Notes under the pieces: generated by a model | Databases searched by the model: none | Told to the model about the DNA's origin: nothing | The model's input: the letters and a program-made list of their open reading frames with translations, nothing else | From: an uncultured Caldithrix sp. | GTDB taxonomy: Bacteria > Calditrichota > Calditrichia > RBG-13-44-9 | Direction: 5' to 3' | Length of the DNA: 64,000 nucleotides | Assembly (NCBI GenBank): GCA_964461135.1 | Contig: CAYWTB010000004.1 | Location: 53,385 to 117,384, forward strand | Shown here: positions 1 through 64,000 of the stretch, piece after piece | Layout: each line of letters starts with the position of its first letter | Numbering within the stretch: position 1 is the first letter of the stretch | Position numbers and translations under genes: made by a program

Positions 1-9497: not shown

Positions 9498-10025
9498 ATT
9501 AAATCTGTCCTAATTAATAAAAACGGTTATACTGCCATTGAGTTAATGATCGCTTTACAGCTTTCCTTACTGCTGATAAGCATGGTTTATTTGAGCTATC
9601 TGTTTGCATCCTCGCTTATGATAAAATGGCAAAGGAAAGTTGAAATCGAAAATCAACTGTCGGTCATATCAAGAGACATGTCGGTTAAAATTAATTCCAT
9701 CCGTGAATTATTAAACGCAGGGCCCCATGATATTACGGCAATAAATAATAGCGGGGATACACTGAATATCTCCCTGCATCCCGTCTTAAAATTAAACAGA
9801 CATACATTTGGAAATGAAAACATTAAATATAAGGAGGGGAACTTCCGCTATTATATTAAAAGTCAATCTGATGGCAATGATATTACCATAACGGAAGGTC
9901 CGAATTTAACTCATAAATACCTCGCTATCGGTGTGGAATTCAATTTAAAATTTATCATATTCAACAGGATGTATCAGCTGAAATCTACCGTTTATCTTCA
10001 AATGCTAAATAATATTTCCTTCTAA
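9498..10025 (+). CDS. Type IV pilin-like minor pseudopilin (GspJ/PilW-like). Probable non-AUG start (AUU at 9498 or 9513); the ATG-only ORF is 9546..10025.
   Basis: In frame upstream of the ATG at 9546, and with no ATG/GTG/TTG in between, the sequence encodes (I)KSVLINKNG|YTAIELMIALQLSLLLISMVYL. This is a complete prepilin leader plus the G/YTAIE motif. An AAAGGA lies 9 nt before the ATT at 9498. Confidence 0.55.
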   Translation: MKSVLINKNGYTAIELMIALQLSLLLISMVYLSYLFASSLMIKWQRKVEIENQLSVISRDMSVKINSIRELLNAGPHDITAINNSGDTLNISLHPVLKLNRHTFGNENIKYKEGNFRYYIKSQSDGNDITITEGPNLTHKYLAIGVEFNLKFIIFNRMYQLKSTVYLQMLNNISF

Positions 10026-10044
10026 ATTTACCGTTACCATATTT

Positions 10045-10180
10045 CAGGAAGGCACATTAATGGGTGAAGGGGCAGAGTATCGAAGATGAAGGATTAAAGA
10101 TGAAGGAAATAAACATTTGACAGTTGAGCGAGAGGGTAAAGGATAAACGGTAAAGGGAGAAAAGGGAACGGATTACATAT
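10045..10180. repeat. GA-rich intergenic repeat (gaagatgaaggattaaagatgaagg ... gggtaaaggataaacggtaaagggagaaaaggg). Member of a dispersed mosaic repeat family.
   Basis: Similar to 32881..33060 (gggtaaagggaatagggtaaaggacaaagagg ... gatcaaagatcgaagatta), 29760..29810 and 61130..61200. Confidence 0.3.
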
Positions 10181-10483
10181 CCAGTGTGTGAGATTTTTTT
10201 GTGTAATTTGTATTTTGGATTTTATCTCCCCGGATTCATAAAACATGAAACCCTTTTTTTATTGCACCTTGAATCTCCGGTCCAGCTCCCTAAACCCCGG
10301 ATCCTTTTTAAATTGCCGGAACGATTCTCACTTCATATCATGGAACCAGCATCTTCAGGACGGGTCACAAATACCTGAATTCTGAAAACCTACTTCCTGC
10401 TTTCAGCTTTCAGCTATTAACTTTCCGGATACCTGTTTTGCTGCCACCTGGATCCAGGAGGCTGAGCAATGGATGCCAACTCA

Positions 10484-10726
10484 TTACATTTTTTTAAACA
10501 ATCCGATAAGCCACAATAAGACTATCGCACCGACCGTTGCGGTAATCACGGACCCGATGAATCCGTAGGCAGTGACTCCCACCAGATCAAACAAAAACCC
10601 GCCAATAAAGGCACCAATCCAACCCACAACAATATTTCCAAGCAGGCCGAACCCCCTGCCCTTCATGATTTTACCCGCCAGCCAGCCGGCAAGGAGGCCG
10701 ATGATTAAAAAGGCAATAATGTGCAT
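10484..10726 (-). CDS. GlsB/YeaQ/YmgE family small membrane stress protein (transglycosylase-associated protein family).
   Basis: 80 aa, fully hydrophobic, with the GWLAGKIMKGRGFGLLGNIVVGWIGAFIGGFLF signature. Confidence 0.8.
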   Translation of the reverse strand: MHIIAFLIIGLLAGWLAGKIMKGRGFGLLGNIVVGWIGAFIGGFLFDLVGVTAYGFIGSVITATVGAIVLLWLIGLFKKM

Positions 10727-10803
10727 GAAATCCCTCCGGAGTAAGTGTTTTGTAACAAGTTTTATCAGTAGTTTTTAAAAATGGGATATTCCCGGTCCGG
10801 GTT

Positions 10804-12012
10804 TCAGGGAAGTATCAGGCGCACCCAGTCCACCTTGCGGCGGGTTGCACGTGTTATTACAAATTTAACGCCGTTATATTCAAAGCTCTCGTCCCGCTTG
10901 GGAATATGTCCGAGATAGTTTAGAATGAAACCGGCCAGGGTGTCATATTCTCCTTCCGGAATTGAGATTCCGGTCTCTTCATTCAGTTGCTCAAGCTCGA
11001 TCCGGGCACTTACACTGAAAATCCGATCCTCAATTTTACGGACGTGGATTTCAGTGGCATCATATTCATCAATTATTTCCCCCACCAACTCTTCAATGAT
11101 ATCTTCCGTGGTTACCAGTCCGGCTGTACCTCCATACTCATCAATTATGATGGCAATTGAGGTATTTTTCTGCCGGAAATTACGCATCAGTGACAGGCTT
11201 CGCTTGGTTTCGGGCACGAAAAGTACCTCCCGAATGATGTCCTGAATGGAATTGGGTTGAAGGAAAAGGTCTTTCAGAAATACCACCCCTATAATATCAT
11301 CCAGATTGTCCCGATACACCGGAATTTTGGTAAATCCCGATTTCTGAAATATCGTCGCCAATTTTTCGATGGAAGCATCCTGCTCAACAGCAATGATTTC
11401 AGTTCGGGGTATCATGGCATCTCTGACATGTAGCTGCCGTAAATCAAGCAACCGGGTTATAATCAGATTTTCCCGTTCATCCAGACTGACATAGTTCTGG
11501 CTTTCCTTAATGAGAACTTCCACATCTCTTTTGGAAAAAAAATCGGTGATTTCAGTGGATGGATAATTAAACAGTTTCAGGATTAGTCCGCTCAGGAAAC
11601 TAACAATCCAGATAATGGGCCGAAACAGATAATAGAAAAATTTCAAAAGGTAAGCCACTTTACGGATAATCCAGTCTGCCAGGCTGCGAAACAGGGTCTT
11701 TGGAATAATTTCACCAAACAGGATGGTAATGCCGGTGATAAGCAGCCAGGTAAGTTTTTCATCCATGTAACGGTGGAGATAGAGAGTTGCATAAGAAGCG
11801 AATGCTACATTAGCCAGGTTATTCCCAACCAGAGTAGTATAAATGAAATTTTCCGGTTTTCTGAGGAATTCAGCAATAATTTCAGCTGTTCTGTTTTTCT
11901 GCCGGCGCCACAGCTCAATGCGGACACGGTTTACGGAAATAAAGGCGGTTTCCGTACCGGAAAAATAAAACGTCATCAGCAGTGTCACCAAAATGATAAT
12001 CAGTTCATACAA
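10804..12012 (-). CDS. Hemolysin-family CorC/HlyC/TlyC protein: CNNM (DUF21) transmembrane domain, a CBS pair and a CorC_HlyC domain.
   Basis: 402 aa. The N-terminal TM region contains GTETAFISVNR. The C-terminal EYGGTAGLVTTEDIIEELVGEI region is typical of the family. Confidence 0.85.
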   Translation of the reverse strand: MYELIIILVTLLMTFYFSGTETAFISVNRVRIELWRRQKNRTAEIIAEFLRKPENFIYTTLVGNNLANVAFASYATLYLHRYMDEKLTWLLITGITILFGEIIPKTLFRSLADWIIRKVAYLLKFFYYLFRPIIWIVSFLSGLILKLFNYPSTEITDFFSKRDVEVLIKESQNYVSLDERENLIITRLLDLRQLHVRDAMIPRTEIIAVEQDASIEKLATIFQKSGFTKIPVYRDNLDDIIGVVFLKDLFLQPNSIQDIIREVLFVPETKRSLSLMRNFRQKNTSIAIIIDEYGGTAGLVTTEDIIEELVGEIIDEYDATEIHVRKIEDRIFSVSARIELEQLNEETGISIPEGEYDTLAGFILNYLGHIPKRDESFEYNGVKFVITRATRRKVDWVRLILP

Positions 12013-12165
12013 GACGGTATATCCTCATTTCCTGCTTCACTATTTCAACAGTCGTATAAAATACTAACATTTACGGTTTCGGGCCAAGTACAAAATTTTG
12101 CTTTTTTAATGTTTAAGTGAATATTTTTATTATATTATCAAATTATATCAGAAAAGGGTCGTTTA

Positions 12166-14460
12166 ATGCAACATTTTTTAAAAAAGCCACCTGTTATTTT
12201 GATTCTCCTTGCATGTATCACCGTCCAGGGATATTCGGCAACTATAAAATCGGCCAAAATACAGGGATTCCACCAGGCTGAGATTGTACTGGACGATTCC
12301 ATTGCAGCAGAAAACCTGGCCGGCTGGCATACGGATCCACCTCTGCCAATTGAACATATCAGCAAAAATCAGTTCAAATTCACAATACATACCGGTGAAC
12401 CATTCGCACTGGAGAAACATTATTATCTGATTGATGAACAGGGGCGGAGGCTATTTCTGATTCCGGATGGTATTCTTGATTCACTTTATTCGGATAAACC
12501 CCTGGGTTATGAGCTCCATACGGAAAGTACCACCTTTCGGGTTTTTGCACCCCGTGCCCGCTGGGTCCGTCTGGTACTTTACAACAGCTACCAGGACACA
12601 GACGGGCAGGAATATCGGATGGAGAGGGACCTTGACGGGGTATGGGAATTCAGTATAGAAGAAAATCTTTCCGGCAGGTATTACGGTTACCGGGTATGGG
12701 GTCCGCCGGGAGATGGAGAAATGTTTGATTCCACCGTGGTGGCGGCGGATCCTTACAGCCCTGCAACCGCCAGCCAGAATTACTACACACACCCAGCAAA
12801 AACCGTTATCATGTCAGGGAACTATTTTCTACAGGAAGATGACAGCTGGCAACATATCCCCGTGCAGGATTTAATTATTTATGAAATGCATATCCGCGAT
12901 CTCACCGCTCACCCTTCCTCCGGGCTGGCAGAGGGTGAAAGAGGCAGCTACATCAGTCTGCTGAAAACCCGGCAGCGGGGAGGCCTTCCTTATATTACAT
13001 CCCTGGGTGTCAATGCCGTTGAACTACTTCCCAGCCAGGATTTCGGCAATATCGAGGTCCCTTACCGCGATGCAGCTGCTCCGGTCTTTAACACCTGGAA
13101 TCCCTATGCCCGTAACCACTGGGGATATATGACCAGCTACTTTTTTGCCCCCGAATCTTATTATGAGAGTGGTGGAACCATGCAGGAGGGACAATATAAT
13201 GGAATGGACGGAAGGCAGATGCGTGAGTTCGAACAGATGGTGGAAGCATTTCACGACAACGGAATGGCGGTATTAATGGACGTGGTGTATAATCACGTCT
13301 CGCAGTACGATTATAATCCATTCAAATATATAGATAAATTCTACTATTTTCGGCTGAATGACGATTGTTCCTTTACTTCCACCAGCGGGTGCGGAAACGA
13401 TTTCAAAACGGAACGTCCCATGGCCCGGCGGTTAATCGTGGAAAGTGTTCTTTATTGGATGAAAAAATATCACATCGATGGATTCCGCTTCGATCTGGCC
13501 CTGTTACTGGACTGGAAGACCATTGACCGAATACGGCAGGAAGCCAGAAAAGTGAATCCGGAGGTCGTATTGATTGCCGAACCCTGGGGAGGTGGATACG
13601 ATCCCAGCGGCTTTTCCGACCATGATTGGGCATCCTGGAACGATCAGTTTCGAAACGGGGTGAAAGGACAAAATCCGCATGACGGGCTGGGTTTCATCTT
13701 TGGGAAATGGCGGGGTAATAACAATTATGAATCTATGCAGCGTTATGTCATGGGATCTCTCCGGATTTTTGGAGGACAGTACCTTTCCAGCATCCATTCT
13801 GTTAATTATCTGGCATCGCATGATGATTACACACTGGGGGATTTCATCCGGATTGGTCTGGGCGATGTTAAAAAAGATGATGTGATTACCAATCCTGACG
13901 CTCATGCTCTGCTCTCTGCCAAACAGATAAAAATTAATAAACTCGCCGTTCTCTTCCTGCTGACCACACAGGGACCGGTTATGATTCATGAGGGACAGGA
14001 ATTTGCGCGCTCCAAGGTAATAGCCCCCACTGAGGCACCGGATCCGGATGTCGGCAAAATTGACCATAACAGTTACAATAAGGATAATGAAACCAACTGG
14101 CTCAATTTTAAACATGCTGCTCTGAATGCAGACCTGTTGCATTATTACCGTGGCCTCATACGCATGCGCCTGAATCATCCGGCATTCCGATCTTCACCAC
14201 CGGAGAATTTCAAATTCTTTCCGGTTCGGGATTCGCTCTTTCTTACCTATGAAATAAATCATGAATCCGGACAATATCTGGTGTTTCTGAATGGCAACCC
14301 TGATCTTTCTCATAGCTTTACCCTGCCGGAAGGTCGATGGGGGATCCTGGCAGATCAGTCACAGGCTTCAGAAAAGCCTTTCGAATGGATCAGCCAGGGA
14401 GAAATTTCTATTCCACCCACTTCCGGGAAGGTCCTGGTTAGGGCGGTTAATCCCCGCTAA
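12166..14460 (+). CDS. Secreted GH13 alpha-glucan debranching enzyme (pullulanase-type).
   Basis: The signal peptide is MQHFLKKPPVILILLACITVQGYSA. GH13 conserved regions are present: AVLMDVVYNHV, GFRFDLA, EPWGG and YLASHDD. Confidence 0.8.
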   Translation: MQHFLKKPPVILILLACITVQGYSATIKSAKIQGFHQAEIVLDDSIAAENLAGWHTDPPLPIEHISKNQFKFTIHTGEPFALEKHYYLIDEQGRRLFLIPDGILDSLYSDKPLGYELHTESTTFRVFAPRARWVRLVLYNSYQDTDGQEYRMERDLDGVWEFSIEENLSGRYYGYRVWGPPGDGEMFDSTVVAADPYSPATASQNYYTHPAKTVIMSGNYFLQEDDSWQHIPVQDLIIYEMHIRDLTAHPSSGLAEGERGSYISLLKTRQRGGLPYITSLGVNAVELLPSQDFGNIEVPYRDAAAPVFNTWNPYARNHWGYMTSYFFAPESYYESGGTMQEGQYNGMDGRQMREFEQMVEAFHDNGMAVLMDVVYNHVSQYDYNPFKYIDKFYYFRLNDDCSFTSTSGCGNDFKTERPMARRLIVESVLYWMKKYHIDGFRFDLALLLDWKTIDRIRQEARKVNPEVVLIAEPWGGGYDPSGFSDHDWASWNDQFRNGVKGQNPHDGLGFIFGKWRGNNNYESMQRYVMGSLRIFGGQYLSSIHSVNYLASHDDYTLGDFIRIGLGDVKKDDVITNPDAHALLSAKQIKINKLAVLFLLTTQGPVMIHEGQEFARSKVIAPTEAPDPDVGKIDHNSYNKDNETNWLNFKHAALNADLLHYYRGLIRMRLNHPAFRSSPPENFKFFPVRDSLFLTYEINHESGQYLVFLNGNPDLSHSFTLPEGRWGILADQSQASEKPFEWISQGEISIPPTSGKVLVRAVNPR

Positions 14461-14629
14461 GTCAATTATTTTTAATGAAGGCCCTGGCAAAATGGGGACA
14501 AACACAGAGATTCTTTTCAGATGTTATATTTTGTAAATGGCCTACCGGATTCGCAGACATTTTATCAACTCGGTGAATCCTTCAACCTTTTCCTTCAAAT
14601 AAAAGTAACTGTTTACAGAATGAGAATAC

Positions 14630-14662
14630 AAAAAGGAAGGTATTGGACCTTCTGGTTTTTAT
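14630..14662 (+). terminator. Rho-independent terminator-like hairpin (gaaggt attgg accttc followed by TGGTTTTTATTT).
   Basis: Stem, loop and T-tract read from the sequence. It lies about 170 bp downstream of the pullulanase stop. Confidence 0.4.
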
Positions 14663-14831
14663 TTCAATATTCTGAGCCAGGTACATAATCATAGTGGGTT
14701 GTCTAGAATCTCGCGGCCAGCCCAATTCTACCTCCGCATATTTTTTAAGGAATTCTGTTTTGCGTGAGGGATTCACGGCCTTATTTTAATGACTTTAAAA
14801 TACCATCATTCAGAAACACAAAAGGGACATC

Positions 14832-16994
14832 ATGGAAAAACCGAATTCAGAGAAAAAAGGTGTAGGCAGTTTCCCTGCCATATTCTGGCTGGTGATCATT
14901 TTCGAGTTTTTTGAACGGGGATCTTATTATGGCATGATGAGCATTCTATCCGTATATCTTACCGAAAATCTGCACTTTGCCAAGGAGAGCGTAGGGATTA
15001 TTAAAGGTACCATTCAACCCCTGCTCTATTTTCTTCCCATAATCAGCGGTGCCCTGGCAGACCGTTTCGGGTACCGGAAAATGCTGATGATTGCTTTTTC
15101 CCTGCTGGGATTAGGATATTTTCTTACGGCACAGGCCACCAGTTACGCCCTGGTTTTCGGTGCCCTGGTAGTAATGGGCTTTGGAGCGGGAACCTTTAAA
15201 CCGATTATTTCCGGTTCCATCGCCAAAGTAACCGATGAAAAAAACAGTACACTTGGATTCGGAGTGTATTACTGGTCCATCAATCTGGGGGCTTTTCTGT
15301 TTCCCCTGATACTGGTTCCGATCCTGAAAAAAATGGACTGGACCTATGTAATTCTCGCCTCTGCCATCGGTACCGCCAGCATGCTGATACCCACCATCTT
15401 TTTTTATAAAGATCCGGTAAAACGGGAGAAGAAAACACAGGAAAGACAATTCAACATTATACAGACCCTGGCCAATGCGTTCGAAATAATCTACAGCCCG
15501 GTGGTATTGATTTACAATTCCATGAAAAAATCTGCAGCACGGAGAACCATCATTATTATGGTTCTGGCCATTCTTTTTCTTTACGCGATATACAGCTACC
15601 TCCAGGCTCCGGTGGCCAGCGAAAAATTTTCCACTGTGGGTGTTTTAAAGAATACCACCACCCTCATTTTCAAAGTGGACCGGAACATGCTGGCCCCGGA
15701 AGAATTTCGAATCAGGGTTCTCAATGCCGATTCATCCCGGGTGGCTCTCACAATTTATAAGCCACGCCAACTGGATCAGTTTGCACCGGTTCTTCATGAT
15801 TCATTGAAGGCATTTCCGGACCTGGCATTTCTCAATGAAAATGATATCAGGGACTTGATGAACCGTTCGGACCGCAAGGTGGAGTTATTATTTGTTCCGG
15901 GCAGCGGTAATGAGAAAAACTTCGAAATAAAACAAACCGGACCGGATCAGTTTCAGGTTGTTCTGAACAAACCGGAATCTTTTCAGAATTATCGATCAGA
16001 GGTATATATGAGCCTGGAACAATATCCGGTTCTGAGAGGACTGACTCCTGAAGACATCCAGAAACTTTACGCCGCCAGCAGAGGCAGATCTTTTTTCTTT
16101 CTGTATGTCATCGGGCTCATTATCGTGGCTCTGCTGGTGACCGCATACAGCCGCAGGAAGAACGGGAATGCCAAATCGTCAGACACTCGACCCTCCTACA
16201 AAATACCCTTTTTTATTGTCACGGCAGCCGGGCTGATTCTGTGGTTTCTGCCGGGATTAACGATTCTGGGACGGATTATTTCCTATGTGATATTTTTTAC
16301 CGTGACTTCTCTTTTTATTATTGATAAATCCGAACCGGCAAAATTCAGGGATCATGCCAAATTTCTGCTTATGATTTTCCTGTATTCGGGTTTCTGGATT
16401 CTGTATTTCCAGATGTTCGATTCAGTCCTGTGGTATGTTCAGGCCTATGTGAATGCAACTTCCCTTAATAATGCAGTAAATAGTTTTTTGGGAACGTTTG
16501 GTATTCATATCCAGTGGTTCTTTGATGTGGAACATGTAACCGTTATTAACGCCGGCACTATCATTCTGCTGCAGCTGCTCATTTCCAATATTGTAAAGCA
16601 CAGAAAGGCACTCCCGACAATGATTTCAGGTATCGGAATCGCCACCATCGGAATGGCCATTCTTGCTGTTTCCACCGATATATGGATCTTTGTGACGGGA
16701 ATTATTTTATTTTCTATCGGTGAAATGACGGCTCATCCTAAATTTATCAGTTATGTGGGTCTCATTGCCCCCTCCGATAAAAAGGCCATGTACATGGGTT
16801 ATCTGTTTCTTTATGGAGTATTCGGCAGTTCTATAGGGGGTATCATGGGAGCCAGGCTGTATGTTCATTTTGTGGATAATCTGAATCAGCCAAAGACGCT
16901 TTGGCTTATTTTCAGCGGTATCGGGGTGGCCACCATTCTGGCCTTGCTGATCTATAACAGGTTCCTGGCACCAGACAGTGAGACAAAAAACTGA
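14832..16994 (+). CDS. POT/PTR2 family proton-dependent oligopeptide transporter (MFS) with a ~170-aa soluble insert between the two transmembrane halves.
   Basis: POT signatures FEFFERGSYYGM and GALADRFGYRK are present. At 720 aa it is longer than typical bacterial POTs. A hydrophilic segment at roughly aa 260-430 sits between hydrophobic helices. Confidence 0.8.
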   Translation: MEKPNSEKKGVGSFPAIFWLVIIFEFFERGSYYGMMSILSVYLTENLHFAKESVGIIKGTIQPLLYFLPIISGALADRFGYRKMLMIAFSLLGLGYFLTAQATSYALVFGALVVMGFGAGTFKPIISGSIAKVTDEKNSTLGFGVYYWSINLGAFLFPLILVPILKKMDWTYVILASAIGTASMLIPTIFFYKDPVKREKKTQERQFNIIQTLANAFEIIYSPVVLIYNSMKKSAARRTIIIMVLAILFLYAIYSYLQAPVASEKFSTVGVLKNTTTLIFKVDRNMLAPEEFRIRVLNADSSRVALTIYKPRQLDQFAPVLHDSLKAFPDLAFLNENDIRDLMNRSDRKVELLFVPGSGNEKNFEIKQTGPDQFQVVLNKPESFQNYRSEVYMSLEQYPVLRGLTPEDIQKLYAASRGRSFFFLYVIGLIIVALLVTAYSRRKNGNAKSSDTRPSYKIPFFIVTAAGLILWFLPGLTILGRIISYVIFFTVTSLFIIDKSEPAKFRDHAKFLLMIFLYSGFWILYFQMFDSVLWYVQAYVNATSLNNAVNSFLGTFGIHIQWFFDVEHVTVINAGTIILLQLLISNIVKHRKALPTMISGIGIATIGMAILAVSTDIWIFVTGIILFSIGEMTAHPKFISYVGLIAPSDKKAMYMGYLFLYGVFGSSIGGIMGARLYVHFVDNLNQPKTLWLIFSGIGVATILALLIYNRFLAPDSETKN

Positions 16995-17026
16995 TACAAC
17001 CCGGCAGACAGACATTAAAAAGCCCC

Positions 17027-17064
17027 GGATAACCATCAGCGGGGCTTAATCTTTACACAGGTTT
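17027..17064. terminator. Bidirectional rho-independent terminator between convergent genes (POT transporter and methionine gamma-lyase family gene).
   Basis: aaaaAGCCCCGgataaccatcagCGGGGCTtaatcttt: a GC stem flanked by an A-run on one side and a T-rich run on the other. Confidence 0.5.
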
Positions 17065-17077
17065 CTGCAGGTATTTG

Positions 17078-18250
17078 TTAAATCTTATTTAACACACCGT
17101 CCAGGTCATCGATAAGATCCTGTACATGTTCAACCCCAACTGACAACCTTACCAGTCCCGGCGTAATGTGAGCTTCCTTCAGTGCATCTTTACTCATTCC
17201 GGCGTGGGTCATGGAGGCGGGATGCTGAATAAGCGTGTCACAGTCTCCCAGACTCACCGCCAGAGTACACAACGCCACATGATCCATCAGGTATTTTCCG
17301 GCATCAAAGCCGCCTTTCAATTCAAAAGATATGATTCCTCCCCCGCCGCTTTGCTGCCTCCTGGCCAGTTCGAATTGAGGATGGGATTCCAGAAACGGAT
17401 AATAAACTCTTCCAACGGTCGGATGCTTCTCCAGCCACCGGGCAATAGTCAGCGCATTTTCCTGACTTTTTTCCACCCGCAGTGCCATGGTCTTTAATCC
17501 CCTCAGCAGCAGCCAGGCGTTAAAAGGGGACATTGTCCAGCCATAATGAGTTGAAATTTTAAAGGCGCGTTTAATAAAATCCCGCTCACCGACCACAATA
17601 CCAGCCACCACATCTCCATGTCCGCTGATATATTTGGTGGCAGAGTGCAGAACAATGTCGGCACCAAAATCCCTGGGACGCTGATATAAGGGAGTCAAAA
17701 ATGTGTTATCCACACAGACCAGTGCATTACCGGTATGCGCGATATCTACCACAGCGGCAATATCGATGAGTTTAAGGGTAGGATTGGCCGGGGTTTCAAT
17801 GAGGATAAGGGTGGTATTCTTCCGCATGGCCTCTTCCACTTTCTCAAGGCTGGAAGCATCTACCCGGCTCACCTCTATGCCGATATTTTTGATCTCATCT
17901 TCCAGAAGATAATGAGTTCCGCCGTACACCGTATCATCCACAATAATGTGATCACCGGCTCTGGCGGTGGCAAAGACCACGTTGGCTACGGCCGCCATGC
18001 CTGAGCTGGTGGTCATTCCTGCCTCATAACCTTCCAGAAGTGCCATTTTTTTACCCAGTACATCCGCATTAGGATTCCCGAGGCGGGAATAGATATAACC
18101 CGGTTCCTGGCCTTTGAAACGACGGGCACCCTGTTCGGAATTTTTAAACACAAAGGTGGAGGTCTGGTAAATTGGCATGGACAACGCACCAGTATGCGGA
18201 TCCGACTGCTCTACTCCATGGACAATCTCGGTCTCCATGCGGTATTTCAT
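17078..18250 (-). CDS. PLP-dependent Cys/Met-metabolism enzyme (methionine gamma-lyase or cystathionine gamma-synthase family).
   Basis: 390 aa. N-terminal ETEIVHGV...PIYQTSTFVF and the YSRLGNPN motif are present. SATKYISGHGD contains the PLP-binding lysine. Confidence 0.8.
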   Translation of the reverse strand: MKYRMETEIVHGVEQSDPHTGALSMPIYQTSTFVFKNSEQGARRFKGQEPGYIYSRLGNPNADVLGKKMALLEGYEAGMTTSSGMAAVANVVFATARAGDHIIVDDTVYGGTHYLLEDEIKNIGIEVSRVDASSLEKVEEAMRKNTTLILIETPANPTLKLIDIAAVVDIAHTGNALVCVDNTFLTPLYQRPRDFGADIVLHSATKYISGHGDVVAGIVVGERDFIKRAFKISTHYGWTMSPFNAWLLLRGLKTMALRVEKSQENALTIARWLEKHPTVGRVYYPFLESHPQFELARRQQSGGGGIISFELKGGFDAGKYLMDHVALCTLAVSLGDCDTLIQHPASMTHAGMSKDALKEAHITPGLVRLSVGVEHVQDLIDDLDGVLNKI

Positions 18251-18387
18251 GGTTTGCTCCCTTCTGAAAATCGCTGTTTATCTTGTCATCATAATTTATA
18301 CAGGAAAATATAGGGGAGGCGGGCCGATATTTCCAGCCAATATATTTTTTGGAAATGCCGGTATTTGCTGAAAAAAAGTGAGGTAAA

Positions 18388-18837
18388 TTATTTATTGCCG
18401 GGATTTCCTTTGTGTTTCCGGTAAAGCTTTCTCAACCCGATGGCGGATTCCTTCCCGTCACAGATTCCATCTCCATCCGTATCAATGAATCTGTCCCGGG
18501 GAGGATTTTTCCCTTTGCGATAACCCTTTCCCCCCTGTTCCAGATGGTCATCAATACCATTGCCATTAGCATCGACAAAGCCTTCCAAGGGCTGTTCAGT
18601 TCCAGCCGGCTCTACCCCCTGCTGCTGGCCTTCCGGATTCTGCTGATCTTTCTGAACCTGTTCCCTTTCCTGTGCCTGTTTCTGCTTTTGTTCGCCGGTC
18701 TTTTTTTGTTGTTGCTCGGTCGACTTTGTCTTTACCTGCTCTTTTTTCTTTTCCGTTTTTGTGGAATCCGCATTCTGTCCCACAACACCTGATATTCCAA
18801 TGAACAGGCTCAGAATGATAATATAATAGTTTTTCAT
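18388..18837 (-). CDS. Secreted Q/K/E-rich low-complexity protein with two DxDxDG calcium-binding-like loops (paralog 1 of 3).
   Basis: Signal peptide MKNYYIIILSLFIGISGVVGQ, followed by KTEKKKEQVKTKSTEQQQKKTGEQKQKQAQEREQVQKDQQ. Loops are FVDANGNGIDDHLE and FIDTDGDGICDGKE. A 4-nt gap separates it from the upstream gene. Confidence 0.6.
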   Translation of the reverse strand: MKNYYIIILSLFIGISGVVGQNADSTKTEKKKEQVKTKSTEQQQKKTGEQKQKQAQEREQVQKDQQNPEGQQQGVEPAGTEQPLEGFVDANGNGIDDHLEQGGKGYRKGKNPPRDRFIDTDGDGICDGKESAIGLRKLYRKHKGNPGNK

Positions 18838-18841
18838 GGCT

Positions 18842-19678
18842 TTACTCCTCCGAAGAAATTTTTTCTCCCTTAATGACAGATATTATATCTACCGGAAGAA
18901 TATCATTTTGTTCGGCGATGTCTTTAATAAATTCATCTTTATTATATATTATTTTATGATTATCCAGTCTTTTTAAAGTTACCTGAACAGGGATTCCCAG
19001 TTCCGCCGCCACTTCTTCCACGGTTTTTCTACCATAACCGGTATACAGAGTTTTTTTGGCGTCATTATCGGAAACTCTCTGTATCAATTCGCTGGGAGAC
19101 GTATTATTCATCTCTGCCAGCTCCTCAATTGTGGTCGTGGAATCAACATGCTGAATCCCTTCATGTTTCAGGCTTTGCAAAAGATTCTCCATATTGGTGC
19201 CGGTTTTCTGAGCATATTGAGACAGGGTAAGCAGTTCCGCATGAGGAATGGGTGGTTCGCTTGACGGATTGCTCCAGGAATTGCTCAGATATTCTCCAAA
19301 ATCCATTACAGTCTGAAAGGGGGGAACCTGCAGAATCATTAGAACCAGTATGGTTACAGTCAAGAATGAAGATAAGGCCAGTTCCTGCTTCATTTTAATA
19401 CCCGCCTGGAGTTTCGATTTCAGATAGCTCCAGAAAACTATCCAGTTATAATATAAATGAAATGCACCCACGATGATAAATGCCAGGGCAAAAACAGTAT
19501 GGACAGCCTGCCAGCCGGTTTTGGTTAATCCCATAAACCTCCAGATCACCCAGTTTGCTACCCGTCCTGGAGGTGAGAAATAAAGAACTATACCGGTAAG
19601 AATTAAAATCAGCCAGGCGAAAACCACCATAAAACTGAAAAACGCTTTCCTATTGAATTTAGCCGGACGCATCATCAT
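18842..19678 (-). CDS. Inner-membrane protein with an N-terminal 4-TM DUF4405-like domain (conserved His in helices) and a C-terminal soluble helical domain.
   Basis: N-terminal hydrophobic helices with AVHTVFALAFIIVGAFHLYYNW. The C-terminal ~140 aa is hydrophilic. The family assignment is from memory and was not verified. Confidence 0.5.
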   Translation of the reverse strand: MMMRPAKFNRKAFFSFMVVFAWLILILTGIVLYFSPPGRVANWVIWRFMGLTKTGWQAVHTVFALAFIIVGAFHLYYNWIVFWSYLKSKLQAGIKMKQELALSSFLTVTILVLMILQVPPFQTVMDFGEYLSNSWSNPSSEPPIPHAELLTLSQYAQKTGTNMENLLQSLKHEGIQHVDSTTTIEELAEMNNTSPSELIQRVSDNDAKKTLYTGYGRKTVEEVAAELGIPVQVTLKRLDNHKIIYNKDEFIKDIAEQNDILPVDIISVIKGEKISSEE

Positions 19679-19686
19679 TCTACCTC

Positions 19687-20895
19687 TTACATATCCAGTT
19701 GCAGTCCCAGCGAAACAAACTGGCTGTCATAATTATACCAGTAGCTGTTGGAGCTGTTATTCATCCATTGATAATTCATCTGCAGAGCCAGGCTGGTGGA
19801 TGCCGTCAGTGGCAGATCCAAACGCTTTTCCAAGGTAATCCGGAACGTTCTGAGCGTATCTTTACGAAGAACCGTTTCATCAAAGTTTTCCGCATCCACA
19901 TAAATACCCTGCATCACATAGTTCTTCCGGTGATAATACCCGGCCAGCCTGGCGGACATTCTGAAAGGAAGCAGTTGAGTCAGTTCCACTCCAAATATTT
20001 GCGCTTCATAACCCATCATATCATCAAAAATCTGTGACTCAGTGGCATACCCGGGAAGCAGGCCGGCAATATTACGGTCATAGTTTAACAGATTAATGCG
20101 CTGATGATATTGAAATGCAAGGCCGCTGTATTTCATAAGCGACTGCGCCATACGCAGTGACAACACAATCTGCGCAGACGATGGTGTTTCTCCGGAAGAC
20201 GAATAGATGTAATATCCACTTCCGGGGCCATGATCATTGCCCGGACCACCTCCACCCTGTTCCACGCTGCTCACGGACTGCAGAATTCCCATAGATGAAT
20301 CTGCGGGAAGCGCAGGCGAAACCTCGGGTTCCAGGTAATATTTATAATTAAACGTGACTGCCCCGATAATGGTTGATCGCATCGGAAAGGATCGGTGTAA
20401 TGAGGTATAAGCACTTAAAAGAATATTGTTCAGATTTGTTAACTGCAGGAAGCGGTTCATTGACCCATTGGCTCCTAATCGCCAGGTGAAATTGTCTACC
20501 TGTTCGTTATGGTTAAAACCGGCACGCAAAGTTATGTAATCATAAAGATTATATTCCGGACGATCGATTCTGTTTTCCGCAGAAATACTCCAGCTGGTTT
20601 TCTCTCCACCTCCCAGATGAAACTGGTGCCAGTATAGATTCCGGCCGGGATTCTGGTAGTAGTTCATGAAACTTCCGTAGTACTGCATGGATACTTTCTC
20701 CCAGTCTTTCTGGAACCCCATGGCAATTCGTGTAATCTGATCCTCCTGGGATTCAGGATATCCGAATGGATTGGAATTATATTCCTGTTCCAGGTAGAGT
20801 GAATAATACCACTGGCCGTATGCAGAACAGACGGTTAAAATTAAAGTAAAAATGATGAGAGCGGGTATGAAGATGATGTTTTTACTTCCGTCCAT
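19687..20895 (-). CDS. Putative outer-membrane beta-barrel protein (porin-like).
   Basis: Signal peptide MDGSKNIIFIPALIIFTLILTVCSAYGQ. The body shows alternating aromatic/hydrophilic beta-strand patterns rich in Y/N/S/G, and the C-terminus is ...YNYDSQFVSLGLQLDM. No recognizable enzyme motifs. Confidence 0.45.
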   Translation of the reverse strand: MDGSKNIIFIPALIIFTLILTVCSAYGQWYYSLYLEQEYNSNPFGYPESQEDQITRIAMGFQKDWEKVSMQYYGSFMNYYQNPGRNLYWHQFHLGGGEKTSWSISAENRIDRPEYNLYDYITLRAGFNHNEQVDNFTWRLGANGSMNRFLQLTNLNNILLSAYTSLHRSFPMRSTIIGAVTFNYKYYLEPEVSPALPADSSMGILQSVSSVEQGGGGPGNDHGPGSGYYIYSSSGETPSSAQIVLSLRMAQSLMKYSGLAFQYHQRINLLNYDRNIAGLLPGYATESQIFDDMMGYEAQIFGVELTQLLPFRMSARLAGYYHRKNYVMQGIYVDAENFDETVLRKDTLRTFRITLEKRLDLPLTASTSLALQMNYQWMNNSSNSYWYNYDSQFVSLGLQLDM

Positions 20896-20920
20896 TTTTT
20901 AACCTCTTTCGAATAATATG

Positions 20921-20950
20921 CAGCGCTCTTCCTTTATGGGAAGAGCGCTT
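20921..20950 (-). terminator. Intra-operon hairpin or attenuator between paralog 2 and the beta-barrel gene.
   Basis: AGCGCTCTTCC tttat GGGAAGAGCGCT: an 11-bp perfect stem. On the minus-strand RNA it is followed by CAUAUUAUUCG, which is only moderately U-rich. Confidence 0.35.
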
Positions 20951-20967
20951 TTCACCCTGCCCGGATG

Positions 20968-21504
20968 TCATCTACGTGGACCTCTGTTTGTTTTTCCTTT
21001 TGGTCCGGTTCCGTCACAATTTCCTGAAGCCGCTCCGGTTCCATACCCCATTCCGTTCTGAGGGCAGACACCCCGGTTACCGGTGCCATCACCGGGACCA
21101 TAACCACCCCTGCGGGTTTTATGTATGGCAGAGGCTTTTCCTTGGCCCTGATTCATATTATCGGCTATACCATCACCGTCTGTATCCACAAACTGCTGCT
21201 GGCGTTTACCCTTACCGGCTCCCTGGTAATCGGGATCCTGGCCGTTGGGAATACCATCCTTGTCATGATCCGGCGCGTTATCATTAAAACCATCGCCGTT
21301 CTTATCAACAAAGTTCGGTCCGTGGATTACCCGGTTCTGCTCAGTGTTTTGAGTAGTTCCCTGGTTCTGATTCTGATCCTTCAGCTGGAGTTCCTGATTT
21401 GTTTTTTCTTTCTGCTTGCTGGAATTGTCCTGGGCCCTGCTGATCCCTGCGGTCAGAGACAGGGACAGAAATACAACGAAAACGAACAGATATAACCTTT
21501 TCAT
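20968..21504 (-). CDS. Secreted Q/N-rich low-complexity protein with DxDxDG loops and a Gly-rich GYGPGDGTGN tail (paralog 2 of 3).
   Basis: Signal peptide MKRLYLFVFVVFLSLSLTAGISRAQ. Loops are FVDKNGDGFNDNAPDHDKDGIPNGQDPD and FVDTDGDGIADN. The tail is RGGYGPGDGTGNRGV...GYGTGAASGNCDGTGPKG. Confidence 0.6.
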   Translation of the reverse strand: MKRLYLFVFVVFLSLSLTAGISRAQDNSSKQKEKTNQELQLKDQNQNQGTTQNTEQNRVIHGPNFVDKNGDGFNDNAPDHDKDGIPNGQDPDYQGAGKGKRQQQFVDTDGDGIADNMNQGQGKASAIHKTRRGGYGPGDGTGNRGVCPQNGMGYGTGAASGNCDGTGPKGKTNRGPRR

Positions 21505-21562
21505 TTTTTATTCTCCTTATTATGTTTTGTTATCAGGTTTTCGTTCATTTGTTATATTTCTT

Positions 21563-21579
21563 TACAAACCTCGTGCCAG
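21563..21579 (-). promoter_or_regulatory. Candidate sigma-54 (-24/-12) promoter for paralog 2.
   Basis: The minus strand reads cc TGGCACG aggt TTGTA aa (GG at -24; TTGT rather than TTGC at -12). The -12 element lies about 62 nt upstream of the start codon at 21504, adjacent to a sigma-54 activator gene. Confidence 0.45.
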
Positions 21580-22117
21580 GATTAGTAATAATTTTTAAGT
21601 TTATAATAATAATAGACTTGTAAATTTTATTAACCTGACGTCGGAGACTTGTCTTCGCCCGGTTGGTCGTATAAATCGACCTGCCAGTCGATACCCAAGT
21701 GTTCGGGTCAATTTTCTGATAAATTCCGCCTGAAAATAGGATTCTTCGCATTAATACGTGACTGCTAAACTTACCTGATCTCCTGAGAAAACATGTCAGC
21801 GCTGCCTGCTGTCAGGCAGGTACGCGGTGGTTTTGGCATTTCGACTCTTAACGATCCTTTACACCTCCCACCCTAAGTGGTTGGGTTAGTAATGAATTAA
21901 AGAAAACCTTGCTCAATTACTAATCCCGGCAGGGATGAAATGTTTAAAGAAAAGATAGAATCGAAAGACATGAACTCTGCAGGAGTGATATATGAAATCC
22001 TTTCAGAATATTTTGTTTGGGTATTCATTATTATGAAGTACCGAAAATATGAAACTAACAGATAACTATACTTACATGATATAACACTGTTTCGCTATAA
22101 TTCAGTACTGGAATTAC

Positions 22118-23482
22118 CTACTTTAATCCCAGTTTTTCCAGCCGTGAGCGGAGGTGTCTCTCCGTTATTCCCAACAGGCGCGCCGCTGCACTTTGATTTC
22201 CCCGTGTCTGTTCCAGGGCTGAACCAATCATCTCCTTTTCAAAGGCCCGCACTTTGTCTTCATAACCATCCCCATAATTATAGGGATCCAGTACCTTTTT
22301 TTCGGTTGGCGGCTGAGTATGGCCCGGCAGGTCCGTCATGGAAATGATATTGGTGCGACTAAGAACCACTGCCCGTTCCAGAATATTTTCCAGTTCCCGG
22401 ACATTTCCGGGAAAATCATATTTCATCAGACGGTCCAGGGCCTCACCCGATATGCCCTTCATTTCCTTCTGATTTTCGCTGCTGTATTTGTTTATAAAAT
22501 GTTCGGCCAGAACCGGAATATCCGTTTTTCGCTGGCGAAGAGGCGGCACAAAAATAGTGACCACATTCAGACGGTAATACAGATCATCCCTGAATTCACC
22601 CAGGTGCATCTTATCTTCCAGCTGGCGATGGGTGGCGGCAATAATGCGGACGTCCACTTTGATAGGGGCCGAGCTTCCAACCCGTTCTATTTCACCAAAT
22701 TGTATGGCCCGCAACAGTTTTATTTGGATAGGAAGAGGAATATCACCTACTTCATCGATGAAAAGGGTACCGCCATTCGCCTGCTCAAAACGCCCGATCC
22801 GCTGTTGTGAAGCACCGGTGAAAGCCCCTTTTTCGTGCCCGAAAAGTTCCGATTCAATTAAATTCTCCGATAACGCCGCTATATTTACAACCACAAACGG
22901 TTTGTCCTTACGAGGACTGGAGTAATGAATAGCCCTGGCAATCAGCTCTTTTCCGGTACCGCTTTCTCCGCGGATAAGCACCGAAGCTTTACTGTTGGCC
23001 ACCCTGCCGGCAGTATTAAGGACATTCTCCATCTCCCCGCTTTGAGAAATGATAGACTCAAACTTAAATTTCGCTTCCAGTTGCTCGCGGAGTTGCTTGT
23101 TTTCTTCCATCAACAGCCGTTTTTCTTTGACCCTCTCAATCAGGTTTTCCAGTTCATTCAGATCTATTGGTTTGCTGAGATAATCATATGCGCCTGCTTT
23201 CATTAATTCCACTGCATCTTCAATACTCCCGTACGCGGTTATCACTACCACATCGATTTCAGGATTTAATTCCTTTATTTTGCGTAAAACCACCAGTCCG
23301 TTCCAACCCGGCATGCGGTAATCAGTAAGTACCAGATCTATAAAATGTTTCCGGGCTATCTTAAACCCCTCTTCACCATTAACTGCAGTATATACCTGAT
23401 AATCCCGGCGTTCCAGGTAGCTTTTCAGGGCTTTCAGCTGCGTTTCCTCGTCATCGATTAATAGCAAGGTAAAAGGTCTCAT
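22118..23482 (-). CDS. Sigma-54-dependent response regulator (NtrC/ZraR/AtoC family): REC, AAA+ sigma-54 interaction domain and Fis-type HTH.
   Basis: The receiver region is MRPFTLLLIDDEE...DLVLTDYRMPGWNG. GESGTGKELIARAIHYSS is the Walker A, and the GAFTGA motif is present as EKGAFTGA. The C-terminal HTH is QSAAARLLGITERHLRSRLEKLGL. Confidence 0.9.
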   Translation of the reverse strand: MRPFTLLLIDDEETQLKALKSYLERRDYQVYTAVNGEEGFKIARKHFIDLVLTDYRMPGWNGLVVLRKIKELNPEIDVVVITAYGSIEDAVELMKAGAYDYLSKPIDLNELENLIERVKEKRLLMEENKQLREQLEAKFKFESIISQSGEMENVLNTAGRVANSKASVLIRGESGTGKELIARAIHYSSPRKDKPFVVVNIAALSENLIESELFGHEKGAFTGASQQRIGRFEQANGGTLFIDEVGDIPLPIQIKLLRAIQFGEIERVGSSAPIKVDVRIIAATHRQLEDKMHLGEFRDDLYYRLNVVTIFVPPLRQRKTDIPVLAEHFINKYSSENQKEMKGISGEALDRLMKYDFPGNVRELENILERAVVLSRTNIISMTDLPGHTQPPTEKKVLDPYNYGDGYEDKVRAFEKEMIGSALEQTRGNQSAAARLLGITERHLRSRLEKLGLK

Positions 23483-23581
23483 CTGGTGTTTCCTGTTTTT
23501 CTTCAGTTTTATTGATTTAAACCGGCTTTTATCGATATTTATGTTTAGCTGTTTTGTTATTTTCCTGCCGTTTATTCCGTC

Positions 23582-25624
23582 TTAATTTCTGATTCCGTTT
23601 AAGATTTTCCCGGGTATTTGTATGGAAAATTGTGTTCCCTGTCCTTCCCTGCTTTCCAGGAAAATAGTGCCATTGTGTTGATCAACAATTTGCTGAACAA
23701 TACTTAACCCGATGCCGGTTCCGCTATCTTTGGTGGTGAAATAAATATTGAATATTTTTTTCTGTATATCTTCCGGGATTCCCGGACCATCATCAGCCAC
23801 ATTCATTTCAATGAAGTCCCTTTTTGTTTTTCTGATGTGGATATCGATGCGTCCACCGGAATTCAAGGCCTCCATGGCATTCTGAATCAGGTTTGTGAAA
23901 ACCTGTTTCATTTTGCGGCGGTCCCATTCCACCGTTTCCGACCACTCCGAATCTATGTGAAGACTGATATTCTTTGTTTCCAGTAATGGCTGATATTGTT
24001 TTTGCAATTCGTCGAAAAAATCCTGCAGCGAAAAAACCTCTGTTTGCAACGGCTCAGGCCGGGCAAATCTCAGGAAATTTTCTATGGTTTGGTTAATCCG
24101 TTTCACTTCATTATAGACCATGCGGGAAAGTTGATGATATTCGTCCTGTTGCCGGCGAGGTTCAAAATCCCTGTCCAGTTGCTGGATGACGGTTCCGATG
24201 GCATTGAGGGGGTTACGTATCTCATGAGCCACACCGGATGCCAGCTGGCCCAGTGCTGTTAACCGTTCCCGTCTCTGAATCTGCCCTTCCAGCCGTTTCT
24301 GATCGGTCAGATCCCGTGCCACCAGAATATATACCAGCTGATTATTCTCATCCGTATAATGACTCTTTGACATTAAAATATGCCTGGTTTTTCCTTTAAT
24401 TGTCATCGGAAACTCCTGCATGCTGAAGCGATCATCCAGGATATGTAGCCAGTTCATGCCAGGGAAAACGCTCCTGATTTCCTTTCCCACCACTTCATCA
24501 GCTTTTAGTTCGAATAATTTTTCGGCGGATTGATTGACGATTCTGATTTTCTCTCCCGATTCGAAGACAATAATCGCATCACTCACGTTTTGGATAATAT
24601 TGCGGGAATAGGTTTCCACAGACTGGTACTGTTTCCGGGTAAAATCGAGATTTTGCCTCATCATTATGAAAGTGAACATGAAAAAACCGATTACCAGCAG
24701 CAGAAGGCTGATGATTGTGATGCGGCGATATATACGGCTGTTGATCACAGTAAGAGGTGCCATTGAAATACCCAGCCTGAATATGCCGACCGGCTCTCCC
24801 TGATAGTTGAAAGAATGAACGGCTTCAAAAACTTCCTGCCCTTTAAAATCAAGGGTACGAACACGTAAAACGGAGTCAGATAAAGCTTTACTGAGAAACG
24901 GTGAAGTATTAATCCGTTCCAGGTCCACTATATTTCCGGAGGCGGCGAGAATGCCGGAGGTATCCTGAATGGCTGCATACAGGATTCCGGGATTCCCGCT
25001 AAGGCTTTGAAGAAGGCTGCCAATCCCCACCTCCTTGCGAAATTCCAGCAGCTGCGCCGCATTCAGGTTAACGACTATGGCACTTTGGGCTTTTCCGGCC
25101 ACCGCCACTGCATAGCGGAAGCCCTTTTCATAGCGTGCCGCCTTTAATCCCAGCAACAAAGTATCCGTCTTTCCGGTGAATATGGGTGTTAAAATGTCTT
25201 CCGGTTCATTCCCGGATTCGGAATAATTGTGTATCTGCTGATGACTGCTGTATATCTTTTTTCCATCGGGTGTAAAAATATTTATCCTGTACAGATTATT
25301 TTCGCGGGCAAACTTCTGCAGGAAGGCATTACTGACCCGACCTTTGTTATAGAGATCTTTTACCATATTGGCATTATTTAAAAGTCTTTCATCAATAAGC
25401 TCTTCAATCAACATATTTGTCATCAGCGTATTGCGGGAGGCACTGATGACTGTTTCCGATAAAGTATGTGCCTGTTCAGTCATGAGTTCAACCAGCTCTT
25501 TCTTGCTCTGGCGTAATTCTATAATAGCCGAACTGATCATCAGGGCTGCCAGTACCAGGAATATGAATAACAAATTTTTAGGACGTATGAACTGTGCCTG
25601 TCTGAAGATTCTTTTCATGATCAT
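23582..25624 (-). CDS. Membrane sensor histidine kinase: two TM helices flanking a ~270-aa periplasmic domain, then PAS, HisKA and HATPase_c.
   Basis: TM1 is LLFIFLVLAALMISSAII and TM2 is ITIISLLLLVIGFFMFTFIMM. The H-box is GVAHEIRNPLNAI, and the ATPase region contains DDGPGIPEDI...GTGIGLSIV. Confidence 0.85.
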   Translation of the reverse strand: MIMKRIFRQAQFIRPKNLLFIFLVLAALMISSAIIELRQSKKELVELMTEQAHTLSETVISASRNTLMTNMLIEELIDERLLNNANMVKDLYNKGRVSNAFLQKFARENNLYRINIFTPDGKKIYSSHQQIHNYSESGNEPEDILTPIFTGKTDTLLLGLKAARYEKGFRYAVAVAGKAQSAIVVNLNAAQLLEFRKEVGIGSLLQSLSGNPGILYAAIQDTSGILAASGNIVDLERINTSPFLSKALSDSVLRVRTLDFKGQEVFEAVHSFNYQGEPVGIFRLGISMAPLTVINSRIYRRITIISLLLLVIGFFMFTFIMMRQNLDFTRKQYQSVETYSRNIIQNVSDAIIVFESGEKIRIVNQSAEKLFELKADEVVGKEIRSVFPGMNWLHILDDRFSMQEFPMTIKGKTRHILMSKSHYTDENNQLVYILVARDLTDQKRLEGQIQRRERLTALGQLASGVAHEIRNPLNAIGTVIQQLDRDFEPRRQQDEYHQLSRMVYNEVKRINQTIENFLRFARPEPLQTEVFSLQDFFDELQKQYQPLLETKNISLHIDSEWSETVEWDRRKMKQVFTNLIQNAMEALNSGGRIDIHIRKTKRDFIEMNVADDGPGIPEDIQKKIFNIYFTTKDSGTGIGLSIVQQIVDQHNGTIFLESREGQGTQFSIQIPGKILNGIRN

Positions 25625-25736
25625 AAATTACATTATCCATTTATGCAGGGCAAGATTTCAATAAAGTCTGAAGTGATTTCATACCTGTATCGAACAGTCG
25701 TCTTAACTTCAATACTAAAATTGAATTATTAAATGG

Positions 25737-25768
25737 TAAAAAGCCTCCGTAACGACAGGAGGCTTTTA
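25737..25768 (-). terminator. Rho-independent terminator after paralog 3.
   Basis: Plus strand reads aaAGCCTCCgtaacgacaGGAGGCTtttacc. On the minus-strand RNA the stem GCCUCC/GGAGGC is followed by UUUUUACCAUUU. Confidence 0.5.
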
Positions 25769-25796
25769 CCTGGAGGCATTTATGTAGATGGGTCAT

Positions 25797-26426
25797 TTAT
25801 TTCCCGCCGGTGGATCCGCCATTGCGATTCTGGGTTTTGGAACCGCCTGAAGGGGTACCACTACCCAGACCATAACCGGTACCATCCTTCGGTCCTACAC
25901 CCTGGTTACCGGTGCCGTCACCGGGTCCGTATCCGCCTTTTCTGGTACCCTGGGTGGAACCCGGACCATAGCCGGTTTCATCCTTGGGACCAACGCCCTG
26001 GTTGCCGGTGCCATCTCCGGGACCATAGTGCCCGGCTGCATTATCATTGCCCTTCAGCGAACGGAGTTGAAAGCGGTCATCTATTCCGTCGCCATTCATA
26101 TCCCGGAACTGGAAACGGTATTCAAAACGATTCTGGAACATGTTCTGACTCATGGAGGCTGCCCCGGACTGGTTTTTTATCCGGATCTGGTTGCTGGTGC
26201 TTGATTGCAGCTTGTTCTGATATTGGGTCTGATTCTGCTGCTGCACTTTCGGCTGGTCCTGTGCCTGATTTTTTGTCTGATTCTGGACCTGGTTGTGAAG
26301 CTGTGCTTTGGTTTGGGTCTTCGCCTGGGTCTTGGTTCTTGTTTTCAGTGAGTCCTGTGCAAATGCCTGCAGACTGAAAGCAAGGGTTAATCCCAGGATC
26401 AGAGTGAATTGAGAGATGCGTTTCAT
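25797..26426 (-). CDS. Secreted Q/N/T/K-rich low-complexity protein with a DxDxDG loop and tandem GYGPGDGTGNQGVGPKD repeats (paralog 3 of 3).
   Basis: The likely true start is MKRISQFTLILGLTLAFSLQAFAQ at 26426, preceded by aaGGAGGaagtatc ATG. The loop is FRDMNGDGIDDRF. The repeat tail is HYGPGDGTGNQGVGPKDETGYGPGS...GGYGPGDGTGNQGVGPKDGTGYGLGSG. Confidence 0.6.
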   Translation of the reverse strand: MKRISQFTLILGLTLAFSLQAFAQDSLKTRTKTQAKTQTKAQLHNQVQNQTKNQAQDQPKVQQQNQTQYQNKLQSSTSNQIRIKNQSGAASMSQNMFQNRFEYRFQFRDMNGDGIDDRFQLRSLKGNDNAAGHYGPGDGTGNQGVGPKDETGYGPGSTQGTRKGGYGPGDGTGNQGVGPKDGTGYGLGSGTPSGGSKTQNRNGGSTGGK

Positions 26427-26475
26427 GATACTTCCTCCTTGGTTAAGGTTTTTGTTGTAACACAACCAATATTGC

Positions 26476-26492
26476 CTCAATTGTCGTGCCAA
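26476..26492 (-). promoter_or_regulatory. Candidate sigma-54 (-24/-12) promoter for paralog 3.
   Basis: The minus strand reads t TGGCACG acaa TTGAG gcaa. The -12 element lies about 52 nt upstream of the start at 26426. It has the same TGGCACG-N4-TTG architecture as the site upstream of paralog 2. Confidence 0.4.
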
Positions 26493-26695
26493 TGGAGAAC
26501 CAGACCTTGCTTATATGATGTTTATATTAGACTTATAACGATGATGTGCAGAGATGAAGGTACTTACTGCTCGACCGGACGGGCGAATTACGCCAACCGG
26601 ATGGGCGGATATTTCGTGGAAGCAGCGTGACGGATAAATTTAAAAATGAGTGCCGGCATCCAGCAACAAAAGATTTCCCTGGCAGAGATGTAATT

Positions 26696-27598
26696 TTAGT
26701 GAGAATCGGGTGGCGAGGTCTTCCAGCGGCGGTGCATCCAGAAATATTGTTGGGGATGTTTACGGATGGCCCTCTCCAGCAGTCTCATCAGGTCAGCCGT
26801 CAGAATTTGCAGATTATCCCTGGAGAAAACCTGCCCCGAGCGATCCTTAACCGGTATCATATCAACGTCGAACTGGTATATGCCTACTCGCGTGGACAAT
26901 CCCAGAAACAGGGGTGCAGCGGTTTTCATGTGAAGAATAGCCGCGCCGGTATGAGTTGATGACGGGCGATTAAAGAATGAAACGAATATCCCACGATCTC
27001 CGGCATCCTGATCTCCCAATAGTGCTATCATTCTGCCGGCCCTTAACGCTTTTTCACAATTCTGAACCGCCCCGCGAGGATAGATAATCTGCAGACCCCA
27101 ATTTTCACGCCATTCTTTCATTCTTTTGTTGACCAGGACATTTTTTTGCCGCTGCTGGATAACTGCCGATCGAATACCCCGGACATAAAAATAATTAACG
27201 GCAACCTCCCAGTTTCCATAATGTCCGGAAACAACAATCGCCCCACGATCGTTTTTAACCGGCCGGACGACATTTTCGATTCTGGCCCGGTATACACGTT
27301 CTTCCAGATGCCGTTTACTCCATTTTTGCATTTTCATGAATTCCAGAATCACCAGGGAAAAATGGAGATAAGAAGAATAGGCGGTTCTCTTCCGCCATTT
27401 TGACGGTTTTTCCGGAAAAGCCAACCCTAAATTATCCAGGGCAACCTTGCGGCGGATTCGTAAAACATGGAATGCCAAAAAAGCAAACAGACGGGCTGCA
27501 GCAGGCAATGTGCTGTCCGGAAGAGAACCCACCAGTTTTTCTACCAGATGAAATCCCTGGAATTCCGCCCGATGCTGAAAAGAAATGCTGCTGGCCAT
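26696..27598 (-). CDS. Lysophospholipid acyltransferase, LpxL/HtrB-like (lipid A biosynthesis late acyltransferase family).
   Basis: 300 aa. The C-terminal KHPQQYFWMHRRWK signature is typical of LpxL/HtrB family members. Confidence 0.75.
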   Translation of the reverse strand: MASSISFQHRAEFQGFHLVEKLVGSLPDSTLPAAARLFAFLAFHVLRIRRKVALDNLGLAFPEKPSKWRKRTAYSSYLHFSLVILEFMKMQKWSKRHLEERVYRARIENVVRPVKNDRGAIVVSGHYGNWEVAVNYFYVRGIRSAVIQQRQKNVLVNKRMKEWRENWGLQIIYPRGAVQNCEKALRAGRMIALLGDQDAGDRGIFVSFFNRPSSTHTGAAILHMKTAAPLFLGLSTRVGIYQFDVDMIPVKDRSGQVFSRDNLQILTADLMRLLERAIRKHPQQYFWMHRRWKTSPPDSH

Positions 27599-27600
27599 TG

Positions 27601-29106
27601 CTATCCCTTAATTACGCCCAGAGGCTTCAGGCGTGCCACTTTACAGCTGATGCCGGCTTTATGCATAACCTCCACTACATCTGCCACATCTTTATAAGCC
27701 TGTGGCATTTCTCCCGCAATGGTTTTCATACCTTTTGCCCGTATTATAACGCCACGCCTTTTAAGTTCCTGGACAAGATTTCGTCCCTTTCCGGCTTTTA
27801 AAGCCTGGGTACGACTCTGGACGCGTCCCGCTCCATGACAGGTGCTGCCAAAGGTATCCTTCATGGCCTGATTGGTCCCCACAGCCACGAACGAATATCG
27901 TCCCATGTCTCCCGGCACCAGCACCGGTTGACCCACTTCCCGGTATTTTTGAGGTATTTCTGAATTCTGCGGGGGAAATGCGCGGGTGGCTCCCTTGCGG
28001 TGCACACACACTTTTTTTCTACTGCCATCTATATCATGCTCTTCAATCTTGGCCACATTATGGCAGACATCATAGACCAGCCGGAAACCGAAGTCATCAG
28101 AGGACATATTAAACATTTTTAACATGGTTCTACGGGTGATCGCCATAATAATCTGCCGGTTGTTCCAGGCAAAATTGGCCGCCGCCGCCATGGCACCCAG
28201 GTAATCCCTGCCTTCCGGTGACTGAACAGGCGCACAGGCCAGTTGCCTGTCGGGAAGCATTATCCCGTATCTGGGAATGGCTTTTACCAGGATCTTCAGA
28301 TAATCATCGCAAACCTGGTACCCCAGGCCACGTGATCCGGTATGAATAGAAATGGTAAGCTGCCCCGGGAATAATCCAAAAATTCCGGCAATTTCCTCAT
28401 CATACACTTCATCCACCATCTGCACCTCCAGGAAATGATTCCCTGAACCGAGTGTACCGGCCTGATCCTGTCCCCGCTCAATGGCACGGGAGCTGACTGC
28501 CTCCGGATCAGCCTGTTTCAAACAGCCGTTTTCTTCAGTAAACAGCAGATCCTCTTCCTCCCCGAAATCATTTTCCACAGCCCAGCCCGCTCCCTTCAGA
28601 AGAATTTGTTTAATCTCCCCGGGAGATAATTTCCGGATGGCTCCGGATGATCCAACGCCGGTGGGGATATTATGGAAAAGGGTTTCGACCAGCTTTTGCA
28701 TTTGGGGTTCCACCTGCCGGGCATGCAGATTTGTACGGATCAGCCTGACGCCGCAATTAATATCATATCCCACACCTCCGGGTGAGACCACTCCATTCTG
28801 TACATCGGTGGCAGCCACACCGCCGATCGGGAAACCATATCCCCAGTGTATGTCGGGCATGGCAAGGCTGTATTTCTGAATTCCGGGAAGATGAGCCACA
28901 TTAACTACCTGTTTAATGCTTTCATCATTTTGCAGGTATTTCTCTATCATTTTGCGGGAACTGTAAATGCGGCCGGGAACCCTCATTCCTCCCTGTGCCG
29001 GAATTTCCCATAAATAGTCATGGATGGGATGCAATTCATAACCGCTCACATGCATTATCGTTTCCCCTGTATATTTGAACAACTTCCCTTTGCTGTTAAT
29101 TGACAA
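27601..29106 (-). CDS. rtcB: RNA-splicing ligase RtcB (3'-phosphate/5'-OH RNA ligase).
   Basis: Full-length with RtcB hallmark segments, including ...HTGSRGLGYQV and GSTCHGAGR (metal and GTP ligands). Confidence 0.9.
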   Translation of the reverse strand: MSINSKGKLFKYTGETIMHVSGYELHPIHDYLWEIPAQGGMRVPGRIYSSRKMIEKYLQNDESIKQVVNVAHLPGIQKYSLAMPDIHWGYGFPIGGVAATDVQNGVVSPGGVGYDINCGVRLIRTNLHARQVEPQMQKLVETLFHNIPTGVGSSGAIRKLSPGEIKQILLKGAGWAVENDFGEEEDLLFTEENGCLKQADPEAVSSRAIERGQDQAGTLGSGNHFLEVQMVDEVYDEEIAGIFGLFPGQLTISIHTGSRGLGYQVCDDYLKILVKAIPRYGIMLPDRQLACAPVQSPEGRDYLGAMAAAANFAWNNRQIIMAITRRTMLKMFNMSSDDFGFRLVYDVCHNVAKIEEHDIDGSRKKVCVHRKGATRAFPPQNSEIPQKYREVGQPVLVPGDMGRYSFVAVGTNQAMKDTFGSTCHGAGRVQSRTQALKAGKGRNLVQELKRRGVIIRAKGMKTIAGEMPQAYKDVADVVEVMHKAGISCKVARLKPLGVIKG

Positions 29107-29257
29107 ATTTCATCCTGAAGACCCCGAGACATTAAGAATTTTAAGGTTCTGAACAGGAAAGTGTCATTTTCACTCGTTTCTCAAATTACATTTCTTAAAA
29201 ACTATTATTATTTTGAACCTTCTGTCCGGCGTCTTCCTGGTTGTGAAGTATCCACTC

Positions 29258-29689
29258 CTATATGTCAAAAACCAACAGGGTCCGGTATACGCCGTTTTCT
29301 TTTTCAATATTCAACTGATGGAAAGTTACCGCTTTTATTTCAATTTCGATCGAATGTCTCTGTGGGTCCAGTAGTTCACCTGCAATCTCTGCATTAAGTT
29401 TCCAAATCTCTTCTGATTTTTCCACCTTCAGATATTCAAATGTGTAAAATACCCATCTTTTTACCGTTAGCAAATAATTCAGTTCATCGATACAGTTCAC
29501 CAGAAGTTCTTCCAGGGATGATGTCTCAAAAGTGAGCTGTTTTTTTTCAACGGGAGCACCTTGCGAATTTTCCAACACCACCTCCCGCCAGGCTGCCGCC
29601 GCAGTCCGGATCAGATCTTCATAATTGTCCCCCTCCAGTCGTACGGCGACATCCGCGGTATGGTCAATCTGTTTATATGTTCCCATCAC
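29258..29689 (-). CDS. Archease (RtcB activator).
   Basis: 143 aa. The N-terminal YKQIDHTADVAVRLEGDNYEDL matches the archease family and it lies adjacent to rtcB. Confidence 0.85.
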   Translation of the reverse strand: MMGTYKQIDHTADVAVRLEGDNYEDLIRTAAAAWREVVLENSQGAPVEKKQLTFETSSLEELLVNCIDELNYLLTVKRWVFYTFEYLKVEKSEEIWKLNAEIAGELLDPQRHSIEIEIKAVTFHQLNIEKENGVYRTLLVFDI

Positions 29690-29947
29690 TCATAAATTAC
29701 GTAATGGAGACGGGTTGTCAAAGAATTATTCTTGGGAATTCGGGCATCCTGCTGTCGGAAAAACAGAAGGATAAAATAAAAGATTAAAGATAGCTGAAAG
29801 AAGAGAGCAGTAACCAACATTCCCGGCGACTCTGACTCCCTGCGGTGGTCTCATCGGTCAGCAGGTAGGCGGATTCGTCCGCTGGCGGAGATAAAATCAT
29901 CCAGAAACCAGCATCAAGCACACAATGTAATTGTACGGGTTCTATAC

Positions 29948-31096
29948 TCAATCCCGAGATTGATAAACCGCTGATACAAATGGACCCTGCAGGTAATCCT
30001 GCGGATCAATCTGGCTTTGCAGGATGCAACCGAAATACCCGCCCATCAGCAGCATCCGGGCACATTCACACAACCCCGCCGCGGTAGTAGCCTGGATGGC
30101 ACGCAATACCTTACCGGCAATGTGAAATGGGTGTATCATATAATAGCTTTCCAGGATTCTCAATCTCCCCCGCTGATCTTTTCCACTGACCGAGGCATAA
30201 ATAACCACCACATCGTGTTCCACCGCCGGAATTGATTCTTCCATGCGCTGCTGAAGTTTCTGTACCCGGTCCTCACCATGGGGAATATGGCGCAGGATGC
30301 CTTCAATCCAGTCATAATGTCCCGGATAACGAAGTGTCTTGTAATCCAGTTCCCGGGTTTTCCCTGCCAGTGCTTCTGTAAGGTCGGCCGCACCGCCGGA
30401 GGTAAGATCCTCTTCATATTCTATTCCATAGAGAATAATTCTGGAACGCTCGGTAAGAGAGGCTTTTATGGTGGTTTCATAATTCCGTATAATTCTGGCC
30501 GGTTTGACATACAGCGTGGCTACTCCCACCGGGCTCCAGGTAAATCCATAAAAATACGGGGGATAGGCATTCTGGGTCAGTGCGCCAACCTTCATATGAA
30601 TGGTATTCACTTTTTCCACTTTATAATCCTTGCAGAACTGGTGATAAAGGCCGTTGGCCAGGACATTAATGAAACCCGGAGCCAGACCTGCCTGCAGGAT
30701 ATAGCCCATTTTGGCATCCCGGGCAATCTCAATCACCTCATTGGTCTCTTTTACATATTCGGTAAGATTTACGTAATGCAAACGGTGTTTTTTGGCCAGC
30801 CGTGCTATCCGTGGCGCCTGGTTTCCGGGAAGACAATCCAGGATGATATCCGCCTGATCCAGCAGGTGGTCAAACCCGGCATCGCTGCCTTCTTTCGGCA
30901 TTACAAAATATTCCACTTCTCCCTGGCGGAACGAGCTGGTGAGAATCCATCCTGCAGCTTCCTTAGCCGCCGCTTCATAACGGTCTCCCAGATAGATATG
31001 GCTGCTGAATTCACCCAGCTCCCGCAGTAACAAACCGGCCGCCCGCCCGATTCCACCGGCACCGGCAATAATAATCTTATACGTTTCTCTACCCAC
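29948..31096 (-). CDS. Saccharopine dehydrogenase-like NAD(P)-binding oxidoreductase.
   Basis: The N-terminal Rossmann motif is IIIAGAGGIGRAAGLLL. At 382 aa the length matches the saccharopine DH family. Confidence 0.75.
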   Translation of the reverse strand: MGRETYKIIIAGAGGIGRAAGLLLRELGEFSSHIYLGDRYEAAAKEAAGWILTSSFRQGEVEYFVMPKEGSDAGFDHLLDQADIILDCLPGNQAPRIARLAKKHRLHYVNLTEYVKETNEVIEIARDAKMGYILQAGLAPGFINVLANGLYHQFCKDYKVEKVNTIHMKVGALTQNAYPPYFYGFTWSPVGVATLYVKPARIIRNYETTIKASLTERSRIILYGIEYEEDLTSGGAADLTEALAGKTRELDYKTLRYPGHYDWIEGILRHIPHGEDRVQKLQQRMEESIPAVEHDVVVIYASVSGKDQRGRLRILESYYMIHPFHIAGKVLRAIQATTAAGLCECARMLLMGGYFGCILQSQIDPQDYLQGPFVSAVYQSRD

Positions 31097-31189
31097 AGGT
31101 CACCTCTGTCTGAAATTTAAATGCTGTATCATTCAATGTTTGATACCAGAGTTAACAAGGTATCTGTTATTATTGCCATGCTTGCATTC

Positions 31190-32794
31190 TTATTTTTCCA
31201 GAGGCTGCCATTCTCCGAAGGTTTCGATATTAACCTGGATCTGCGGATCAGTTTCATATTTTTCGAAGGTATTATAATACCAGCCCATATATTCCGAATC
31301 ACCTCCATTCTGGGTGGTGATCAGGGGGCGATTGGAGAGATGCCCGATGTTGTCTAAACGATCACGGGGTTCCAGTTTGTCACCGCCCTGTGGATCGATT
31401 GGTATCCAGCCATAGTTGGGAAGATAAACTTCCGGCCAGCGATGAAAAACCTCATCCAGGCTGGCATCATCACCCCGCACCATTACCGCACCCACATATC
31501 GCGCCGGCAGACCGGCTGCCCGGCACAGAGATATGAAACTGAACGTGTATTCTGAACAGGAACCGGTGCCTCTTTTCAGAACAAAGGGAGCCACATTCCA
31601 GCCACCTTCCAGCTTATATTCCAGGGTATTGCGTACATAATCAAATATTTTACGGGCAATCCAGTAGGGATTTTTTTCTGCGCTCACTTCCTTCTGGACA
31701 ATATCCCGGATATAGGGGTCATTAATCTCATACTTACTGCCATCCGCGGTATATCTCCCGCGGATATTGGACGGAATATCCGAGAGGATTCCGCATTGAT
31801 CAGGGAAAATAAAGTAACGGATTTCCGAAATCTCCGCCTCCACGGTCATTACCAAAGTGCTCTTGCTTTCGGAGATCAGGTTCTTATAATTAAAATGGGC
31901 AAACTTCTGCTTCCAGTGGTCTTCAACCGTTTGGTAATCCGTGGGATTAAATTTCACGGAAAGTATTTTCTGCTGATTTAAATTTTCCGGTACGGCAAAA
32001 TACACATCCAGGTTCTGAAGCTTTCCGGTGCCGGTTGTTTTTACCTCATGGATCAAGGTTATCAGAGCCTTACGGGTATTGTCCAGATGGAACAGGTCCT
32101 GATCTTTGCGTACCAGCTGATACATGGCATCTGTCTGGTAATCCACATTCCAGAGAGTGGTTCCATCCCAGGTTATTCCCCGCGGATAGGGGGCAGGAGA
32201 GTCACACATGATGATAACTTCCCCATTGGCCGGATCAATCATATACAATTCATTGGCCAGGCGATCGGAGCTCCACAGGTAGCGGCCGTCGAAGGTGAGA
32301 CCCTGAACGGTGCGGGCCGGAGCTGTGAAAGTCTTCAGGGCGGTTCCATCACTCAGATCAATTTTCATGATACTGTTCTCTTTGGAATCGCTTACCCATA
32401 GCGTCTTGCCGTCCCAGGCCAGGCCTTCAGGATTATCACTCGGAGCATCTATTGCCGCCAGAATGGATCCATTTCGGGGATCAATTTTAAAGATCTTTTT
32501 CTGCCTGGAATCCACATTCCACAAGTGTGACCCGTCCCAGGCCAGTCCCATCGGCCAGAAACCGGGTGAAGGAATGGAATGTTGAACTTTTCCGGTTTCC
32601 GGATCGATACTATAAATTTTATCCTCTTTATGATCCGCCACCCAGAGATATTTTCCGTCGAAGGTCATTCCGGTAGAATGTAAAGCCGGTGCCGGAAATT
32701 CTTTAATAATTTTTCCCGGATAGCCGTACATCACAGAAACGGTTAGTAATAAAAGCAAACATATCAAAAGGTTAATTCTGGACATAATAATCAC
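31190..32794 (-). CDS. Secreted two-domain protein: an N-terminal beta-propeller of ~47-aa repeats (glutaminyl-cyclase-like blades) fused to a C-terminal transglutaminase-like cysteine protease core.
   Basis: Signal peptide MIIMSRINLLICLLLLLTVSVMYG. Five repeats of the type GLAWDG.HLW..D.....I.KID...G are present. The C-terminal GTGSCSEYTFSFISLCRAAGLPARYV carries the catalytic Cys, with His and Asp-like positions downstream. Confidence 0.7.
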   Translation of the reverse strand: MIIMSRINLLICLLLLLTVSVMYGYPGKIIKEFPAPALHSTGMTFDGKYLWVADHKEDKIYSIDPETGKVQHSIPSPGFWPMGLAWDGSHLWNVDSRQKKIFKIDPRNGSILAAIDAPSDNPEGLAWDGKTLWVSDSKENSIMKIDLSDGTALKTFTAPARTVQGLTFDGRYLWSSDRLANELYMIDPANGEVIIMCDSPAPYPRGITWDGTTLWNVDYQTDAMYQLVRKDQDLFHLDNTRKALITLIHEVKTTGTGKLQNLDVYFAVPENLNQQKILSVKFNPTDYQTVEDHWKQKFAHFNYKNLISESKSTLVMTVEAEISEIRYFIFPDQCGILSDIPSNIRGRYTADGSKYEINDPYIRDIVQKEVSAEKNPYWIARKIFDYVRNTLEYKLEGGWNVAPFVLKRGTGSCSEYTFSFISLCRAAGLPARYVGAVMVRGDDASLDEVFHRWPEVYLPNYGWIPIDPQGGDKLEPRDRLDNIGHLSNRPLITTQNGGDSEYMGWYYNTFEKYETDPQIQVNIETFGEWQPLEK

Positions 32795-33153
32795 CTTCTT
32801 TAATTTAAACAGATAATTGATTTAATACCCGTAAAATGTAGCATGCGGGAGGTATCAAAACAATTGTGAATTTATTATGTGAAAACAGGGTAAAGGGAAT
32901 AGGGTAAAGGACAAAGAGGACAGGCTTCAGGAATCAGGAGTCACAGGAAGTACAAGATCAAAGATCGAAGATTACCACAAAGTGGTCGCTATGCGAAAGA
33001 TTAAAGAGGATAACAGGGATAAGGGAAAATATGGCAGTGGACAGTAACCAGCATCTAGAATCCAGTTGGCAGTAGGCAGAAAGTTTCAAGGTTAAAGACT
33101 TAAATTAAGGTACCAGAAAAAACTGTATAAATAGGGAAATTTCGTAATAATTC

Positions 33154-33256
33154 GTGTAATTCGTGGACAAAAAAAACAGTTGGCAGTCTGCAGTCTTTAG
33201 TTGGCAAAAAAACAAGATTCCCGAAAAATACGTTTTCCTCCGGAAAACAAATCGGG
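33154..33256. repeat. Conserved ~100-bp non-coding core element, copy A. About 98% identical, as its reverse complement, to 55748..55848.
   Basis: The two copies were aligned by eye and differ by about 4 substitutions or indels over ~100 bp. The element contains the internal hairpin cccgaTTTGTTTTCCGGAGGAAAACGtatttttcggg and direct repeats of agttggca. A flanking hairpin ctaaatca-gcca-tgatttag lies at 33258..33277. Confidence 0.6.
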
Positions 33257-33338
33257 ACTAAATCAGCCATGATTTAGCCCCTACCCAGCAGCTAGCACCC
33301 AGCATCATTATTCCCGACGACTCTGGCTCTGTTGGAAT

Positions 33339-34079
33339 TCATTTCCTGGAATCGGCCTCATCCATCAGCCTGCAGGCTTCCAGAAGCACATTCATGGTGG
33401 ATCCCTGGATATTCCGTTCTACCTTTTTGTCCACCGTCGGTTCAAATTTAAAAATTCCTTCCTTAAATGCGACCATTTTGTTGACGGCATCCTTACCCAG
33501 GATATTATCCGCAACCCGGGCGTAAATCATATCACCCTTGTCAAAGACAATCTCCCCTTTGTCGTCGGCCGTCACTTCCATTCTTCCGCTGCGCTTATTC
33601 AGATTAAGCAGCTGTACCATCTCCACCAGTGACAGATCGGCCAGATTTCCTTCGAAACCTTTCATCTGTGAAACTTGTTCATTTTCCACTGTTTTAACAC
33701 GTTTAGCCCTGCCCAACAGGGTTCCAACCTTTTCCAGTAGAATTTTACGATCTACAGGTTTTACCAGGTATTCATCAGCACCCGCCCTGAAACCCCGGAT
33801 TTCCATATCCTGGTCACTAAGACTGGTGAGAAAAATGAAGGGCACCATGGGTATTTCCGAATTTTCCCGCACCATCCAGCAGAATTCGATACCATCAGTC
33901 TGGGGCATCATCACATCGGAAATAACCAGATCCGGCTTAACTGAATTTACCTTCTCAATCCCTTCATCTCCGTTTTCAGCCGTATAAACCTCATAACCGG
34001 CCTTCTGAATACTGATGCTCAACAGCTTCAGGACATGCGGATTATCATCAACAATCAGTATTTTTTCTTTTTGTGCCAT
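33339..34079 (-). CDS. Orphan response regulator: REC domain plus a C-terminal DUF4388-like domain.
   Basis: Receiver motifs are ILIVDDNPHV...DLVISDVMMPQTDG...K. The C-terminal GNLADLSLVEMVQLLNLNKRSGRMEV...G.I.F..G is DUF4388-like; this assignment is from memory. Confidence 0.7.
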   Translation of the reverse strand: MAQKEKILIVDDNPHVLKLLSISIQKAGYEVYTAENGDEGIEKVNSVKPDLVISDVMMPQTDGIEFCWMVRENSEIPMVPFIFLTSLSDQDMEIRGFRAGADEYLVKPVDRKILLEKVGTLLGRAKRVKTVENEQVSQMKGFEGNLADLSLVEMVQLLNLNKRSGRMEVTADDKGEIVFDKGDMIYARVADNILGKDAVNKMVAFKEGIFKFEPTVDKKVERNIQGSTMNVLLEACRLMDEADSRK

Positions 34080-34143
34080 TACAGATCACATTGAATTTAT
34101 AATTAAGAATTATCCCCGGGATTCTTAGTAACCAACAGGATTC

Positions 34144-35175
34144 TCAGGAGACATTCTTCAATTTTGAAAAACGAATGGTTTTATTTCGTCCGCTGGCTTT
34201 AGCCTGCTGTAAGGCCTTATTGGTATATTCCAGAAAGTGTTCTGTCTTCTTACTCTCGGCAAGATCAATTTCCAACAGACCAATACTCACTGTCAGTTTC
34301 TGATAATCATGCTTTCGTTTGGGAGAAAGTTTCTTGAGTTCATAAAAATTCTGATCAAAAAACTTAGTCTGGGCCACGGCGGAACGAATTCTTTCCGCTT
34401 CATAAAATGCACCCGCTTCATTGGTGATGGGCAACACGACAGCAAAACGGTTGGCCTCAAATCTGAAAACAACATCTGTTGTGCGTGTATTGTTTAGTAT
34501 GACATTGGCAACACGCATCAGAATATAATCGCCGGTTTTTTCCCCGAACACCTCATTGACATTATGAAAAAGATCCACATCAATAAGAACCAGGGACAAC
34601 TGATGTTTATATCGTTTAGCCCTGGCCAGTTCTTCCTTGAGCCGTTTATGAAGAAAGGTTCTATTATACAGGCCGGTCAGGGGGTCGGTGATCTGGGTTC
34701 CCTCCAGCTCCACCGTTTTCTTCTGCAGCTGTTCGATTTCTTTCAGTGCATCCGATTTCTCAGCTATCAGACTTTTATTATGCTGTCTCAGATTATTCAC
34801 GAGTTCCTTTTTGTGCAGGATGGACTTAACTCTGGCGACCAGTTCCTTGGCATTGAAAGGTTTTAAAATATAATCATCCGCCCCCAGTTCAATACCCATA
34901 ATGCGGTGCTCATCCTCCACATAATTGGCTGAAAGAAAAACCACCGGGATATCCTTAGTCTGAGGATTTTCCTTCAGAATTTTACAGGCCTCAAAGCCAT
35001 TCATCACAGGCATCAATGCATCCAGAATAATGATGTCCGGTTGCTCTTTTTCCGCCACGCTGACACCTTCCTTACCATTTACAGCTCTGAAGACAGTAAA
35101 CTCATAAAAGCGCAGCAGATGATCCAGAGTATCAAGCATGTCTTCATTATCGTCAACAATCAACACTTTGGACAT
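34144..35175 (-). CDS. Response regulator with a degenerate GGDEF domain: the I-site RxxD is retained and the A-site GGEEF is replaced by EANRF. Likely a c-di-GMP receptor rather than a cyclase.
   Basis: The REC domain is VLIVDDNEDM...DIIILDALMPVMNG. The GGDEF fold contains DPLTGLYNR, but the active-site stretch is RTTDVVFRFEANRFAVVLP, compared with RESDLVARYGGEEFAVLLP in PleD. Confidence 0.8.
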   Translation of the reverse strand: MSKVLIVDDNEDMLDTLDHLLRFYEFTVFRAVNGKEGVSVAEKEQPDIIILDALMPVMNGFEACKILKENPQTKDIPVVFLSANYVEDEHRIMGIELGADDYILKPFNAKELVARVKSILHKKELVNNLRQHNKSLIAEKSDALKEIEQLQKKTVELEGTQITDPLTGLYNRTFLHKRLKEELARAKRYKHQLSLVLIDVDLFHNVNEVFGEKTGDYILMRVANVILNNTRTTDVVFRFEANRFAVVLPITNEAGAFYEAERIRSAVAQTKFFDQNFYELKKLSPKRKHDYQKLTVSIGLLEIDLAESKKTEHFLEYTNKALQQAKASGRNKTIRFSKLKNVS

Positions 35176-35326
35176 CGATAAACTCGTCCTTCCATTTAAA
35201 ACGCTTAAGATGTTTATTTATATTTTGTTGTACTTTGATTCACCCGCCTCCCTCTGGCACAATTGAATTCCACGGGTTGTGATACCCGTTCGGGAGAAAA
35301 TTTCACTATTTTCAGGTGATCCGTTT

Positions 35327-35701
35327 TTAAATCAGTTCTTCATATCCGGATTTATCCAGCAGTTGGTTTACCTCATTCTTATCTGACAATTTTATTTTAA
35401 TCATCCACCCCTCACCGTAGGGATCCTTATTAATGATTTCAGGTTCATCGGAGAGTTTGGAATTAATATCGGTAACTTCGCCGCTGAAGGGAGCAAAAAG
35501 GTCGGAGACGGCTTTCACTGCTTCTATGGTTCCGAAGCTTTCGGATTGTTTGGTTTTAAGTCCTTTTTCCGGCAATTCCACATAGACAATGTCACCCAGT
35601 TCGCTTTGAGCATAGTCGGTAATTCCAATAGTGGCCACATCGCCCTCAATCCGTGCCCATTCATGGTCTTTAGTATACTTGAGATCTTCCGGAATTTGCA
35701 T
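35327..35701 (-). CDS. gcvH: Glycine cleavage system H protein.
   Basis: 124 aa. The lipoyl-lysine motif is EAVKAVSDLFAPFSGEV. The N-terminal YTKDHEWAR is typical of GcvH. Confidence 0.9.
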   Translation of the reverse strand: MQIPEDLKYTKDHEWARIEGDVATIGITDYAQSELGDIVYVELPEKGLKTKQSESFGTIEAVKAVSDLFAPFSGEVTDINSKLSDEPEIINKDPYGEGWMIKIKLSDKNEVNQLLDKSGYEELI

Positions 35702-35714
35702 TTTTGCCCTCCAA

Positions 35715-37073
35715 TCAGGTTTCGATTAATTCTTTTCTGTATATTTTCTCGATGAAATTAGTATCAAAATTACCAGATTTAAATTCCTCTGTTTCAATAA
35801 CATATTTATGAAATGGAATGGTGGTTTTTATACCTTCCACTACGAATTCATCAAGCGCCCGCCGCATCCGGTTGATGGCTTCTTCCCGGTCTTTTCCCCA
35901 GACGATCAATTTGGCAATAAGTGAATCGTAAAAGGGAGGAATTTTATAAGATCCGTAGATGTGTGTATCCACTCGTGTTCCGGGTCCTCCCGGCTGATAC
36001 ACCGAGGTAACCTCACCCGGAGAAGGAATAAAATTATTGGCTGGGTCTTCCGCGTTGATCCGGCACTCAATGGAATGACCCAGTGGTTTTAGCTGGTTTT
36101 GTTTCAATTCCAGAGTGCGACCTGTAGCAACCATAATCTGTTCTTTTATCAGATCCACATGGTATACCATCTCAGTAACGGGATGTTCAACCTGAATCCG
36201 CGTATTCATCTCCATGAAATAGAAATTTAAATCCACATCTACCAGAAATTCAATAGTACCGGCGCTGTAATATCCCACATGGAGTGCTCCCTTTACGGCC
36301 GATTCCCCCATAGCTTTTCTGATTTTTTCTGTAACGATGGGAGACGGGCATTCTTCAATGAGTTTCTGGTGCCTTCTCTGAATTGAACATTCCCGCTCAC
36401 CCAGGTACACCATATTCCCCTGCTGATCACCCAGAAGCTGTATCTCGATGTGCCGGGGACCTTCGATATATTTTTCCAGGTAGAGATCGGGATTACCAAA
36501 GGCTGCTTCCGCCTCGGCGCGGGCCATCATAAAGCTGTTTTCCAGATTTTTAGCTTCCTTGACAATTCGCATGCCCTTACCACCGCCGCCGGCCACAGCT
36601 TTCAGCATTACTGGATATCCCACCTCATCAGCCAGCTGAACGGCTTCGCTTTCTTTTTTTATCACGCCTTCACTGCCGGGAACAACCGGTACTCCCGCTT
36701 CAGTCATGTATTTTTTTGCTTCGGCTTTATCACCCATACGGCGAATATTTTCCGGAGAAGGTCCAATGAAGGATATCTCACAGGAATTGCACATTTCGGC
36801 AAACTCGGAATTTTCCGCCAGGAATCCGTATCCCGGGTGGACAGCATCAGCACCGGTGATTTCTGCAGCAGAAATTATACGAGTAGCATTCAGGTAACTC
36901 TGTGAACTGGAAGCCGGGCCTATACACACCGCTTCATCAGCAAATACTGTATGAAGGGCATTTTCATCCTGGGTTGAATAAACCGCCACGGTCTGGATTC
37001 CCAGTTCCTTGCAGGCCCGGATTATCCGGATTGCGATCTCACCCCGGTTTGCAATCAGAATTTTTTTAAACAA
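35715..37073 (-). CDS. accC: Acetyl-CoA carboxylase biotin carboxylase subunit.
   Basis: 452 aa. Begins [21 protein letters not shown]. The ATP-grasp region contains [10 protein letters not shown], and [14 protein letters not shown] is also present. Confidence 0.95.
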
Positions 37074-37085
37074 GAACGTTTTTCC

Positions 37086-37568
37086 TCAATCTTTTTCAAT
37101 CAAAAATAAGACCTGATCATATTCCACGGGTTGCGCATTTTCCACCAATATTTTTTTCACTGTTCCACCAAGTTCAGACTGAATTTCATTCATTAATTTC
37201 ATCGCTTCAATAATACATAGTGTTTGACCCACTTTTACGTGATCTCCCACCTCTACATAGGGATCGGCATCAGGTGCCGGAGCTCGGTAAAACGTTCCCA
37301 CCATTGGAGAGGATACTTTATCAAGATTTTCGGCGGCTTCTTCCCCAGCAGGTACCGGAGAACCCGGAACGACACCTTCATTGACGGGGAGCGTTTCCAT
37401 GGTAACCTGGGGGGGATTCGAAGCTTCACTGTAAGTGACAACTGAAGGCTGTTTCATACTGCTGTTCTTGGAAATACGGATTCGGCTTCCTTCCTCCACA
37501 ATTTCAATTTCACCAATATCACTCTGTTCCACAACCTTGATAAGTTGCTTTATTTCACTAAATTTCAT
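37086..37568 (-). CDS. accB: Biotin carboxyl carrier protein.
   Basis: The C-terminal biotinyl domain with EAMKLMNEI carries the biotinyl-Lys. A Pro/Ala-rich linker precedes it. Confidence 0.9.
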
Positions 37569-37632
37569 CCATCCTCCAGTGATTTTATCATTAGTTTACC
37601 AATTTAAATGGTTGCTAATTTTTTTGCAAGAT

Positions 37633-38232
37633 TTATTTTCCAGTCTGCCGGTAGAGATCCTGTTCCTCAATATAAGCCGACACATCATCAGGAACCAGAT
37701 ATTTAATTGAACGCCCTTCCCTTACCCGCCGGCGAATGATGGTGGAGGAAATCTCAAGCAGGGGGACATTGACAAAACGGATATGAGGGATGAATTCCTT
37801 AACGGAATCTGCAGGTTTGAAGCCGGGGCGCCCGAATGCTACTAACTGACAAATTTTAAGAATTTCCAGAGGTTCTTTCCAGCGCGGTAATTCATTGACA
37901 TTATCCATCCCGATAAAATAATAAAACCAGGGTGAAATATTCCGGTAGGTCTGTTCCAGAAGATGCAGGGTATCGACGGTATAGGAAACACCTTCACGGG
38001 AAAGTTCGATTTTACAGGTTTTGAAATAAGGATTATCCGCTACCGCCAGTTCCAGCATCTTCAGGCGTTCCCCGGCTTTTGATATCCCCACATTGTCTTT
38101 CAGGGGGTGAATTCCAACCGGAATAAACCAGATTTCATCCAGCTTCAGATCATCACGCAGAAATTCGGAAATGATCAGGTGTCCATTGTGAATGGGATCG
38201 AAAGTTCCTCCAAGAAGGCCGATTTTTTTCAT
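37633..38232 (-). CDS. nadD: Nicotinate-nucleotide adenylyltransferase.
   Basis: MKKIGLLGGTFDPIHNGHL is the (H/T)xGH nucleotidyltransferase motif. The ORF track extends the frame upstream to 38376, overlapping the BamD-like gene; the internal Met at 38232 is the more plausible start. Confidence 0.8.
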   Translation of the reverse strand: MKKIGLLGGTFDPIHNGHLIISEFLRDDLKLDEIWFIPVGIHPLKDNVGISKAGERLKMLELAVADNPYFKTCKIELSREGVSYTVDTLHLLEQTYRNISPWFYYFIGMDNVNELPRWKEPLEILKICQLVAFGRPGFKPADSVKEFIPHIRFVNVPLLEISSTIIRRRVREGRSIKYLVPDDVSAYIEEQDLYRQTGK

Positions 38233-38260
38233 GGCGTCACTTTTATAAGAGGTACTGCCG

Positions 38261-39031
38261 CTAATTATTGGCAAGTCTTCTCTGAATCTCACTAATTCTT
38301 GAGGTGGCTTCACGCGTAAAATTGCTCTTGGGATACTTCTCCACAAATACGGTGAAGGTAGTAAGCGCCTCATCATACAATTTTAGTTTGTACTGACAAT
38401 CCGCCTTCCAGTATAAAGCTTTTTCGGCGGCAGACGTGTCATAATATTTTTCCAGAAGGATGTTATAATAGATGATTGCCGAATCATAAATTCCCATCTT
38501 CCGGTAGACATTACCACCCAGCAGCTGCTTTCTGGCCAACTTTGAACGTAATCCAAACAGTTGTTTTTCAGCACGCTCCCGGTAACTGCTTTCCGGATAA
38601 GCTTCAATGAAATTCTGAAATTGTCGCAATGCTTTCAGCGTATATTCCTGATCCAGTTCCGGTCTCTGGGACAGATTATAAAAGCTCATACCCACTTTAT
38701 AAAAAGCCTCCTGAACATAGGGGCTTTCAGGATAATCGTTTATCAGTTTCTGATATTCCGCCACGGCAATAAGATATTCCTCATTCATATAATGGGATTC
38801 AGCCAGATAAAACTGGGCATCATCCACCACCGGGTTACCGCTGAATTTCAAGGTTATGACTGTGAATTCGGTGATGGCGTCCAGATATTTACCTTTATCA
38901 AATTGCTTCTTTGCATATTCAAAATATCTCTGGGCATCGAAAGTATCTTTGTGCACTTTTTTCCCGCAGGATGAAAGACTGATGACAATAAAAACGATTA
39001 TCAGCGGGAAATAAATCACCTTTTTTAGCAT
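38261..39031 (-). CDS. bamD: Outer-membrane lipoprotein with TPR repeats, BamD/ComL-like.
   Basis: Lipoprotein signal with lipobox (…ISLSSCGKK). TPR-like helices are present, for example YEYAKKQFDKGKYLDAI. Confidence 0.7.
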   Translation of the reverse strand: MLKKVIYFPLIIVFIVISLSSCGKKVHKDTFDAQRYFEYAKKQFDKGKYLDAITEFTVITLKFSGNPVVDDAQFYLAESHYMNEEYLIAVAEYQKLINDYPESPYVQEAFYKVGMSFYNLSQRPELDQEYTLKALRQFQNFIEAYPESSYRERAEKQLFGLRSKLARKQLLGGNVYRKMGIYDSAIIYYNILLEKYYDTSAAEKALYWKADCQYKLKLYDEALTTFTVFVEKYPKSNFTREATSRISEIQRRLANN

Positions 39032-39663
39032 TATGAACCACTCCTTAATGAAAAAAATAAGTATACAACCCCAATAGTAGCAACAGTTACCAATGCGGGT
39101 TCAATAAATTTCTGAGAAAAACGAGAGCCTGTTTTTTCTCCCTGGCTAAACTCATAAAAATCATTTTCAACTTTGTTCGTTTCAGATCTGTTTAAAGTAT
39201 CCGAATGACTTATAGTTCTACTGTAAGAATAACTAATAGATTCATGCGGATTAATTACATAAAATGTGAAAAGTGTATTGATATTACGCTGGTAGTGACC
39301 GTACCGGAATAACAGGTCCCGGTCAAGCCCTCGATAAGTGATTTTCGCATCAATTTTATCGATGATCAGCCTGTAGTGAGTCTTTGAAGTACTGTCTGTG
39401 AATTCTGTTTTCAGGCTGACATTTAGGTTCAGTAATTCCCCCCGCAATTTTCCTTCCAGCCATTGGCTGACATCATTATTATCTTCAGAAATTAAATAAA
39501 ACGGCCCTGTTCCGGAATACAGTGAATCGACCGCAGAAATGACAGGCTTTACCAACAGATCCGTAAGTATCTCCAGATTAGTTTCCGTTTGAGCGTTAGC
39601 TGTTTGAAAAATAGCCCAAAGACTAAAAAATATTCCGAAAATTATGTTTTTATTGAACTTCAT
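39031..39663 (-). CDS. Hypothetical secreted or membrane-anchored protein.
   Basis: An internal Met gives the signal peptide MKFNKNIIFGIFFSLWAIFQTANAQ. There is a C-terminal hydrophobic anchor. No recognizable motif. Confidence 0.4.
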   Translation of the reverse strand: MKFNKNIIFGIFFSLWAIFQTANAQTETNLEILTDLLVKPVISAVDSLYSGTGPFYLISEDNNDVSQWLEGKLRGELLNLNVSLKTEFTDSTSKTHYRLIIDKIDAKITYRGLDRDLLFRYGHYQRNINTLFTFYVINPHESISYSYSRTISHSDTLNRSETNKVENDFYEFSQGEKTGSRFSQKFIEPALVTVATIGVVYLFFSLRSGS

Positions 39664-39688
39664 ATACTTTAATATTTTATATAGACAG

Positions 39689-41251
39689 TTAAAATCGAAA
39701 AAAAATCTTCCCAAGTAAAATGAAAAAAATAAATAATCCCGATAGAATAAGCATTAATTTACCAAACCATTCACCACTTTGGCTGTAATATGTGGCTTCG
39801 AGTTTCAGCGGTACCTGTGCGAGAAGATCCTTGCGGGTATTCAGGCCTGCTTTTTTTAAGACCCTGCCAGTCGGGTCAATGAAACAGGAAATACCGGTAT
39901 TGGCACATCTGATGATACTTACCCGGTTTTCGATGGCACGATACACCGCATAGCGGGCATGCTGGTAAGGGCCGCTGGTGGTTCCAAACCAGCCATCGTT
40001 AGTAATTATAGTCAGGAGATTTGCTCCATTGCTAATAAAATTCCTGATCATGTGGGGGAATACGGATTCATAACAAATGGCTGCAGAAAGGGCGGTCATG
40101 ACGCTGTCTGACGATTCGAACTCATTTTCCTGGTACAGTTTGTCACGGAAATTACCCCGGCGAACAGCAATTTTAAAGTCAAAAACAGCATATTTATGTC
40201 CCGGAAAAAAATCTCCGCCGCCGACATCCCAATCGCGCAAAAAAGGAAAATATTTTTTAAAAGGCATGGTTTCCGAACCGGGGACCAACGCTATTTTATA
40301 ATAGCTCTGATATGAGGGATCTCCTGGCCGGAAAAAGAAGGCGGCATTATAGGTATACACATCACTTTTATCCGGAGAATACTGGTAGTCCGGCGTTCCG
40401 GTTAATAAATACACATCATTGGAATCCGTAAAAGCGGCAATCCGGTTAATTTCATTAATATGTGTTCTTAAATAAAATGGTGTGGCTGTTTCAGGCCATA
40501 CTACCAGTTCAGGTTTTTCATTCATCATTTGGCGTGAAGCATCCATGAGCATGTTAAAGGCGTTCTGCTGGAACTCGGGATCCCATTTTTCATAAGGATC
40601 AACATTGGGTTGAACAAGTCCTGCTTTGATAAGGTAATGATCTGTAATATCAATCTGATGCATACGATATTTGCCATAGAGAAAGGCACACAGTATTAAA
40701 ATCAGTGAACCCAGCGGAACAAGCCAGCGTTCCCGGTGTGCATAACGGAATACCACATATATGGATACCGCCATTACAACCAATATAAAAGACACCCCCA
40801 GATAACCGGTCCACTCGATAAATTGAACAAAGGGGAGATAATAGGTCTGGGTATAGGCCAGTGTTAACCAGTTAAAACGAATATCGGTAAATAACCGCAG
40901 AAATTCCAAGCCTGTCCATAAAAAGGGCAGACTGAACAGGGCCAGAACTTCCGATCTGCGGCGGAATATTGTATATAACCACCACAGAAAGGCATAATGC
41001 AGGGAATTAATGGTAATAGCCAGCAAGGCACCCACCAGCGTACTGGAAGCAATCCAGAACAGCGTCATGGCGCCCCAAATCAGACCCAGCCAATACCCAA
41101 GGCGAAAGGCATCCCGGCCCGATTTATCTTTCAAAAACCATAGGAACAGAGCCAGAGCAAGCGGTGCCAGGAAACCCAGCGGGAATGGCGGAAAACTCAA
41201 GGTCAGTAATATTGAGCTCAAAAAAACATATTTTAAGTCACGGCTATCCAT
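39689..41251 (-). CDS. lnt: Apolipoprotein N-acyltransferase.
   Basis: 520 aa. An N-terminal multi-TM region is followed by a CN-hydrolase domain with E...K...C residues (...ICYESVFP). Confidence 0.9.
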   Translation of the reverse strand: MDSRDLKYVFLSSILLTLSFPPFPLGFLAPLALALFLWFLKDKSGRDAFRLGYWLGLIWGAMTLFWIASSTLVGALLAITINSLHYAFLWWLYTIFRRRSEVLALFSLPFLWTGLEFLRLFTDIRFNWLTLAYTQTYYLPFVQFIEWTGYLGVSFILVVMAVSIYVVFRYAHRERWLVPLGSLILILCAFLYGKYRMHQIDITDHYLIKAGLVQPNVDPYEKWDPEFQQNAFNMLMDASRQMMNEKPELVVWPETATPFYLRTHINEINRIAAFTDSNDVYLLTGTPDYQYSPDKSDVYTYNAAFFFRPGDPSYQSYYKIALVPGSETMPFKKYFPFLRDWDVGGGDFFPGHKYAVFDFKIAVRRGNFRDKLYQENEFESSDSVMTALSAAICYESVFPHMIRNFISNGANLLTIITNDGWFGTTSGPYQHARYAVYRAIENRVSIIRCANTGISCFIDPTGRVLKKAGLNTRKDLLAQVPLKLEATYYSQSGEWFGKLMLILSGLFIFFILLGKIFFRF

Positions 41252-41305
41252 TTAAATTCAATTTACTTTCTGACATATGTTTCTGAACTGGGGTCATGAG
41301 GTATT

Positions 41306-42340
41306 TTACAGACGTATTTCATGCTGTTCCTTCATTGACTCATAAACCCCGTCGATGATACTGAAAATTGTGACGGCATCATCAATTCCGGATTCAAGCT
41401 GGTCAGTGCGACCGGTCAGATAATCAAGAAAATGATTCACTTCATTCTGGTAGGCGAGTTTAAAGTTACCGATTTTACTTTCCTTGAGTTCCGGTGTAAT
41501 ATTCATCATCTGTCCGTGCATTATCTTCTGGAGGCGCAAGGGATCCAGGGTGGCCGTGCCTTCCCGCCCGGCAATTTCCAGATACAAATGGTCACTGGCC
41601 AGCGGGAAATTCCAGCTGATTTCCAGCGAAAAAGTAAGGCTATCTGCAAAAGTAATACAAACCACACAAAAATCTTCCAGTGAGAGATTTTCGTTGATCC
41701 GGTAGGCAAAAGACTTGACTGACTGCGGGGCCGGTTTTCCCAGGAGCCACCATACCAGGTCAATCAACTGGACGCCCAGATCCAGAACCACACCGCCACC
41801 TGATACCGGTTTATTTAACAGCCACGGTTGCTTGATTGACTGATGATAGGCCTGTAGCCAGCCTGCCTTGATGAAAAACAATTTCCCCAGTTCCTCAGCA
41901 TGTATAAATTTTCGAAGTGCCAGTATATCCGGACGGAACCTGTTTTGCATACCCACCATCACAATTTTACTTGCCATCACCGCACGGTCCTTTATTCGCC
42001 GGACTTCCGCGCCATTCCTACCTGCCGGTTTCTCGATAAACAGGTGCAGACCGTGTTCCAGCGCCAGCAGAGCCATGGGCAGATGTAAATTATTAGGTGT
42101 GAGAATGAATAAGGCATCCAGATCTTCTTTCATCAACATATCTGCAATATCTTCATAAACATGGGGCACATTGAATTTATCCGCCAGAACCGCCACTTTC
42201 GAGGTATCCGAATCACATAATGCCTGCACATTAACATCAGGGTGTTTTTGCAAGGCCGGGATATGTATAACCTGGGCGATTCCTCCACAACCCACTACAC
42301 CCGTTTTTACCGGAAGACCCGTTTTTTTACCATTATTCAT
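41306..42340 (-). CDS. Gfo/Idh/MocA family NAD(P)-dependent oxidoreductase.
   Basis: N-terminal Rossmann GVVGCGGIAQVIHIPAL. The ...EKP motif is present (LFIEKPAG). Confidence 0.85.
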   Translation of the reverse strand: MNNGKKTGLPVKTGVVGCGGIAQVIHIPALQKHPDVNVQALCDSDTSKVAVLADKFNVPHVYEDIADMLMKEDLDALFILTPNNLHLPMALLALEHGLHLFIEKPAGRNGAEVRRIKDRAVMASKIVMVGMQNRFRPDILALRKFIHAEELGKLFFIKAGWLQAYHQSIKQPWLLNKPVSGGGVVLDLGVQLIDLVWWLLGKPAPQSVKSFAYRINENLSLEDFCVVCITFADSLTFSLEISWNFPLASDHLYLEIAGREGTATLDPLRLQKIMHGQMMNITPELKESKIGNFKLAYQNEVNHFLDYLTGRTDQLESGIDDAVTIFSIIDGVYESMKEQHEIRL

Positions 42341-42764
42341 GTTTTATCCTGGATTTTTCAAGGTCTAAATATGTCTGTAAAATAAATTGTGCCGCCAGTT
42401 GATCTATTTTATCCCGGTTTCTGCTGGGTTTTTTCCCCAGCTGGTGCAGGGTAAGCTCCGCCTGCAGGGTTGTCATTCTCTCATCAAAAAGTGAAACCGG
42501 GATTTTGATTTTATCTTCCAACATTTTTGCAAATTCGCGTACTTCCAGCGTTTTACGCGAATCGCTTCCCTTCATGCTCAGCGGAAGCCCGCAAATTATT
42601 TTTGTGACCGCATACTGCCCGACCAACGACCTCAATTCCTGCATCAACTGCTGCTGCGAGGAGTAGACAATGGTTCTGAGGGGCTGAGCGATAGTCAGAG
42701 ACGGATCACTGATTGCCAACCCAACTCTTTTCTCTCCGTAATCAATTCCTAAATATCTGGTCAT
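42333..42764 (-). CDS. ruvX: Holliday junction resolvase-like RNase RuvX/YqgF.
   Basis: The N-terminal MTRYLGIDYGEKRVGLAISD is a hallmark of the YqgF family. Confidence 0.9.
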   Translation of the reverse strand: MTRYLGIDYGEKRVGLAISDPSLTIAQPLRTIVYSSQQQLMQELRSLVGQYAVTKIICGLPLSMKGSDSRKTLEVREFAKMLEDKIKIPVSLFDERMTTLQAELTLHQLGKKPSRNRDKIDQLAAQFILQTYLDLEKSRIKHE

Positions 42765-42765
42765 A

Positions 42766-42800
42766 GATAAAAAAACCGCTCATTTAATAAAGAGCGGTAA
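42766..42800 (-). terminator. Rho-independent terminator after the HU gene.
   Basis: aaaaaaCCGCTCatttaataaaGAGCGGtaattaaaaaaaa: a 6-bp GC stem. The minus-strand RNA has UUUUUUUA after the stem. Confidence 0.55.
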
Positions 42801-42850
42801 TTAAAAAAAATAAATAATTTATGTCAATTGAATTATATTTCTGATGTCGA

Positions 42851-43165
42851 TTATTTATTCTTTATGGGTTGTTTCAAGATATCTTTCAATAATTTGCCAG
42901 GTTTAAAATGAGTCTTACGCCGGGCGGGAACATAGATGATTTCACCTGTTCTTGGATTTCGGGCCTTTGGCTTAGGTTTAGTTTCCTTGATTTCGAAAAC
43001 ACCAAAATCTCTGATTTCTATCCTGACTTCAGGATTTGCTTCGCTTAAAATTTCCCGTAGCGCCTCGAAGACAGCATTCACGAAATCTTCCGTGATATAT
43101 ATTTTCTGTCCCAGTTTTTTGGCAACCCGTTTAGAAACCTCTTTCTTGGTAACGGTTTTCATCAT
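42851..43165 (-). CDS. hup: HU/IHF family nucleoid-associated DNA-binding protein.
   Basis: 104 aa. The arm motif RNPRTGEIIYVPARRKTHFKPGK is present. Confidence 0.9.
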   Translation of the reverse strand: MMKTVTKKEVSKRVAKKLGQKIYITEDFVNAVFEALREILSEANPEVRIEIRDFGVFEIKETKPKPKARNPRTGEIIYVPARRKTHFKPGKLLKDILKQPIKNK

Positions 43166-43268
43166 ACTTTCCCTTTATTAACTAATAATTTCAATAACTT
43201 GTTATTTTTGTAAAATTTAATCGCATAAAATGTGTTTTGCAAGAAAAAAAATGTTAAATACAGGATTA

Positions 43269-45323
43269 TTAATTATTAAGAGTCTCTATTACGGTAATAT
43301 CAGATTTTTTACTGATCTCCTGTCCTGCCCTGGTGTCCCTCACGGTTATTTCAAAAAAATAATCACCGGCCTGCAGATTGTTCAGCTGAATTGACTGAAC
43401 CACGTATTCCGATTGCCGTTTTCCGGAATATTCATTAACAATACTCATTCTCTCATCATCTTTCCCGAAAATGGCTCTGAAGATTCCACCCTTGTTCTTT
43501 TTACGGAGTGTACTTTCCACAGTAAAATTAACCTGACCGTTGGCATCCGGCAGTAAATTATAAATCTCGAAATACACCAGCAGAGTATCTTTCTGGTCAA
43601 ATGTCTGGATTATATTGGGCAGGATGGCCAGACCGTTGCGGTAAAAAGAGGAACTGTCAGCGCCGGGTACTATCTCATCGGCCAGGAGCAGATCGGAAAT
43701 CAACAGGGTATCCGCGGAGAAGTCAGGAATTTCCAGTTCCCGGCGGTCAACGAAATTCTTTTCCAGCGTATTATTCACGATTTCAAACGAATAAGGAAAA
43801 TGACCATTTGCATGGTCAAATACAAGAGCATTAATCCTGTGATGACGTTTCATCTGCCGGCTGCTTTTGGCAAAATTCAGATGAAAATTCTCTTCATATC
43901 GGGCTACCGGTGTTTTTTGATCACCCAGCAGAAAAAGGCCTGCCCGGAAATCCTGCTCCGGATGATATAATTGATCCTCAGGCATCAGTCCGAACGCCAG
44001 GAAACCCTCGGTATTTTTCCGTCCTTTGAAAAATTTAATCTGATACGGTGCCCTGAAAAGACCCCCCGGCAGACTAAAATCGAATTTTTCCGGAATGGTG
44101 TTGAATACATTTTCTGCAACCAGTGAGTAGTTGACATTGGTTCTTTCCTTGAAAACAGATTTCTGGCTCAATCCCGGCTGGGTAAACTGAAACAGCCCGT
44201 TCCAGAATTCGTCTGAAAAGGCCAATTGGAAAGTCGGATAGATCCAGTATTGCATGGGAGGGTAAATGGCAGTGATCTCCATGGATTTCCCATATTCAAT
44301 AATATAAAGAGGTTTGCCATAACGGATATAGGTTTTACCCCGGTCGGTTTTAGATCCTTCAATGCCAAGTTTGGGGGCACCAAAACGCAAATTGGCATAG
44401 GCAAAGCGGCCAAAATGCTCCAGCAGTCTTTCATTGTCCGCTGTAATGAACAGGGGATCTCGCTGGTCCCAGAAATCCGCAACTAGCGAATCTGACAGGT
44501 TTTTCTTCGGCCGTTTCAGTAAGTATTCAGGGTTGAGAAATTCATCTTTTTCCTCTTCCGTTAACTGATCAAAAGCACGTGAAAAAAAACTGGAGGCATT
44601 CTCGTAATCGTGCTGAGCCAGATATGCCAGTCCCAGAAAGAGATTCAGGTCTTTATCCCGGGGATAGAATTCACTCATTTCCGTGAATAGCTGAATCATT
44701 AATGTAAATTCTTCCATTTCATAATACAGACTTCCCAGCAGATAGGCTACCTGGCGGTTATCCGGTTCAAGACGCAATGCTTTCCGCAGATAACTGATGG
44801 CATAATCATAATCCTCCAGGGCATAATCCCGAAAAGAGAGAGCGATATGAGTATCCGTAAACCGGTTATAATATTTGAGCATCTGCTGAAAATGAAATTC
44901 GCCTAGCTGAATGAGGGCGGCCACCATTTGATCGTCCTTTTCAACGGCTTTTTCAAAATATTTACGGGCATGGTCAAAATTGTTCTGCTTTTTGTACAGG
45001 ATACCGAGGGCAAAATCGGAAAAAGGATCGTTGTTCAGATAATGAACGTTCTTTTTGATGAGATCCCCGGCTCTCAGCCGCATATCAAGATTGTTTTCTT
45101 CCAGAAAAAAAAGTCCTTCCAGAATTCTGACGGTCGGATCTTCTGCATTTCCGTTCAGAATCAGCTTCATTTTATCTGAAAAATCAGAATAATCTCCGCA
45201 CAGATAATCTTTTTTCGCCGATTCTACCAGTGTTTTCTGAGGGAATGCATTGATAGGATTGAATAAGGGCGCAACGCAGATGATAATAAAAACAAGTAGT
45301 AATTTTATGCTGCGATTTTTCAT
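43269..45323 (-). CDS. Secreted TPR-repeat protein with a large C-terminal domain of unknown function.
   Basis: Signal peptide MKNRSIKLLLVFIIICVAPLFNPINAFPQ. Several TPR-like helix pairs are present (…ALGILYKKQNNFDHARKYFEKAVE…). There is a 4-bp overlap with the mutS start. Confidence 0.6.
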   Translation of the reverse strand: MKNRSIKLLLVFIIICVAPLFNPINAFPQKTLVESAKKDYLCGDYSDFSDKMKLILNGNAEDPTVRILEGLFFLEENNLDMRLRAGDLIKKNVHYLNNDPFSDFALGILYKKQNNFDHARKYFEKAVEKDDQMVAALIQLGEFHFQQMLKYYNRFTDTHIALSFRDYALEDYDYAISYLRKALRLEPDNRQVAYLLGSLYYEMEEFTLMIQLFTEMSEFYPRDKDLNLFLGLAYLAQHDYENASSFFSRAFDQLTEEEKDEFLNPEYLLKRPKKNLSDSLVADFWDQRDPLFITADNERLLEHFGRFAYANLRFGAPKLGIEGSKTDRGKTYIRYGKPLYIIEYGKSMEITAIYPPMQYWIYPTFQLAFSDEFWNGLFQFTQPGLSQKSVFKERTNVNYSLVAENVFNTIPEKFDFSLPGGLFRAPYQIKFFKGRKNTEGFLAFGLMPEDQLYHPEQDFRAGLFLLGDQKTPVARYEENFHLNFAKSSRQMKRHHRINALVFDHANGHFPYSFEIVNNTLEKNFVDRRELEIPDFSADTLLISDLLLADEIVPGADSSSFYRNGLAILPNIIQTFDQKDTLLVYFEIYNLLPDANGQVNFTVESTLRKKNKGGIFRAIFGKDDERMSIVNEYSGKRQSEYVVQSIQLNNLQAGDYFFEITVRDTRAGQEISKKSDITVIETLNN

Positions 45324-47965
45324 TTCTGGGATTTGGTTAAAACCAACTTTTTTAATTCATTTAATTTTAAAAGGGCTTCCAGCGGTGTAATATTTTCAAT
45401 TTCCATTTCTTCCAATTCTTTTTCCACCTCAGATTTACGCATCACATCCAACAGACTGAGCTGGTTACGGTCTGCCGCACTTCCTGATCTCCGGGCAGCC
45501 AGGCGGGGCAAACGGTTTGGGGATAACTCATTGGCTTCCAGGTTGTGCAGCACCTCCTTGGCGCGTTCGATCACCTCCCGCGGCAGTCCTGCCATTTTTG
45601 CCACATGGATACCATAACTGTTATCAATACCCCCTTTTTCAATTTTCCTCAGAAAGATTACCGAATCTTCCACTTCCTTTACCGTGACCCGGTAATTTTT
45701 TATTCTCGGATAGAGCTTCTCAAGTTCCGTTAATTCGTGATAATGTGTGGCAAACAACGTTTTTGCCGCTACTTTTTTGCTATTATGAAGAAATTCAGTA
45801 ACCGCCCAGGCCAGCGAGAGCCCGTCGTAGGTTGAGGTACCTCTGCCAATTTCATCCAGAATGATCAGGCTCCCTGGAGTTGCATTATTGAGGATATTTG
45901 CTGTTTCCAGCATTTCAACCAGAAAAGTGCTCTCTCCGAAAGCCAGGTTATCAGAAGCACCTACCCGGGTGAATATACGGTCAACAATTCCCAGACTGGC
46001 GGCATCTGCCGGCACAAAACTGCCGAGCTGTGCCATCAAACAGATCAAACCAACCTGCCGCAGGTAAGTGGATTTTCCGGCCATATTGGGACCGGTAAGT
46101 ATCATTAACTGGGTAGTCTGATTATCCAGCCAGGTATCATTGGCAATAAACGGCTGGTCAGGCGGCAGAAGTTTCTCCACCACCGGGTGTCTGCCTCCCG
46201 AAATGCTGATTTGATCTCCCTCCCCCATCTCCGGTTTTACATAATTATTCCCCACGGCCACTTCTGCCAGGTCAGCCAGGCAGTCCAATTCGGCAATCAG
46301 TGCGGCATTCTGCTGAACAGTTTCTCCATAGGTGCTTAACTTCTCCCGAATTTCCTGGAATAAGCGGTACTCCAGTTCATAAATCTTCTCCTCAGCTCCC
46401 AGAATTTTTTCTTCGTACTCCTTCAAATCCGGGGTAATATAACGTTCAGCATTTACCAGGGTCTGCTTGCGAATAAAATAATCCGGGACTTTATCCAGGT
46501 GACTTTTCGTCACCTCGAAATAGTATCCGAATACCTTATTGTAACCCAGTTTTAATGACGATATCTGAGATTTTTCGCGCTCTTCCTTCTGCAGCCGGAT
46601 CAGCCAGTTCTTCCCTTCCCGGCTGATAGTACGCAATTCATCCAGTTCCTGATGATAACCTTCTTTAATAATGCCTCCCTCCGTGATGGTCAGCGGAGGA
46701 TTATCCGCAATGGCGGTCTTCACCAGGTTTATGACATCATCGGGATTTTGAAGGTTGTGTGCATAATAATGGAGAGCGGTATGATCCTGAGATTGCAGGA
46801 TCTCAATCAACGGTTTTACCAGTTCCAGAGAATTTTTCAGGGCAATCAGGTCTCGTGGATTGGCGCGGCCAGTGGAAATACGGCCCATCAACCGTTCCAG
46901 ATCGGAAACATCTCCCAGAATATTACGGATCCCGGTACGGACTTTACTGTTCAGAAAAAACGCCTCCACCCGATTAAGACGCTCTTCTATAGCCGGCAGG
47001 CGCACCAGGGGATGATACAACCAGCGCCTTAGCAGCCGTCCGCCCATTGGGGTAACCGTGTGATCCATGATGGATATCAGGGTACCTTCACTATGATCAC
47101 CCATAATACTGCTGGTTATCTCCAGATTTCGCCGGGTGGTGGTATCCAGAACCATATAATCATCCAGATGAAGGTAAGAGATTTTGCTGATATGAGAAAT
47201 CTTACTGAGATAATTTTCCTTTACATAGTGCAGGATTGCGCCGGCGGCGGTGATACCCAGTGGAAGGTCTTTCAGGCCGAATCCTTTCAGGTTGGGAGTT
47301 CTGAAGTGTTGCAAGAGCGACTCATAACCGTAGGATTTGTGGAATATCCATTCATCCAGTTTGGTAAGGGTGCCGTTCACCCGTTTATCAAAGAGTTGCT
47401 GAAACTGCTCATATTCGCGGGAATTAACCAGGATTTCCCGGGGAGAAATCTGGCGGAAATAGTCCAGCATTCTTTCCAGGGACACTTCGCTCACATAAAA
47501 TTCTCCCGTCGAGACATCACAATAACTGATGCCGGCCCTTTGTCCATCCACCACAACCGCTGCCAGAAAATTATTGTTTTTTCCATCCAGAAGTTTATCG
47601 GATAAGGTGGTGCCGGGAGTTACAATTTCAATGACTTCTCTTTTTACCACCGTTTTGGCCAGTTTTGGATCCTCAACCTGCTCACAGATAGCCACTTTTT
47701 TTCCCGATTGTATTAATTTGGGCAAATAAGATTCCAGTGCATGATAAGGAAATCCGGCCAGCGGAACCTGAGCGGTTTTGCCATGAGACCGTTTGGTGAG
47801 GGCGATTCCCAGGACTTTACTGATAATTTTTGCGTCCTCATAAAAAGTTTCATAAAAATCCCCCATGCGATAGAGAAGTATTTTGTCCTGGTGTTTGGCC
47901 TTTATTTTTAAATACTGCTCCATTAAAGGCGTGGTATTGTTTTTTTTCTTTCCTGTGTCTTTCAC
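45320..47965 (-). CDS. mutS: DNA mismatch repair protein MutS.
   Basis: 881 aa. The N-terminal mismatch-binding region contains TPLMEQYLKIKAKHQDKILLYRMGDFYETF with the GxFxE motif. The Walker A is GPNMAGKST. Confidence 0.95.
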   Translation of the reverse strand: MKDTGKKKNNTTPLMEQYLKIKAKHQDKILLYRMGDFYETFYEDAKIISKVLGIALTKRSHGKTAQVPLAGFPYHALESYLPKLIQSGKKVAICEQVEDPKLAKTVVKREVIEIVTPGTTLSDKLLDGKNNNFLAAVVVDGQRAGISYCDVSTGEFYVSEVSLERMLDYFRQISPREILVNSREYEQFQQLFDKRVNGTLTKLDEWIFHKSYGYESLLQHFRTPNLKGFGLKDLPLGITAAGAILHYVKENYLSKISHISKISYLHLDDYMVLDTTTRRNLEITSSIMGDHSEGTLISIMDHTVTPMGGRLLRRWLYHPLVRLPAIEERLNRVEAFFLNSKVRTGIRNILGDVSDLERLMGRISTGRANPRDLIALKNSLELVKPLIEILQSQDHTALHYYAHNLQNPDDVINLVKTAIADNPPLTITEGGIIKEGYHQELDELRTISREGKNWLIRLQKEEREKSQISSLKLGYNKVFGYYFEVTKSHLDKVPDYFIRKQTLVNAERYITPDLKEYEEKILGAEEKIYELEYRLFQEIREKLSTYGETVQQNAALIAELDCLADLAEVAVGNNYVKPEMGEGDQISISGGRHPVVEKLLPPDQPFIANDTWLDNQTTQLMILTGPNMAGKSTYLRQVGLICLMAQLGSFVPADAASLGIVDRIFTRVGASDNLAFGESTFLVEMLETANILNNATPGSLIILDEIGRGTSTYDGLSLAWAVTEFLHNSKKVAAKTLFATHYHELTELEKLYPRIKNYRVTVKEVEDSVIFLRKIEKGGIDNSYGIHVAKMAGLPREVIERAKEVLHNLEANELSPNRLPRLAARRSGSAADRNQLSLLDVMRKSEVEKELEEMEIENITPLEALLKLNELKKLVLTKSQK

Positions 47966-48085
47966 ATCAAATCCCGGTTAGAAAACGGCAAACGGTAAAA
48001 TACATATTATTTCCCGCCAATTCAAATGGTGAAACACGGCGTTCGTCAATCAATACGTAAATCGATCAAAGATGTTCAGGAATGT

Positions 48086-51000
48086 CTATTTTAAGACTTT
48101 ATCAATTGAGGGTTCGATTGGTAACGTGAAATAAAAAACACTTCCCTTTTTCTTCTCGCTCTCCACCCAGATGTCTCCACCATGCAAATTGATTATTTCT
48201 TTACAGATTGCAAGTCCCAGACCGGTTCCGGAAGATTTGGGAGTCATTTCCGAATCCACCTGTTCGTATTTTTCAAAAACTGTCTGCAACTTATCAGGAT
48301 CAATGCCCGGTCCACTGTCCCGCACCCCGATGCGGGCAAAAAGTTTGTTTTCTCCCTTGATTTCCTGGGAATATATATCACTGGAAATAATAATACCGGT
48401 CTCTTCCGGTGTGTGCTTTATGGCATTACTCAGCAGGTTGTTCATGACCTGTTCGATGCGCAGGCCGTCAAAATATAATAGCGGCAGGTTGGAATTCAAT
48501 TTGGTCTCCATTGAGATCTTTTTGTTCTTGAGCAGAACGCGATGATTTTCCACAATTCTCTCTATAATGGAATTTATTTCTCCAACCTTCGGTTCAATTC
48601 CGAATTTTCCCACTTCCAGTTTGGATGCCACCAAAAAATTATCCACCAGGTTCAGAACTTTTTTGACATTTTCTTTGGCAATATCAAGGAGTTCTTCCTG
48701 TTCAACATTTATATCCCCCACCACCCGGGTTCTGATTAATTCAATGAATCCCTGAATTACATTCAAGGGAGAACGGAGATCATGAACAATCATGGAATTG
48801 AAATCGGCCTTCAATCTTTCCAGTTTTTTAATGACGCGCAGATCATTCAGAACCAGAAAATATCCCTGACTTCCTTTCTGCTGCCGAAAAGGAAATATAT
48901 AAGTGGAAACCGGAATGACTTCTCCGCCGGAGGAAATCAGCTCAAGCTCGACATTTTCTATATTTTTCTTCTTTTGTTCCTGGACGTCTGTTACCTGCCG
49001 GGATATTTCCACCAGTTTGGTTTTGCTTTCATCAGAAAAATGCTGAATAAGGGGTTTATTGAGCAGGTTTTTCCTGCTGAATCCCACCAGCTTTTCAAAA
49101 GCGGGATTCACATAAAGGATCTGATGTCCGGTTGAAGCGGTTACCAGAGCAAGAGTCATGGTTTCCGCCAGCGTCCGGTACCGCTCTTCCGAAATCTGAA
49201 GACTCTCATACAAAGATGAATTTTCAATGGCCACAGCAGCCTGGTTGGCAAAATATTCCAACGAAATAACCTTGTCTTCATTGGGCTTCATTCTGTCCAC
49301 CGGATCTCTCACCACCAGAAAACCATGGGTGTTCTGGCGGGATTCAATGGGGATCAGCAAGAGGTCCTGGTTTTTCCATTCGGTGACCACATTATCCAGA
49401 AATCCATTCTCGCTTTGCCCGATATCCAGAGGATTAGTGTCATAAAAATAGGAATGACTTATTTTGCGGCAATCCAGCAGAAATTTTTCAACAGTTTTCT
49501 GTTCGGCAGATTCCTTCAAATTGATGGGGATATCTTCCGTCTTGTCGAATCCCAATCTGCTGATGGTTTTGTATCTCTTCTGATACTCATTTATCCGCAG
49601 GACGGCCACATCATTCCAGCCCAGGGTCTTCCGGATGCTCCGGGTAATTCTTTCCAGAATTGCCTGAAGGCTCAGTTCCAGTTTAAGTTCATTCCCCAGT
49701 TCGAAAATACGCGCAAGTTGGCGAAGCTTAAGATTCGCTTCCTTTACAATGTAGGTATCTTCCAAAACCTTTCTGATCCTGTCCACCAGAAGAGAAATCT
49801 GGTTGACTTCCCAGGAGGTAAACGGGGACTTACCAATACCCCGGTTAACGATAAAAACACCGATTTCTTCTCTCTGCAGGCAGATGGGAGCAATAATCAG
49901 CTGCTGGTAATCCAGTTTTTTAAAGGTATCCAGGGTGGATTTATCAAACTGAGAATTTTCATAAACATTATCAATTATAACCACCTTGTTATTGGTGATC
50001 GTCTGATTAAATTTAGAGTTGCGGGACAAGTAAAGAACTGTTTTTTCCAGGGATTTCCAGGATGCTTTCTCTTCCGTCCCATAGCTGAACTTGGGAAACA
50101 GGAATCCAAATCCTCTATTAATCTGCCAGAAAATAGTATTATCGGCTTTGGAAATTGTATTTATTTTTTTGCAGGAAAGCTGCAGAATGGAATCTTCCGA
50201 AAACCGGTTGTAGACCAGTTGTTCCGTGAAATCATCACGCGGTTCCACACTTTTCCCCATCAGCATGAGATTGTACAGTTTCAACCCTATTAAATCATTG
50301 ATTTCCCTTAGAAAATTGGTTCCGCTTTTACTTTTGCGCAGCAGGTTAACCTGTCCCAGAATCATTCCACCCAGAGGCAGGTTCTGATTGATAATGGGGA
50401 AAAAGTAAATCTGTTTAACTCCCCATCCCCATTCGGACAGTTTCCGGAAGAGGGTCGGATCTTCAGTAGTAGATACCTGAAACATCCGTTGCTGTTTCAT
50501 CCAGACGGCGGCCAGTTTTTCCAGGTTAGGGGTTAGAATTGCACTGGTTCTATGATGAGGAGGGATAAATTGACTAAAATACTTGATCTGAGTCAATTCG
50601 GGATCAAAAGAAAACAGGGAGATATAATCATACGGTAATATTTTGGGCAGAAAGTTGATCAGTCTCTCAAAAAGTGTACTTACCCGGTTTTCTTTATTGA
50701 TGATTTTGGTACATTTTAATAAATTTTCAGAATATTCACGGCTGCTGAACTGTTCCAGATCCGTTTTTTCTCTGCGCAGAACAGCTTTAATATTATGGGC
50801 AATAATCTCAGCCGGCGTATTATTCTGCAGCACAATGGATTTGTTTAGATCTCCCAGGCTCTGCAAACGGCTAAGGGGAATTTGATCCGAAAGAATGAAG
50901 ATAATACCGGTATCCTGCAGGATAGGTGATTTAAACAGCACCAGCACCTTCTCATTCATCAGGAGTTCGGAATGAATATGGGCAATTAAGAGATGAGGAC

Positions 51001-51148
51001 GGATTTTCTTTATAAATTCTTCAATTTCCAGAAGATCCGGGAAATAAAACATTTCAACATCTTCATGCACGATATTCTGCTGAAGATAGGAAAAAAGCTC
51101 CCGGTCAGGAGCATGGATAACAAGTTTTAGGTATTTCTCTTCAACCAT
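48086..51148 (-). CDS. Cytoplasmic multi-sensor histidine kinase: N-terminal pseudo-receiver-like region, GAF/PAS modules, HisKA and HATPase_c.
   Basis: 1020 aa with no obvious TM helices. The H-box is MIVHDLRSPLNVIQGF, and the ATPase region contains RDSGPGIDPDK...GTGLGLAICKEI. The N-terminal ~120 aa is shaped like a receiver but has no clear phospho-Asp context. Confidence 0.8.
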   Translation of the reverse strand: MVEEKYLKLVIHAPDRELFSYLQQNIVHEDVEMFYFPDLLEIEEFIKKIRPHLLIAHIHSELLMNEKVLVLFKSPILQDTGIIFILSDQIPLSRLQSLGDLNKSIVLQNNTPAEIIAHNIKAVLRREKTDLEQFSSREYSENLLKCTKIINKENRVSTLFERLINFLPKILPYDYISLFSFDPELTQIKYFSQFIPPHHRTSAILTPNLEKLAAVWMKQQRMFQVSTTEDPTLFRKLSEWGWGVKQIYFFPIINQNLPLGGMILGQVNLLRKSKSGTNFLREINDLIGLKLYNLMLMGKSVEPRDDFTEQLVYNRFSEDSILQLSCKKINTISKADNTIFWQINRGFGFLFPKFSYGTEEKASWKSLEKTVLYLSRNSKFNQTITNNKVVIIDNVYENSQFDKSTLDTFKKLDYQQLIIAPICLQREEIGVFIVNRGIGKSPFTSWEVNQISLLVDRIRKVLEDTYIVKEANLKLRQLARIFELGNELKLELSLQAILERITRSIRKTLGWNDVAVLRINEYQKRYKTISRLGFDKTEDIPINLKESAEQKTVEKFLLDCRKISHSYFYDTNPLDIGQSENGFLDNVVTEWKNQDLLLIPIESRQNTHGFLVVRDPVDRMKPNEDKVISLEYFANQAAVAIENSSLYESLQISEERYRTLAETMTLALVTASTGHQILYVNPAFEKLVGFSRKNLLNKPLIQHFSDESKTKLVEISRQVTDVQEQKKKNIENVELELISSGGEVIPVSTYIFPFRQQKGSQGYFLVLNDLRVIKKLERLKADFNSMIVHDLRSPLNVIQGFIELIRTRVVGDINVEQEELLDIAKENVKKVLNLVDNFLVASKLEVGKFGIEPKVGEINSIIERIVENHRVLLKNKKISMETKLNSNLPLLYFDGLRIEQVMNNLLSNAIKHTPEETGIIISSDIYSQEIKGENKLFARIGVRDSGPGIDPDKLQTVFEKYEQVDSEMTPKSSGTGLGLAICKEIINLHGGDIWVESEKKKGSVFYFTLPIEPSIDKVLK

Positions 51149-51203
51149 GTAAAAGTATAATTTTCATGTAATTTAGGTATAGATGCTCATAGATTCAAAG
51201 CCT

Positions 51204-51983
51204 TTAACGAGTTTTGTTTAAAGAATTCATTTGGTAGATCCGGTATAACCCTTCCAGTACCAGATGAGGATAAAAAGCCTCGATATATCTGGTTTTGGGT
51301 TGAATGAGGCGTGCCAGCCCACCGGTTGCTATAATTCTCGGCTTCTCTCCCAGTTCCTGAATAATGTCTTCCAGCAGGCCATCTACAATTTTAATGGTAC
51401 CAATCATAATTCCCGCCTGCATACTATGTTCAGTGGTCCGACCAATAACCTGGGGCGGAAAATCCAGCGCAATCTTGGGAAGTTTTGCTGCCCTCTCGTA
51501 AAGTGCCCAGGCGGTAGTTTCAATACCGGGGGAAATAATTCCGCCCAGATACTCTCCCTTCCCGTTAACCACATCGAAGGTGGTGGCCGTTCCCAGATCC
51601 ACAACCACTACAGCCTGCCGGTATTTTTGATAAGCAGCGACCGCCGTACAAATTCTGTCTGCACCCACGGTAGACGGATCGGTATAAAGAATTTTGATTC
51701 CCAGATTTAATTCATGACTTACAATAACCGGAGTAATTTCCAGATATTTCTCACAGATTTTTTCAAAAATGAAGGTTTTATTAGGAACCACGGAAGCAAG
51801 GCCCACGCCCCTGATATCATTAAAGAGGATTCCTTCATGATTCAGAAAATGGGTTATATAGACCATGTATTCGTCTTCCGTCCGGTCAGCATTTGAAGAG
51901 ATCCTCCAACTGCGGAAAAGTTTATCATCCCGGAAAACACCTATTTCTATCTGGGTATTACCGATATCTATGGTAAGAATCAT
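51204..51983 (-). CDS. coaX: Type III pantothenate kinase.
   Basis: The N-terminal MILTIDIGNTQIEIGVF matches the CoaX family, and the gene is adjacent to birA. Confidence 0.9.
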   Translation of the reverse strand: MILTIDIGNTQIEIGVFRDDKLFRSWRISSNADRTEDEYMVYITHFLNHEGILFNDIRGVGLASVVPNKTFIFEKICEKYLEITPVIVSHELNLGIKILYTDPSTVGADRICTAVAAYQKYRQAVVVVDLGTATTFDVVNGKGEYLGGIISPGIETTAWALYERAAKLPKIALDFPPQVIGRTTEHSMQAGIMIGTIKIVDGLLEDIIQELGEKPRIIATGGLARLIQPKTRYIEAFYPHLVLEGLYRIYQMNSLNKTR

Positions 51984-52843
51984 ACCGTCCTTTCATTATT
52001 TATAAGCCACAAATCCCCGGCAGACACTGTTATCTTCCTCCCATCCTGGCTTAAAATCAAATTTCCATAGTTATCGATGCCATCCTGAACGCCGGTTTTA
52101 ACTTCATTTTTGAGAAATATCTTCACTTCCCGCCCCTGATAAACCAGAAATTTTTCATATTCAGTAATAATATTATCGAAATTCCTTTGCACCGTTTCAT
52201 TAAAATTGTGATAATAATATTTTATCAATTCATTCAGAACCTGAGATATCTCCAGCTGCGAACCGGTGCACATTTTTAAGGATATGGCAGATTTCCGTAA
52301 TTCCGGCGGGAAATCCGCAGATACCTGGTTTATGTTAATGCCAATACCTGCAATGATATGTTGTATTTTATTTTTTACAGTATCACTTTCCAGTAAAATC
52401 CCGCAAATCTTCCGGCCATCAACCAGAATATCATTAGGCCACTTCAGTTGAACCTGCGGTTTTAAAACCTTTTCAGCTGTGGCGATTTTATGTTCCAGAA
52501 ATTGACGCATAATGAGAGCAGAGGTTAGATTTACCAGGTTGATCGATTTAGCACCGATAGCAGGACGAAGAATGACAGAAAACCACAGACCCAGTCCCGC
52601 CGGACTCCACCATGGCCGGTTGTGGCGTCCCTTTCCACTGGTTTGTTCTGCCGCATAAACCACCGTCCAGGCAGATTCCCCCCTTTTAGCCAGTTGAGCC
52701 GCCTCGGTATTGGTACTACCTAATGAGGGGTAAAAAAGAATTTTAACCTGCTGACTCCCCTCCACCGGAATTTGCCATTGTTTTTGTTCCATCGTATTAC
52801 TAGAATTTACCGGAAAATATAACCATGATTCTGTGTGGTTCAA
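51980..52843 (-). CDS. birA: Biotin--[acetyl-CoA-carboxylase] ligase (no N-terminal HTH evident).
   Basis: AAEQTSGKGRHNRPWWSPAGLGLWFSVIL contains the GRGRxGRxW biotin-binding loop. There is a 4-bp overlap with coaX. Confidence 0.85.
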   Translation of the reverse strand: MNHTESWLYFPVNSSNTMEQKQWQIPVEGSQQVKILFYPSLGSTNTEAAQLAKRGESAWTVVYAAEQTSGKGRHNRPWWSPAGLGLWFSVILRPAIGAKSINLVNLTSALIMRQFLEHKIATAEKVLKPQVQLKWPNDILVDGRKICGILLESDTVKNKIQHIIAGIGININQVSADFPPELRKSAISLKMCTGSQLEISQVLNELIKYYYHNFNETVQRNFDNIITEYEKFLVYQGREVKIFLKNEVKTGVQDGIDNYGNLILSQDGRKITVSAGDLWLINNERTV

Positions 52844-52911
52844 AATTCAAATCAAAGCAGGTTACTCAACATCTGGAATGTTTCAGGCAAGAGATATATA
52901 TTCACTGTAAT

Positions 52912-54555
52912 TTATTCCCGGTACTCTCCGAATATTTTTCTTAAGGAATGGGAGATCTCCCCCACGGTGGCATACTGTTCAACACACTCAATAATAAACG
53001 GCATCACATTGTCAGAACCGGCGGCAGCATTTTCCAGTTTTTGTAAAGAGGTCTGAACTGCATTATTATTACGTTTATGACGCAATTGTTTTAATCTTTC
53101 CACCTGTTTAGCCACCAGTTTTTCATCCACCTTCAGAAGGGTCCGGGGCGGTTCCTGCCCGATCCTGAATTTATTGACACCTACGATGATTTCCTGTTCC
53201 TTTTCAACTTTCTGCTGGAATTTATAGGCGCTTGCGGCAATTTCATTCTGAAAATATTTATTTTTAACAGCCGCCACGGCACCTCCCATCTTATCAATTT
53301 TTTCAATATACTCAAATGCCCGTTGTTCAATTTCATCAGTCAGACTCTCAATGAAATAGGCACCTGCCAGTGGATCCACGGTATCTGCCGATCCGCTTTC
53401 ATGGGCGATAATCTGCTGGGTCCGGATGGCGATCATGGCAGATTCCTCTGTGGGAAGACTGAAGGCTTCATCCCTGGAATTGGTATGAAGGGACTGGGTA
53501 CCACCCAGAACGGCCGCTAGTGCCTGAATAGTGGTACGCACAATATTGTTATCCGGCTGCTGGGCGGTGAGAGTACTGCCGGCAGTCTGAGTATGAAAAC
53601 GCAGCATCATGCTTTTGGGATCTTTCGCCCCGAAGCGTTCTTTCATTATTTTTGCCCACATGCGCCGAGCAGCCCTGAACTTGGCGATTTCCTGAAATAA
53701 ATTGTTATGTGAATTAAAGAAAAAGGAGAGCCTGCCGGCAAAATCATCCACATCCAGTCCGGCATCTATGGCGGCTTGAACATAGGCAATGGCATTGGCA
53801 AAAGTGAAAGCTACTTCCTGGACTGCGGTGGCCCCTGCCTCCCGGATGTGATAGCCGCTGATGGAGATGGTATTCCAGCGCGGCATGCTGGTCTGGCAAT
53901 AACGGAAAATATCGTTAATGATCCGCATGGAGGATTCCGGCGGGAAAATATAAGTACCCCGCGCAATATATTCTTTCAGAATATCATTCTGGATGGTTCC
54001 GGATATTTTACTGAGATCGGCTCCCTGTTTCTTGGCAATGGCTATATACATACTCAGAAGGATACCGGCGGTGGAATTAATGGTCATGGAAGTGGACACT
54101 TTTTCCAGGGGTATTTGGTGAAACAGGATTTCCATGTCTTCCAGAGAATCAATCGCCACACCCACTTTTCCCACTTCTCCTTGTGCCAGGGGATCATCGG
54201 AATCGTATCCGATCTGTGTGGGCAGGTCAAACGCCACCGATAATCCGGTGGTGCCGCTTTCCAGCAGATAACGATAGCGACGGTTGGACTCTCGGGCGGT
54301 AGCAAAGCCTGCATACTGGCGCATGGTCCACAGGCGACCACGGTAAGCGGTAGGCTGCACTCCACGCGTAAAGGGATACTGGCCCGGAAAACCCAGCTTT
54401 TCCATATAATCAAAAGCCGGATCAGGAAGATAGATCCGTTCTATGTCAATGCCGGTATCCGTAACAAATTCAGATTTCCGTTCCGGAAATTTCGAAATGA
54501 CCTTATCAACAACTTCCTGTTCCCACTGTTTCTTCTTGACTTTGATTTTATTCAT
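52912..54555 (-). CDS. Methylmalonyl-CoA mutase family catalytic (N-terminal, substrate-binding) subunit. There is no fused B12-binding domain.
   Basis: 547 aa with typical MCM alpha-barrel segments such as ...[20 protein letters not shown]... and [11 protein letters not shown]. The length matches split-type large subunits. Confidence 0.85.
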
Positions 54556-54743
54556 GGATTAGTCCTGATTGGTGTTTAAATACAGATAAATGAGCCAGAA
54601 TATAACATCAAGTGAAATATTATTCAATTACATAAAATTTATTTGTTTCCCTGAAATAATGGATGACTATTTTTGAAAGCACCGGAACACCCAACTTCCC
54701 ACATCAGCCCAATACCGGCGGAATTAATCCCGAAAGAAAATCT

Positions 54744-55316
54744 TCAGAGCCGCGGATATTCTTTTTGCAGGTATTCAAACAAATTCTGCAATTGCCGTTC
54801 CCAGTACTTTTTCATCTCCCCGGCCGTTCGGGCATCCGGTATTTTATTTTGCTGGACGGTAAGCCGCGTTCTGGTCCCCTCCAGTGGATAGAACCGGACT
54901 TCATATCGACTGGAATCACCACCCCGAATAAAGCGTAGGGAGCTCTCACCCTTTGTGTTAGTAATTTGTATGTTCGAATCTTCCAGCCATTTCCGCCGCA
55001 TTTTCTCATTCAGCCAGGTATCACGAAGTTCGGATGTACCCCACGGAAATGTCCGGGTCTTACTGATCTGGAACCCATCAGGCATCTCATGTATTTTCCG
55101 CTTTCCCCGGACCTGTTCATAACCTACGGTAATCATCTGCTGATACCAGGGACTGAGGCTATAGTGTTCTTTCAGGAAGGTCACAATTTCCTTATGGGAT
55201 CTGGATGTACTTCCTTCCTTATCTATAATTGCAAACCATTCATTCCACTTTTTGCCGGTACTTTTTTCCACGGCCGCATCACTGATGGAAGCTGTTTTTA
55301 CTTTGTTATTAGTCAT
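54744..55316 (-). CDS. Hypothetical protein, probably DUF4287-containing.
   Basis: GKKWNEWFAIIDKEGSTSRSHKEIVTFLKEHYSLSPWYQQMITVGYEQVRG matches my memory of the DUF4287 consensus. This was not verified. Confidence 0.45.
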   Translation of the reverse strand: MTNNKVKTASISDAAVEKSTGKKWNEWFAIIDKEGSTSRSHKEIVTFLKEHYSLSPWYQQMITVGYEQVRGKRKIHEMPDGFQISKTRTFPWGTSELRDTWLNEKMRRKWLEDSNIQITNTKGESSLRFIRGGDSSRYEVRFYPLEGTRTRLTVQQNKIPDARTAGEMKKYWERQLQNLFEYLQKEYPRL

Positions 55317-55747
55317 TTATTCTCCTAAAATTTGTTTGACCTGGAATCTAAAGATGCTTCAAACCGACCTGATATGAAATATATTAACAAAACCTTACCC
55401 AAAATGCAAAATGTAATGGGCTGGATACTGGATGCTGGCTAAACCAGGGACGGTTTAGTCCCGACGGGTCAACCGGAGGTTGACAGGGAGGCGGGAATCT
55501 TTCGCATGGCGACCACTATATAATAATCTTGCCCTTCTGTCCTCGGCATTACCATTCGACTTTACTTACATGTCATCCCTACAGGATTTAGATGGTGGTG
55601 CGGTATCACCTTTTTATATAAACATGTCGCCCTTCTGGGGTTTGGTTCACGAATAACTCAATTTTTAATACATGGATGGGACATCCGCGTCACAGACGTT
55701 TTGTTTTTAGTTTTTTTTGATCTTTGTGAAATCCTGGAAGATTTCAT

Positions 55748-55848
55748 CCCGATTTGTTTTCCGGAGGAAAACGTATTTTTCGGGAATCTTGCTTTTTGCC
55801 AACTAAAGACTGCAGACTACCAACTGTTTTTTTGTCCACGAATTACAC
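55748..55848. repeat. Conserved ~100-bp non-coding core element, copy B. Reverse-complement match to 33154..33256.
   Basis: Same evidence as copy A. Its flanking hairpin ctaaacc-agggac-ggtttag lies at 55439..55458. Compared with copy A, a ~287-bp stretch bounded by a tcccga direct repeat separates the hairpin from the core. Confidence 0.6.
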
Positions 55849-55972
55849 AGCGCAAAGCGCAGAGCGGAAGACAGGAAGCCCTTATCCTTTCTCCCTTATC
55901 CCCTTTCCCCTTTCCTGGCTCCTGACACACTGAATCCTGTTTCCTGGTACCTGAGACCTGGCACATTTAGCC

Positions 55973-64000: not shown

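Follow-up and report, generated by a model that had tools for sequence, protein, structure and literature searches.

The locus lies in a 64-kb window, by which we mean the whole stretch of DNA that was analysed, and comprises seven minus-strand genes at positions 18388-26492, in the order P3, kinase, activator, P2, barrel, DUF4405 protein and P1. Gene order, coordinates and strand were all as given in the original prediction, which had been made from the same DNA. The genes from P2 through P1 had been described as contiguous, and this holds with respect to their intergenic gaps of 72, 8 and 4 bp. However, the 72-bp gap between P2 and the barrel gene contains a terminator-like hairpin with an 11-bp stem and a weak T-tail (20922-20949, minus strand), so this part of the locus is not simply contiguous. 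The stand-alone P3 gene is indeed followed by an intrinsic terminator (25735-25770, minus strand), in which a GC-rich hairpin with a dG of -19 kcal/mol (z -3.5) precedes the U-run UUUUU; none of 200 shuffled sequences (0/200) folded as well. A hairpin (z < -2) was present directly 3' of the P gene in 41 of 52 related loci, and this conservation suggests that P is made in excess. The hairpin between P2 and the barrel gene probably acts as a partial terminator, by which P2 would be expressed above the level of the downstream genes.

Sequence comparison confirmed that the three P proteins are paralogous (P2 versus P1, E 6e-10; P2 versus P3, E 1e-7). P2 (20968-21504, minus strand; 178 aa) is the canonical member of the family, with a signal peptide, a Q/N/K-rich linker, a first loop region HGxxFVDxNGDGFNDNAPDHDxDGIPNGQDPDY, a second loop FVDTDGDGIADN, and a GYGPGDGTGN...GNCDGTGPKG tail that leads into a basic C-terminus. 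P3 (25797-26426, minus strand; 209 aa) has a signal peptide, a Q/K/T-rich stretch, a single FRDMNGDGIDD loop and two copies of the repeat GYGPGDGTGNQGVGPKDxTGYG, and is devoid of the conserved Cys. Its start was assigned to the ATG at 26426, which is preceded by AGGAGG, while the listed TTG at 26492 was rejected because it overlaps the P3 promoter. P1 (18388-18837, minus strand; 149 aa) is a short, tail-less paralog with two DxDxDG loops that ends in GICDG and a basic tail, and its orthologues form the operon end in at least 12 Calditrichota/KSB1 loci. Direct reading recovered the loops FVDKNGDGFND, FVDTDGDGIAD, FVDANGNGIDD, FIDTDGDGICD and FRDMNGDGIDD, as well as the GYGPGDGTGN tails in two paralogs, once in P2 and twice in P3. 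The Q/N/K-rich region attributed to the paralogs is visible in P2, with its Q/K/T-rich counterpart in P3, but is not kept across the P family; the conserved parts are the Asp loops together with the DGTG/Cys tail. Most of the P sequence is of low complexity and is probably disordered. The family is covered by no Pfam or NCBIfam model, and the 373 relatives that we found are all 'hypothetical' wherever their source names them, in agreement with the view that the paralogs belong to no characterised family.

The loops underlie a narrower, calcium-specific version of the original prediction, in which Ca2+ would be the signal for the kinase and P, by way of its EF-hand/TSP3-type loops, would serve as a buffer for Ca2+ in the periplasm. 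The DxDxDG loops are real and form the most conserved part of the N-terminal half of P, their alignment to an OmpA-family protein (PDB 5wtl, E 0.007) falls on its Ca-binding TSP3 repeats, and the TSP3_bac model matches P1 with an E of 3e-4. Their likeness to TSP3 is marginal, however: the TSP3 model scored 21 bits where its cut-off is 25, and the TSP3_bac match is likewise under its curated threshold. Moreover, the minimal and tail-only P members retain the DGTG/Cys tail with one loop or none, and iron/redox genes recur in the neighbourhoods, but no Ca transporter or other gene related to Ca does. We consider a role confined to calcium improbable.

Upstream of P2 and P3 we found two exact TGGCACG-N4-TTG sites of the -24/-12 type, 65-74 nt before the start codons, as had been predicted. 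The P2 promoter, TGGCACGAGGTTTG (21565-21578, minus strand), lies 74 nt ahead of the P2 ATG and is kept in orthologous loci, while the P3 promoter, TGGCACGACAATTG (26478-26491, minus strand), lies 65 nt ahead of the P3 ATG. The exact motif occurs three times in the 64 kb, where 0.08 occurrences were expected. The consensus in front of P, TTGGCAC-N5-TTGA, is kept in several phyla, and in three distant loci the sole TGGCAC-N5-TTG within ~20 kb sits 65-91 nt before the P gene. An exact motif was located at most 300 nt upstream of P in 51 of 78 loci, and these 51 sites make up 51/68 of all exact matches in 1.85 Mb searched on both strands; loci without it mostly carry TGGCAY with a degenerate -12 element. 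Two features count against regulation by sigma-54, namely that the -12 element reads TTGA/T where the canonical one is TTGC, and that it is degenerate in Melioribacteraceae. A domain search detected no RpoN box within the window.

Further upstream, about 75-115 nt before the -24/-12 promoters, we recognised a palindrome, TCGAC-N6-GTCGA, that had not been noted before. At one mismatch or fewer it has two matches in the window, one upstream of each of the P2 and P3 promoters, and no others. The site at the P3 promoter, TCGCCCGTCCGGTCGA (minus strand; 26571-26586), has one mismatch and begins 95 nt upstream of TGGCAC, and the one at the P2 promoter, TCGACTGGCAGGTCGA (minus strand; 21676-21691), is an exact match beginning 113 nt upstream. 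With the same tolerance, 42 of 53 orthologous promoter regions have the palindrome, usually at 76-99 nt upstream, against a background of 0.03 per 220 nt, and it is often doubled in tandem with a spacing of 21-22 bp. It occurred 60-130 nt upstream of a TGGCAY in 56 of 77 loci, as compared with 3.9% of random windows. In an Acidobacteriota locus the same arrangement of palindrome and promoter precedes a minimal P gene of 108 aa. A metagenome scan for the combined pattern returned matches directly upstream of genes for P-type, DUF2202, OMP-like and His-rich small proteins, which serve as examples and not as frequencies, since most matches in that scan are chance occurrences inside GC-rich coding DNA. 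We regard the palindrome as a candidate binding site of the activator encoded at the locus.

This activator (22118-23482, minus strand; 454 aa) is an NtrC-family protein with REC, Sigma54_activat (E 1e-71) and Fis-type HTH_8 domains and an intact GAFTGA motif in its AAA+ domain. The adjacent sensor histidine kinase (23582-25624, minus strand; 680 aa) has a ~265-aa periplasmic domain between two transmembrane segments, followed by PAS, HisKA and HATPase domains. Its sensor domain has no Pfam assignment, with ArlS_N matching weakly, and contains no conserved His or Cys; the latter counts against sensing of a metal, as metal sites often have such residues. Assignment of the kinase as a ZraS equivalog was rejected (190.9 bits, cut-off 479), as was that of the activator as a ZraR equivalog (445, cut-off 760), and the AtoS model also scored the kinase under its cut-off. 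The view of the locus as a genuine sigma-54/two-component regulon is supported.

The P family was traced in at least 544 species-level GTDB genomes of Calditrichota, Ignavibacteria, KSB1, Rhodothermia and Acidobacteriota. Of 83 loci compared, 78 contain P, 63 the barrel, 59 the kinase and 57 the activator. Synteny is likewise conserved, P being adjoined by the kinase or activator in 65 of the 83 loci and by the barrel in 63. The module is thus conserved, with its gene content, synteny, promoter, palindrome, terminator, barrel fold and DUF4405 membership directly established, and its arrangement is shared by hundreds of bacteria that have received little study.

The beta-barrel candidate proved to be a 16-stranded outer-membrane barrel of an uncharacterised family (19687-20895, minus strand; 402 aa), with a disordered Gly-rich loop of ~45 aa at residues 193-235 and the invariant motifs ESQIFDD and NxSNSYWY. 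Since P and the barrel form the most constant gene pair (63/83 loci), the barrel could be a dedicated exporter through which P passes after Sec, as in two-partner secretion or curli/Fap, to fold on Ca2+ outside the cell and build a coat, a layer of adhesin or a matrix that nucleates minerals. The predicted excess of P would suit such a role, as would its Gly/Asn/Gln-rich composition with Ca-type loops, reminiscent of substrates that fold only extracellularly. We nevertheless regard dedicated export as quite unlikely, because the barrel lacks both a POTRA domain and a periplasmic partner of the CsgE/F type, neither a TPS domain nor amyloid-type repeats are present in P, and the cytochrome and ferritin-like partners would be left unexplained.

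These partners differ by lineage. In the window, the DUF4405-like membrane protein (18842-19678, minus strand; 278 aa) was verified by its match to PF14358 (E 2e-15); it has three transmembrane helices, in which His60 and His74 are conserved, as well as an invariant EPPIPHAE motif, and its C-terminus carries four small helical repeats. Other DUF4405/FezC proteins bind haem b (PMC11334425). Elsewhere the accessory gene encodes a ferritin-like DUF2202 protein (E 2e-37 to the solved protein MJ0754), a multihaem cytochrome c or, occasionally, FeoAB or VIT1; FeoAB adjoins the P-barrel-DUF4405 trio in Acidobacteriota, and VIT1 adjoins P in Rhodocaloribacter and one Caldithrix MAG. The window itself has no genes for a FezB-type ATPase, Feo, ferritin or DUF2202, nor for a c-type cytochrome. 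DUF4405, DUF2202 or a multihaem cytochrome was present in 45 of the 83 loci, and the other 38 had none of these genes within the compared range, which counts against an iron link, as does the resemblance of the P loops to Ca-binding TSP3 repeats and not to known iron sites. By gene association, the accessory set points to iron or redox metals rather than calcium.

The nature of the partners also bears on a general envelope stress response, in which P, induced by damage, would serve in the periplasm as a disordered holdase or buffer protein comparable in function to ZraP, Spy, CpxP or Asr, possibly with feedback on the kinase, while the barrel and DUF4405 protein would assist in repair and have no particular connection with metals. 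The layout equals that of zraP-zraSR and pspF-pspA, in which a sigma-54 promoter precedes a small, abundant extracytoplasmic or peripheral protein, the terminator after P implies bulk production, the probable disorder of P is as expected, and P3 has a weak compositional match to the Asr model (E 0.002). On the other hand, a domain search of the paralogs yielded no LTXXQ or Metal_resist match, bearing out the claim that P is unrelated to Spy/CpxP/ZraP, and the parts of P that are kept are the loops and tail instead of the Q/K-rich part. The recurring partners, moreover, are redox or ferritin-like proteins and not proteases, chaperones or lipid-repair genes. General envelope stress therefore seems unlikely to us.

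The reading that we prefer, to which we assign about an even chance, is that of a conserved envelope regulon under sigma-54-dependent two-component control that handles a redox-active metal, most likely iron. We infer that the membrane kinase, through its periplasmic sensor domain, responds to such a metal in the envelope and phosphorylates the activator, which would bind the palindromes upstream of the two promoters. It would then turn on P3 as a single-gene unit and, from the P2 promoter, P2 followed across a leaky terminator by the barrel, the DUF4405 protein and P1. The Sec-exported P proteins, presumably in large excess over the other products, would have a stoichiometric role, periplasmic or on the cell surface, as largely disordered cation-binding proteins, in which the cation may be bound by the DxDxDG loops and by the Gly-rich DGTG repeats, together with one conserved Cys. 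The barrel would provide passage across the outer membrane, and the DUF4405 protein, as a putative FezC-like haem-b protein, would carry electrons across the inner membrane, a place that may be taken in other lineages by the ferritin-like DUF2202 protein and multihaem cytochrome.

Several known systems share parts of this module. Ferrosome (fez) loci differ in that no FezB P1B-6 ATPase or FezA was found in the window or examined loci, in that the module's products are exported or outer-membrane proteins, placing it in the envelope and not in a cytoplasmic organelle, and in that sigma-54 control is not reported for fez. The DxDxDGxxD loops of P are spaced like TSP3 repeats, the 5wtl alignment spanning DHDGDGIPNGQD...FVDxNGDGI, but besides the marginal scores P has only one to three loops, its own Gly-rich DGTG tail, and neither an OmpA domain nor a barrel of its own. 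The tails GNCDGTGPKG and GPGDGTGNQG recall DUF5320 (PF17253) at the motif level in GDGTGP, Gly-rich spacing and Cys; membership was rejected, as the tails gave no match with a cut-off as loose as E 10, whereas a test sequence of the DUF5320 type gave 6e-34. DUF5320 proteins are not known to have signal peptides. A likeness in gene content to the porin-cytochrome conduits (Mtr, Pcc, Ext) is seen in Ignavibacteria, where downstream of P come a multihaem cytochrome c, weakly similar to ExtKL and OmcA/MtrC, and an unassigned protein of ~390 aa, in that order, and in Calditrichota, where the barrel adjoins a cytochrome-type membrane protein; the window, however, lacks a c-type cytochrome, and MtrB-type barrels are larger than 16 strands. 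The proposed analogy to ZraPSR, the zinc-responsive envelope-stress system of E. coli and Salmonella, holds for the system logic: a membrane kinase and an NtrC-type activator stand beside the sigma-54 promoter of a small Sec-exported protein, which is abundant or predicted to be so, the Ignavibacteria P gene is oriented divergently to the genes of the kinase and activator, as zraP is to zraSR, and the ZraS and ZraR models score both regulators strongly, if below threshold. In contrast, P is not an LTXXQ protein, the sensor domain of the kinase is larger and unrelated, and the regulon is extended by redox or ferritin-like proteins and by a barrel in the outer membrane. We place the module as a working analogue of ZraPSR and not within that system, and its description as a kind not reported before, although consistent with literature and library searches, is better worded as a new effector set on a familiar regulatory scheme than as a new kind of system.

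The original prediction described seven minus-strand open reading frames (ORFs) in the window, and all of them were found where it had placed them. The kinase gene (23582-25624, minus strand) encodes PAS, HisKA and HATPase domains, and the activator gene (22118-23482, minus strand) encodes REC, a sigma-54 interaction domain and HTH_8 (Pfam scores: PF00072, 3e-30; PF00158, 1e-71; PF02954, 8e-13). Bacterial enhancer-binding proteins of the NtrC family combine REC with an AAA+ sigma-54 interaction domain containing GAFTGA and a C-terminal Fis-type helix-turn-helix. All three elements are present in the activator, which carries GHEKGAFTGA with an intact GAFTGA loop, and this bears out its designation as a sigma-54 activator. 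The small, secreted Gly/Asp-rich proteins P1, P2 and P3 are indeed paralogous (P2 versus P1, E 6e-10; P2 versus P3, E 1e-7). Evident Sec-type signal peptides and DxDxDG loops were read from all three sequences, and the GYGPGDGTGN tails ascribed to two paralogs are those of P2 and P3. P2, the gene for a 402-aa protein, the DUF4405 gene and P1 follow one another with gaps of 72, 8 and 4 bp. P3 starts with the ATG at 26426, which is preceded by AGGAGG, and the TTG at 26492 was rejected as its start; the predicted terminator after P3 is a hairpin with a U-run (dG -19 kcal/mol, z -3.5). As a whole, the original observation was confirmed.

An origin as a mobile element or defence island was rejected, since the flanking genes have housekeeping roles (MutS, RtcB, lipid A acyltransferase, CorC) and PADLOC gave nothing. 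A gene for a Cys/Met-metabolism PLP enzyme (17078-18250, minus strand) lies 137 bp after P1 on the same strand. Four other Calditrichota loci likewise have this gene after the module, which probably reflects lineage synteny rather than membership of the regulon. The spacer between the activator gene and P2 (21692-22117; about 610 bp in all) is unusually long and contained neither a credible ORF nor DNA conserved in the related loci, and a search of the whole window, this spacer included, against Rfam gave no match. At the left end, an ORF of giant size (1-7389, minus strand; 2436 aa or more) runs off the window, and no Pfam domain was detected in it at E <= 1e-5.

Sigma-54 promoters lie ahead of the gene they regulate and consist of a -24 GG and a -12 GC element with the spacing of TGGCAC-N5-TTGC. 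In agreement with the original prediction, both sites upstream of P2 and P3 read TGGCACG-N4-TTG: the P2 promoter TGGCACGAGGTTTG (21565-21578, minus strand) is located 74 nt ahead of the P2 ATG, and the P3 promoter TGGCACGACAATTG (26478-26491, minus strand) 65 nt ahead of the P3 ATG. P2 and P3 are thus each preceded by -24/-12 elements at the correct spacing, with T or A rather than C after the TTG. The exact motif occurs three times in the window, versus 0.08 expected. Among related loci the consensus is TTTTTGGCAC(A/G)-N4-TTGA, and the exact motif was found within 300 nt upstream of P in 51 of 78 testable loci; these 51 make up the larger part of the 68 exact matches on both strands of the 1.85 Mb searched. 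TGGCAC-N5-TTG occurs just once in about 20 kb, 65-91 nt before P, in the loci from Ignavibacteriales, KSB1 and Rhodocaloribacter. Five further loci have TGGCAT instead, and the Melioribacteraceae keep TGGCAY with a degenerate -12 element. No RpoN box was present within the 64 kb window; from the intact GAFTGA of the activator and the conserved -24/-12 sites we infer that the genome encodes rpoN.

The third exact TGGCACG-N4-TTG of the window (62712-62725, minus strand) has no TCGAC-N6-GTCGA nearby and is possibly under a different sigma-54 activator. Downstream of it (62360-62725, minus strand), a short signal-peptide ORF ending in a stop is followed by an 84-aa ORF with a WXXGXW repeat (PF12779, E 6e-12); the two look like pieces of a single gene for a small lipoprotein, interrupted by a frameshift or an error in sequencing.

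Upstream activator sites of the NtrC family are inverted repeats some 80-150 bp from the promoter. Of 53 promoter regions, 42 contained the palindrome TCGAC-N6-GTCGA with at most one mismatch, in most cases 76-99 nt ahead of TGGCAC and often as two copies 21-22 bp apart, against a background of 0.03 per 220 nt. Likewise, 56 of 77 loci had it 60-130 nt upstream of a TGGCAY; the figure for random windows drawn from these loci was 3.9%. Only two copies exist in the whole 64 kb window, one upstream of each P promoter: that at 21676-21691 begins 113 nt upstream of the P2 promoter, and that at 26571-26586 begins 95 nt upstream of the P3 promoter. The position of the palindrome is conserved across phyla, as befits an upstream activator site of this family, and together with the -24/-12 promoter it constitutes the classic geometry of an NtrC-type activator. 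On this arrangement we infer that the window activator would bind the palindrome. In an Acidobacteriota locus, two palindromes 21 bp apart and a TGGCGC-N5-TTGA precede a minimal P gene, and neither a kinase nor an activator gene was called in the 11 kb covered. Overall, we have high confidence in the sigma-54/two-component architecture of regulation.

The 72-bp gap after P2 contains a hairpin with an 11-bp stem. Among 52 related loci, 41 have a short spacer after P whose fold is far more stable than those of its shuffled versions (median z -3.8), the usual form being a GC stem with a T-run behind it. Since this hairpin is conserved, P is probably made in large excess over the downstream genes, which in turn argues for a stoichiometric rather than a catalytic role of P. 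The genes downstream of P are probably expressed by read-through or from a promoter copy of their own; in loci with a long spacer after P, the barrel gene can have a second palindrome ahead of it (L057, L074, L077).

Searches of the paralogs against the Pfam, NCBIfam and PADLOC libraries gave compositional or sub-threshold matches only (PF18884, on P1 only, reached 21 bits with a cut-off of 25), and the proteins match no characterised family. The P consensus comprises a signal peptide, a variable Q/K/T-rich linker, HGxxFVDxNGDGYNDNAPDHDGDGIPNGQDPDY and FVDxNGDGINDN, followed by GYGPxDGTGNxGVxPxDGTGxG, GNCDGTGPKG and a basic end. DxDxDGxxDxxD loops are typical of TSP3 and EF-hand-like calcium-binding repeats, and with the family profile the P loops align marginally with the calcium-binding TSP3 repeats of 5wtl (E 0.0073). 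Minimal and tail-only relatives retain the DGTG repeats and Cys, so that the family appears to have the DGTG/Cys tail as its core. Membership of P in DUF5320 (PF17253) was rejected, the tails having no match at E <= 10 while the positive control gave 6e-34.

P2 has 373 relatives in a protein collection clustered at 90%; every one named by a source is 'hypothetical', and the best 120 listed carry no Pfam domain, with one exception that has an unrelated new accession. Against 1.84 billion cluster representatives the P profile gave 1191 matches at E <= 1e-3, of which 398 reached E <= 1e-10; nearly all have a length of 120-230 aa. A scan of one genome per GTDB species yielded at least 544 encoded relatives, the best 80 of which belong to Calditrichota, Ignavibacteria, KSB1 and metagenome-assembled genomes (MAGs) labelled Bacteroidetes, Cytophagia or Deferribacteres. 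The minimal member from Acidobacteriota has 108 aa.

The synteny across relatives on which the original prediction depended was evident when all ORFs from 83 loci were clustered. The 78 loci with P contain 114 copies of it, which makes paralogs common. A member of the barrel family was found in 63 of the 83 loci, a kinase gene in 59 and an activator gene in 57; a multihaem cytochrome c and DUF2202 occurred in 22 each, a family of about 399 aa without assignment in 20, and DUF4405 in 18. The layout in Calditrichota, KSB1 and Melioribacteraceae is P, barrel, optionally DUF4405 and optionally P1, with kinase and activator genes before or after. In Ignavibacteriaceae, the kinase and activator genes are divergent from an operon of P, DUF2202, multihaem cytochrome and 399-aa protein, and a second pair of small P-like and barrel-like genes lies close by. 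One such pair, in Ignavibacteriales CP065001 (L002, 4894-6363), encodes 118-aa P-like and 364-aa barrel-like proteins, is convergent with the activator gene and additional to the main P, DUF2202 and cytochrome operon, and has no exact TGGCAC-N5-TTG ahead of it. In at least 12 loci the last gene of the operon is a tail-less orthologue of the P1 type. P3, for which no separate orthologue exists, seems to be a lineage-specific duplicate that carries a promoter of its own.

The 402-aa protein combines a signal peptide with a closed antiparallel barrel, as expected of an outer-membrane beta-barrel, and the barrel begins at residue 28, straight after the signal peptide. A Cyc2-type fused cytochrome-porin was rejected because the sequence is without CXXCH. 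The 278-aa DUF4405 protein matches PF14358 with 57.4 bits (cut-off 26.7; E 2e-15) and has the conserved transmembrane His pair of DUF4405/FezC-like proteins, His60 being invariant and His74 at least 90% conserved in 40 sequences. The model contains three transmembrane (TM) helices, with which the protein would need to dimerise, as was proposed for FezC (PMC11334425); binding of haem b by DUF4405 and FezC was shown for two other family members (PMC11334425). An invariant EPPIPHAE after TM3 and four small helical repeats complete an architecture that is kept in 385 relatives, including Acidobacteriota, Chlorobiaceae and Zhuqueibacterota. Neither the DUF4405 family nor the kinase sensor domain had a significant match among PDB sequences, and the sensor domain has no conserved His or Cys.

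An unbiased metagenome scan for the palindrome-plus-promoter pattern returned 83 sites, most of them chance matches in GC-rich coding DNA, and only individually checked loci were used. Apart from the chance matches, the pattern led to eight P genes identified by HMM and to about four Gly-rich proteins of the tail-only type. It also led to an OMP-like gene, a small His-rich protein, two DUF2202 genes placed immediately after the promoter, and a new family of secreted OB-like proteins whose N-terminus has GDGTGP. The ferritin-like DUF2202 genes (L110, 339-971, plus strand; L165, 1914-2894, plus strand) directly follow the palindrome-plus-sigma-54 promoter with no P between, so DUF2202 appears to be a direct regulon member in some organisms. 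The OB-like family (L107, 3165-3638, minus strand; L119, 1612-2184, minus strand; L125, 4083-4940, plus strand) had no Pfam match and lies behind or beside the same promoter. Its members are Gly-rich at the N-terminus (L107 has GDGTGP there) and carry the module ...VTVYGFGPxxYW...GDxVTVxGYxV... in one or two repeats, and their contigs also bear P-tail-like, DUF2202, OMP-like and kinase genes. The His-rich protein (L089, 610-1065, minus strand) is a secreted, Q/M-rich protein of 151 aa with a His-rich C-terminus (HTNHMSHHHTIHHGGHMGR), encoded behind the same promoter architecture; its placement in the ZraP/Spy family was not supported, the only Pfam match being a weak one to DUF1104.

Gene association tentatively argues, with somewhat less than even confidence, that the module handles iron or another redox metal in the envelope. 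This reading is favoured by several neighbours taken together: the haem b of DUF4405/FezC proteins; DUF2202, which in module loci matches the solved MJ0754 protein (E 2e-37); cytochromes, of which that of Ignavibacteria is weakly ExtKL-like and OmcA/MtrC-like, while cytochrome bd follows P and DUF2202 in one Calditrichia locus; FeoAB, which in Acidobacteriota flanks a trio of P, a 412-aa protein in barrel position without a BLAST match to the window barrel, and DUF4405; and VIT1, a flanking gene of P both in Rhodocaloribacter and in one MAG of Caldithrix. Against it stand the sensor domain without conserved His or Cys and the 38 of 83 loci with no iron/redox-type partner within the fetched range. 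For the explanation as a whole, a sigma-54/two-component envelope regulon with an iron/redox-metal role, we consider the chances to be even. It is conceivable, though unlikely, that P, the barrel and the cytochrome or ferritin-like partners form an unrecognised extracytoplasmic iron-handling apparatus, a counterpart of ferrosome-type storage. The Gly-rich DGTG/Cys proteins would then be made in bulk on a sigma-54 signal and would serve, in the periplasm or at the surface, to bind iron or another redox metal or to nucleate it, with a haem-b or multihaem protein supplying the electrons that set its redox state. DGTG would in that case be a new metal-binding or mineral-templating element, echoed in DUF5320 proteins.

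Anoxic sediments and the subsurface harbour abundant Calditrichota, Ignavibacteria, KSB1 and related groups, and to our knowledge almost nothing is known of the environmental sensing of these bacteria. The module provides a complete, portable regulatory unit common to hundreds of species, consisting of the kinase, the NtrC-type activator, a 16-bp palindrome, a -24/-12 promoter and a leaky terminator, and its cis-element can be used for regulon mapping in any genome. Three families without annotation (P, the barrel and the secreted OB-like proteins) gain a common context, one that takes in the ferritin-like and cytochrome proteins familiar otherwise from ferrosome clusters. Testable predictions follow for three cultured organisms, Caldithrix abyssi, Melioribacter roseus and Ignavibacterium album, and if the metal link is true, the module would contribute a new class of envelope metal-handling proteins.

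No description of this system was found among the papers of the library searched. In two-partner secretion (TpsB/Omp85), POTRA lies N-terminal to the barrel and the substrate has a TPS domain, whereas the module has no Pfam match to either and its barrel directly follows the signal peptide. The ferrosome (fez) cluster combines FezB, a P1B-6-type ATPase, with FezA/FezC; in contrast, neither FezB nor any other P-type ATPase occurs in the module or among its recurring neighbours, which share only the accessory DUF4405 and DUF2202 families with fez. The effector of ZraPSR is a periplasmic protein of the Spy/CpxP/ZraP family (LTXXQ) and is induced by Zn2+/Pb2+. The original prediction had likened the module to ZraPSR in layout, with effectors unrelated to ZraP. 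The same logic was indeed found, and P1, P2 and P3 have no LTXXQ or Metal_resist match at E <= 1. The kinase and activator, however, are not ZraS/ZraR equivalogs (NF007688, 190.9 bits versus a cut-off of 479; NF007689, 445.3 versus 760); the AtoS/AtoC models outscore those of ZraS/ZraR on this pair, yet remain below their own cut-offs. The original interpretation is supported in part. The module represents a new and widely conserved variation on sigma-54/two-component control of the envelope; its cis-code is defined, and its effector families are uncharacterised.

Follow-up and report, generated by a model that had tools for sequence, protein, structure and literature searches.

A large unnamed family of small exported proteins appears to be the sigma-54-dependent output of a conserved two-component system in Calditrichota and other phyla

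Results

The window analyzed here, a 64 kb stretch of contig CAYWTB010000004.1 from an uncultured Caldithrix sp., contains three minus-strand genes, P1, P2 and P3. Judged by their sequences, they encode real, paralogous, small proteins that carry Sec-type export signals and are largely disordered. They belong, by homology, to a large unnamed family and appear to be the conserved sigma-54-dependent output of the two-component system encoded between them. The interpretation that we favor, with a probability of about 45%, is that P1-P3 are abundant, inducible, cation-binding envelope proteins that would constitute the main output of a ZraPSR-like system, possibly one that responds to iron or redox stress. 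What the preliminary description of this DNA had missed is that P1-P3 do not seem to be isolated oddities, but part of a gene set common to several phyla.

The final gene of its operon, P1 (18388..18837, minus strand; 149 aa), was assigned on the basis of its open reading frame and its paralogy to P2. It encodes a signal peptide, a K/Q/E-rich linker and two loops similar to those of thrombospondin-type-3 (TSP3) repeats, and a conserved P1-type subfamily occupies the same operon position at other loci. In P2 (20968..21504, minus strand; 178 aa), the prototype of the family, three TSP3-like loops follow the signal peptide and linker, and the chain continues with a single GYGPGDGTGN...CDGTGPKG module and a basic tail. 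In P3 (25797..26426, minus strand; 209 aa), the signal peptide is followed by a long Q/N/K/T linker, a single TSP3-like loop and two glycine-rich units. Each gene is preceded by a Shine-Dalgarno sequence. The open reading frame list extends P3 to a TTG at 26492, but the ATG at 26426, which had been proposed as its start, is the better choice because the predicted promoter overlies the TTG.

Composition-adjusted BLASTP gave E-values of 3e-10 for the P1/P2 pair, 1e-7 for P2/P3 and 1e-4 for P1/P3; at the level of sequence, the kinship of the three proteins exceeds a composition effect. Hence, the proposal that these three open reading frames are paralogs was correct, and so was the common architecture of signal peptide, low-complexity linker and calcium-type loops that had been ascribed to them. 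The mature chains have GRAVY values of -1.4 to -1.8 and contain 11-12% hydrophobic residues. The AlphaFold2 (AF2) model of P2, calculated with an alignment of 93 sequences, has a mean pLDDT of 59 and shows no secondary structure past the signal peptide. Its confidence peaks over the loop region (67-81) and is below 50 in the glycine-rich module. These values agree with the disordered look noted earlier, and the model gave no usable fold by which P2 could be classified.

Low-complexity composition and the presence of long overlapping open reading frames on the opposite strand are what one would expect of chance or mis-called genes. However, hundreds of homologs with conserved motifs, the syntenic position of the genes, and their ribosome-binding sites, promoters and terminators speak against such an origin. 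The conservation data already refute it, and we consider its probability negligible.

The acidic loops follow the pattern D-x-[DN]-x-[DN]-G-[IF]-x-[DN], with two copies in P1 (DANGNGIDDHLE and DTDGDGICDGKE), three in P2 (DKNGDGFNDN, DHDKDGIPNGQD and DTDGDGIADN) and one in P3 (DMNGDGIDD). A pattern scan for the 12-residue loop D-x-D-x-D-G-x-x-D-x-x-D found DHDKDGIPNGQD, DTDGDGIADNMN, DANGNGIDDHLE and DTDGDGICDGKE. The columns of the acidic loops rank among the best conserved in alignments of the family. Conservation is lowest in the Q/N/K/T-rich linker, which many relatives almost lack. The linker is therefore unlikely, as far as the alignments tell, to be the functional core.

The glycine-rich module is built of [G/R]-P-x-D-G-T-G sub-motifs, which in aligned sequences are irregularly spaced by roughly 11-15 residues. 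In P2 and most relatives it is closed by C-D-G-T-G-P-K-G and a basic tail, whereas P3 contains no Cys at all. P1 lacks the module, P2 has one copy, as originally counted, and P3 has two full copies, so that the earlier figure of 2.5 for P3 was slightly generous. The P3 unit comprises 32 residues, and in the DNA it corresponds to two 69-nt copies that are 81% identical and spaced by 96 nt. Tandem Repeats Finder reported no array in P3, and the two-copy repeat surfaced through a separate repeat search. When all six frames of the 64 kb were scanned, both GP.DG[TS]G and the acidic loop were confined to the P1-P3 genes.

Pfam and NCBIfam searches with P1-P3, with 23 family members and with isolated glycine modules returned only sub-threshold or compositional matches, and a PDB sequence search with the module alone returned none. 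As Pfam, NCBIfam and PDB matches of P1-P3 are all sub-threshold, the statement that the proteins could not be placed in a named family still stands. With the family profile, the PDB search yielded no more than a weak TSP3/OmpA alignment, which covers TSP3 repeats of entry 5wtl. TSP3_bac was the commonest weak Pfam match, sub-threshold in 13 of the 23 members, and its best score of 21 bits (P1) compares with a Pfam gathering threshold of 25 bits. The family and the TSP3 proteins (PF18884; Bacteroidota OmpA-family, PDB 5wtl) have in common the 12-residue loop D-x-D-x-D-G-I-P-[DN]-x-x-D and its tandem arrangement in an exported envelope protein. They differ in that a conserved F-[VI]-D precedes the family loops, in which the C-P that often trails TSP3 loops is absent. 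Furthermore, the family chain carries no OmpA or barrel domain, and the glycine-rich module is unique to the family side. Calcium-type loop chemistry is suggested by this match to TSP3 sites, which is one of motif and sub-threshold scores.

Other candidates were rejected. For the EF-hand, the AF2 model of P2 has no helices past the signal peptide and the hydrophobic residue of the loop is at position 7, not 8; EF-hand_5 matched only 2 of the 23 members, with E = 3.3. RTX/beta-roll proteins (GGxGxDxUx) also contain short Gly/Asp-rich repeats in exported chains, and RTX folds on calcium binding. However, the register and length of the repeats differ, type-1 secretion genes are absent, HemolysinCabind (PF00353) gave no Pfam match and the P2 model shows no beta-roll. 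Asr of Enterobacteria is a small, basic, disordered periplasmic acid-shock protein induced by a two-component system. P3 scored 18.9 bits against NF033636 (NCBIfam cut-off of 50 bits) in a match that spans the low-complexity linker only, and Asr has neither acidic loops nor the glycine module. DUF5320 (PF17253) comprises small cytoplasmic proteins found in anaerobes, which have a G-D-G-T-G-P...G-x-G motif near the N-terminus and are not known to carry a signal peptide. Their spacing, G-D-G-T-G-x-x-G-x-x-P-x-x-G-x-G-x-G and then Cys, resembles that of the glycine module. The DUF5320 HMM matched neither family members nor the isolated module, even at E = 10, and a literature search found nothing on the function of DUF5320.

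The search for the P1-P3 family returned 373 matches, every one of them annotated as 'hypothetical'. In total, the family comprises 2,013 cluster representatives at E<=1e-3 (538 at E<=1e-10), and the GTDB species-representative genomes contain 341 matching stretches. Of the 80 loci that were retrieved, most come from Calditrichota, KSB1 and Ignavibacteria/Melioribacteraceae, and more distant relatives occur in other groups. A signal-peptide-like N-terminus is present in 323 of 338 family members, and in 294 [AGS]-Q follows the hydrophobic region. Among the longest relatives, a search for informative domain fusions yielded only cadherin/Ig-type surface proteins, which have the acidic loops in common.

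The family gene nearly always adjoins genes for an orthologous PAS histidine kinase and sigma-54 response regulator. This conserved cassette spans several phyla and persists for distant short forms and loop-less forms of the family. Its usual order is the family gene, a strong hairpin and an outer-membrane beta-barrel gene. The locus often also encodes a DUF4405 haem-b-type membrane protein or a ferritin-like DUF2202 protein of the periplasm. In the window, the sigma-54-dependent response regulator (22118..23482, minus strand) contains receiver, AAA+ sigma-54 activator and Fis-type HTH domains according to Pfam. Its NCBIfam matches to AtoC, NtrC and ZraR are all under the equivalog cut-offs, and its orthologs (53-76% identity) adjoin the family gene in other phyla. 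The sensor histidine kinase (23582..25624, minus strand; 680 aa; domains by Pfam) combines a periplasmic domain of about 260 aa with PAS, HisKA and HATPase domains. The cytoplasmic parts of kinase and regulator score best against AtoS/ZraS and AtoC, NtrC, ZraR. The sensor domain of the kinase is conserved across phyla, and a sequence search of the PDB found no relative. It contains neither an invariant His nor an invariant Cys, and this speaks against a classical site for metal sensing.

Both paralog-headed transcription units of the window carry the palindrome, a predicted promoter and the hairpin. A sigma-54-type -24/-12 promoter of P2, TGGCACGAGGTTTGTA, is predicted at 21563..21578 (minus strand), about 60 nt upstream of the P2 ATG, and that of P3, TGGCACGACAATTGAG, at 26476..26491 (minus strand), about 50 nt upstream of the P3 ATG. 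Both have the pattern TGGCAC-N5-TTG with a perfect -24 half (TGGCACG), whereas the -12 half is TTGT or TTGA instead of the canonical TTGC. Of 78 related loci, 56 have an element of the P2 type at an equal distance, where 0.011 would be expected per 300 nt. About 100 bp upstream of the P2 promoter are candidate upstream activator sites (21655..21691), which consist of the palindrome TCGACCTGCCAGTCGA (21676-21691) and a degenerate copy 21 bp away (21655-21670). The corresponding candidate site of P3, TCGACCGGACGGGCGA (26571..26586), has one mismatch to the palindrome and lies about 95 bp upstream of the P3 promoter. The exact TCGAC-N6-GTCGA palindrome has a single copy in the 64 kb, the one upstream of P2. 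With 0.02 expected per 300 nt, it is conserved in 60 of the 78 loci, frequently as two tandem copies at a spacing of 21-22 bp, and palindrome and promoter stand at fixed distances across these loci. From this co-conservation, we infer that the adjacent regulator binds the palindrome.

A stem-loop with an 11 bp stem separates P2 from the barrel gene (20922..20949, minus strand; -26.7 kcal/mol, z = -4.5) and is likely a partial terminator or an mRNA-stabilising hairpin. Its equivalent is present in 81% of 80 related loci. Directly 3' of P3 is an intrinsic terminator (25735..25770, minus strand) with a GC-rich stem and then a U-tract (region z = -2.8), and P3 is therefore a single-gene transcription unit. 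Rfam has no match within the window.

In all lineages, short-kinase systems included, tight linkage is seen between the small secreted protein, the kinase and the regulator, and the gene for this protein is probably controlled by the same two-component system. Such an arrangement would also suit a secreted protein that is a feedback ligand and nothing else, i.e. one that mainly binds the periplasmic domain of the kinase, as an autoinducer or as an inhibitor of the CpxP kind, and neither buffers nor plays a structural part. However, a promoter of its own and a terminator hairpin imply a very high copy number, which a ligand would not need. There are, furthermore, up to three paralogs per locus, and the number of loops and modules varies widely among relatives, which is unusual for a specific ligand. 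We consider this explanation very unlikely.

The barrel gene (19687..20895, minus strand) encodes a protein of 402 aa that has no Pfam family and was characterized with AF2 and Foldseek. The AF2 model (pLDDT 79.5, pTM 0.75) is all-beta and contains a disordered glycine-rich loop at residues 195-230. The modeled closed antiparallel barrel, along with a signal peptide, points to an outer-membrane beta-barrel. Foldseek matched the porins OmpG, OprD/Occ and AlgE (E about 1e-8, probability 1.0), and the fold search, with its generic porin matches, returned no specific transporter family or subfamily.

At most loci a barrel homolog adjoins the family gene directly on its 3' side, and this raises the question of whether the family chains are threaded through the barrel to form a calcium-crosslinked coat, adhesive or matrix outside the cell. 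The hairpin that separates the two genes in 81% of loci would then give an excess of subunit over channel like that of fimbrial or curli major subunits. The barrel falls into the 14-18-strand class, to which the polymer exporters AlgE and PgaA also belong, the cargo is modeled as unfolded, and in Ignavibacteria the locus adds a multihaem cytochrome followed by another protein of about 386 aa without a Pfam match. On the other hand, the similarity of the fold to porins is generic (TM scores of only 0.35-0.5), and no secretion pathway is known to export unfolded proteins in this way unless periplasmic helpers take part. P3 is transcribed alone, and several family genes (at L018, L027, L036 and L079) have no adjacent barrel. 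An exported surface or matrix protein is a rather unlikely alternative to the envelope cation-binding role that we favor.

The DUF4405 membrane protein (18842..19678, minus strand; 278 aa; Pfam DUF4405, 57 bits) has about 3 TM helices. Its C-terminal domain, about 150 aa long and bearing HTH-like repeats, is predicted to be periplasmic by the positive-inside rule. H60 never varies, 8 of 9 sequences retain H73, and PPIPHAE varies only at its third position (I/V). Binding of haem b has been demonstrated for other DUF4405 proteins and FezC (PMC11334425), and both DUF4405 and DUF2202 are recurrent in ferrosome gene clusters (bioRxiv 10.1101/2020.01.10.902569). DUF2202 proteins, which have signal peptides or lipoboxes, are encoded next to the family gene at about 20 of roughly 90 loci. 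One of them is preceded by a sigma-54 promoter of its own and bears a fused CDGTGP tail. The window itself contains no DUF2202. At some loci multihaem cytochrome operons stand under a divergent sigma-54 promoter, and at some a CpxP/ZraP-type Metal_resist gene or an RND efflux pump is the neighbor; in Rhodocaloribacter, VIT1 is located beside the family locus. According to the record titles, many source genomes originate from subsurface, vent or sulfidic environments.

Because DUF2202, a FezC-like b-type cytochrome and multihaem cytochromes recur, iron is the leading candidate for the stress. The same observations, including the conserved His residues of the cytochrome inside the operon, would also fit a dedicated iron or redox component. 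In it, the DGTG module and its Cys would act with DUF2202 and the FezC-like b-cytochrome on envelope iron, binding, oxidising, reducing or sequestering iron or another redox-active metal. However, the classical iron ligands of the module are limited to Asp, Tyr and one Cys, and the C-D-G-T-G Cys is missing from P1 and P3. The CDGTG-tailed DUF2202 is the only such fusion among about 20 DUF2202 neighbors, DUF2202 is absent at about three quarters of the loci and DUF4405 at many. The possible link to iron comes from a minority of loci, and we regard such a dedicated component as unlikely.

Discussion

In the mechanism that we propose for P1-P3 as inducible envelope proteins, the kinase would sense an envelope signal via its conserved periplasmic domain, and the phosphorylated regulator would bind TCGAC-N6-GTCGA and activate two sigma-54-dependent transcription units, one with P3 alone and one with P2, the barrel, the DUF4405 cytochrome and P1. 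The hairpins would raise the abundance of P2 and P3 far above that of the downstream products. The mature proteins would collect in the periplasm or at the outer membrane, where their acidic loops may bind Ca2+ or other divalent or trivalent cations, and would serve as an inducible buffer, protector or adaptor. The inducing stress would most likely be metal- or redox-related, with iron as the first suspect.

By analogy, P1-P3 may play the role that ZraP plays for the sigma-54 system ZraSR, via an unrelated protein. ZraP is a periplasmic accessory protein of a sigma-54 two-component system (for background, see Appia-Ayme 2012 and Petit-Hartlein 2015, listed in PMC6737893). As in ZraP/ZraS/ZraR of Enterobacteria, the small protein, here putatively periplasmic, is encoded beside a kinase and a sigma-54 regulator and has a sigma-54 promoter, the control of the family being predicted. 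However, the family has no sequence or structural kinship with CpxP/Spy/ZraP and lacks LTXXQ, helices and a His-rich zinc site. Membership in the LTXXQ families (PF07813/PF13801) was rejected, as there is no Pfam match and no helix is predicted. In addition, the sensor domain of the kinase differs from that of ZraS and is much larger, and the operon contains an extra outer-membrane barrel and b-type cytochrome. If P1-P3 are inducible cation buffers or adaptors, they would represent a second, unrelated solution to the job of ZraP, CpxP and Spy.

A broader proposal is that the DGTG proteins, the barrel, DUF2202 and the FezC-like cytochrome form a sigma-54-controlled extracytoplasmic iron-handling system. 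The glycine-rich DGTG proteins would be the cargo or partner of a dedicated outer-membrane barrel, and iron would be oxidised or reduced, and sequestered on a disordered calcium/iron-binding scaffold. We find this improbable. If the proposal is true, Calditrichota, Ignavibacteria, KSB1 and relatives would have an envelope equivalent of ferrosomes. An iron or redox link, if real, would in itself mean an unrecognised envelope system built from parts otherwise known in ferrosome gene clusters.

About two thousand sequence clusters of small exported proteins from several poorly studied phyla, currently unannotated, can now be linked to a conserved sensor-regulator pair, a putative operator, TCGAC-N6-GTCGA, and a predicted sigma-54 promoter. 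An anonymous low-complexity open reading frame thereby becomes a testable regulon with a clear read-out. Literature searches for DUF4405, DUF2202, DUF5320 and TSP3 with sigma-54, together with a 2025 sigma-54 regulon survey, brought up neither the family nor its two-component system. The [G/R]-P-x-D-G-T-G module is previously unnamed and undescribed, and it is a candidate for a new metal-binding or elastomer-like motif. In the preliminary description, chelation of divalent cations or phase separation had been put forward as putative roles of such repeats. Also of note is that one homolog of the family bears the precomputed label PF27309.1.

Small protein genes and the family they define

The preliminary description had reported three genes at 18388-18837 (P1), 20968-21504 (P2) and 25797-26426 (P3). 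All three were found on the minus strand at exactly these coordinates, each preceded by a Shine-Dalgarno sequence, and their paralogy was borne out by composition-adjusted BLASTP (P1/P2, E=3e-10; P2/P3, E=1e-7; P1/P3, E=1e-4). P1 (149 aa) carries two acidic loops and lacks the glycine-rich module, and P2 (178 aa) combines three loops with a single module. In P3 (209 aa) one loop is joined by two copies of a 32-residue unit, and the repeat shows in the DNA as well (2 x 69 nt, spaced 96 nt, 81% identical). When the whole 64 kb was scanned for patterns in six frames, the acidic loop and GP.DG[TS]G occurred in no genes but these three. The disordered look noted earlier is matched by the strongly hydrophilic composition of the mature proteins (GRAVY -1.4 to -1.8, 13-19% Gly, 11-15% Gln) and by an AlphaFold2 model of P2 (93 homologs, mean pLDDT 59), in which the signal-peptide helix is the sole secondary structure. 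The confidence of this model peaks at 67-81 in the loops and falls below 50 in the glycine module.

The proteins belong to no named family: Pfam and NCBIfam matches were only sub-threshold or compositional, the best Pfam match being the bacterial TSP3 repeat (21 bits vs a 25-bit cut-off). The family profile aligned weakly (E=0.015) with the TSP3 repeats of an OmpA structure (PDB 5wtl), and the acidic loops are of this known, TSP3 type. The glycine module, searched alone, had no relatives in the PDB or Pfam. Among 120 listed homologs of P2, a single one (P0117) carries a precomputed Pfam label, PF27309.1.

Though unnamed, the family is large. Calditrichota, KSB1, Ignavibacteria and Rhodothermia-like genomes were the sources of the 373 proteins returned by a search with P2, every one annotated as hypothetical. 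When 1.84 billion cluster representatives were searched with a profile, 2,013 matched at E<=1e-3, 538 of them at E<=1e-10, and most of the 150 listed are 100-280 aa long. In GTDB species representatives, 341 stretches match the family. Such conservation refutes the notion that the three genes are spurious ORFs, to which we attach practically no weight.

The consensus begins with a signal peptide ending in A-Q-D and a variable Q/K/T linker, continues with H-G-x-x-F-V-D-x-N-G-D-G-[YF]-N-D-N-A-P-D-H-D-G-D-G-I-P-N-G-x-D-P-D-Y, G-F-V-D-x-D-G-D-G-I-N-D-N and G-G-Y-G-P-G-D-G-T-G-N-x-G-V-x-P-x-D-G-T-G-Y-G-x-G...C-D-G-T-G-P-K-G, and closes with a basic C-terminal tail. The second loop and the C-terminal C-D-G-T-G-P-K-G are its most conserved columns, and [G/R]-P-x-D-G-T-G is the recurring sub-motif. 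The search with P3 added short relatives (115-135 aa) that combine one F-V-D-x-N-G-D-G-I-C-D-N loop with the glycine module, as well as loop-less relatives with two to four modules. P1-type proteins form a conserved group of their own (K-L-E-G-F-V-D-x-N-G-N-G-I-D-D-R-L-E...K-D-R-F-I-D-x-D-G-D-G-I-C-D-G-R-E-S-A-I-G-L-R-K-L-Y-R-K-R-R-G) that is operon-terminal in related genomes. Of the 338 members starting with Met, a signal-peptide-like N-terminus is present in 323 and [AGS]-Q past the hydrophobic core in 294. The latter recalls the Bacteroidetes Q-rule, which does not extend to the whole FCB group (PMC5837995).

A conserved gene cassette

On the minus strand, P3 is followed by a histidine kinase (680 aa; PAS, HisKA, HATPase), a sigma-54 response regulator (454 aa), a gap of 612 bp, P2, a 402-aa protein without a Pfam match (19687-20895), a DUF4405 membrane protein (18842-19678) and P1. 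A model of good confidence (pLDDT 79.5, pTM 0.75) makes the 402-aa protein a predicted outer-membrane beta-barrel, whose likeness to OmpG, OprD/Occ and AlgE-type porins is generic only. Its residues 195-230 form a disordered Gly-rich loop, GGGGPGNDHGPGSGYY. Since the composition of this loop is reminiscent of the glycine module, it is a possible interaction site. That the small proteins are exported through the barrel as surface or matrix proteins is a doubtful alternative.

The DUF4405 protein has about three transmembrane helices and a C-terminal domain of ~150 aa containing HTH-like repeats. Of its histidines, H60 is invariant and H73 is present in 8/9 sequences; P-P-I-P-H-A-E after the third helix is conserved save for I/V at its third position. 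Haem b binding has been shown for FezC, a protein of ferrosomes, and for DUF4405 proteins other than this one (PMC11334425). By the positive-inside rule the C-terminal domain is probably periplasmic; in the cassette proteins its repeats are of the IF2_N type, for which this predicted location is unusual.

The survey of the cassette covered 80 loci from GTDB genomes and nine contexts obtained by exact protein look-up. In these, the family gene adjoins kinase orthologs (35-60% identity across the whole protein) and regulator orthologs (51-76%), usually a barrel homolog, often DUF4405 and sometimes a P1-type gene. The full cassette also surrounds two distant short-form members. A shorter kinase and a sigma-54 regulator are encoded directly upstream of another short-form homolog (P0230) and of two loop-less members, one of them in a Thermoanaerobaculia genome. 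That the proteins act as a pure feedback ligand we regard as very unlikely. A gene for a DUF2202 protein (ferritin-like, periplasmic, with a signal peptide or lipobox) adjoins the family gene in ~20 of ~90 loci. One such neighbour, in a Thermoanaerobaculia MAG (L091, 5778-6632), terminates in ...A-A-C-D-G-T-G-P-G-D-G...V-C-D-G-S-G, so that the terminal motif of the family (CDGTGP...VCDGSG tail) is fused to DUF2202. DUF4405 and DUF2202 both recur in ferrosome gene clusters (bioRxiv 10.1101/2020.01.10.902569). Neighbours found at individual loci include multihaem cytochromes, VIT1, an RND efflux pump and an ECF sigma/anti-sigma pair with Metal_resist (LTXXQ). That the family is a specific iron or redox component, a reading that overlaps with our main model, is unlikely.

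At the locus with the ECF pair (L006, 7638-9714), the sigma factor, a zf-HC2 anti-sigma factor and a CpxP/ZraP-type Metal_resist/LTXXQ protein stand between regulator and family gene, and two envelope-stress modules are thus side by side. In Ignavibacteria (L090, 5198-6553 and 6655; L003, 11476-14035) a multihaem c-type cytochrome is accompanied by a ~386-aa protein without a Pfam match.

Putative promoters and operator, and hairpins

Sigma-54-like sites precede the P2 start by ~60 nt (TGGCACGAGGTTTGTA) and the P3 start by ~50 nt (TGGCACGACAATTGAG), each with a palindrome, TCGAC-N6-GTCGA, ~100 bp further upstream. The exact palindrome occurs once in the 64 kb, ahead of P2, where a second, degenerate copy lies 21 bp from it, and the only one-mismatch copy is upstream of P3. 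In 78 related loci with sufficient upstream sequence, TGGCA[CT]-N5-TT[GT] was present in 56 (background expectation 0.011 per 300 nt), its start usually 59-94 nt from the start codon, and the palindrome with at most one mismatch in 60 (0.02 expected per 300 nt), frequently as two tandem copies 21-22 bp apart. In distant loci, a sigma-54-like promoter precedes the family gene in 4/4 cases; the palindrome is complete in L089 and present as degenerate copies in L090. The DUF2202 gene of L091 is preceded by its own sigma-54-like promoter (TGGCACGCTCCCTGC at 5711), and in L090 the divergent operon of the cytochrome and the ~386-aa protein has a second one, TGGCACGCTCTTTGA. As signals and regulator are co-conserved, the simplest reading is that the adjacent regulator would bind the palindrome and drive sigma-54 transcription.

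A strong hairpin directly follows the family gene in 81% of 80 loci (mean best dG -17.9 kcal/mol vs -9.4 in random windows). In the window, an 11-bp stem follows P2 (z = -4.5) and a canonical terminator follows P3. Far more of P2 and P3 than of the downstream products would be made.

Proposed mechanism

We propose that the conserved periplasmic domain of the kinase senses an envelope signal and that the regulator then turns on P3 and the P2 operon. The mature proteins would build up in the periplasm or at the outer membrane, where their TSP3-like loops are predicted to bind Ca2+ or other cations, and would serve as an inducible buffer, protector or adaptor. We put the probability of this whole chain at roughly 45%. 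Invariant His or Cys residues are absent from the sensor domain, and the signal may therefore be something other than a simple metal ion. Iron or redox stress is the leading candidate for the inducing condition because DUF2202, the FezC-like cytochrome and multihaem cytochromes recur.

The regulatory logic is of a known kind, in which a two-component system is paired with an accessory or effector protein of the periplasm. We suggest that the family protein works as ZraP does with ZraSR: it, too, is encoded next to a sigma-54 two-component system of its own and would be under its control. Membership in the ZraP family is ruled out by the absence of the LTXXQ motif and helices. Neither the [G/R]-P-x-D-G-T-G glycine-rich module, the family as a whole, the putative operator, nor a cassette with barrel and b-type cytochrome was found in Pfam, NCBIfam, the PDB or the searchable literature. 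The family and its cassette are a solid, well-delimited and testable lead rather than a demonstrated new mechanism.

Other features of the window

Further sigma-54-like sites at 62710-62725 (minus strand, TGGCACGTGATTTGTC) and 4151-4166 (minus strand, TGGCACGGGAATTTCA) have no TCGAC-N6-GTCGA nearby. The latter is within an ORF of at least 2,463 codons (1-7389, minus strand) that passes the left edge and had no Pfam match at E<=1e-5. Immediately downstream of the operon is a Cys/Met-metabolism PLP enzyme resembling methionine gamma-lyase (17078-18250, minus strand). The same enzyme follows the operon in a related Calditrichota contig (L001, 12635-13807), and loci from other phyla, as far as their gene tables were read, lack it in this place. 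An LpxL-type lipid A acyltransferase (26696-27598) and an RtcB RNA ligase/archease pair (27601-29106 and 29258-29689, minus strand) are also encoded.

Follow-up and report, generated by a model that had tools for sequence, protein, structure and literature searches.

A probable sigma-54 promoter with two putative upstream activator dyads ahead of an envelope gene cluster in an uncultured Caldithrix sp.

Results

A conserved -24/-12 element ahead of a gene for a small secreted protein

The -24/-12 element described here is very probably a functional sigma-54 (RpoN) promoter and would be activated, through two dyads, by the neighbouring two-component regulator. The first-pass annotation had read the element as a sigma-54-type promoter on the basis of the 64-kb stretch of DNA analysed here (hereafter the window). 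That reading is supported by the adjacent gene for an activator with a GAFTGA motif, by conservation of the element in ten loci and by dyads at -110.5 and -131.5. The core element, the predicted start and the first gene are as follows.

21564-21578, minus strand: sigma-54 core promoter TGGCACGAGGTTTGT, read directly, with GG at -25/-24 and GT at -13/-12.
21552, minus strand: predicted transcription start (A), counted from G(-24) at 21576, with a 5' UTR of about 48 nt.
20968-21504, minus strand: 178-aa secreted protein ('paralog 2') with a signal peptide, a Q/K-rich tract, D-x-D-G-D-G loops and a Gly-rich tail.

Around the element the minus strand reads ccTGGCACGAGGTTTGTAaa. TGGCAC extends from 21578 to 21573, with its GG at 21577-21576, and TTGT from 21567 to 21564, with its G at 21565 and its T at 21564. 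Exactly ten bases separate the GG from the GT, which bears out the canonical 10-nt spacing claimed for the two dinucleotides. In a test against the consensus TGGCAC-N5-TTGC, nine of the ten specified bases were matched and the spacing was exact. The start at 21552 is placed by the standard -24/-12 geometry of sigma-54 promoters. The element does lie upstream of the ATG at 21504, but the distance from the -12 T to the A of this ATG is 60 nt, not about 62 as first given. A Shine-Dalgarno sequence, AAGGAG, precedes the ATG at 21517-21512. Both the orientation and the distance to the gene fit a sigma-54 promoter, as 60 nt compares with a range of 30 to 70 nt in the promoter family described below.

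Promoter positions -37 to -22 (21574-21589, ATTACTAATCCTGGCA) have a 15/16 inverted copy 326 nt upstream, at 21916-21931, and ATTACTAACCC at 21883-21893 belongs to a further, 12-bp inverted repeat with a 22-nt spacer. These repeats are kept in no related locus and may be the remnant of a local duplication or inversion.

The element recurs at the same place in related loci

For the 402-aa protein encoded downstream of the 178-aa protein, the protein database contains 36 relatives, none of them named. A scan with one genome per species yielded 66 loci, in metagenome-assembled genomes (MAGs) labelled Calditrichota, KSB1, Ignavibacteriales/Melioribacteraceae, Bacteroidota and a few others. Genes for the kinase, the regulator, the 178-aa family, the beta-barrel protein and the DUF4405 protein recur together across the 66 loci, in variable order.

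In 709 kb of related loci together with the window, TGGCAC-N5-TTGN occurs 59 times, versus 0 to 6 times at the other spacings from N2 to N9, and TGGCAT-N5-TTGN shows the same peak at N5. The spacing-specific enrichment is 10- to 30-fold, a count that includes in part orthologous copies of the same promoters, so that the events are not all independent. The family sites sit 30 to 70 nt 5' of Shine-Dalgarno sequences and start codons of cluster genes. Such a site lies within 200 nt upstream of 30 of the 53 genes in the 178-aa family, a frequency to be set against 1.5% for random 230-nt segments, and orthologs of the 178-aa protein are found 3' of the same promoter type. No such site was found upstream of the kinase and regulator genes or of neighbouring Cys/Met-enzyme genes in the related loci.

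The element keeps its orthologous position in ten loci (L002, L004, L005, L007, L008, L009, L011, L012, L016 and L017). Its distance to the barrel gene is 674 to 752 nt among them (990 nt in L012) and 683 nt in the window, and protein identity in these ten loci is only 33 to 54%. Anchored alignment of the orthologous loci revealed no further conserved blocks in the flanking intergenic DNA. Three loci are exceptions: the site is masked by N in L003 and cut by the contig end in L006, and L010 has no -24/-12 element though the pair of dyads described in the next section is kept there. In this KSB1 locus (L010:270-340) no more than some 20 to 40 nt separate the tandem dyads, TTCGCCCGCAGGAGCAGA and TTCGCCCGCCCGGTCATT, from the ribosome-binding site of the gene for the small protein, as would be expected if some 90 bp had been lost or misassembled.

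Tandem dyads lie at fixed distances upstream of the promoters

Alignment of the intergenic regions of close loci brought out a recurring 18-bp dyad, TTCGMC-N6-GKCGAA, often present in tandem at a distance of 21 to 22 bp. Matches to at least 11 of its 12 specified positions number 75 at the N6 spacing versus 2 to 6 at other spacings between N2 and N10. Such a dyad is found within -400 to +100 of the predicted start at 74 of 99 promoter-like sites. The positions of the dyad centres show two sharp peaks, one at -110 to -113 (41 in the -120 bin) and one at -131.5. Upstream of the promoter in the window we found the following elements.

21654-21671: proximal activator dyad, reading TACGACCAACCGGGCGAA on the minus strand, 11/12 match, centre at -110.5, a candidate upstream activating sequence.
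21675-21692: distal activator dyad ATCGACTGGCAGGTCGAT, 10/12 match, centre at -131.5, 21 bp from the proximal one, also a candidate upstream activating sequence.
21579-21653, minus strand: AT-rich spacer between the dyads and the -24 element, presumed to be a bending or looping segment.

The tandem arrangement with 21 to 22 bp between dyads is also present in L004, L008, L053, L055, L061, L063 and others. Only two dyads with at least 11 of 12 matches are present in the whole 64-kb window, and the second (26587-26570) goes with a sister promoter that serves a paralog of the 178-aa protein.

26477-26491, minus strand: sister sigma-54 promoter TGGCACGACAATTGA, serving 'paralog 1'.
26570-26587: activator dyad of the sister promoter TTCGCCCGTCCGGTCGAG, 11/12 match, centre at -113.5.
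25797-26426, minus strand: 209-aa paralog of the small secreted protein ('paralog 1'), immediately 5' of the kinase gene.

At -110.5 and -131.5, the putative activator sites fall in the range of about 80 to 150 bp expected for them. The first pass had pointed to about 520 bp of non-coding DNA as room for enhancers. The room is there, and amounts to 538 bp up to the regulator stop at 22118, but the candidate sites are not spread throughout it: the dyads occupy 21654-21692. We rejected the remaining 420 bp or so (21693-22117) as an enhancer region, because it has no similarity to the related loci or to the rest of the window. It contains short open reading frames only, of at most 43 aa and none obviously a gene, and the spacer length varies from 222 to more than 800 bp in orthologous loci. 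ATTACTAAYCC repeats were likewise rejected as activator sites, as they are not conserved elsewhere, unlike the TTCGAC dyads. A search of the whole window against Rfam gave no match at gathering thresholds, and a permissive search of 21400-22200 returned just a chance snoRNA match (E value, 0.25).

Among 68 family promoters, AT content is 70 to 81% from -86 to -27 compared with about 62% further upstream. For the spacer at 21579-21653 we claim AT-richness alone; no IHF consensus, WATCAA-N4-TTR, was seen in it by eye. This AT-rich DNA also holds a weak sigma-70-like match, TTAATA-16-TATTAT (9/12), at 21633-21606, and a search for terminators gave none between the regulator gene and the promoter. 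The 178-aa gene might accordingly owe most of its transcription to a housekeeping-sigma promoter or to polymerase reading through from the regulator gene, with the -24/-12 match contributing little. We consider this highly improbable: sigma-70-like matches are at chance level (4 versus 2.9 expected from shuffles), the one in question lies in AT-rich DNA, and the conservation of the -24/-12 element together with dyads at a fixed distance across phyla would be left unexplained.

Family context separates the element from chance matches

By its raw count alone, the motif does not stand apart from chance: the window holds 6 one-mismatch matches to the consensus versus 3.4 +/- 2.0 expected, and 6 or more are found in 13 of 100 shuffles. 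Scoring with a position weight matrix had been proposed as a check, and as the generic matrix we used one made from the sequences of 18 validated E. coli promoters (PMC2831329). This check did not by itself separate the site from chance: the site scores 12.1 bits and ranks 7th of about 128,000 positions, amid chance hits. In leave-one-out scoring, true E. coli promoters range from -2.6 to 21.2 bits, which includes the score of the site. The top match, at 16359, is antisense inside a transporter gene and scores comparably to the site under study. A matrix derived from the related loci gives a different ranking. It places a site at 62725 first (23.0 bits), the one at 21578 second (19.3 bits) and the sister promoter third (18.1 bits), and the best other site in the window scores 13.0 bits.

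A functionless chance match would be in keeping with the surplus of one-mismatch matches being this small and with in-gene sites such as that at 16359 scoring comparably under the E. coli matrix. This reading is extremely improbable, given the orthologous position shared by ten loci, the 10- to 30-fold enrichment specific to one spacing and the presence of two dyads at exactly -110.5 and -131.5. Judged in context, with the related-loci matrix and with two dyads at family-typical distances, the element is far beyond chance.

The -12 base is typical of the promoter family

The first-pass annotation had noted C to T in the -12 GC as the only departure from TGGCAC-N5-TTGC. It is indeed the sole mismatch, but the word 'departure' does not hold within the family, whose consensus is TTG(A/T), with C a minority base. 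At TGGCAC-N5-TTGN sites the base after TTG is A in 31 cases, T in 18, C in 5 and G in 5. To avoid circularity, a second tally was anchored only on the upstream dyad and TGGCA. In that tally, T is found at -15 in 64 of 69 sites, T at -14 in 64 of 69 and G at -13 in 54 of 69, and position -12 is A in 24, T in 25, C in 12 and G in 8. The validated E. coli pspA promoter, TGGCACGCAAATTGT, carries the same TTGT (PMC2831329, Table 1). As A and T are the commonest bases at this position in the family and TTGT occurs in validated pspA, the TTGT of the window is typical of its family and not a defect. Generic consensus or matrix scoring would under-rate the site and misjudge its -12 T. Nearly all other sites in the DNA examined come from one regulon; the single independent one, at 62725-62711, also has TTGT.

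In proteobacteria, the -12 C helps to lock the closed complex. Read tentatively, TTG(A/T) may mean that the sigma-54 of these lineages does not read a -12 C.

An NtrC-family regulator and its kinase are encoded next to the promoter

Directly upstream of the promoter, on the same strand, is the gene for the proposed activator, followed further upstream by that for a sensor kinase.

22118-23482, minus strand: response regulator and sigma-54 enhancer-binding protein with a receiver domain, an AAA+ domain with GAFTGA and a Fis-type HTH (HTH_8); the proposed activator.
23582-25624, minus strand: sensor histidine kinase with two transmembrane segments, a periplasmic domain of about 270 aa, and PAS, HisKA and HATPase domains.

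The regulator matches the Pfam family Sigma54_activat with an E value of 1e-71, and its motifs are intact, namely ESELFGHEKGAFTGA, which contains GAFTGA, and the Walker A sequence GESGTGKE. It scores below the NCBIfam equivalog cut-offs for AtoC (486 versus 714 bits), NtrC (454 versus 559) and ZraR (445 versus 760), and its closest solved relatives are NtrC4 and NtrC1 of Aquifex and ZraR. It is thus an NtrC-family protein by domain architecture and not an ortholog of AtoC, NtrC or ZraR. A Pfam search of 30 open reading frames, most of the long ones in the 64-kb window, gave no sigma-54 match, i.e., no rpoN; the presence of sigma-54 is inferred from the activator gene alone. A sigma-70-like match, TTGAAA-18-GATAAT (10/12), lies at 25632-25661 (minus strand), just 5' of the histidine kinase start, and is a candidate constitutive promoter for the kinase and regulator genes.

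The regulator gene is linked to the cluster in most loci, and orthologs of the kinase adjoin the regulator in related loci. Across 51 loci the recognition helix of the regulator, E-R-H-L-R-S-R, hardly varies, just as the dyad half-sites are invariant across phyla, and we count this in favor of binding of the dyads by the regulator. That pairing is a prediction, and the gene order around the regulator varies among loci, both of which leave room for another arrangement, in which the promoter is a real sigma-54 promoter activated by an enhancer-binding protein encoded elsewhere, the dyads being bound by some other factor. We regard such an arrangement as improbable, because the genes for the kinase and the regulator accompany the cluster in most of the 66 loci, across several phyla, because the regulator's recognition helix is as invariant as the dyad, and because no second sigma-54 activator was found among the open reading frames of the window searched with Pfam. 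The preferred candidate for binding at the two dyads is the adjacent regulator.

Genes downstream of the promoter

The genes that follow the 178-aa gene, and the hairpin that separates them from it, are listed here in the direction of transcription.

20922-20949, minus strand: GC-rich hairpin with an 11-bp stem, between the 178-aa gene and the barrel gene.
19687-20895, minus strand: 402-aa outer-membrane beta-barrel protein (AlphaFold pLDDT 81, all-beta).
18842-19678, minus strand: 278-aa DUF4405 membrane protein (Pfam PF14358, E value 2e-15), of a haem-b cytochrome family.
18388-18837, minus strand: 149-aa paralog of the 178-aa protein, the last gene of the unit, syntenic in close loci.

In sequence searches of Pfam, NCBIfam and PDB, nothing above threshold was found for the 178-, 209-, 149- and 402-aa proteins. 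A Foldseek search with the model of the 402-aa protein retrieved porins, Occ channels and AlgE, with E values down to 3e-9.

All nine of the close orthologous loci that were examined also have a strong hairpin at this position, and the one at 20922-20949 is a probable partial terminator or attenuator. Its conservation suggests that the small protein is highly expressed and that read-through is partial. With the family matrix, no sigma-54 site was found for the barrel gene itself in the window, and its expression probably depends on such read-through; full termination at the hairpin could leave the downstream genes without a known promoter. In distant loci, each gene has its own promoter and dyad.

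The same combination of promoter and dyad also precedes genes for a multihaem cytochrome c of about 455 aa (CxxCH) and a DUF2202 ferritin-like lipoprotein of about 227 aa, both absent from the window (L014:7415, L027:8065, L039:5027, L065:4167, L021 [minus strand] 4787 and others). Binding of haem b was shown for one purified DUF4405 protein, from an Oscillospiraceae bacterium, and the ferrosome protein FezC is a relative of this family (PMC11334425). DUF4405 and DUF2202 genes co-occur in ferrosome clusters (bioRxiv 10.1101/2020.01.10.902569). With DUF4405, DUF2202 and multihaem cytochrome c among the targets, it is reasonable to infer that the regulon may serve an envelope metal, iron or redox function.

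Other sites in the window

The third sigma-54-type site, TGGCACGTGATTTGT at 62711-62725 (minus strand), has the best family-matrix score in the window; no TTCGAC dyad is found near it. A small open reading frame with W-x-x-G-x-W repeats (62360-62671, minus strand) follows about 40 nt downstream. This frame has an in-frame TGA at codon 16, in the signal-peptide region (MIKRIIMFLLTVLPV, then the stop, then SVTMEVGC...), which could be a mark of a pseudogene, a sequencing error or recoding.

After the 209-aa gene, at about 25767-25738, a stem-loop followed by a T run looks terminator-like by eye; the automated scan did not list it. At the gene for an RtcB RNA ligase (27601-29106, minus strand) no -24/-12 site can be recognised, and RtcR is not encoded in the window. 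In E. coli, rtcB is sigma-54 dependent.

Discussion

We propose the following sequence of events at the promoter. RNA polymerase with sigma-54 would sit on TGGCACGAGGTTTGT as a closed complex that is unable to open unaided. The kinase (23582-25624) would sense a periplasmic signal, for which our guess is envelope metal, iron or redox stress, and phosphorylate the regulator (22118-23482). The phosphorylated regulator would oligomerise on the two dyads centred 110.5 and 131.5 bp 5' of the start, the AT-rich spacer would loop, and the GAFTGA loop of the regulator, with ATP hydrolysis, would open the promoter. Transcription is predicted to begin near 21552 and to produce a 48-nt leader followed by the coding sequence of the 178-aa protein. 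The hairpin would then stop part of the transcripts, and the rest would read into the genes for the barrel protein, the DUF4405 cytochrome b and the 149-aa paralog.

The kind of promoter is itself ordinary, a textbook case of a two-component sigma-54 activator encoded beside its target. A broader proposal is that the more than 60 co-evolving promoters define an undescribed regulon of Calditrichota, KSB1, Ignavibacteriales/Melioribacteraceae and Bacteroidota MAGs, with one dedicated kinase-activator pair, tandem TTCGAC-N6-GTCGAA enhancers at -110 and -131, and TTG(A/T) at -12. Its targets would be the genes for the small D-x-D-G-D-G secreted proteins, the outer-membrane barrel, the DUF4405 cytochrome b, the DUF2202 ferritin-like lipoprotein and the multihaem cytochrome c, a set that suggests an envelope iron or redox module. 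We put this forward tentatively, as a possibility that is on balance doubtful. In the literature that we searched we found no description of sigma-54 in Calditrichota, of a TTCGAC-N6-GTCGAA activator site or of such a regulon.

The analysis provides a base-by-base regulatory map, with the core, the predicted start, two putative activator sites and a probable attenuator hairpin, for a gene cluster about whose function little is known, in phyla that are hard to study. The conserved dyad motif permits prediction of the whole regulon in any genome of these groups. A response to envelope metal or redox conditions is testable in the cultured Caldithrix abyssi (locus L065) and Melioribacter roseus (L026).

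Three known systems resemble the one proposed here in different respects. The core of the E. coli pspA promoter is nearly identical to that of the window, including the -12 T (TGGCACGCAAATTGT versus TGGCACGAGGTTTGT; PMC2831329), and both promoters control envelope-related gene sets. However, PspF, the activator of pspA, lacks a receiver domain and is under the control of PspA, whereas the regulator of the window would be controlled by a kinase. The activator sites and target proteins of PspF are also unrelated to those of the window.

At glnAp2 of E. coli, NtrC, a receiver-AAA+-HTH protein, acts from two adjacent dyads about two helical turns apart, located about 110 to 140 bp upstream of the start, by DNA looping. 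The NtrB/NtrC system thus has the same type of activator and the same tandem dyad geometry as the promoter in the window, for which these traits are read from sequence. The half-sites differ, TTCGAC-N6-GTCGAA in the window as opposed to TGCACC-N5-GGTGCA for NtrC, and so do the targets, which are envelope proteins in the window and nitrogen assimilation genes for NtrC at glnAp2.

The ZraS/ZraR-zraP system of enterobacteria, a zinc-responsive system for envelope stress, likewise combines a periplasm-sensing kinase and a sigma-54 regulator with an adjacent gene for a small periplasmic protein, whose -24/-12 promoter they activate. Among the named relatives of the regulator and kinase, ZraR and ZraS score near the top, yet the scores are far below the cut-offs (445 versus 760 and 191 versus 479 bits, respectively). 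The small proteins of the window are not homologs of ZraP, and the genes are co-directional there but divergent in Zra. The outer-membrane barrel and the DUF4405 cytochrome are additional components of the window cluster relative to the Zra system.

Follow-up and report, generated by a model that had tools for sequence, protein, structure and literature searches.

A conserved, probable sigma-54-type promoter element with a non-consensus -12 base upstream of a small secreted glycine-rich protein gene in an uncultured Caldithrix

The predicted promoter element, its target gene and their neighbours

The window, by which we mean the whole stretch of 64,000 nucleotides analysed here, carries on its minus strand, in this order, a lipid A acyltransferase-like gene, a hairpin, a predicted sigma-54-dependent promoter, a gene for a protein of 209 aa, a second hairpin, the genes of a sensor kinase and of a sigma-54 activator, and a sister promoter. 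The 209-aa protein is one of three paralogous secreted proteins of an unannotated family. The features of this region are as follows:

26696..27598, minus strand: lipid A acyltransferase-like gene (Pfam Lip_A_acyltrans)
26651..26665, minus strand: terminator-like hairpin and T-run after the acyltransferase-like gene, TGCTGGATGCCGGCA then CTCATTTTTA (from sequence and fold)
26476..26491, minus strand: predicted sigma-54 core promoter TGGCACGACAATTGAG (read directly; enriched in the window and conserved across loci)
26463..26467, minus strand: predicted transcription start, near 26465 by standard -24/-12 numbering
26434..26438, minus strand: ribosome-binding site GGAGG, with a spacer of 7 nt to ATG 26426
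25797..26426, minus strand: target gene, "paralog 3" of the original prediction, 209 aa, of an uncharacterised secreted family
25738..25767, minus strand: intrinsic terminator after the target gene, AAAGCCTCC, loop, GGAGGCTTT, TTTTT (-19.0 kcal/mol)
25632..25661, minus strand: sigma-70-like promoter match TTGAAA-18-GATAAT just before the kinase gene (10 of 12 consensus positions)
23582..25624, minus strand: sensor histidine kinase, 680 aa, with PAS, HisKA and HATPase_c (Pfam)
22118..23482, minus strand: NtrC-family response regulator and sigma-54 activator, 454 aa (Pfam and GAFTGA)
21563..21578, minus strand: predicted sister promoter TGGCACGAGGTTTGTA (motif match and conservation in orthologues)
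20968..21504 and 18388..18837, minus strand: the other two paralogous secreted proteins

Positions 26492..26474 read tTGGCACGacaaTTGAGgc on the minus strand (in a fuller reading, ccatTGGCACGACAATTGAGgcaat). TGGCA begins with the T at 26491, TTG occupies 26480..26478 and is followed by an A at 26477. In the standard numbering the GG at 26490/26489 falls at -25/-24 and the G at 26478 at -13, and the GG, which lies within TGGCAC, is separated by exactly 10 nt from the -13/-12 doublet, as expected of a sigma-54 promoter. The G of the GC doublet (TTGCW) is present, whereas -12 is an A against the consensus C. This reading agrees with the original prediction, which had described a perfect TGGCACG and spacing with a non-canonical GA at -12. 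The element lies on the correct strand, with 50 nt between the end of the motif and ATG 26426; the start had been named correctly together with its GGAGG, found at 26438..26434, and the distance, put at about 52 nt, is slightly shorter. The predicted 5' UTR of the 209-aa gene would be about 39 nt long.

ATG 26426 is the real start, because it opens a signal peptide (MKRISQFTLILGLTLAFSLQAFA) and because orthologues share a beginning with MKR; a longer, TTG-initiated ORF from 26492 was accordingly rejected as an artefact. The protein continues with a Q/K/N-rich stretch, an FRDMNGDGIDD motif and two YGPGDGTGNQGVGPKDxTGYGxG repeats. Across the family this layout appears as a signal peptide, a Q/K/N-rich stretch, FxDxxGDGIxDN and YGPGDGTGNxGVGPKDGTGYGxG, the glycine-rich motif often being followed by CDGTGPKG and a basic tail. 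Neither the three small paralogues nor the 402-aa protein encoded behind the sister promoter matched a Pfam or NCBIfam family, and none of 109 relatives of the 209-aa protein, which come from assemblies of Calditrichaeota, Ignavibacteria, Bacteroidetes and Thermoanaerobaculia, bears a functional name or a Pfam domain. The glycine-rich part may be loosely reminiscent of DUF5320 and of the ZraP tail. For the 402-aa protein a single-sequence AlphaFold model was of low confidence (mean pLDDT 34.8) and was not used.

On the upstream side, the hairpin and T-run that follow the acyltransferase-like gene would insulate the promoter region against upstream transcription; the 57-nt segment 26640..26696, which includes a second small hairpin, folds at -9.6 kcal/mol as a whole. 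Downstream, a hairpin and T-run equivalent to the intrinsic terminator stands directly 3' of the orthologous gene in three of the related loci introduced below (L020, L023 and L026). Given this conserved terminator, the mRNA of the 209-aa gene is most likely short and monocistronic, and transcription would continue into the kinase and activator genes to a partial extent at most. These two genes probably have their own expression from the TTGAAA-18-GATAAT sequence, which is a candidate by consensus match only, such sigma-70-like matches being no commoner in the region than in shuffles. A search with Rfam models at gathering thresholds returned nothing in the window. Just upstream of this gene run lie genes for RtcB and archease (27601..29689, minus strand), with no RtcR activator seen nearby and no -24/-12 motif seen before them in the window; in E. 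coli, rtcBA is sigma-54-dependent.

In the kinase, hydrophobic segments at about residues 16-38 and 298-324 flank a periplasmic domain of about 260 aa, which is followed by the PAS, HisKA and HATPase_c domains. The activator consists of Response_reg, Sigma54_activat (1.2e-71), AAA_lid and HTH_8 domains with an intact loop (HEKGAFTGAS), which bears out the earlier statement that the site adjoins a sigma-54 activator and supplies the promoter with a presumed cognate enhancer-binding protein; it is the only Sigma54_activat/GAFTGA protein in the window. Since a search with the RpoN-box peptide found no rpoN in the window or in any of the fetched loci, we infer the presence of sigma-54 in this genome from its activator.

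Recurrence in the window and in orthologous loci

TGGCACG-N4-TTG (TGGCACGNNNNTTG) occurs three times on the two strands of the 64-kb window against 0.08 expected, a count reached in none of 100 dinucleotide-preserving shuffles of the window, so that the repeated occurrence is indeed unlikely to be due to chance, as had been proposed. The minus strand carries all three sites (21578..21565, 26491..26478 and 62725..62712), in which TTG is followed by T, A and T, respectively, and never by C. A relaxed scan of the window for GG-N10-G left a clear gap in score between these three and all other matches, which were mostly intragenic.

The site at 21578 is the sister promoter, the first site of the original prediction, and is followed in order by the genes for the 178-aa paralogue, the 402-aa protein, a DUF4405 membrane protein and the 149-aa paralogue. 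The 5' UTR behind it (21505..21562, minus strand) contains an unusually conserved sequence, AAGAAATATAACAAATGAACGAAAAC, shared by the window, L020 (11813..11870) and in part L022 (11656..11710), which could be a leader element or could reflect mere close relatedness. Between the 178-aa paralogue and the 402-aa gene there is a strong hairpin (20922..20949, minus strand) of 11 pairs, 7 of them G-C, in a 68-nt segment that folds at -26.7 kcal/mol and has no clean T-run; it may be an attenuator or an mRNA-stability element inside the second operon. The stretch from the activator stop to the activator sites of the sister promoter (21700..22117, 418 nt) is apparently non-coding, has no Rfam match and does not recur in the rest of the window or in the fetched loci, and in the closest relative, L020, only about 165 nt separate the activator stop from the promoter core itself.

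The third site, TGGCACGTGATTTGTC (62710..62725, minus strand), is a perfect TGGCACG-N4-TTG before a small YXWGXW-repeat lipoprotein-like gene (62360..62671, minus strand). The signal peptide of this gene (MIKRIIMFLLTVLPV) is broken by an in-frame TGA just before SVTMEVGCAP, which could be a nonsense mutation, a sequencing error or a case of read-through.

A protein search with the kinase yielded more than 1600 relatives in metagenomes; all 120 among the matches listed are nearly full-length, covering 92-99% of the query, and are 49-80% identical to it; a few of the relatives listed are labelled Calditrichia and several were named HydH by JGI annotators. Scans of genome and metagenome contig collections with the same kinase drew in only distant relatives of the catalytic domain (24-37% identity). 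From the relatives we assembled a sample of 12 loci (L020-L031) from nine genomes besides the window, comprising about 270 kb. The gene order of these loci is largely conserved: a small secreted protein, the kinase, the activator, a small secreted protein and a protein of about 400 aa, at times followed by DUF4405 and then by another small protein. In nine of the ten genomes that have an orthologous kinase locus, TGGCA[CT]-N5-TTG-N precedes the gene of the small secreted protein or that of the ~400-aa protein; it is read on the coding strand throughout, its distance to the ATG is 45-100 nt, and the sole off-target match in the ~270 kb is intragenic (in L029). Every locus with an upstream small gene (L020, L022, L023 and L026) keeps the element in position, strand and spacing; equivalent promoter sites are present in L027, L029, L030 and L031. 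A check of the remaining genes in these loci turned up no further or canonical promoter upstream of any of them.

In all, 18 sites were gathered, 17 of them regulon sites from about ten genomes and one the site at 62725. The spacing from GG to G is identical in all 18, and the sequence flanking the core is randomised between loci, so that the core stands out as a phylogenetic footprint. As the set was picked by a regular expression, it is in part by construction that TGGCA and TTG do not vary, and the independent evidence is therefore that of position, strand and the linked palindrome described below. The original prediction of a sigma-54 promoter had been made to depend on the fate of the element in orthologous loci, and there it is conserved. 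In two distant orthologous loci, L030 (10504..17853) and L029 (1..7689), the regulon has CzcCBA/CusB-type RND efflux genes as neighbours, together with genes for a DUF2202 protein and an OEP outer-membrane factor, and this setting hints at metal or envelope stress. In L030 promoter and palindrome are present without an adjacent activator gene.

Counts of k-mers in the 300 nt upstream of the 18 sites brought out the GC-rich words CGGTCGA and TTCGCCCG, which belong to a 16-bp palindrome, TCGNCCG-NN-CGGNCGA. At the two main promoters of the window the following copies were delineated, none of which is assigned a strand:

26571..26586: proximal putative upstream activator site, 16-bp palindrome TCGCCCGTCCGGTCGA in the minus-strand reading (0 mismatches to TCGNCCGNNCGGNCGA)
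26593..26608: distal, weaker activator-site-like element CCGCCCATCCGGTTGG (4 mismatches to TCGNCCGNNCGGNCGA)
21655..21670 and 21676..21691: two palindrome copies 21 bp apart at the sister promoter (from a palindrome scan)

The proximal palindrome precedes the T of TGGCA by 79 nt, with its centre near -113 from the predicted start, and would be a perfect upstream activator site within the expected range of about 80-150 bp from the promoter. The distal element starts 22 bp further upstream, which is about two helical turns, and is centred near -135; the same position is filled in L020 (GCGCCCGTCTGGTTGT) and L022 (CCGCCCATCCGGTCCC), and it may well be a second binding site. A second, weaker copy 21-22 bp further upstream is frequent across the regulon promoters, and such tandem sites on one face of the helix are the architecture expected of an NtrC-type activator.

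With up to 2 mismatches the palindrome has 8 matches in the window against 1.13 expected, and all matches with 0-1 mismatch in the examined sequence precede regulon promoters, with none elsewhere. Its distance from the motif is 76-79 nt in L020, L022, L023, L026, L029, L030 and L031, though with 3 mismatches at the P_up promoter of L026 and the P_dn promoter of L023; the exceptions are the second promoter of L031 (74 nt) and L027 (69 and 83 nt). Among the orthologues, the gap depends on the location of the promoter, being 78-79 nt upstream of the kinase and 76-77 nt at the downstream promoter. Two regulon promoters are without a good palindrome, that of L031 at 10300 having only matches with 3-4 mismatches, and none was found upstream of the third site of the window at 62725. 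In L025 a run of N (about 11588..11601) covers the expected position of the palindrome, making this locus uninformative for the activator site. From the co-occurrence of palindrome, promoter and activator gene we infer that the adjacent activator binds TCGNCCG-NN-CGGNCGA.

Taken as a genuine, conserved, activator-dependent sigma-54 promoter, a reading to which we assign a probability of about 85%, the element at 26491 accounts for these observations. That the match arose by chance, or marks the binding site of some protein with no role for sigma-54, is suggested by the non-canonical -12; against this stand the enrichment over shuffles, the retention of position, strand and spacing across about ten genomes, the palindrome linked at a fixed distance and the sigma-54 activator next door, and we consider such an origin very improbable. 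Two other candidates, a Bacteroidetes-type sigma-A promoter (TTTG / TAnnTTTG) and an NFI-like TTGGC palindrome, were rejected since the conserved columns fit neither.

The base at -12

The base after TTG is A in 9 of the 18 sites, T in 8, G in one and C in none, and the next base is A in 12. It had been suggested that the -24 and -12 elements of the orthologous promoters be compared for co-variation; none was seen, nor is any needed, the C at -12 simply never being present. About 96% of compiled sigma-54 promoters have a C at this position, as given in PMC4551910 (citing Barrios 1999). Promoters with other bases there are nevertheless on record, and the seed table of PMC12316311 includes pspA (TTGGCACGCAAATTGTA) and pspG (TTGGCATGATTCTTGTA) of E. 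coli, both with TTGTA, zraP of Desulfomicrobium (Dbac_1014, TGGCACGGCACTTGATA, with TTGATA) and several further Desulfomicrobium sites with TTGT or TTGA; table S10 of that paper flags the -12 of pspG as off consensus. A C at -12 is hence typical of sigma-54 promoters and not strictly defining, as the accepted pspA and pspG promoters also do without it, and the A found here is a known minority variant of the pspA/pspG type that is real and conserved. The -12 had been described as atypical in the original prediction: unusual it is, yet documented already in pspA, pspG and the Desulfomicrobium zraP. Our literature searches with strings such as TGGCAC-N5-TTGA and TGGCAC-N5-TTGT returned no match, and the main text of Francke 2011 and that of the 2025 regulon paper carry no lineage-specific -12 variants.

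What the uniform lack of C reflects can be approached in several ways. At the unconstrained positions of these promoters C makes up about 12% of the bases, so that its absence from 18 sites under neutral drift has a P of about 0.1. Selection for C is thus absent at -12 in this regulon, whereas selection against it is not demonstrated, and a claim to that effect was rejected. A non-C base could still have been actively selected, if it weakened the repressive fork-junction lock and thereby gave leakier basal expression or a faster response to envelope stress. In keeping with this, C is missing from all 17 regulon sites of about ten genomes although the position toggles between A, T and G, and TTGTA is also the form at the envelope-stress promoters pspA and pspG. 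The consensus C is reported to restrain basal transcription, and promoters with bypass transcription have a non-consensus -12 (PMC4551910, citing Wang, Guo and Gralla 1999). Since neutral composition would produce the same pattern at the P given above and the sites, being orthologous, are not fully independent, we treat such selection as a tentative reading, less probable than its absence.

The missing C might alternatively be a property of the lineage, through an altered -12 specificity of sigma-54 in Calditrichia-like bacteria or a second RpoN paralogue for TTG[A/T]; the recognition helix of the RpoN HTH is marked by the HESTISR motif, with the equivalent of Arg383. All 18 sites are non-C, including the palindrome-less site at 62725 (TTGT), which probably belongs to another regulon, TGGYAY-N5-TWGCW has no match in the window or in L020-L031, and control loci from other phyla show the canonical TTGCA. 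On the other hand, 62725 is the one non-regulon site that speaks for a lineage-wide change, and E. coli and Desulfomicrobium mix non-C and canonical sites under an ordinary sigma-54. Moreover, the window contains a candidate canonical promoter, TGGCAATATTTTTGCT (7685..7700, plus strand), 84 nt before a pilin-like operon (7769..9136, then 9133..9495), which suggests that the sigma-54 of this lineage still uses GC. In a relative (L032, whose downstream protein is 50% identical) the counterpart TGGCAATATATTTGCG at about 1836, together with a palindrome at 1579..1596, is kept amid diverged sequence. A perfect palindrome, TGCAAAAATTTTTGCA (7434..7449), is likewise present in the window about 235-240 nt upstream of the candidate. 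From these two sequences only, we lean toward the non-C base being a feature of the regulon rather than of the lineage, and judge a lineage-wide change to be unlikely.

Less probable still, and mentioned as a speculation, is that the sigma-54 promoters which uniformly lack the -12 C, in a regulon widespread among Calditrichia-like and allied FCB-group bacteria, form a distinct, selected subclass, and that this regulon controls secreted glycine-rich proteins of a new kind that serve in envelope stress or bind metal. If true, the subclass could owe its origin to an RpoN specific for TTG[A/T]A, either altered or a second one, or to a deliberate weakening of the fork-junction lock, and its regulon would be one with more than 1600 kinase relatives.

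Relationship to known systems and proposed regulation

The system would work like ZraPSR or Psp, with a dedicated activator acting on the sigma-54 promoter of a small extracytoplasmic protein, while being a member of neither family. The closest core promoters are those of pspA and pspG in E. coli, which are nearly identical to the core at 26476..26491 and to its sister, the non-consensus -12 included. The psp promoters are enhancer-dependent, as those of the window would be, and the resemblance to psp is confined to the core promoter sequence. In E. coli the psp products act at the cell envelope, and PspF, which lacks a receiver domain, is under the control of PspA and not of a kinase. The activator of the window, by contrast, possesses a receiver domain and scores 306 bits against the PspF cut-off of 444, its putative upstream site is another palindrome, set at a constant distance of about 79 nt, and its predicted target is a secreted protein that does not belong to the PspA family and is unrelated to the psp products.

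In the ZraP/ZraS-ZraR (HydH/HydG) system of Enterobacteria a kinase and an NtrC-family activator are likewise encoded beside a sigma-54-driven gene for a small periplasmic protein, and the parallel extends to the HydH label of kinase orthologues by JGI and to the CzcCBA-type metal efflux genes beside some of the orthologous loci. However, the E. coli zraP and zraS promoters have a canonical -12 (ATGCA and CTGCT) where those of the window are non-C, and the genes of the window are co-directional, not divergent. Activator and kinase both fall below the equivalog cut-offs for ZraR, ZraS, AtoC, AtoS and NtrC, with 445 bits for the activator against 760 for ZraR and 191 for the kinase against 479 for ZraS. 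The 209-aa product matches neither the ZraP/Spy/CpxP type nor any other Pfam or NCBIfam family, its conserved motifs being GDGIxDN and GDGTGNxGVGPKDGTGYG. Dbac_1014, annotated as 'zraP' of Desulfomicrobium baculatum in RegPrecise, has the same TTGA at -12 before the gene of an annotated small periplasmic stress protein, a likeness of promoter sequence to a computational entry from an unrelated phylum.

The layout of the upstream sites is that of NtrC at glnAp2, where a phosphorylated receiver-AAA+-HTH activator occupies tandem dimer sites two helical turns apart at about 100-140 bp upstream of a -24/-12 promoter, and the closest solved structures to the activator of the window are of the NtrC family (4l4u and 1ny5). 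Nonetheless, the sites of the window have another sequence (TCGNCCG-NN-CGGNCGA), the 454 bits of the activator fall short of the NtrC cut-off of 559, and no link to nitrogen assimilation is seen in the regulon of the window.

In the regulation that we propose, a closed complex of sigma-54 RNA polymerase would form on TGGCACG-N4-TTG (26491..26478), and the kinase, sensing a periplasmic signal, would phosphorylate the adjacent NtrC-family response regulator. The phosphorylated activator would then bind the palindrome at 26571..26586, and probably also the weaker site 22 bp further upstream, oligomerise, loop across the spacer of about 80 bp and open the promoter with ATP. Transcription from near 26465 would give a short, probably monocistronic mRNA for the small secreted glycine-rich protein, ending at 25738..25767, and the sister promoter at 21578 would be under the control of this activator as well. 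Such a circuit would resemble that of ZraPSR or Psp, in which an envelope signal turns on an abundant small extracytoplasmic protein.

The finding of this promoter leaves the known picture of sigma-54 transcription unchanged. It does provide a phylogenetically deep example of sigma-54 promoters without the -12 C, which bears on how the -12 element sets basal repression. A widespread, uncharacterised two-component system further gains a predicted operator, promoter and regulon, whose predicted targets are small secreted glycine-rich proteins, a protein of about 400 aa belonging to no family and a DUF4405 membrane protein.

Follow-up and report, generated by a model that had tools for sequence, protein, structure and literature searches.

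A Probable Lineage-Specific Family of Structured, Modular Repeats Between the Genes of an Uncultured Calditrichota-Like Bacterium

The closest described systems are small repeats scattered between genes. In Proteobacteria these are the REP/BIME elements, including the REPINs that are mobilized by RAYT transposases (PMC2817692, PMC3733652, PMC3116915), and a REP palindrome ends on one side in an unpaired tag, GTAG or CGTC (PMC3733652). The BOX (boxA-boxB(n)-boxC), RUP and SPRITE repeats belong to one species, Streptococcus pneumoniae, become sparser in its closest relative and are absent beyond it; their authors read them as parasitic repeats able to affect the expression of neighboring genes (PMC3049150). 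Heptanucleotide tandem repeats are represented by the cyanobacterial STRR and by TAACTGA, which occurs in Beggiatoaceae, Cyanobacteria and Bacteroidetes (PMC4679880). Caldithrix abyssi contains an 18-nt REP-like palindrome, aAACCGTTgaAACGGTTt, which is intergenic, multi-copy and self-contained, with no conserved flanks (PMC5317091). This palindrome is the sole repeat reported so far from a barely explored phylum neighborhood.

The window considered here, i.e., the whole 64,000-nt stretch of DNA that was analyzed, probably holds a lineage-specific structured repeat of the REP/BIME/BOX kind, carried by an uncultured Calditrichota-like bacterium. It would represent a previously undescribed modular repeat family within an unusual, heptad-rich spacer architecture. 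In practice, the units break short-read assemblies of the lineage and could be mis-annotated as riboswitches or small RNAs. The family is also a candidate exapted repeat, which may act as a terminator, RNA-stability or protein-binding element.

Two Near-Identical Copies and Their Modules

The original prediction described a core of ~100 nt, duplicated with about four differences, and this duplication is confirmed, two substitutions and two single-base indels separating the copies within this core. Copy A (33154-33275, plus strand as aligned) matches the reverse complement of 55729-55848 (copy B) over 122 nt at 92.6% identity (blastn, E = 7e-43). The copies are inverted and lie 22.5 kb apart, and a 37-mer (CCCGATTTG...TCGGG) occurs exactly twice, vs. 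0 expected from shuffles. Each copy is directed at its own downstream gene, as had been noticed: a transglutaminase-like gene for A (31190-32794, minus strand) and a 4Fe-4S gene for B (start at 56030, plus strand). The stem-loop inside the core is real, and the AGTTGGCA direct repeats are present, forming part of the 7-nt tandem run of the copy A tail. The features of the window are:

29803-29930 (unit proper 29803-29883), minus strand: decayed X-type unit, hairpin 2 (hp2) recognizable, hairpin 1 (hp1) broken
32795-33338, minus strand: expanded spacer A, 544 nt, a mosaic that combines modules with 7-nt tandem repeats
32968-33002, strand not assigned: module AATCTTTCGCATRGCGACCAC..., repeated at 55496-55530 (35 nt, 86%), its order relative to the core differing
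33154-33212, minus strand: copy A tail, a T-run, four 7-nt units (TGCCAAC TAAAGAC TGCAGAC TGCCAAC), then TTTTTTTTGTCCACGAATTACAC (module 2)
33213-33257, minus strand: copy A invariant 45-nt block (hp2), TCCCGATTTGTTTTCCGGAGGAAAACGTATTTTTCGGGAATCTTG, outer stem CCCGA/TCGGG, inner GTTTTCC-GGA-GGAAAAC
33258-33281, minus strand: copy A hp1, CTAAATC-ATGGCT-GATTTAG, with a GGGG/CCC extension giving a 12-bp stem, then GATTTGTTTT
55317-56029, plus strand: expanded, divergent spacer B, 713 nt, a mosaic of the same kind as spacer A
55439-55516, plus strand: diverged X-type unit of spacer B, hp1 CTAAACC-AGGGAC-GGTTTAG, hp2 TCCCGACGG-GTCAACC-GGA-GGTTGAC-AGGGAGG-CGGGAAT
55727-55746, plus strand: copy B hp1, TGAAATC-CTGGAA-GATTTCA
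55747-55791, plus strand: copy B invariant 45-nt block (hp2), same sequence as the copy A block
55792-55848, plus strand: copy B tail, 7-nt units, then TTTTTTTGTCCACGAATTACAC

The surroundings of the copies, described earlier as diverged, are more than that: further short modules are common to both in a different order (e.g., 32968-33002 and 55496-55530). The paired hairpin changes are compensatory, and more strongly so than had been claimed; however, the ctaaaCc/gGtttag hairpin that was placed beside core B sits at 55439-55458, ~270 nt away, and is part of the separate diverged unit. The hairpin that does adjoin core B is the one at 55727-55746.

An assembly duplication or chimera as the source of the two copies has a practically negligible probability. 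It draws on nothing beyond the general risk of metagenome-assembled sequence, whereas A and B differ from each other, have unlike flanking hairpins, and are joined by further copies in other samples. In addition, an independent Logan contig (L001, SRR9710702), 100% identical to window positions 33228-43585, reproduces the copy A junction and ends exactly 30 nt (k-1) into the shared block. A real repeat would end a contig in this way, so the artefact against which the original prediction had cautioned is excluded. Short-read assemblies, including L001 and L002, break within the block.

The core is likely composed of two adjacent modules of a lineage-specific, modular and structured intergenic repeat family. 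Module 1 is a two-hairpin unit of ~65-70 nt. In its hp1 (example RNA, GAAAUCACGGAAGAUUUC), a 7-bp stem rich in A/U is capped by the conserved ANGGAN hexaloop, and a single T follows, while hp2 consists of the outer CCCGA/TCGGG stem and an inner stem of 7 bp capped by a GGA triloop (GTTTTCC-GGA-GGAAAAC in the core type), a conserved CCGGAGG apex and a conserved GGGAAT 3′ end. Module 2 is a 7-nt tandem repeat run plus TTTTTGTCCACGAATTACAC, and it is found on its own in loci L004 and L086. The modules are separable elsewhere too: L005 contains a 166-nt module of which one copy is preceded by the unit and the other is not. Many short modules are common to the loci in shuffled order, the intergenic heptad arrays show a strong lag-7 periodicity, and a 28-nt palindromic insert (CCTGCC...GACAGG) is nested within other repeats.

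The same two-hairpin fold is given independently by RNAalifold. Pairing in hp1 holds in 63/63 cells, with compensation at 3 of the 7 pairs; the entire unit pairs in 95.5% of cells, with 8/19 pairs compensated, vs. 21-62% paired in slid controls. In the X-type unit at 55439-55516, three pairs of the inner hp2 stem differ from the core by compensatory changes. Selection on the predicted folded single strand is shown by the compensation in the stems, by the ANGGAN loop, which stays constant, and by the near-invariance of the 45-nt block, and the conservation of the loop and the CCGGAGG apex suggests specific recognition.

A coding role for the small ORFs across the core (33100-33270, minus strand; 55701-55925, plus strand) was rejected, as all six frames are open and T-run indels shift the frame between the copies. 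Six-frame peptides of the invariant block gave one weak match among 5.8 billion proteins, to the heptad tail only. Exact-protein look-ups returned 0 matches for the 190-aa gene, the 534-aa transglutaminase ORF (GTG start), P0121 and the 354-aa gene near the right edge.

Distribution Among Relatives and Mode of Spread

Beyond the window, four further copies occur in unrelated contexts with differing flanking genes, all in one metagenome (Ga0315555 contigs). Only ~10 units have been seen in total, from ~160 kb of lineage DNA, and the window has 3-4 per 64 kb (A, B, one diverged and one decayed). The hp1 pattern finds 9 sites in 96.5 kb, vs. 3 strand-hits in a 1.28-Mb negative control of methylmalonyl-CoA mutase-related loci, and has 0 matches across 64 kb from more distant relatives (L086-L090). 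These mutase relatives, at best 67-68% identical and from many phyla, are of no use for taxonomy or synteny. A 22-mer has 0 matches across 185,579 species genomes. Model R1 gives true units 70-99 bits and does not exceed 16.6 bits in controls totaling 769 kb; it scores copy A at 97.3 bits (33200-33277), copy B at 92.7 bits (55727-55803) and the X-type unit of spacer B at 70.5 bits (E = 6.5e-18). The decayed unit, at 20.3 bits (E ~1e-3), is above the control ceiling; it resembles the X-type unit of L002 and lies directly past the stop of the gene at 29948-31096. Candidates that were discarded comprise eight single matches of the family-level pattern in viral contigs, which lack hp2 and at 13-21 bits (model R1) are compatible with chance, and borderline R1 matches within coding sequence (window 45073-45128; L004 13027-13102).

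The 45-nt block is 98-100% identical in two organisms whose sole shared coding segment is ~84% identical, 22 of its 45 nt being fixed by the search pattern. This conservation exceeds what a neutral parasite would need, which hints at function or very recent spread.

Orthologous spacers of relatives follow a gradient, from the window to L086/L089 and then to L087/L090. Spacer A, of 544 nt in the window, has 262 nt in L086 (84% orthologue), where module 2 and heptads are found without the hairpin unit, and it has 137 nt and no modules in L087 (71%, fully syntenic). Spacer B has 713 nt in the window vs. 148 nt in L090 (75% relative), where it is repeat-free. The 83-84% relative has partial modules, and the 71-75% relatives have the repeat-free spacers of 137 and 148 nt; the hairpin unit is absent at the orthologous spacers of all four (L086, L087, L089, and L090). 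The proximal ~110 nt of spacer A (32795-32905) is conserved with the 84% orthologue, in which the unit is missing, and the TTG-N20-TACATTTT motif within it is likely the native promoter of the transglutaminase-like gene.

These spacers bear directly on the earlier proposal of a cis-regulatory leader. A leader or riboswitch co-regulating the transglutaminase-like and 4Fe-4S genes would explain why both copies are oriented toward the downstream gene and why the fold is conserved with covariation, but it is hardly credible, since relatives keep only the proximal promoter/5′UTR and do without the unit. The units also lie 180-800 nt from the downstream start codons with other repeats between, and the unit in L002 is inverted relative to its neighboring gene. 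Nor are the downstream genes related in function; the five that are known are transglutaminase-like, 4Fe-4S, pilin-like, an MFS transporter, and a small DUF/nucleotidyltransferase pair. A search of Rfam 15, one of the checks that had been suggested, matched no family: there were 0 matches at the gathering threshold over the whole window, and relaxing E to 10 in both spacers gave only chance-level matches. On this comparative evidence, a conserved leader or riboswitch of either gene is largely refuted, and neither appears to be under conserved regulation by the unit.

Presence and absence at orthologous sites, copies in unrelated contexts and the shuffling of modules together indicate independent insertions of a small proliferating repeat: the units have been added to spacers which, in more distant relatives, are short and lack repeats. 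A transposable element had been considered unlikely on the grounds that the copies are separated by 22 kb of housekeeping DNA. This argument does not apply, as the copies are independent insertions and not the two ends of one element. Inspection of the copies revealed neither a transposase nor terminal inverted repeats, and no target-site duplication or REP tag either, so we infer mobility from the presence/absence pattern only. The units may have proliferated as selfish or neutral repeats in the style of REP/BIME, BOX or Correia elements, and spread could have occurred via trans-mobilization or recombination.

Candidate Roles of the Folded Unit

Co-orientation with the adjacent gene is seen in 6 of 7 informative units (p ~0.06, which is not significant; the sites are also non-independent). 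Paired units are co-oriented in spacer B and L003 and opposed only in L002, with irregular spacing (130-290 nt). As they are mostly co-oriented with neighboring genes, the units are probably co-transcribed with them. In the resulting RNA, the hairpins and U-rich tracts would terminate upstream transcripts or stabilize their 3′ ends, and the loops may serve as protein-binding sites, so that the binding platform of the original prediction may still apply.

Termination is best illustrated by copy A hp1 (-16.1 kcal/mol, z = -4.7 on folding), whose 12-bp stem is followed by GAUUUGUUUU 58 nt past the stop codon of the response-regulator gene, and which probably terminates that upstream gene. Within the units, terminator-like signals are enriched (3 and 4 sites vs. 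0.6-0.8 expected), exclusively on the sense strand, and the units of A, L003, and L002 are located downstream of co-directional genes. It is nonetheless unlikely that the unit is chiefly a terminator or insulator cassette, in which tandem hairpins and U-rich tracts block read-through. When compared with Rho-independent terminators, copy A hp1 fits, core-type hp2 fits partly, and the X-type, L004, and divergent-spacer copies do not. B and L004 occupy divergent spacers with nothing upstream to end, X-type units and L004 keep the fold without U-tracts, ordinary hp1 reaches only -5 to -7 kcal/mol, and the 137-148-nt spacers of relatives do without such an element.

The compact, structured and highly conserved unit of ~70 nt, with U-rich 3′ parts, could also be read as a small trans-acting RNA gene, and promoter-like motifs could make it a portable promoter. 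The invariant block includes TTTG-N17-TATTTTTC, comparable to the Bacteroidetes-like -33 TTTG / -7 TAnnTTTG arrangement, and the antisense strand includes TTGGCA-N16/17-AAAAAT (a sigma-54 reading of TTGGCA was rejected on inspection, spacing and -12 element being a misfit). Both roles are highly improbable. The sequence ahead of hp1 is not conserved between copies, and X-type units keep the fold while losing both promoter-like motifs and the U-tracts; moreover, the genes have their own conserved proximal promoter-like TTG-N20-TACATTTY, with a spacing of 20 instead of 17. The small-RNA gene family of the original prediction is thus unlikely, there being no conserved promoter ahead of the unit and no U-tracts in the diverged units.

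A protein-binding role is suggested by the loops. In high-affinity RsmE/CsrA sites, a C-G pair directly closes an ANGGAX hexaloop (PMC4005645). The corresponding A-N-G-G-A-N hexaloop on a C-G pair is present in 7/9 hp1 sites, the next pair is U-A in about half of the copies, and the loop remains constant while the stem co-varies. The GGA of hp2 is 27 nt from that of hp1, a spacing that agrees with those reported for CsrA dimers bound to two sites at once, and the units are mostly sense relative to genes. A flagellar gene set is the usual genomic home of csrA-fliW. Such a set is complete in C. abyssi (PMC5317091). That the hp1 hexaloop and the hp2 CCGGAGG apex bind a CsrA/RsmE-type or other protein, as regulon wiring or as a sponge, is still quite improbable. 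The match is post hoc, to one among many RNA motifs, and all copies are homologous and amount to a single observation. The window copies deviate, the copy A loop being AUGGCU (GGC), which folds differently, and the copy B loop CUGGAA, which starts with C. No GGA overlaps a ribosome-binding site, and 180-800 nt separate the units from the downstream start codons. A tblastn search with E. coli and B. subtilis CsrA found no csrA in ~160 kb of lineage DNA, which is uninformative on the rest of the genome.

Similarly speculative, and improbable, is the idea that the repeat has seeded ready-made, high-affinity CsrA-type hairpins, each with the second GGA, into the UTRs of many unrelated genes. If true, a selfish repeat would double as a distributed post-transcriptional network, either a genome-wide sponge or a recruitment into a Csr-like regulon, and a CsrA-type binding function would account for a 45-nt block that is near-invariant in two organisms.

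Comparison with Described Repeat Systems

Like REP/BIME sequences, the units of this repeat family are short, multi-copy intergenic hairpin repeats, which form mosaics with other motifs, are restricted to a species or genus and are found mainly on the downstream side of genes; they are also plausibly transcribed, with RNA hairpins suited to termination or mRNA stabilization. In size and location hp1 (20 nt, 7-bp stem, all units in spacers) fits a REP, i.e., an imperfect intergenic palindrome of 20-40 bp. The REP tag is absent: hp1 is flanked 5′ by ...ATTG or ...CTGG and 3′ by TCCCGA, GTAG appears near copy A only, and CGTC only within the paired hp2 stem of X-type units. The family further departs from REP/BIME in having two different hairpins and a conserved loop sequence, in its phylum, and in that no RAYT is found among ~160 kb of lineage DNA. 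REPs in the strict sense exceed 100 copies per genome and come with a RAYT gene, whereas the density in the window is 3-4 units per 64 kb. It shows the conserved-motif mosaic of a BIME but not regularly alternating inverted units.

Two other classes do not match on inspection. A MITE would require inverted ends, whereas those of the 122-nt segment (TGAAATC... / ...GAATTACAC) are not inverted repeats, and no flank is duplicated at A, B, or the L-loci. As for integron attC sites, which have R''/R' cores (RYYYAAC ... GTTRRRY) and form arrays of cassettes in one orientation beside an integrase, the hp1 3′ arm is GGTTTCA or GGTTTAG, not GTTRRRY, and the window copies lie beside housekeeping genes 22 kb apart.

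The C. abyssi palindrome shares the phylum-level neighborhood and the AAACC...GGTTT arms of hp1. However, it lacks the ANGGAN loop, the second hairpin and the heptad context, and it is not within a larger repeat; its sequence is absent from the window. The heptad arrays resemble STRR, TAACTGA and the small dispersed repeats of Nostocales, reportedly described by Elhai et al. in 2008 (cited in PMC3116915), in being intergenic 7-nt direct-repeat arrays with tiny palindromic inserts nested in repeats. By contrast with STRR and TAACTGA, the heptamers here are many and different, are not concentrated right upstream of start codons, and include no tandem TAACTGA, CCCCAGT, TTGGTCA, or CAACAGT (TAACTGA/STRR1-3); the likeness concerns the context, not the two-hairpin unit.

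With the CsrA/RsmE stem-loops of RsmZ/RsmY/CsrB and the hcnA ribosome-binding site (PMC4005645), the unit shares the hp1 hexaloop and closing pair and the second GGA in the hp2 apex. It differs in being a dispersed genomic repeat and not a small RNA or ribosome-binding site, and copy A has lost the GGA.

BOX differs in sequence and phylum and has a fixed A-B-C order, whereas module order is variable here and interleaved with 7-nt tandem repeats. The two nevertheless have in common their separable sub-elements, extensive predicted secondary structure, intergenic location and co-transcription (probable here), as well as the same pattern of distribution across relatives.

The two copies and their anatomy

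Copy A (window 33154-33275, + strand) and the reverse complement of copy B (55729-55848) align over 122 nt with 92.6% identity (blastn, E = 7e-43), and in the window the 37-mer CCCGATTTGTTTTCCGGAGGAAAACGTATTTTTCGGG has exactly two occurrences, compared with none in 100 shuffles. The pair of near-identical, inverted non-coding copies is real and non-random. Within the ~100-nt core of the original prediction, which counted about four differences, there are two substitutions and two one-base indels, the latter in homopolymer runs. At a true repeat, a de Bruijn graph should branch k-1 nt into the shared sequence. An independent Logan contig (L001, SRR9710702), 100% identical to window 33228-43585, terminates in ...TCCCGATTTGTTTTCCGGAGGAAAACGTAT, exactly 30 nt into the common sequence (k-1, k = 31), which rules out the assembly duplication that the prediction had named as a possible source of error. 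The sense strand is defined here as the + strand of copy B, equivalent to the - strand of copy A. In this orientation each copy is directed at a downstream gene, again as predicted:

31190-32794 (-), transglutaminase-like gene, downstream of copy A
56030 (TTG start), 4Fe-4S protein gene, downstream of copy B; an independent JGI gene call (P0121, 437 aa) is 100% identical

Read side by side, the copies indicate that the core is a composite of a two-hairpin unit (module 1) and a tail (module 2):

Module 1, hairpin 1 (hp1): consensus YKAAAYC-[A N G G A N]-GRTTTMR, then a single T
Module 1, hairpin 2 (hp2): outer stem CCCGA/TCGGG around GTTTTCC-GGA-GGAAAAC, 3' end GGGAAT-CTTG
Module 2: short T-run, four 7-nt units (TGCCAAC TAAAGAC TGCAGAC TGCCAAC), then TTTTTTTGTCCACGAATTACAC

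The 45 nt from TCCCGA to CTTG do not differ between copies A and B. The internal stem-loop described originally corresponds to hp2, and the direct repeats of AGTTGGCA are the complement of the 7-nt units of module 2, where they form part of a run of four. The paired hairpin reported beside each core does show compensatory changes, but its position beside core B was mistaken: ctaaaCc...gGtttag lies at 55439-55458, ~270 nt away, and the hairpin adjoining core B is TGAAATC-CTGGAA-GATTTCA (55727-55746). Since a diverged unit at 55439-55516 contains the reported sequence, the latter is hp1 of a second, older unit within the same spacer.

Further copies and maintained base pairing

The central 22-mer has no match among 185,579 species-representative genomes. 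A scan of JGI metagenomes returned four contigs (L002-L005), all from metagenome Ga0315555 and with flanks unlike the window; across the species genomes, JGI metagenomes and protein collections searched, the family is very rare. The hp1 pattern is found at nine distinct sites in 96.5 kb of lineage DNA, whereas 1.28 Mb of unrelated control loci yields three strand-hits. The nine sites fall into a core type and a diverged X type:

Core type: copies A and B, and one unit each in L002, L003, L004 and L005
X type: window 55439-55516; L003 2942-3019; L002 182-~300
Decayed X unit, found with model R1 in addition to the nine sites: window 29803-29883, homologous in sequence to the L002 X unit

The X type retains the length and the conserved positions of the core type (hp1 stem and loop, T, CCCGA, apex CCGGAGG, GGGAAT) and differs in the interior of hp2, where the inner stem of the window X unit, GTCAACC-GGA-GGTTGAC, shows three fully compensated pairs relative to GTTTTCC-GGA-GGAAAAC. 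A covariance model (R1) built on seven units scores 70-99 bits on core- and X-type units and 20 bits on the decayed unit; the highest score it gives over 769 kb of control loci is no more than 16.6 bits, and no convincing match occurs in the related loci L086-L090.

The predicted covariation is borne out. For hp1, all 63 cells of the nine sequences form standard pairs (25-51% in slid controls), and three of the seven pairs are changed on both sides (C-G/U-A, U-A/G-C/G-U, C-G/U-A). When the complete unit is considered (seven sequences with 19 pairs), pairing holds in 95.5% of cells, compared with 21-62% in slid controls, and compensatory changes are seen at eight pairs. Its covariation score of 0.358 exceeds the 0.159 ± 0.034 of shuffles, none of 500 reaching it, in a small sample with only two deep types. 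RNAalifold arrives unaided at the same fold. A T-A/C-G swap at hp1 position 6 is seen within both types, which implies more than one compensatory event. Base pairing is thus maintained, so that the element acts as a folded single strand, whether RNA or ssDNA; the sense strand is mildly, and not decisively, favored by its two G-U pairs and one C-A mismatch.

Across six copies, drawn from two organisms, the 45-nt block keeps 98-100% identity, although 22 of its positions are fixed by the search pattern and only 23 are free. Selection on the sequence itself, recent spread or transfer could each account for this near-invariance. The sole coding segment common to the two organisms shows 84% identity. 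It is also the only non-repeat segment that the window shares with the Ga0315555 contigs (window 63080-63298, L002 7512-7735; 227 nt), lies mostly within a 110-aa ORF (62958-63290) and served as the divergence yardstick.

Orthologous spacers and their mosaic structure

The decisive result is the comparison of orthologous sites. Spacer A runs between the stop codon of the response-regulator gene and the start of the transglutaminase gene, and spacer B is divergent.

Spacers in the window and in orthologous loci
Spacer A, window (32795-33338, -): 544 nt, unit present
Spacer A, L086 (84% orthologue): 262 nt, heptads and a module 2 interrupted by a palindromic insert of 28 nt, no two-hairpin unit
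Spacer A, L087 (71%, fully syntenic): 137 nt, none of the modules
Spacer B, window (55317-56029, +): 713 nt, copy B
Spacer B, L089 (83% orthologue): heptads and an hp1 fragment; contig breaks ~190 nt upstream of the gene
Spacer B, L090 (75% orthologue, MsrB synteny kept): 148 nt, repeat-free

In spacer A, the window and L086 align well over the ~110 nt that adjoin the start codon of the transglutaminase gene, and the unit sits in ~280 nt of extra sequence specific to the window. The aligned part contains TTG-N20-TACATTTY (window 32820-32905, -; L086 690-760), ~60-90 nt upstream of the gene in both organisms. From its likeness to the known Bacteroidetes -33/-7 consensus, this motif is probably the gene's native promoter. 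The window and the Ga0315555 organism carry the units densely, a 77-79% (nucleotide) relative has them in part, and 65-71% relatives lack them. Croucher et al. used a like distribution to argue that the pneumococcal BOX, RUP and SPRITE elements are proliferating parasitic repeats (PMC3049150). The nearest named homologues of both downstream proteins belong to Calditrichota/Calditrichia MAGs (67-75% identity), and a mutase-based locus search gave just 60-68% matches, spread over many phyla. The window is accordingly placed in an uncultured Calditrichota-like lineage.

The unit-bearing spacers are unusually long mosaics of short common modules in shuffled order. Their self-match at lag 7 is 0.356, where shuffles give 0.263 ± 0.007 (0/300 reach 0.356). 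Neither other spacers nor coding DNA show this periodicity, and arrays of at least three heptads are ~5x denser than in 1.28 Mb of control loci. The heptamers are diverse (including AAGGATT, AACTTAT, ACTGCCK, CTGGATG, AAGATCA and CCTTTAG), and none is of the TAACTGA or STRR type (PMC4679880).

7-nt periodic regions: window 32795-33338, 55317-56029, 10060-10230, 10393-10415 and 61152-61181; spacers of L002-L005, L086 and L089
28-nt palindromic mini-insert: L086 548-576; L002 ~120-150 (-); L004 8890-8925; L005 274-302; related piece at window ~63806-63835

The mini-insert (CCTGCCTGGCGA...GACAGG) divides the GTCCAC|GAATTACAC module in relatives and is absent from that module in copies A and B, which suggests tiny elements nested inside other repeats. 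Module shuffling is illustrated by a 35-nt module, AATCTTTCGCATRGCGACCAC..., common to 32968-33002 and 55496-55530 (86%), which lies downstream of core A in one spacer, and directly after the X-type unit and upstream of core B in the other. In L005, a 166-nt module is preceded once by the unit and once by heptads, which shows the unit to be a separable module; the right edge of the unit falls just after GGGAATCTTG(T)n. This contig (1-2267) is 2.27 kb long with identical 127-nt ends, hence circular or tandem. Judged by eye from translations, it appears to alternate repeat-laden spacers with cassettes of toxin-antitoxin-like type (a Phd/YefM-like antitoxin, a nucleotidyltransferase-like pair). 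Its two 166-nt modules share 90% identity.

Repeats of another kind also occur in the window. A 77-nt direct-repeat family (21041-21117, 25870-25946, 25966-26042; 65-73% identity) lies inside two minus-strand ORFs (20968-21504, 25797-26492), which, from the richness of the repeats in CCGGTG/CCGGGA, probably encode related Gly-rich repeat proteins. An ORF of >2,463 codons (1-7389, -) runs past the left edge and would encode a giant protein.

Possible functions and relation to known repeats

The five oriented copies stand upstream of unrelated genes (transglutaminase-like, 4Fe-4S, a pilin-like cluster, an MFS transporter, a small DUF and nucleotidyltransferase pair), and the units lie 180-800 nt from the start codons. 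A gene-specific leader or riboswitch is thereby excluded for practical purposes, and neither the cis-regulatory leader nor the small-RNA gene first proposed for the two genes finds support. Of seven informative units, six run in the same direction as the neighboring gene (p ~0.06, the sites not being independent), which makes co-transcription likely. A promoter reading of TTTG-N17-TATTTTTC in the block is rejected, since the X type retains the fold and loses the motif.

Termination is suggested by the U-rich tract that follows each core-type hairpin on the sense strand and by the terminator-like sites of a consensus scan (3 and 4 in the two spacers, 0.6-0.8 expected). In copy A, an added GGGG/CCC lengthens the hp1 stem to 12 bp (-16.1 kcal/mol); this hairpin precedes GAUUUGUUUU, stands 58 nt past the response-regulator stop and is probably a terminator. 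However, copy B and the L004 unit are situated in divergent spacers, neither the X type nor L004 has U-tracts, and the usual hp1 is weak, at -5 to -7 kcal/mol. Termination is therefore plausible as a local effect, but it does not define the family.

What both types conserve is the fold and two loop motifs, the hp1 hexaloop and the hp2 apex CCGGAGG. At seven of nine sites the hexaloop A-N-G-G-A-N stands directly on a C-G closing pair, the stated high-affinity form of CsrA/RsmE binding sites (PMC4005645). This is a resemblance only, by which the unit may be considered a candidate protein-binding RNA module; csrA was not found in 160 kb of lineage DNA, which is uninformative on the rest of the genome.

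The Rfam comparison proposed with the original prediction matched no family, and no mobilizing enzyme or insertion signature was found around the units. Strict REP membership fails because the unit lacks the unpaired GTAG or CGTC tag (PMC3733652), BIME membership because unit orientation does not alternate regularly, and MITE membership for want of terminal inverted repeats or target-site duplication. C. abyssi has the only repeat so far described in the phylum, an 18-nt palindrome that does not occur in the window; it has AAACC/GGTTT arms in common with hp1 but is otherwise different (PMC5317091). In being small, structured, intergenic, modular, lineage-restricted and probably transcribed, the element resembles REP/BIME, BOX and Correia-type repeats, and the best-supported reading is that of a new, lineage-specific member of this class of dispersed structured intergenic repeats.

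Follow-up and report, generated by a model that had tools for sequence, protein, structure and literature searches.

A response regulator with a degenerate GGDEF domain, encoded with a REC-PATAN partner in a Calditrichota accBC-gcvH operon, is a candidate c-di-GMP receptor

The window, that is, the whole 64-kb stretch of DNA that was analyzed, carries on its minus strand the genes nadD, accB, accC, and gcvH, followed by two response regulator genes that we designated RR1 and RR2. Pfam matches and synteny identified accB (37086-37568), accC (35715-37073), and gcvH (35327-35701), which together occupy 35327..37568 (minus strand). RR1 (34144..35175, minus strand) lies 151 bp beyond gcvH. It has an ATG start and encodes a 343-aa protein with a receiver (REC), a helical stalk, and a degenerate GGDEF domain. 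RR2 (33339..34079, minus strand) follows 64 bp downstream on the same strand and encodes a 246-aa REC plus PATAN (DUF4388) protein, in agreement with a preliminary description of this DNA that had placed a REC-DUF4388 protein next to RR1 (DUF4388/PATAN, 70.8 bits in Pfam). The RR2 receiver has the phospho-acceptor set D11, D12, D55, T85, Y104, and K107. In RR2 the receiver is N terminal and the PATAN domain (PF14332) C terminal, whereas the canonical PatA-type order is PATAN and then REC. A terminator-like hairpin with a 12-pair stem and a T tract (33254..33281, minus strand) is positioned 57 nt past the RR2 stop codon, and thus the transcription unit likely ends there. There was no terminator-like site on the minus strand between gcvH and RR1. 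A sigma70 promoter scan returned 8 sites versus 6.7 expected from shuffled sequence, which is not above chance. No riboswitch for glycine or other RNA element reached an Rfam gathering score in the 151-bp gcvH-RR1 spacer or in the rest of the window; the sole Rfam match in the window was a chance-level miRNA (E 0.57).

The receiver of RR1 comprises residues 4 to 117 (34825..35166, minus strand; Pfam Response_reg, 93 bits) and has a complete phospho-acceptor set of D8, D9, D52, S82, Y102, and K105. Across 95 homologues, D9, D52, Y102, and K105 never vary, and conservation of D8 and S82 is at least 90%. D52, the predicted phosphorylation site, is encoded at 35020..35022 (minus strand). The GGDEF fold, residues 163 to 332 (34180..34689, minus strand), was recognized by both PF00990 (117.8 bits against a cutoff of 23.8, covering profile positions 3 to 161 of 161) and TIGR00254 (122.7 bits against a cutoff of 37.4). 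Pfam annotation of the GGDEF domain had been proposed as a check in the preliminary description. An AlphaFold2 model with a mean pLDDT of 85.5 has one receiver, a long helix, and the GGDEF fold. The linker between the two domains is a helix of approximately 40 residues, with residues 146 to 160 modeled at low confidence; DSSP on the model assigned residues 109 to 151 (34723..34851, minus strand) to a stalk helix of the WspR/DgcR type.

RR1 had been described as PleD-like, a label that does not suit its architecture. The full-length fold was matched best by WspR (Foldseek, 3bre_B, E 2e-28), with further matches to WspR 3i5a and to DgcR 6zxb/6zxm, and RR1 has the WspR/DgcR layout of a single receiver, an unbroken helical stalk, and a GGDEF domain. 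The NCBIfam PleD equivalog NF007135 scored 240.6 bits, short of its cutoff of 474, and the DgcR equivalog (153.5 against 500) and the CbrR model (96.6 against 600) also fell below their cutoffs.

PleD was nevertheless the best sequence match to RR1 in the PDB (E 7e-52), with the I-site, the A-site, and R390 in register. The RR1 motif region (window:34444-34485:-) translates as RTTDVVFRFEANRF, and ntRTTDvvfRFEANRFavvlp of RR1 aligned without gaps with nvRAIDlpcRYGGEEFvvimp of PleD (RAIDLPCRYGGEEF; HMMER against the PDB). The exact register previously reported was therefore correct in its columns, but the PleD residues quoted with it (RESD-LVARY) were wrong, because PleD reads RAID-LPCRY. In this alignment the RxxD I-site of RR1, R231-T-T-D234 (34474..34485, minus strand), corresponds to R359 and D362 of PleD, and E240-A-N-R-F244 (34444..34458, minus strand) replaces G368-G-E-E-F372, with the canonical spacing of 5 residues between the I-site and the A-site. 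R262 (34390..34392, minus strand), in an AERIR context shared by both proteins, corresponds to R390, which completes the primary I-site of PleD as its third residue.

Active diguanylate cyclases carry the signature GG(D/E)EF in a beta-hairpin, with AGDEF and SGDEF tolerated. A pattern search of the whole RR1 protein found neither a GG dipeptide nor [GAS]G[DE][DE][FLM], and so there is no functional motif elsewhere in the domain that a different alignment might have revealed. The degenerate EANRF motif claimed for the A-site is thus confirmed. Among the metal-site residues, D327 of PleD is kept as D199, whereas E370 is replaced by N242 and E371 by R243. Because both glycines are lost, the Mg-binding glutamate is an asparagine, and the second glutamate is an arginine, the A-site is predicted to be incompatible with catalysis. 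It could be argued that RR1 is instead a weak or conditional cyclase making c-di-GMP or another cyclic dinucleotide, as it retains substrate-contact residues, including the guanine and phosphate contacts N207, D216, K326, and R330 (PleD N335, D344, K442, and R446), and as named relatives are labeled "diguanylate cyclase", along with "GGDEF domain-containing protein", "response regulator", and "hypothetical protein". Trace formation of c-di-GMP was reported for CbrR with the A-site SAEKI (PMC8779298), and one member of the RR1 family, P0077, keeps GGEEF. We consider cyclase activity highly improbable, however, with both glycines and both acidic residues gone, the metal glutamate changed to an amide and its neighbor to a cation, and no alternative GG(D/E)EF motif in the protein. 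Milder changes, like those that give GGGVF in SgmT (D to G and E to V), inactivate WspR, according to work cited in PMC3509222.

The degeneration of the A-site is a trait of the family and not of this protein alone. The family was examined as the top 120 matches of a protein search, which were full length and 47 to 100% identical to RR1; its named members were from Calditrichota/Calditrichia metagenome-assembled genomes, plus one labeled KSB1. The A-site consensus in these 120 homologues is x-x-N-[RK]-F. The position of PleD E370 is N in 96, that of E371 is R or K in 103, and that of F372 is F in 116, whereas the positions of G368 (E, G, D, K, and others) and G369 (G, K, S, N, and others) are variable.

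The I-site is conserved. An arginine occupies the position of PleD R359 in 114 of the 120 homologues and an aspartate that of D362 in 112, so that the earlier claim of an intact RxxD motif holds for RR1 and for most of its relatives; at the position of R390, 105 have an arginine and 10 a lysine. When the 170 positions of the GGDEF domain were ranked by conservation (entropy) in 73 sequences remaining after filtering to <80% identity, R231 ranked 25 and D234 ranked 23, while the two intervening positions of RxxD ranked 162 and 97 and the two former glycine positions ranked 133 and 146. Conservation of the arginine and aspartate next to freely varying intervening and former glycine positions suggests that the RxxD pocket is still selected and that the catalytic hairpin is not. 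The primary I-site of R231, D234, and R262 is intact and apparently under purifying selection.

The residues that contact GTP in PleD have also been kept in most of the 120 homologues: D327 in 115, D329 in 120, N335 in 100, D344 in 95 (with E in a further 22), R366 in 116, K442 in 108, and R446 in 91. The equivalents of these seven in RR1 are D199/D201, N207, D216, R238, K326, and R330. They ranked 4 to 56 of 170, all within the top third and 5 of the 7 within the top quarter. Because most of these residues are conserved like the I-site, GTP or another guanine nucleotide may be an alternative or additional ligand. One possibility is that RR1 is a guanine-nucleotide sensor in which the remnant of the substrate pocket binds GTP or, for example, (p)ppGpp, with Asn and Arg/Lys in place of the two glutamates permitting binding without turnover. 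Such a protein would report nucleotide or energy status, instead of or besides c-di-GMP. The conserved N-[R/K] pair is a nonrandom substitution that would fit this role. [quoted passage not shown] However, the family shows no constraint on the GG turn, which gives the hairpin of the active site its shape, the phosphate-loop lysine K332 has given way to H, R, Q, or N, and a guanine sensor leaves unexplained the conservation of RxxD and R262 after the loss of catalysis and of product inhibition. We regard this alternative as unlikely.

Not all family members have the RxxD motif. RxxD is lost in approximately 10 of the 120 top homologues (for example, P0104 with ALTS, P0109 with SLSS, P0117 with PAAN, and P0085 with DVAD) and is absent in 3 of 8 full-length representatives at 33 to 46% identity to RR1. 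These members keep the degenerate motif and the insertion described below, and synteny and the partner gene are kept where checked (P0104). Retention of the gene, its position, and its partner implies that the family cannot depend on I-site binding for its function. It is therefore conceivable that RR1 is an adaptor that needs no nucleotide, in which the GGDEF fold does no more than provide a scaffold or dimerization module and output is set solely by phosphorylation of the receiver and contact between the insertion and a partner. The receiver is the best-conserved region of the protein, the insertion is apparently older than the loss of the A-site, and the GGDEF domain of TmoK in Myxococcus xanthus neither makes nor binds c-di-GMP (PMC4877007). 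Yet in RR1 and approximately 90% of its relatives the residues of both nucleotide pockets belong to the best-conserved positions, and free variation at the two inner positions of RxxD is hard to reconcile with maintenance of the fold alone. These observations make a purely structural role quite unlikely.

The insertion, residues 270 to 295 (34291..34368, minus strand; TKFFDQNFYELKKLSPKRKHDYQKLT), is family specific and contains a basic K-R-K patch. It is approximately 11 residues longer than the matching hairpin of PleD and was modeled by AlphaFold2 as two short helices with a pLDDT of approximately 70. All 120 top homologues have it, including the GGEEF-bearing P0077, whereas generic REC-GGDEF cyclases lack an insertion of this type. 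In a neighbor-joining, midpoint-rooted tree P0077 falls in the basal clade, where the other A-sites are at various stages of decay (KEEKY, EDEKF, NGERF, DVENF, DGAYF, and EGANF). The crown clade, to which the protein in the window belongs, has FR-x-x-x-N-[R/K]-F. The presence of a GGEEF member and a graded decay at one genomic position indicates that the family descends from a real cyclase. The insertion was gained first and catalysis was lost later, and the I-site was kept after that loss.

Searching 1.84 billion representative proteins with a profile was informative only on the compactness of the family. Approximately 10 clusters at 50% identity make up the single-stretch, ~340-aa RR1 family. 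All 8 full-length representatives that carry the insertion, at 33 to 46% identity, have a degenerate A-site, and adjacent profile matches without the insertion carry GGEEF. Past the ~10 clusters, the top matches were multireceiver proteins that scored by repeated receiver domains.

The genomic setting of RR1 is conserved as well. In another 15 independent loci, taken from relatives with identities as low as 41%, accC-gcvH is upstream of RR1 without exception, and RR2 is downstream on the same strand in all 13 of those that extend far enough. The conserved one-strand order is accB/accC-gcvH-[gcvPA]-RR1-[gcvPB]-RR2. In six loci (L001, L082, L087, L088, L089, and L091) the RR1 gene is flanked by gcvPA and gcvPB, which encode the two subunits of glycine dehydrogenase, and RR2 comes after gcvPB. 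Gaps in this form are 3 to 25 bp in most loci, and in L082 gcvPB and RR2 overlap by 1 base. The other ten loci, including the window, have the form without gcvP, with the gcvP genes located elsewhere; gcvPA and gcvPB are absent from the 64-kb window. The interleaved form is probably ancestral because it is found in both the basal and the crown clades and in P0038 (67% identical to RR1), while P0007 (77% identical) shares the form of the window. It appears that gcvP left the cluster more than once. A scan of genome contigs returned 80 loci, of which 6 were true RR1 orthologues and the others generic receiver matches. None of the 74 nonorthologous loci had the acc/gcv-RR cluster, and none had acc/gcv neighbors.

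RR2 is more conserved than RR1, with 56 to 100% identity among its own top 120 matches, and 42 contigs, judged by equal size, are common to the top-120 lists of the two proteins. With the synteny so well conserved, a functional link between RR1 and RR2 is strongly supported. By analogy with characterized PATAN proteins, a type IV pilus motor or a polarity module is a possible target of RR2.

The operon invites a broader proposal, that the response regulator pair is a phylum-wide device linking glycine cleavage and acetyl-CoA carboxylation to c-di-GMP and phosphorylation signaling. The metabolism concerned is that of C1 units, lipoyl, and biotin. Placement of the RR1 gene between the P-protein subunit genes, with short gaps, would fit RR1 associating with glycine decarboxylase or regulating it. 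Alternatively, RR1 could signal metabolic flux to a machine for motility or polarity that is under PATAN control. In either version the N-[R/K]-F pocket and the basic insertion would be new ligand or partner surfaces. We consider a device of this kind very unlikely as a whole and offer it as speculation.

The window offered little in the way of other signaling genes. There is no second GGDEF domain in the 64 kb, and among the window open reading frames scanned with Pfam there were no EAL, HD-GYP, or PilZ genes, nor any genes for chemosensory or pilus proteins. Thus, a c-di-GMP network in the host is assumed. The only other receiver in the window besides those of RR1 and RR2 is in an NtrC-type regulator (22118-23482), which adjoins its own kinase (23582-25624). 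The RR1/RR2 cluster contains no kinase or Hpt gene, and therefore the "phospho-relay" part of an earlier suggestion that the pair forms a phospho-relay-controlled switch is only a guess; the pairing itself was borne out at 13 of 13 loci.

A histidine kinase encoded at 48086-51148 had been put forward as a candidate partner. It has the domain order GAF-PAS-HisKA-HATPase, preceded by approximately 490 N-terminal residues without a domain match, and lies 13 kb from the pair, past lnt, an oxidoreductase gene, a TPR gene, and mutS. No evidence links it to RR1 or RR2, and it has no orthologue within 6 kb on either side at 13 related loci, where tblastn gave only generic kinase-core matches of approximately 26% identity at 2 loci.

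The reading that we favor, with a probability of roughly 55%, is that RR1 is a noncatalytic GGDEF protein that serves as a c-di-GMP receptor or adaptor under phosphorylation control, built on the WspR/DgcR layout. In this model some kinase would phosphorylate D52, and phosphorylation would rearrange a stalk-mediated dimer, as it does in WspR and DgcR. Intercalated c-di-GMP would bind the pocket formed by R231, D234, and R262, as in PopA, SgmT, and CbrR. Phosphorylation and bound c-di-GMP would then be read out together through protein-protein contacts, for which the basic insertion at residues 270 to 295 is the best candidate surface, and RR2, presumably cotranscribed, would act in the same pathway.

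A literature search found nothing relevant on c-di-GMP signaling in Calditrichota or on a regulator within a gcv operon. We know of no earlier proposal of a c-di-GMP effector for Calditrichota and of next to no experimental signaling data for the phylum. If RR1 does bind c-di-GMP, it would be, to our knowledge, the first such effector proposed for the phylum, and the systematic misannotation of its family as diguanylate cyclases would be corrected. The passage from GGEEF through partial decay to a fixed N-[R/K]-F at one genomic position provides a clean system for studying the conversion of a cyclase to a receptor. The pairing of RR1 with a REC-PATAN protein in an operon of core metabolism is unusual and offers a testable link between metabolism and a second messenger.

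Among known proteins, the closest parallels are PopA of Caulobacter crescentus and SgmT of M. xanthus, which share with RR1 a dead A-site, an RxxD motif, and placement in two-component modules. PopA has two receiver domains, as does PleD, and SgmT is a hybrid kinase. Unlike RR1, neither is known to have the insertion of residues 270 to 295 or the N-[R/K]-F motif, to be encoded in an acc/gcv operon, or to have a PATAN neighbor. PopA and SgmT, with their degenerate A-sites and intact I-sites, are c-di-GMP receptors in which ligand bound at the I-site governs localization or interaction with a partner, not catalysis (PMC3509222). Binding has been demonstrated for those two proteins, whereas for RR1 it is a prediction. 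ActA of M. xanthus, also a REC-GGDEF protein, matches RR1 in the order of its domains and in the state of its motifs (PMC3509222). Its gene is the first in the act operon, ahead of actB, and its clean deletion gave no developmental phenotype (PMC4877007).

WspR (PA3702) and DgcR of Leptospira resemble RR1 in their single receiver, helical stalk, GGDEF domain, and RxxD I-site, but they are active cyclases with GGEEF, whereas RR1 has none of the GGEE residues. PleD of C. crescentus differs in its REC-REC'-GGDEF architecture and its catalytic activity, and the secondary I-site arginines of its second receiver have no counterpart in RR1. CbrR of Campylobacter jejuni is, like RR1, a response regulator with a variant A-site but has two receivers and a variant I-site. 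With the motifs KGRD and SAEKI, it binds c-di-GMP through the I-site, binds GTP as well, and regulates motility, with trace cyclase activity reported (PMC8779298).

For RR2, the comparison is with PixG and PixE of Synechocystis, which likewise combine a PF14332 PATAN domain with a receiver. [quoted passage not shown] RR2 differs in its reversed domain order and in having as its partner a dead GGDEF protein instead of a CheY protein.

Degenerate-GGDEF receptors on receiver domains are thus an established class that includes PopA, SgmT, ActA, and CbrR. What is new is the compact, apparently Calditrichota-specific family with its fixed N-[R/K]-F motif and conserved insertion; the visible series of putative decay stages leading from GGEEF within that family; the systematic misannotation of its members as "diguanylate cyclase"; and the invariant pairing of RR1 with a REC-PATAN protein inside the accBC-gcvH(-gcvP) operon. 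This operon context is the unusual part of the finding.

Downstream of the REC-PATAN regulator RR2, beyond the terminator-like hairpin, the minus strand of the window carries a gene for a protein with a beta-propeller and a transglutaminase core (31190-32794) and a gene for a saccharopine-dehydrogenase-like protein (29948-31096). Both genes are also found 3' of RR2 in two related Calditrichota loci, L082 and L090, and in a third, L091, the beta-propeller/transglutaminase-core gene also follows RR2.

Within the family-specific insertion of RR1, the response regulator with the degenerate GGDEF domain, there is a second RxxD string, R287-K-H-D290 (about residues 286-289; window 34309-34320, minus strand). 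When GGDEF-domain positions were ranked by conservation, R287 was well conserved and D290 was not. The string therefore probably belongs to the basic patch and does not form a second I-site.

The histidine kinase at 48086-51148 (minus strand; 1020 amino acids) has a GAF-PAS-HisKA-HATPase architecture in Pfam, with approximately 490 N-terminal residues preceding the GAF domain that had no Pfam match. No response regulator gene adjoins the kinase gene, which makes it an orphan kinase. Genes for a type III pantothenate kinase, a BirA-like biotin/lipoate ligase, and methylmalonyl-CoA mutase are grouped at 51204-54555 (minus strand). This group is on the same strand as the accBC-gcvH block, and thus genes for biotin, lipoyl, and CoA metabolism are concentrated in the region.

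The mechanically derived nadD ORF (37633-38376, minus strand; 247 amino acids) and the BamD/YfiO gene (38261-39031, minus strand) overlap over 116 nt. In the public gene call, nadD starts later and encodes 199 amino acids, and therefore the true start is probably internal to the longer ORF. In the L087 metagenome-assembled genome, accC is present as two ORFs of 188 and 264 amino acids (L087 2898-4245), probably because of a frameshift or an assembly error. Four sizeable ORFs in the window had no Pfam match: 7769-9136 (plus strand; 455 amino acids), 19687-20895 (minus; 402), 39031-39714 (minus; 227), and 58728-60113 (plus; 461). The 227-amino-acid ORF lies between lnt and bamD, and most related loci carry a conserved counterpart, also without a Pfam match, at the same position.

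In the genome of P0077, the RR1 orthologue that retains GGEEF, two genes are located immediately upstream of accC (L088 1-1572): one for a HAMP histidine kinase and one for a second REC-GGDEF protein, which has the motif GGDDF (HVGGDDFIV). In this locus and five other related Calditrichota loci (L082 [4658-9238], L001, L087, L089, and L091), RR1 is flanked by gcvPA and gcvPB, which encode the two subunits of glycine dehydrogenase. The gaps are 3-25 bp in most of these loci, and gcvPB is followed by RR2. It is unusual for a signalling gene to separate the genes for both subunits of a single enzyme.
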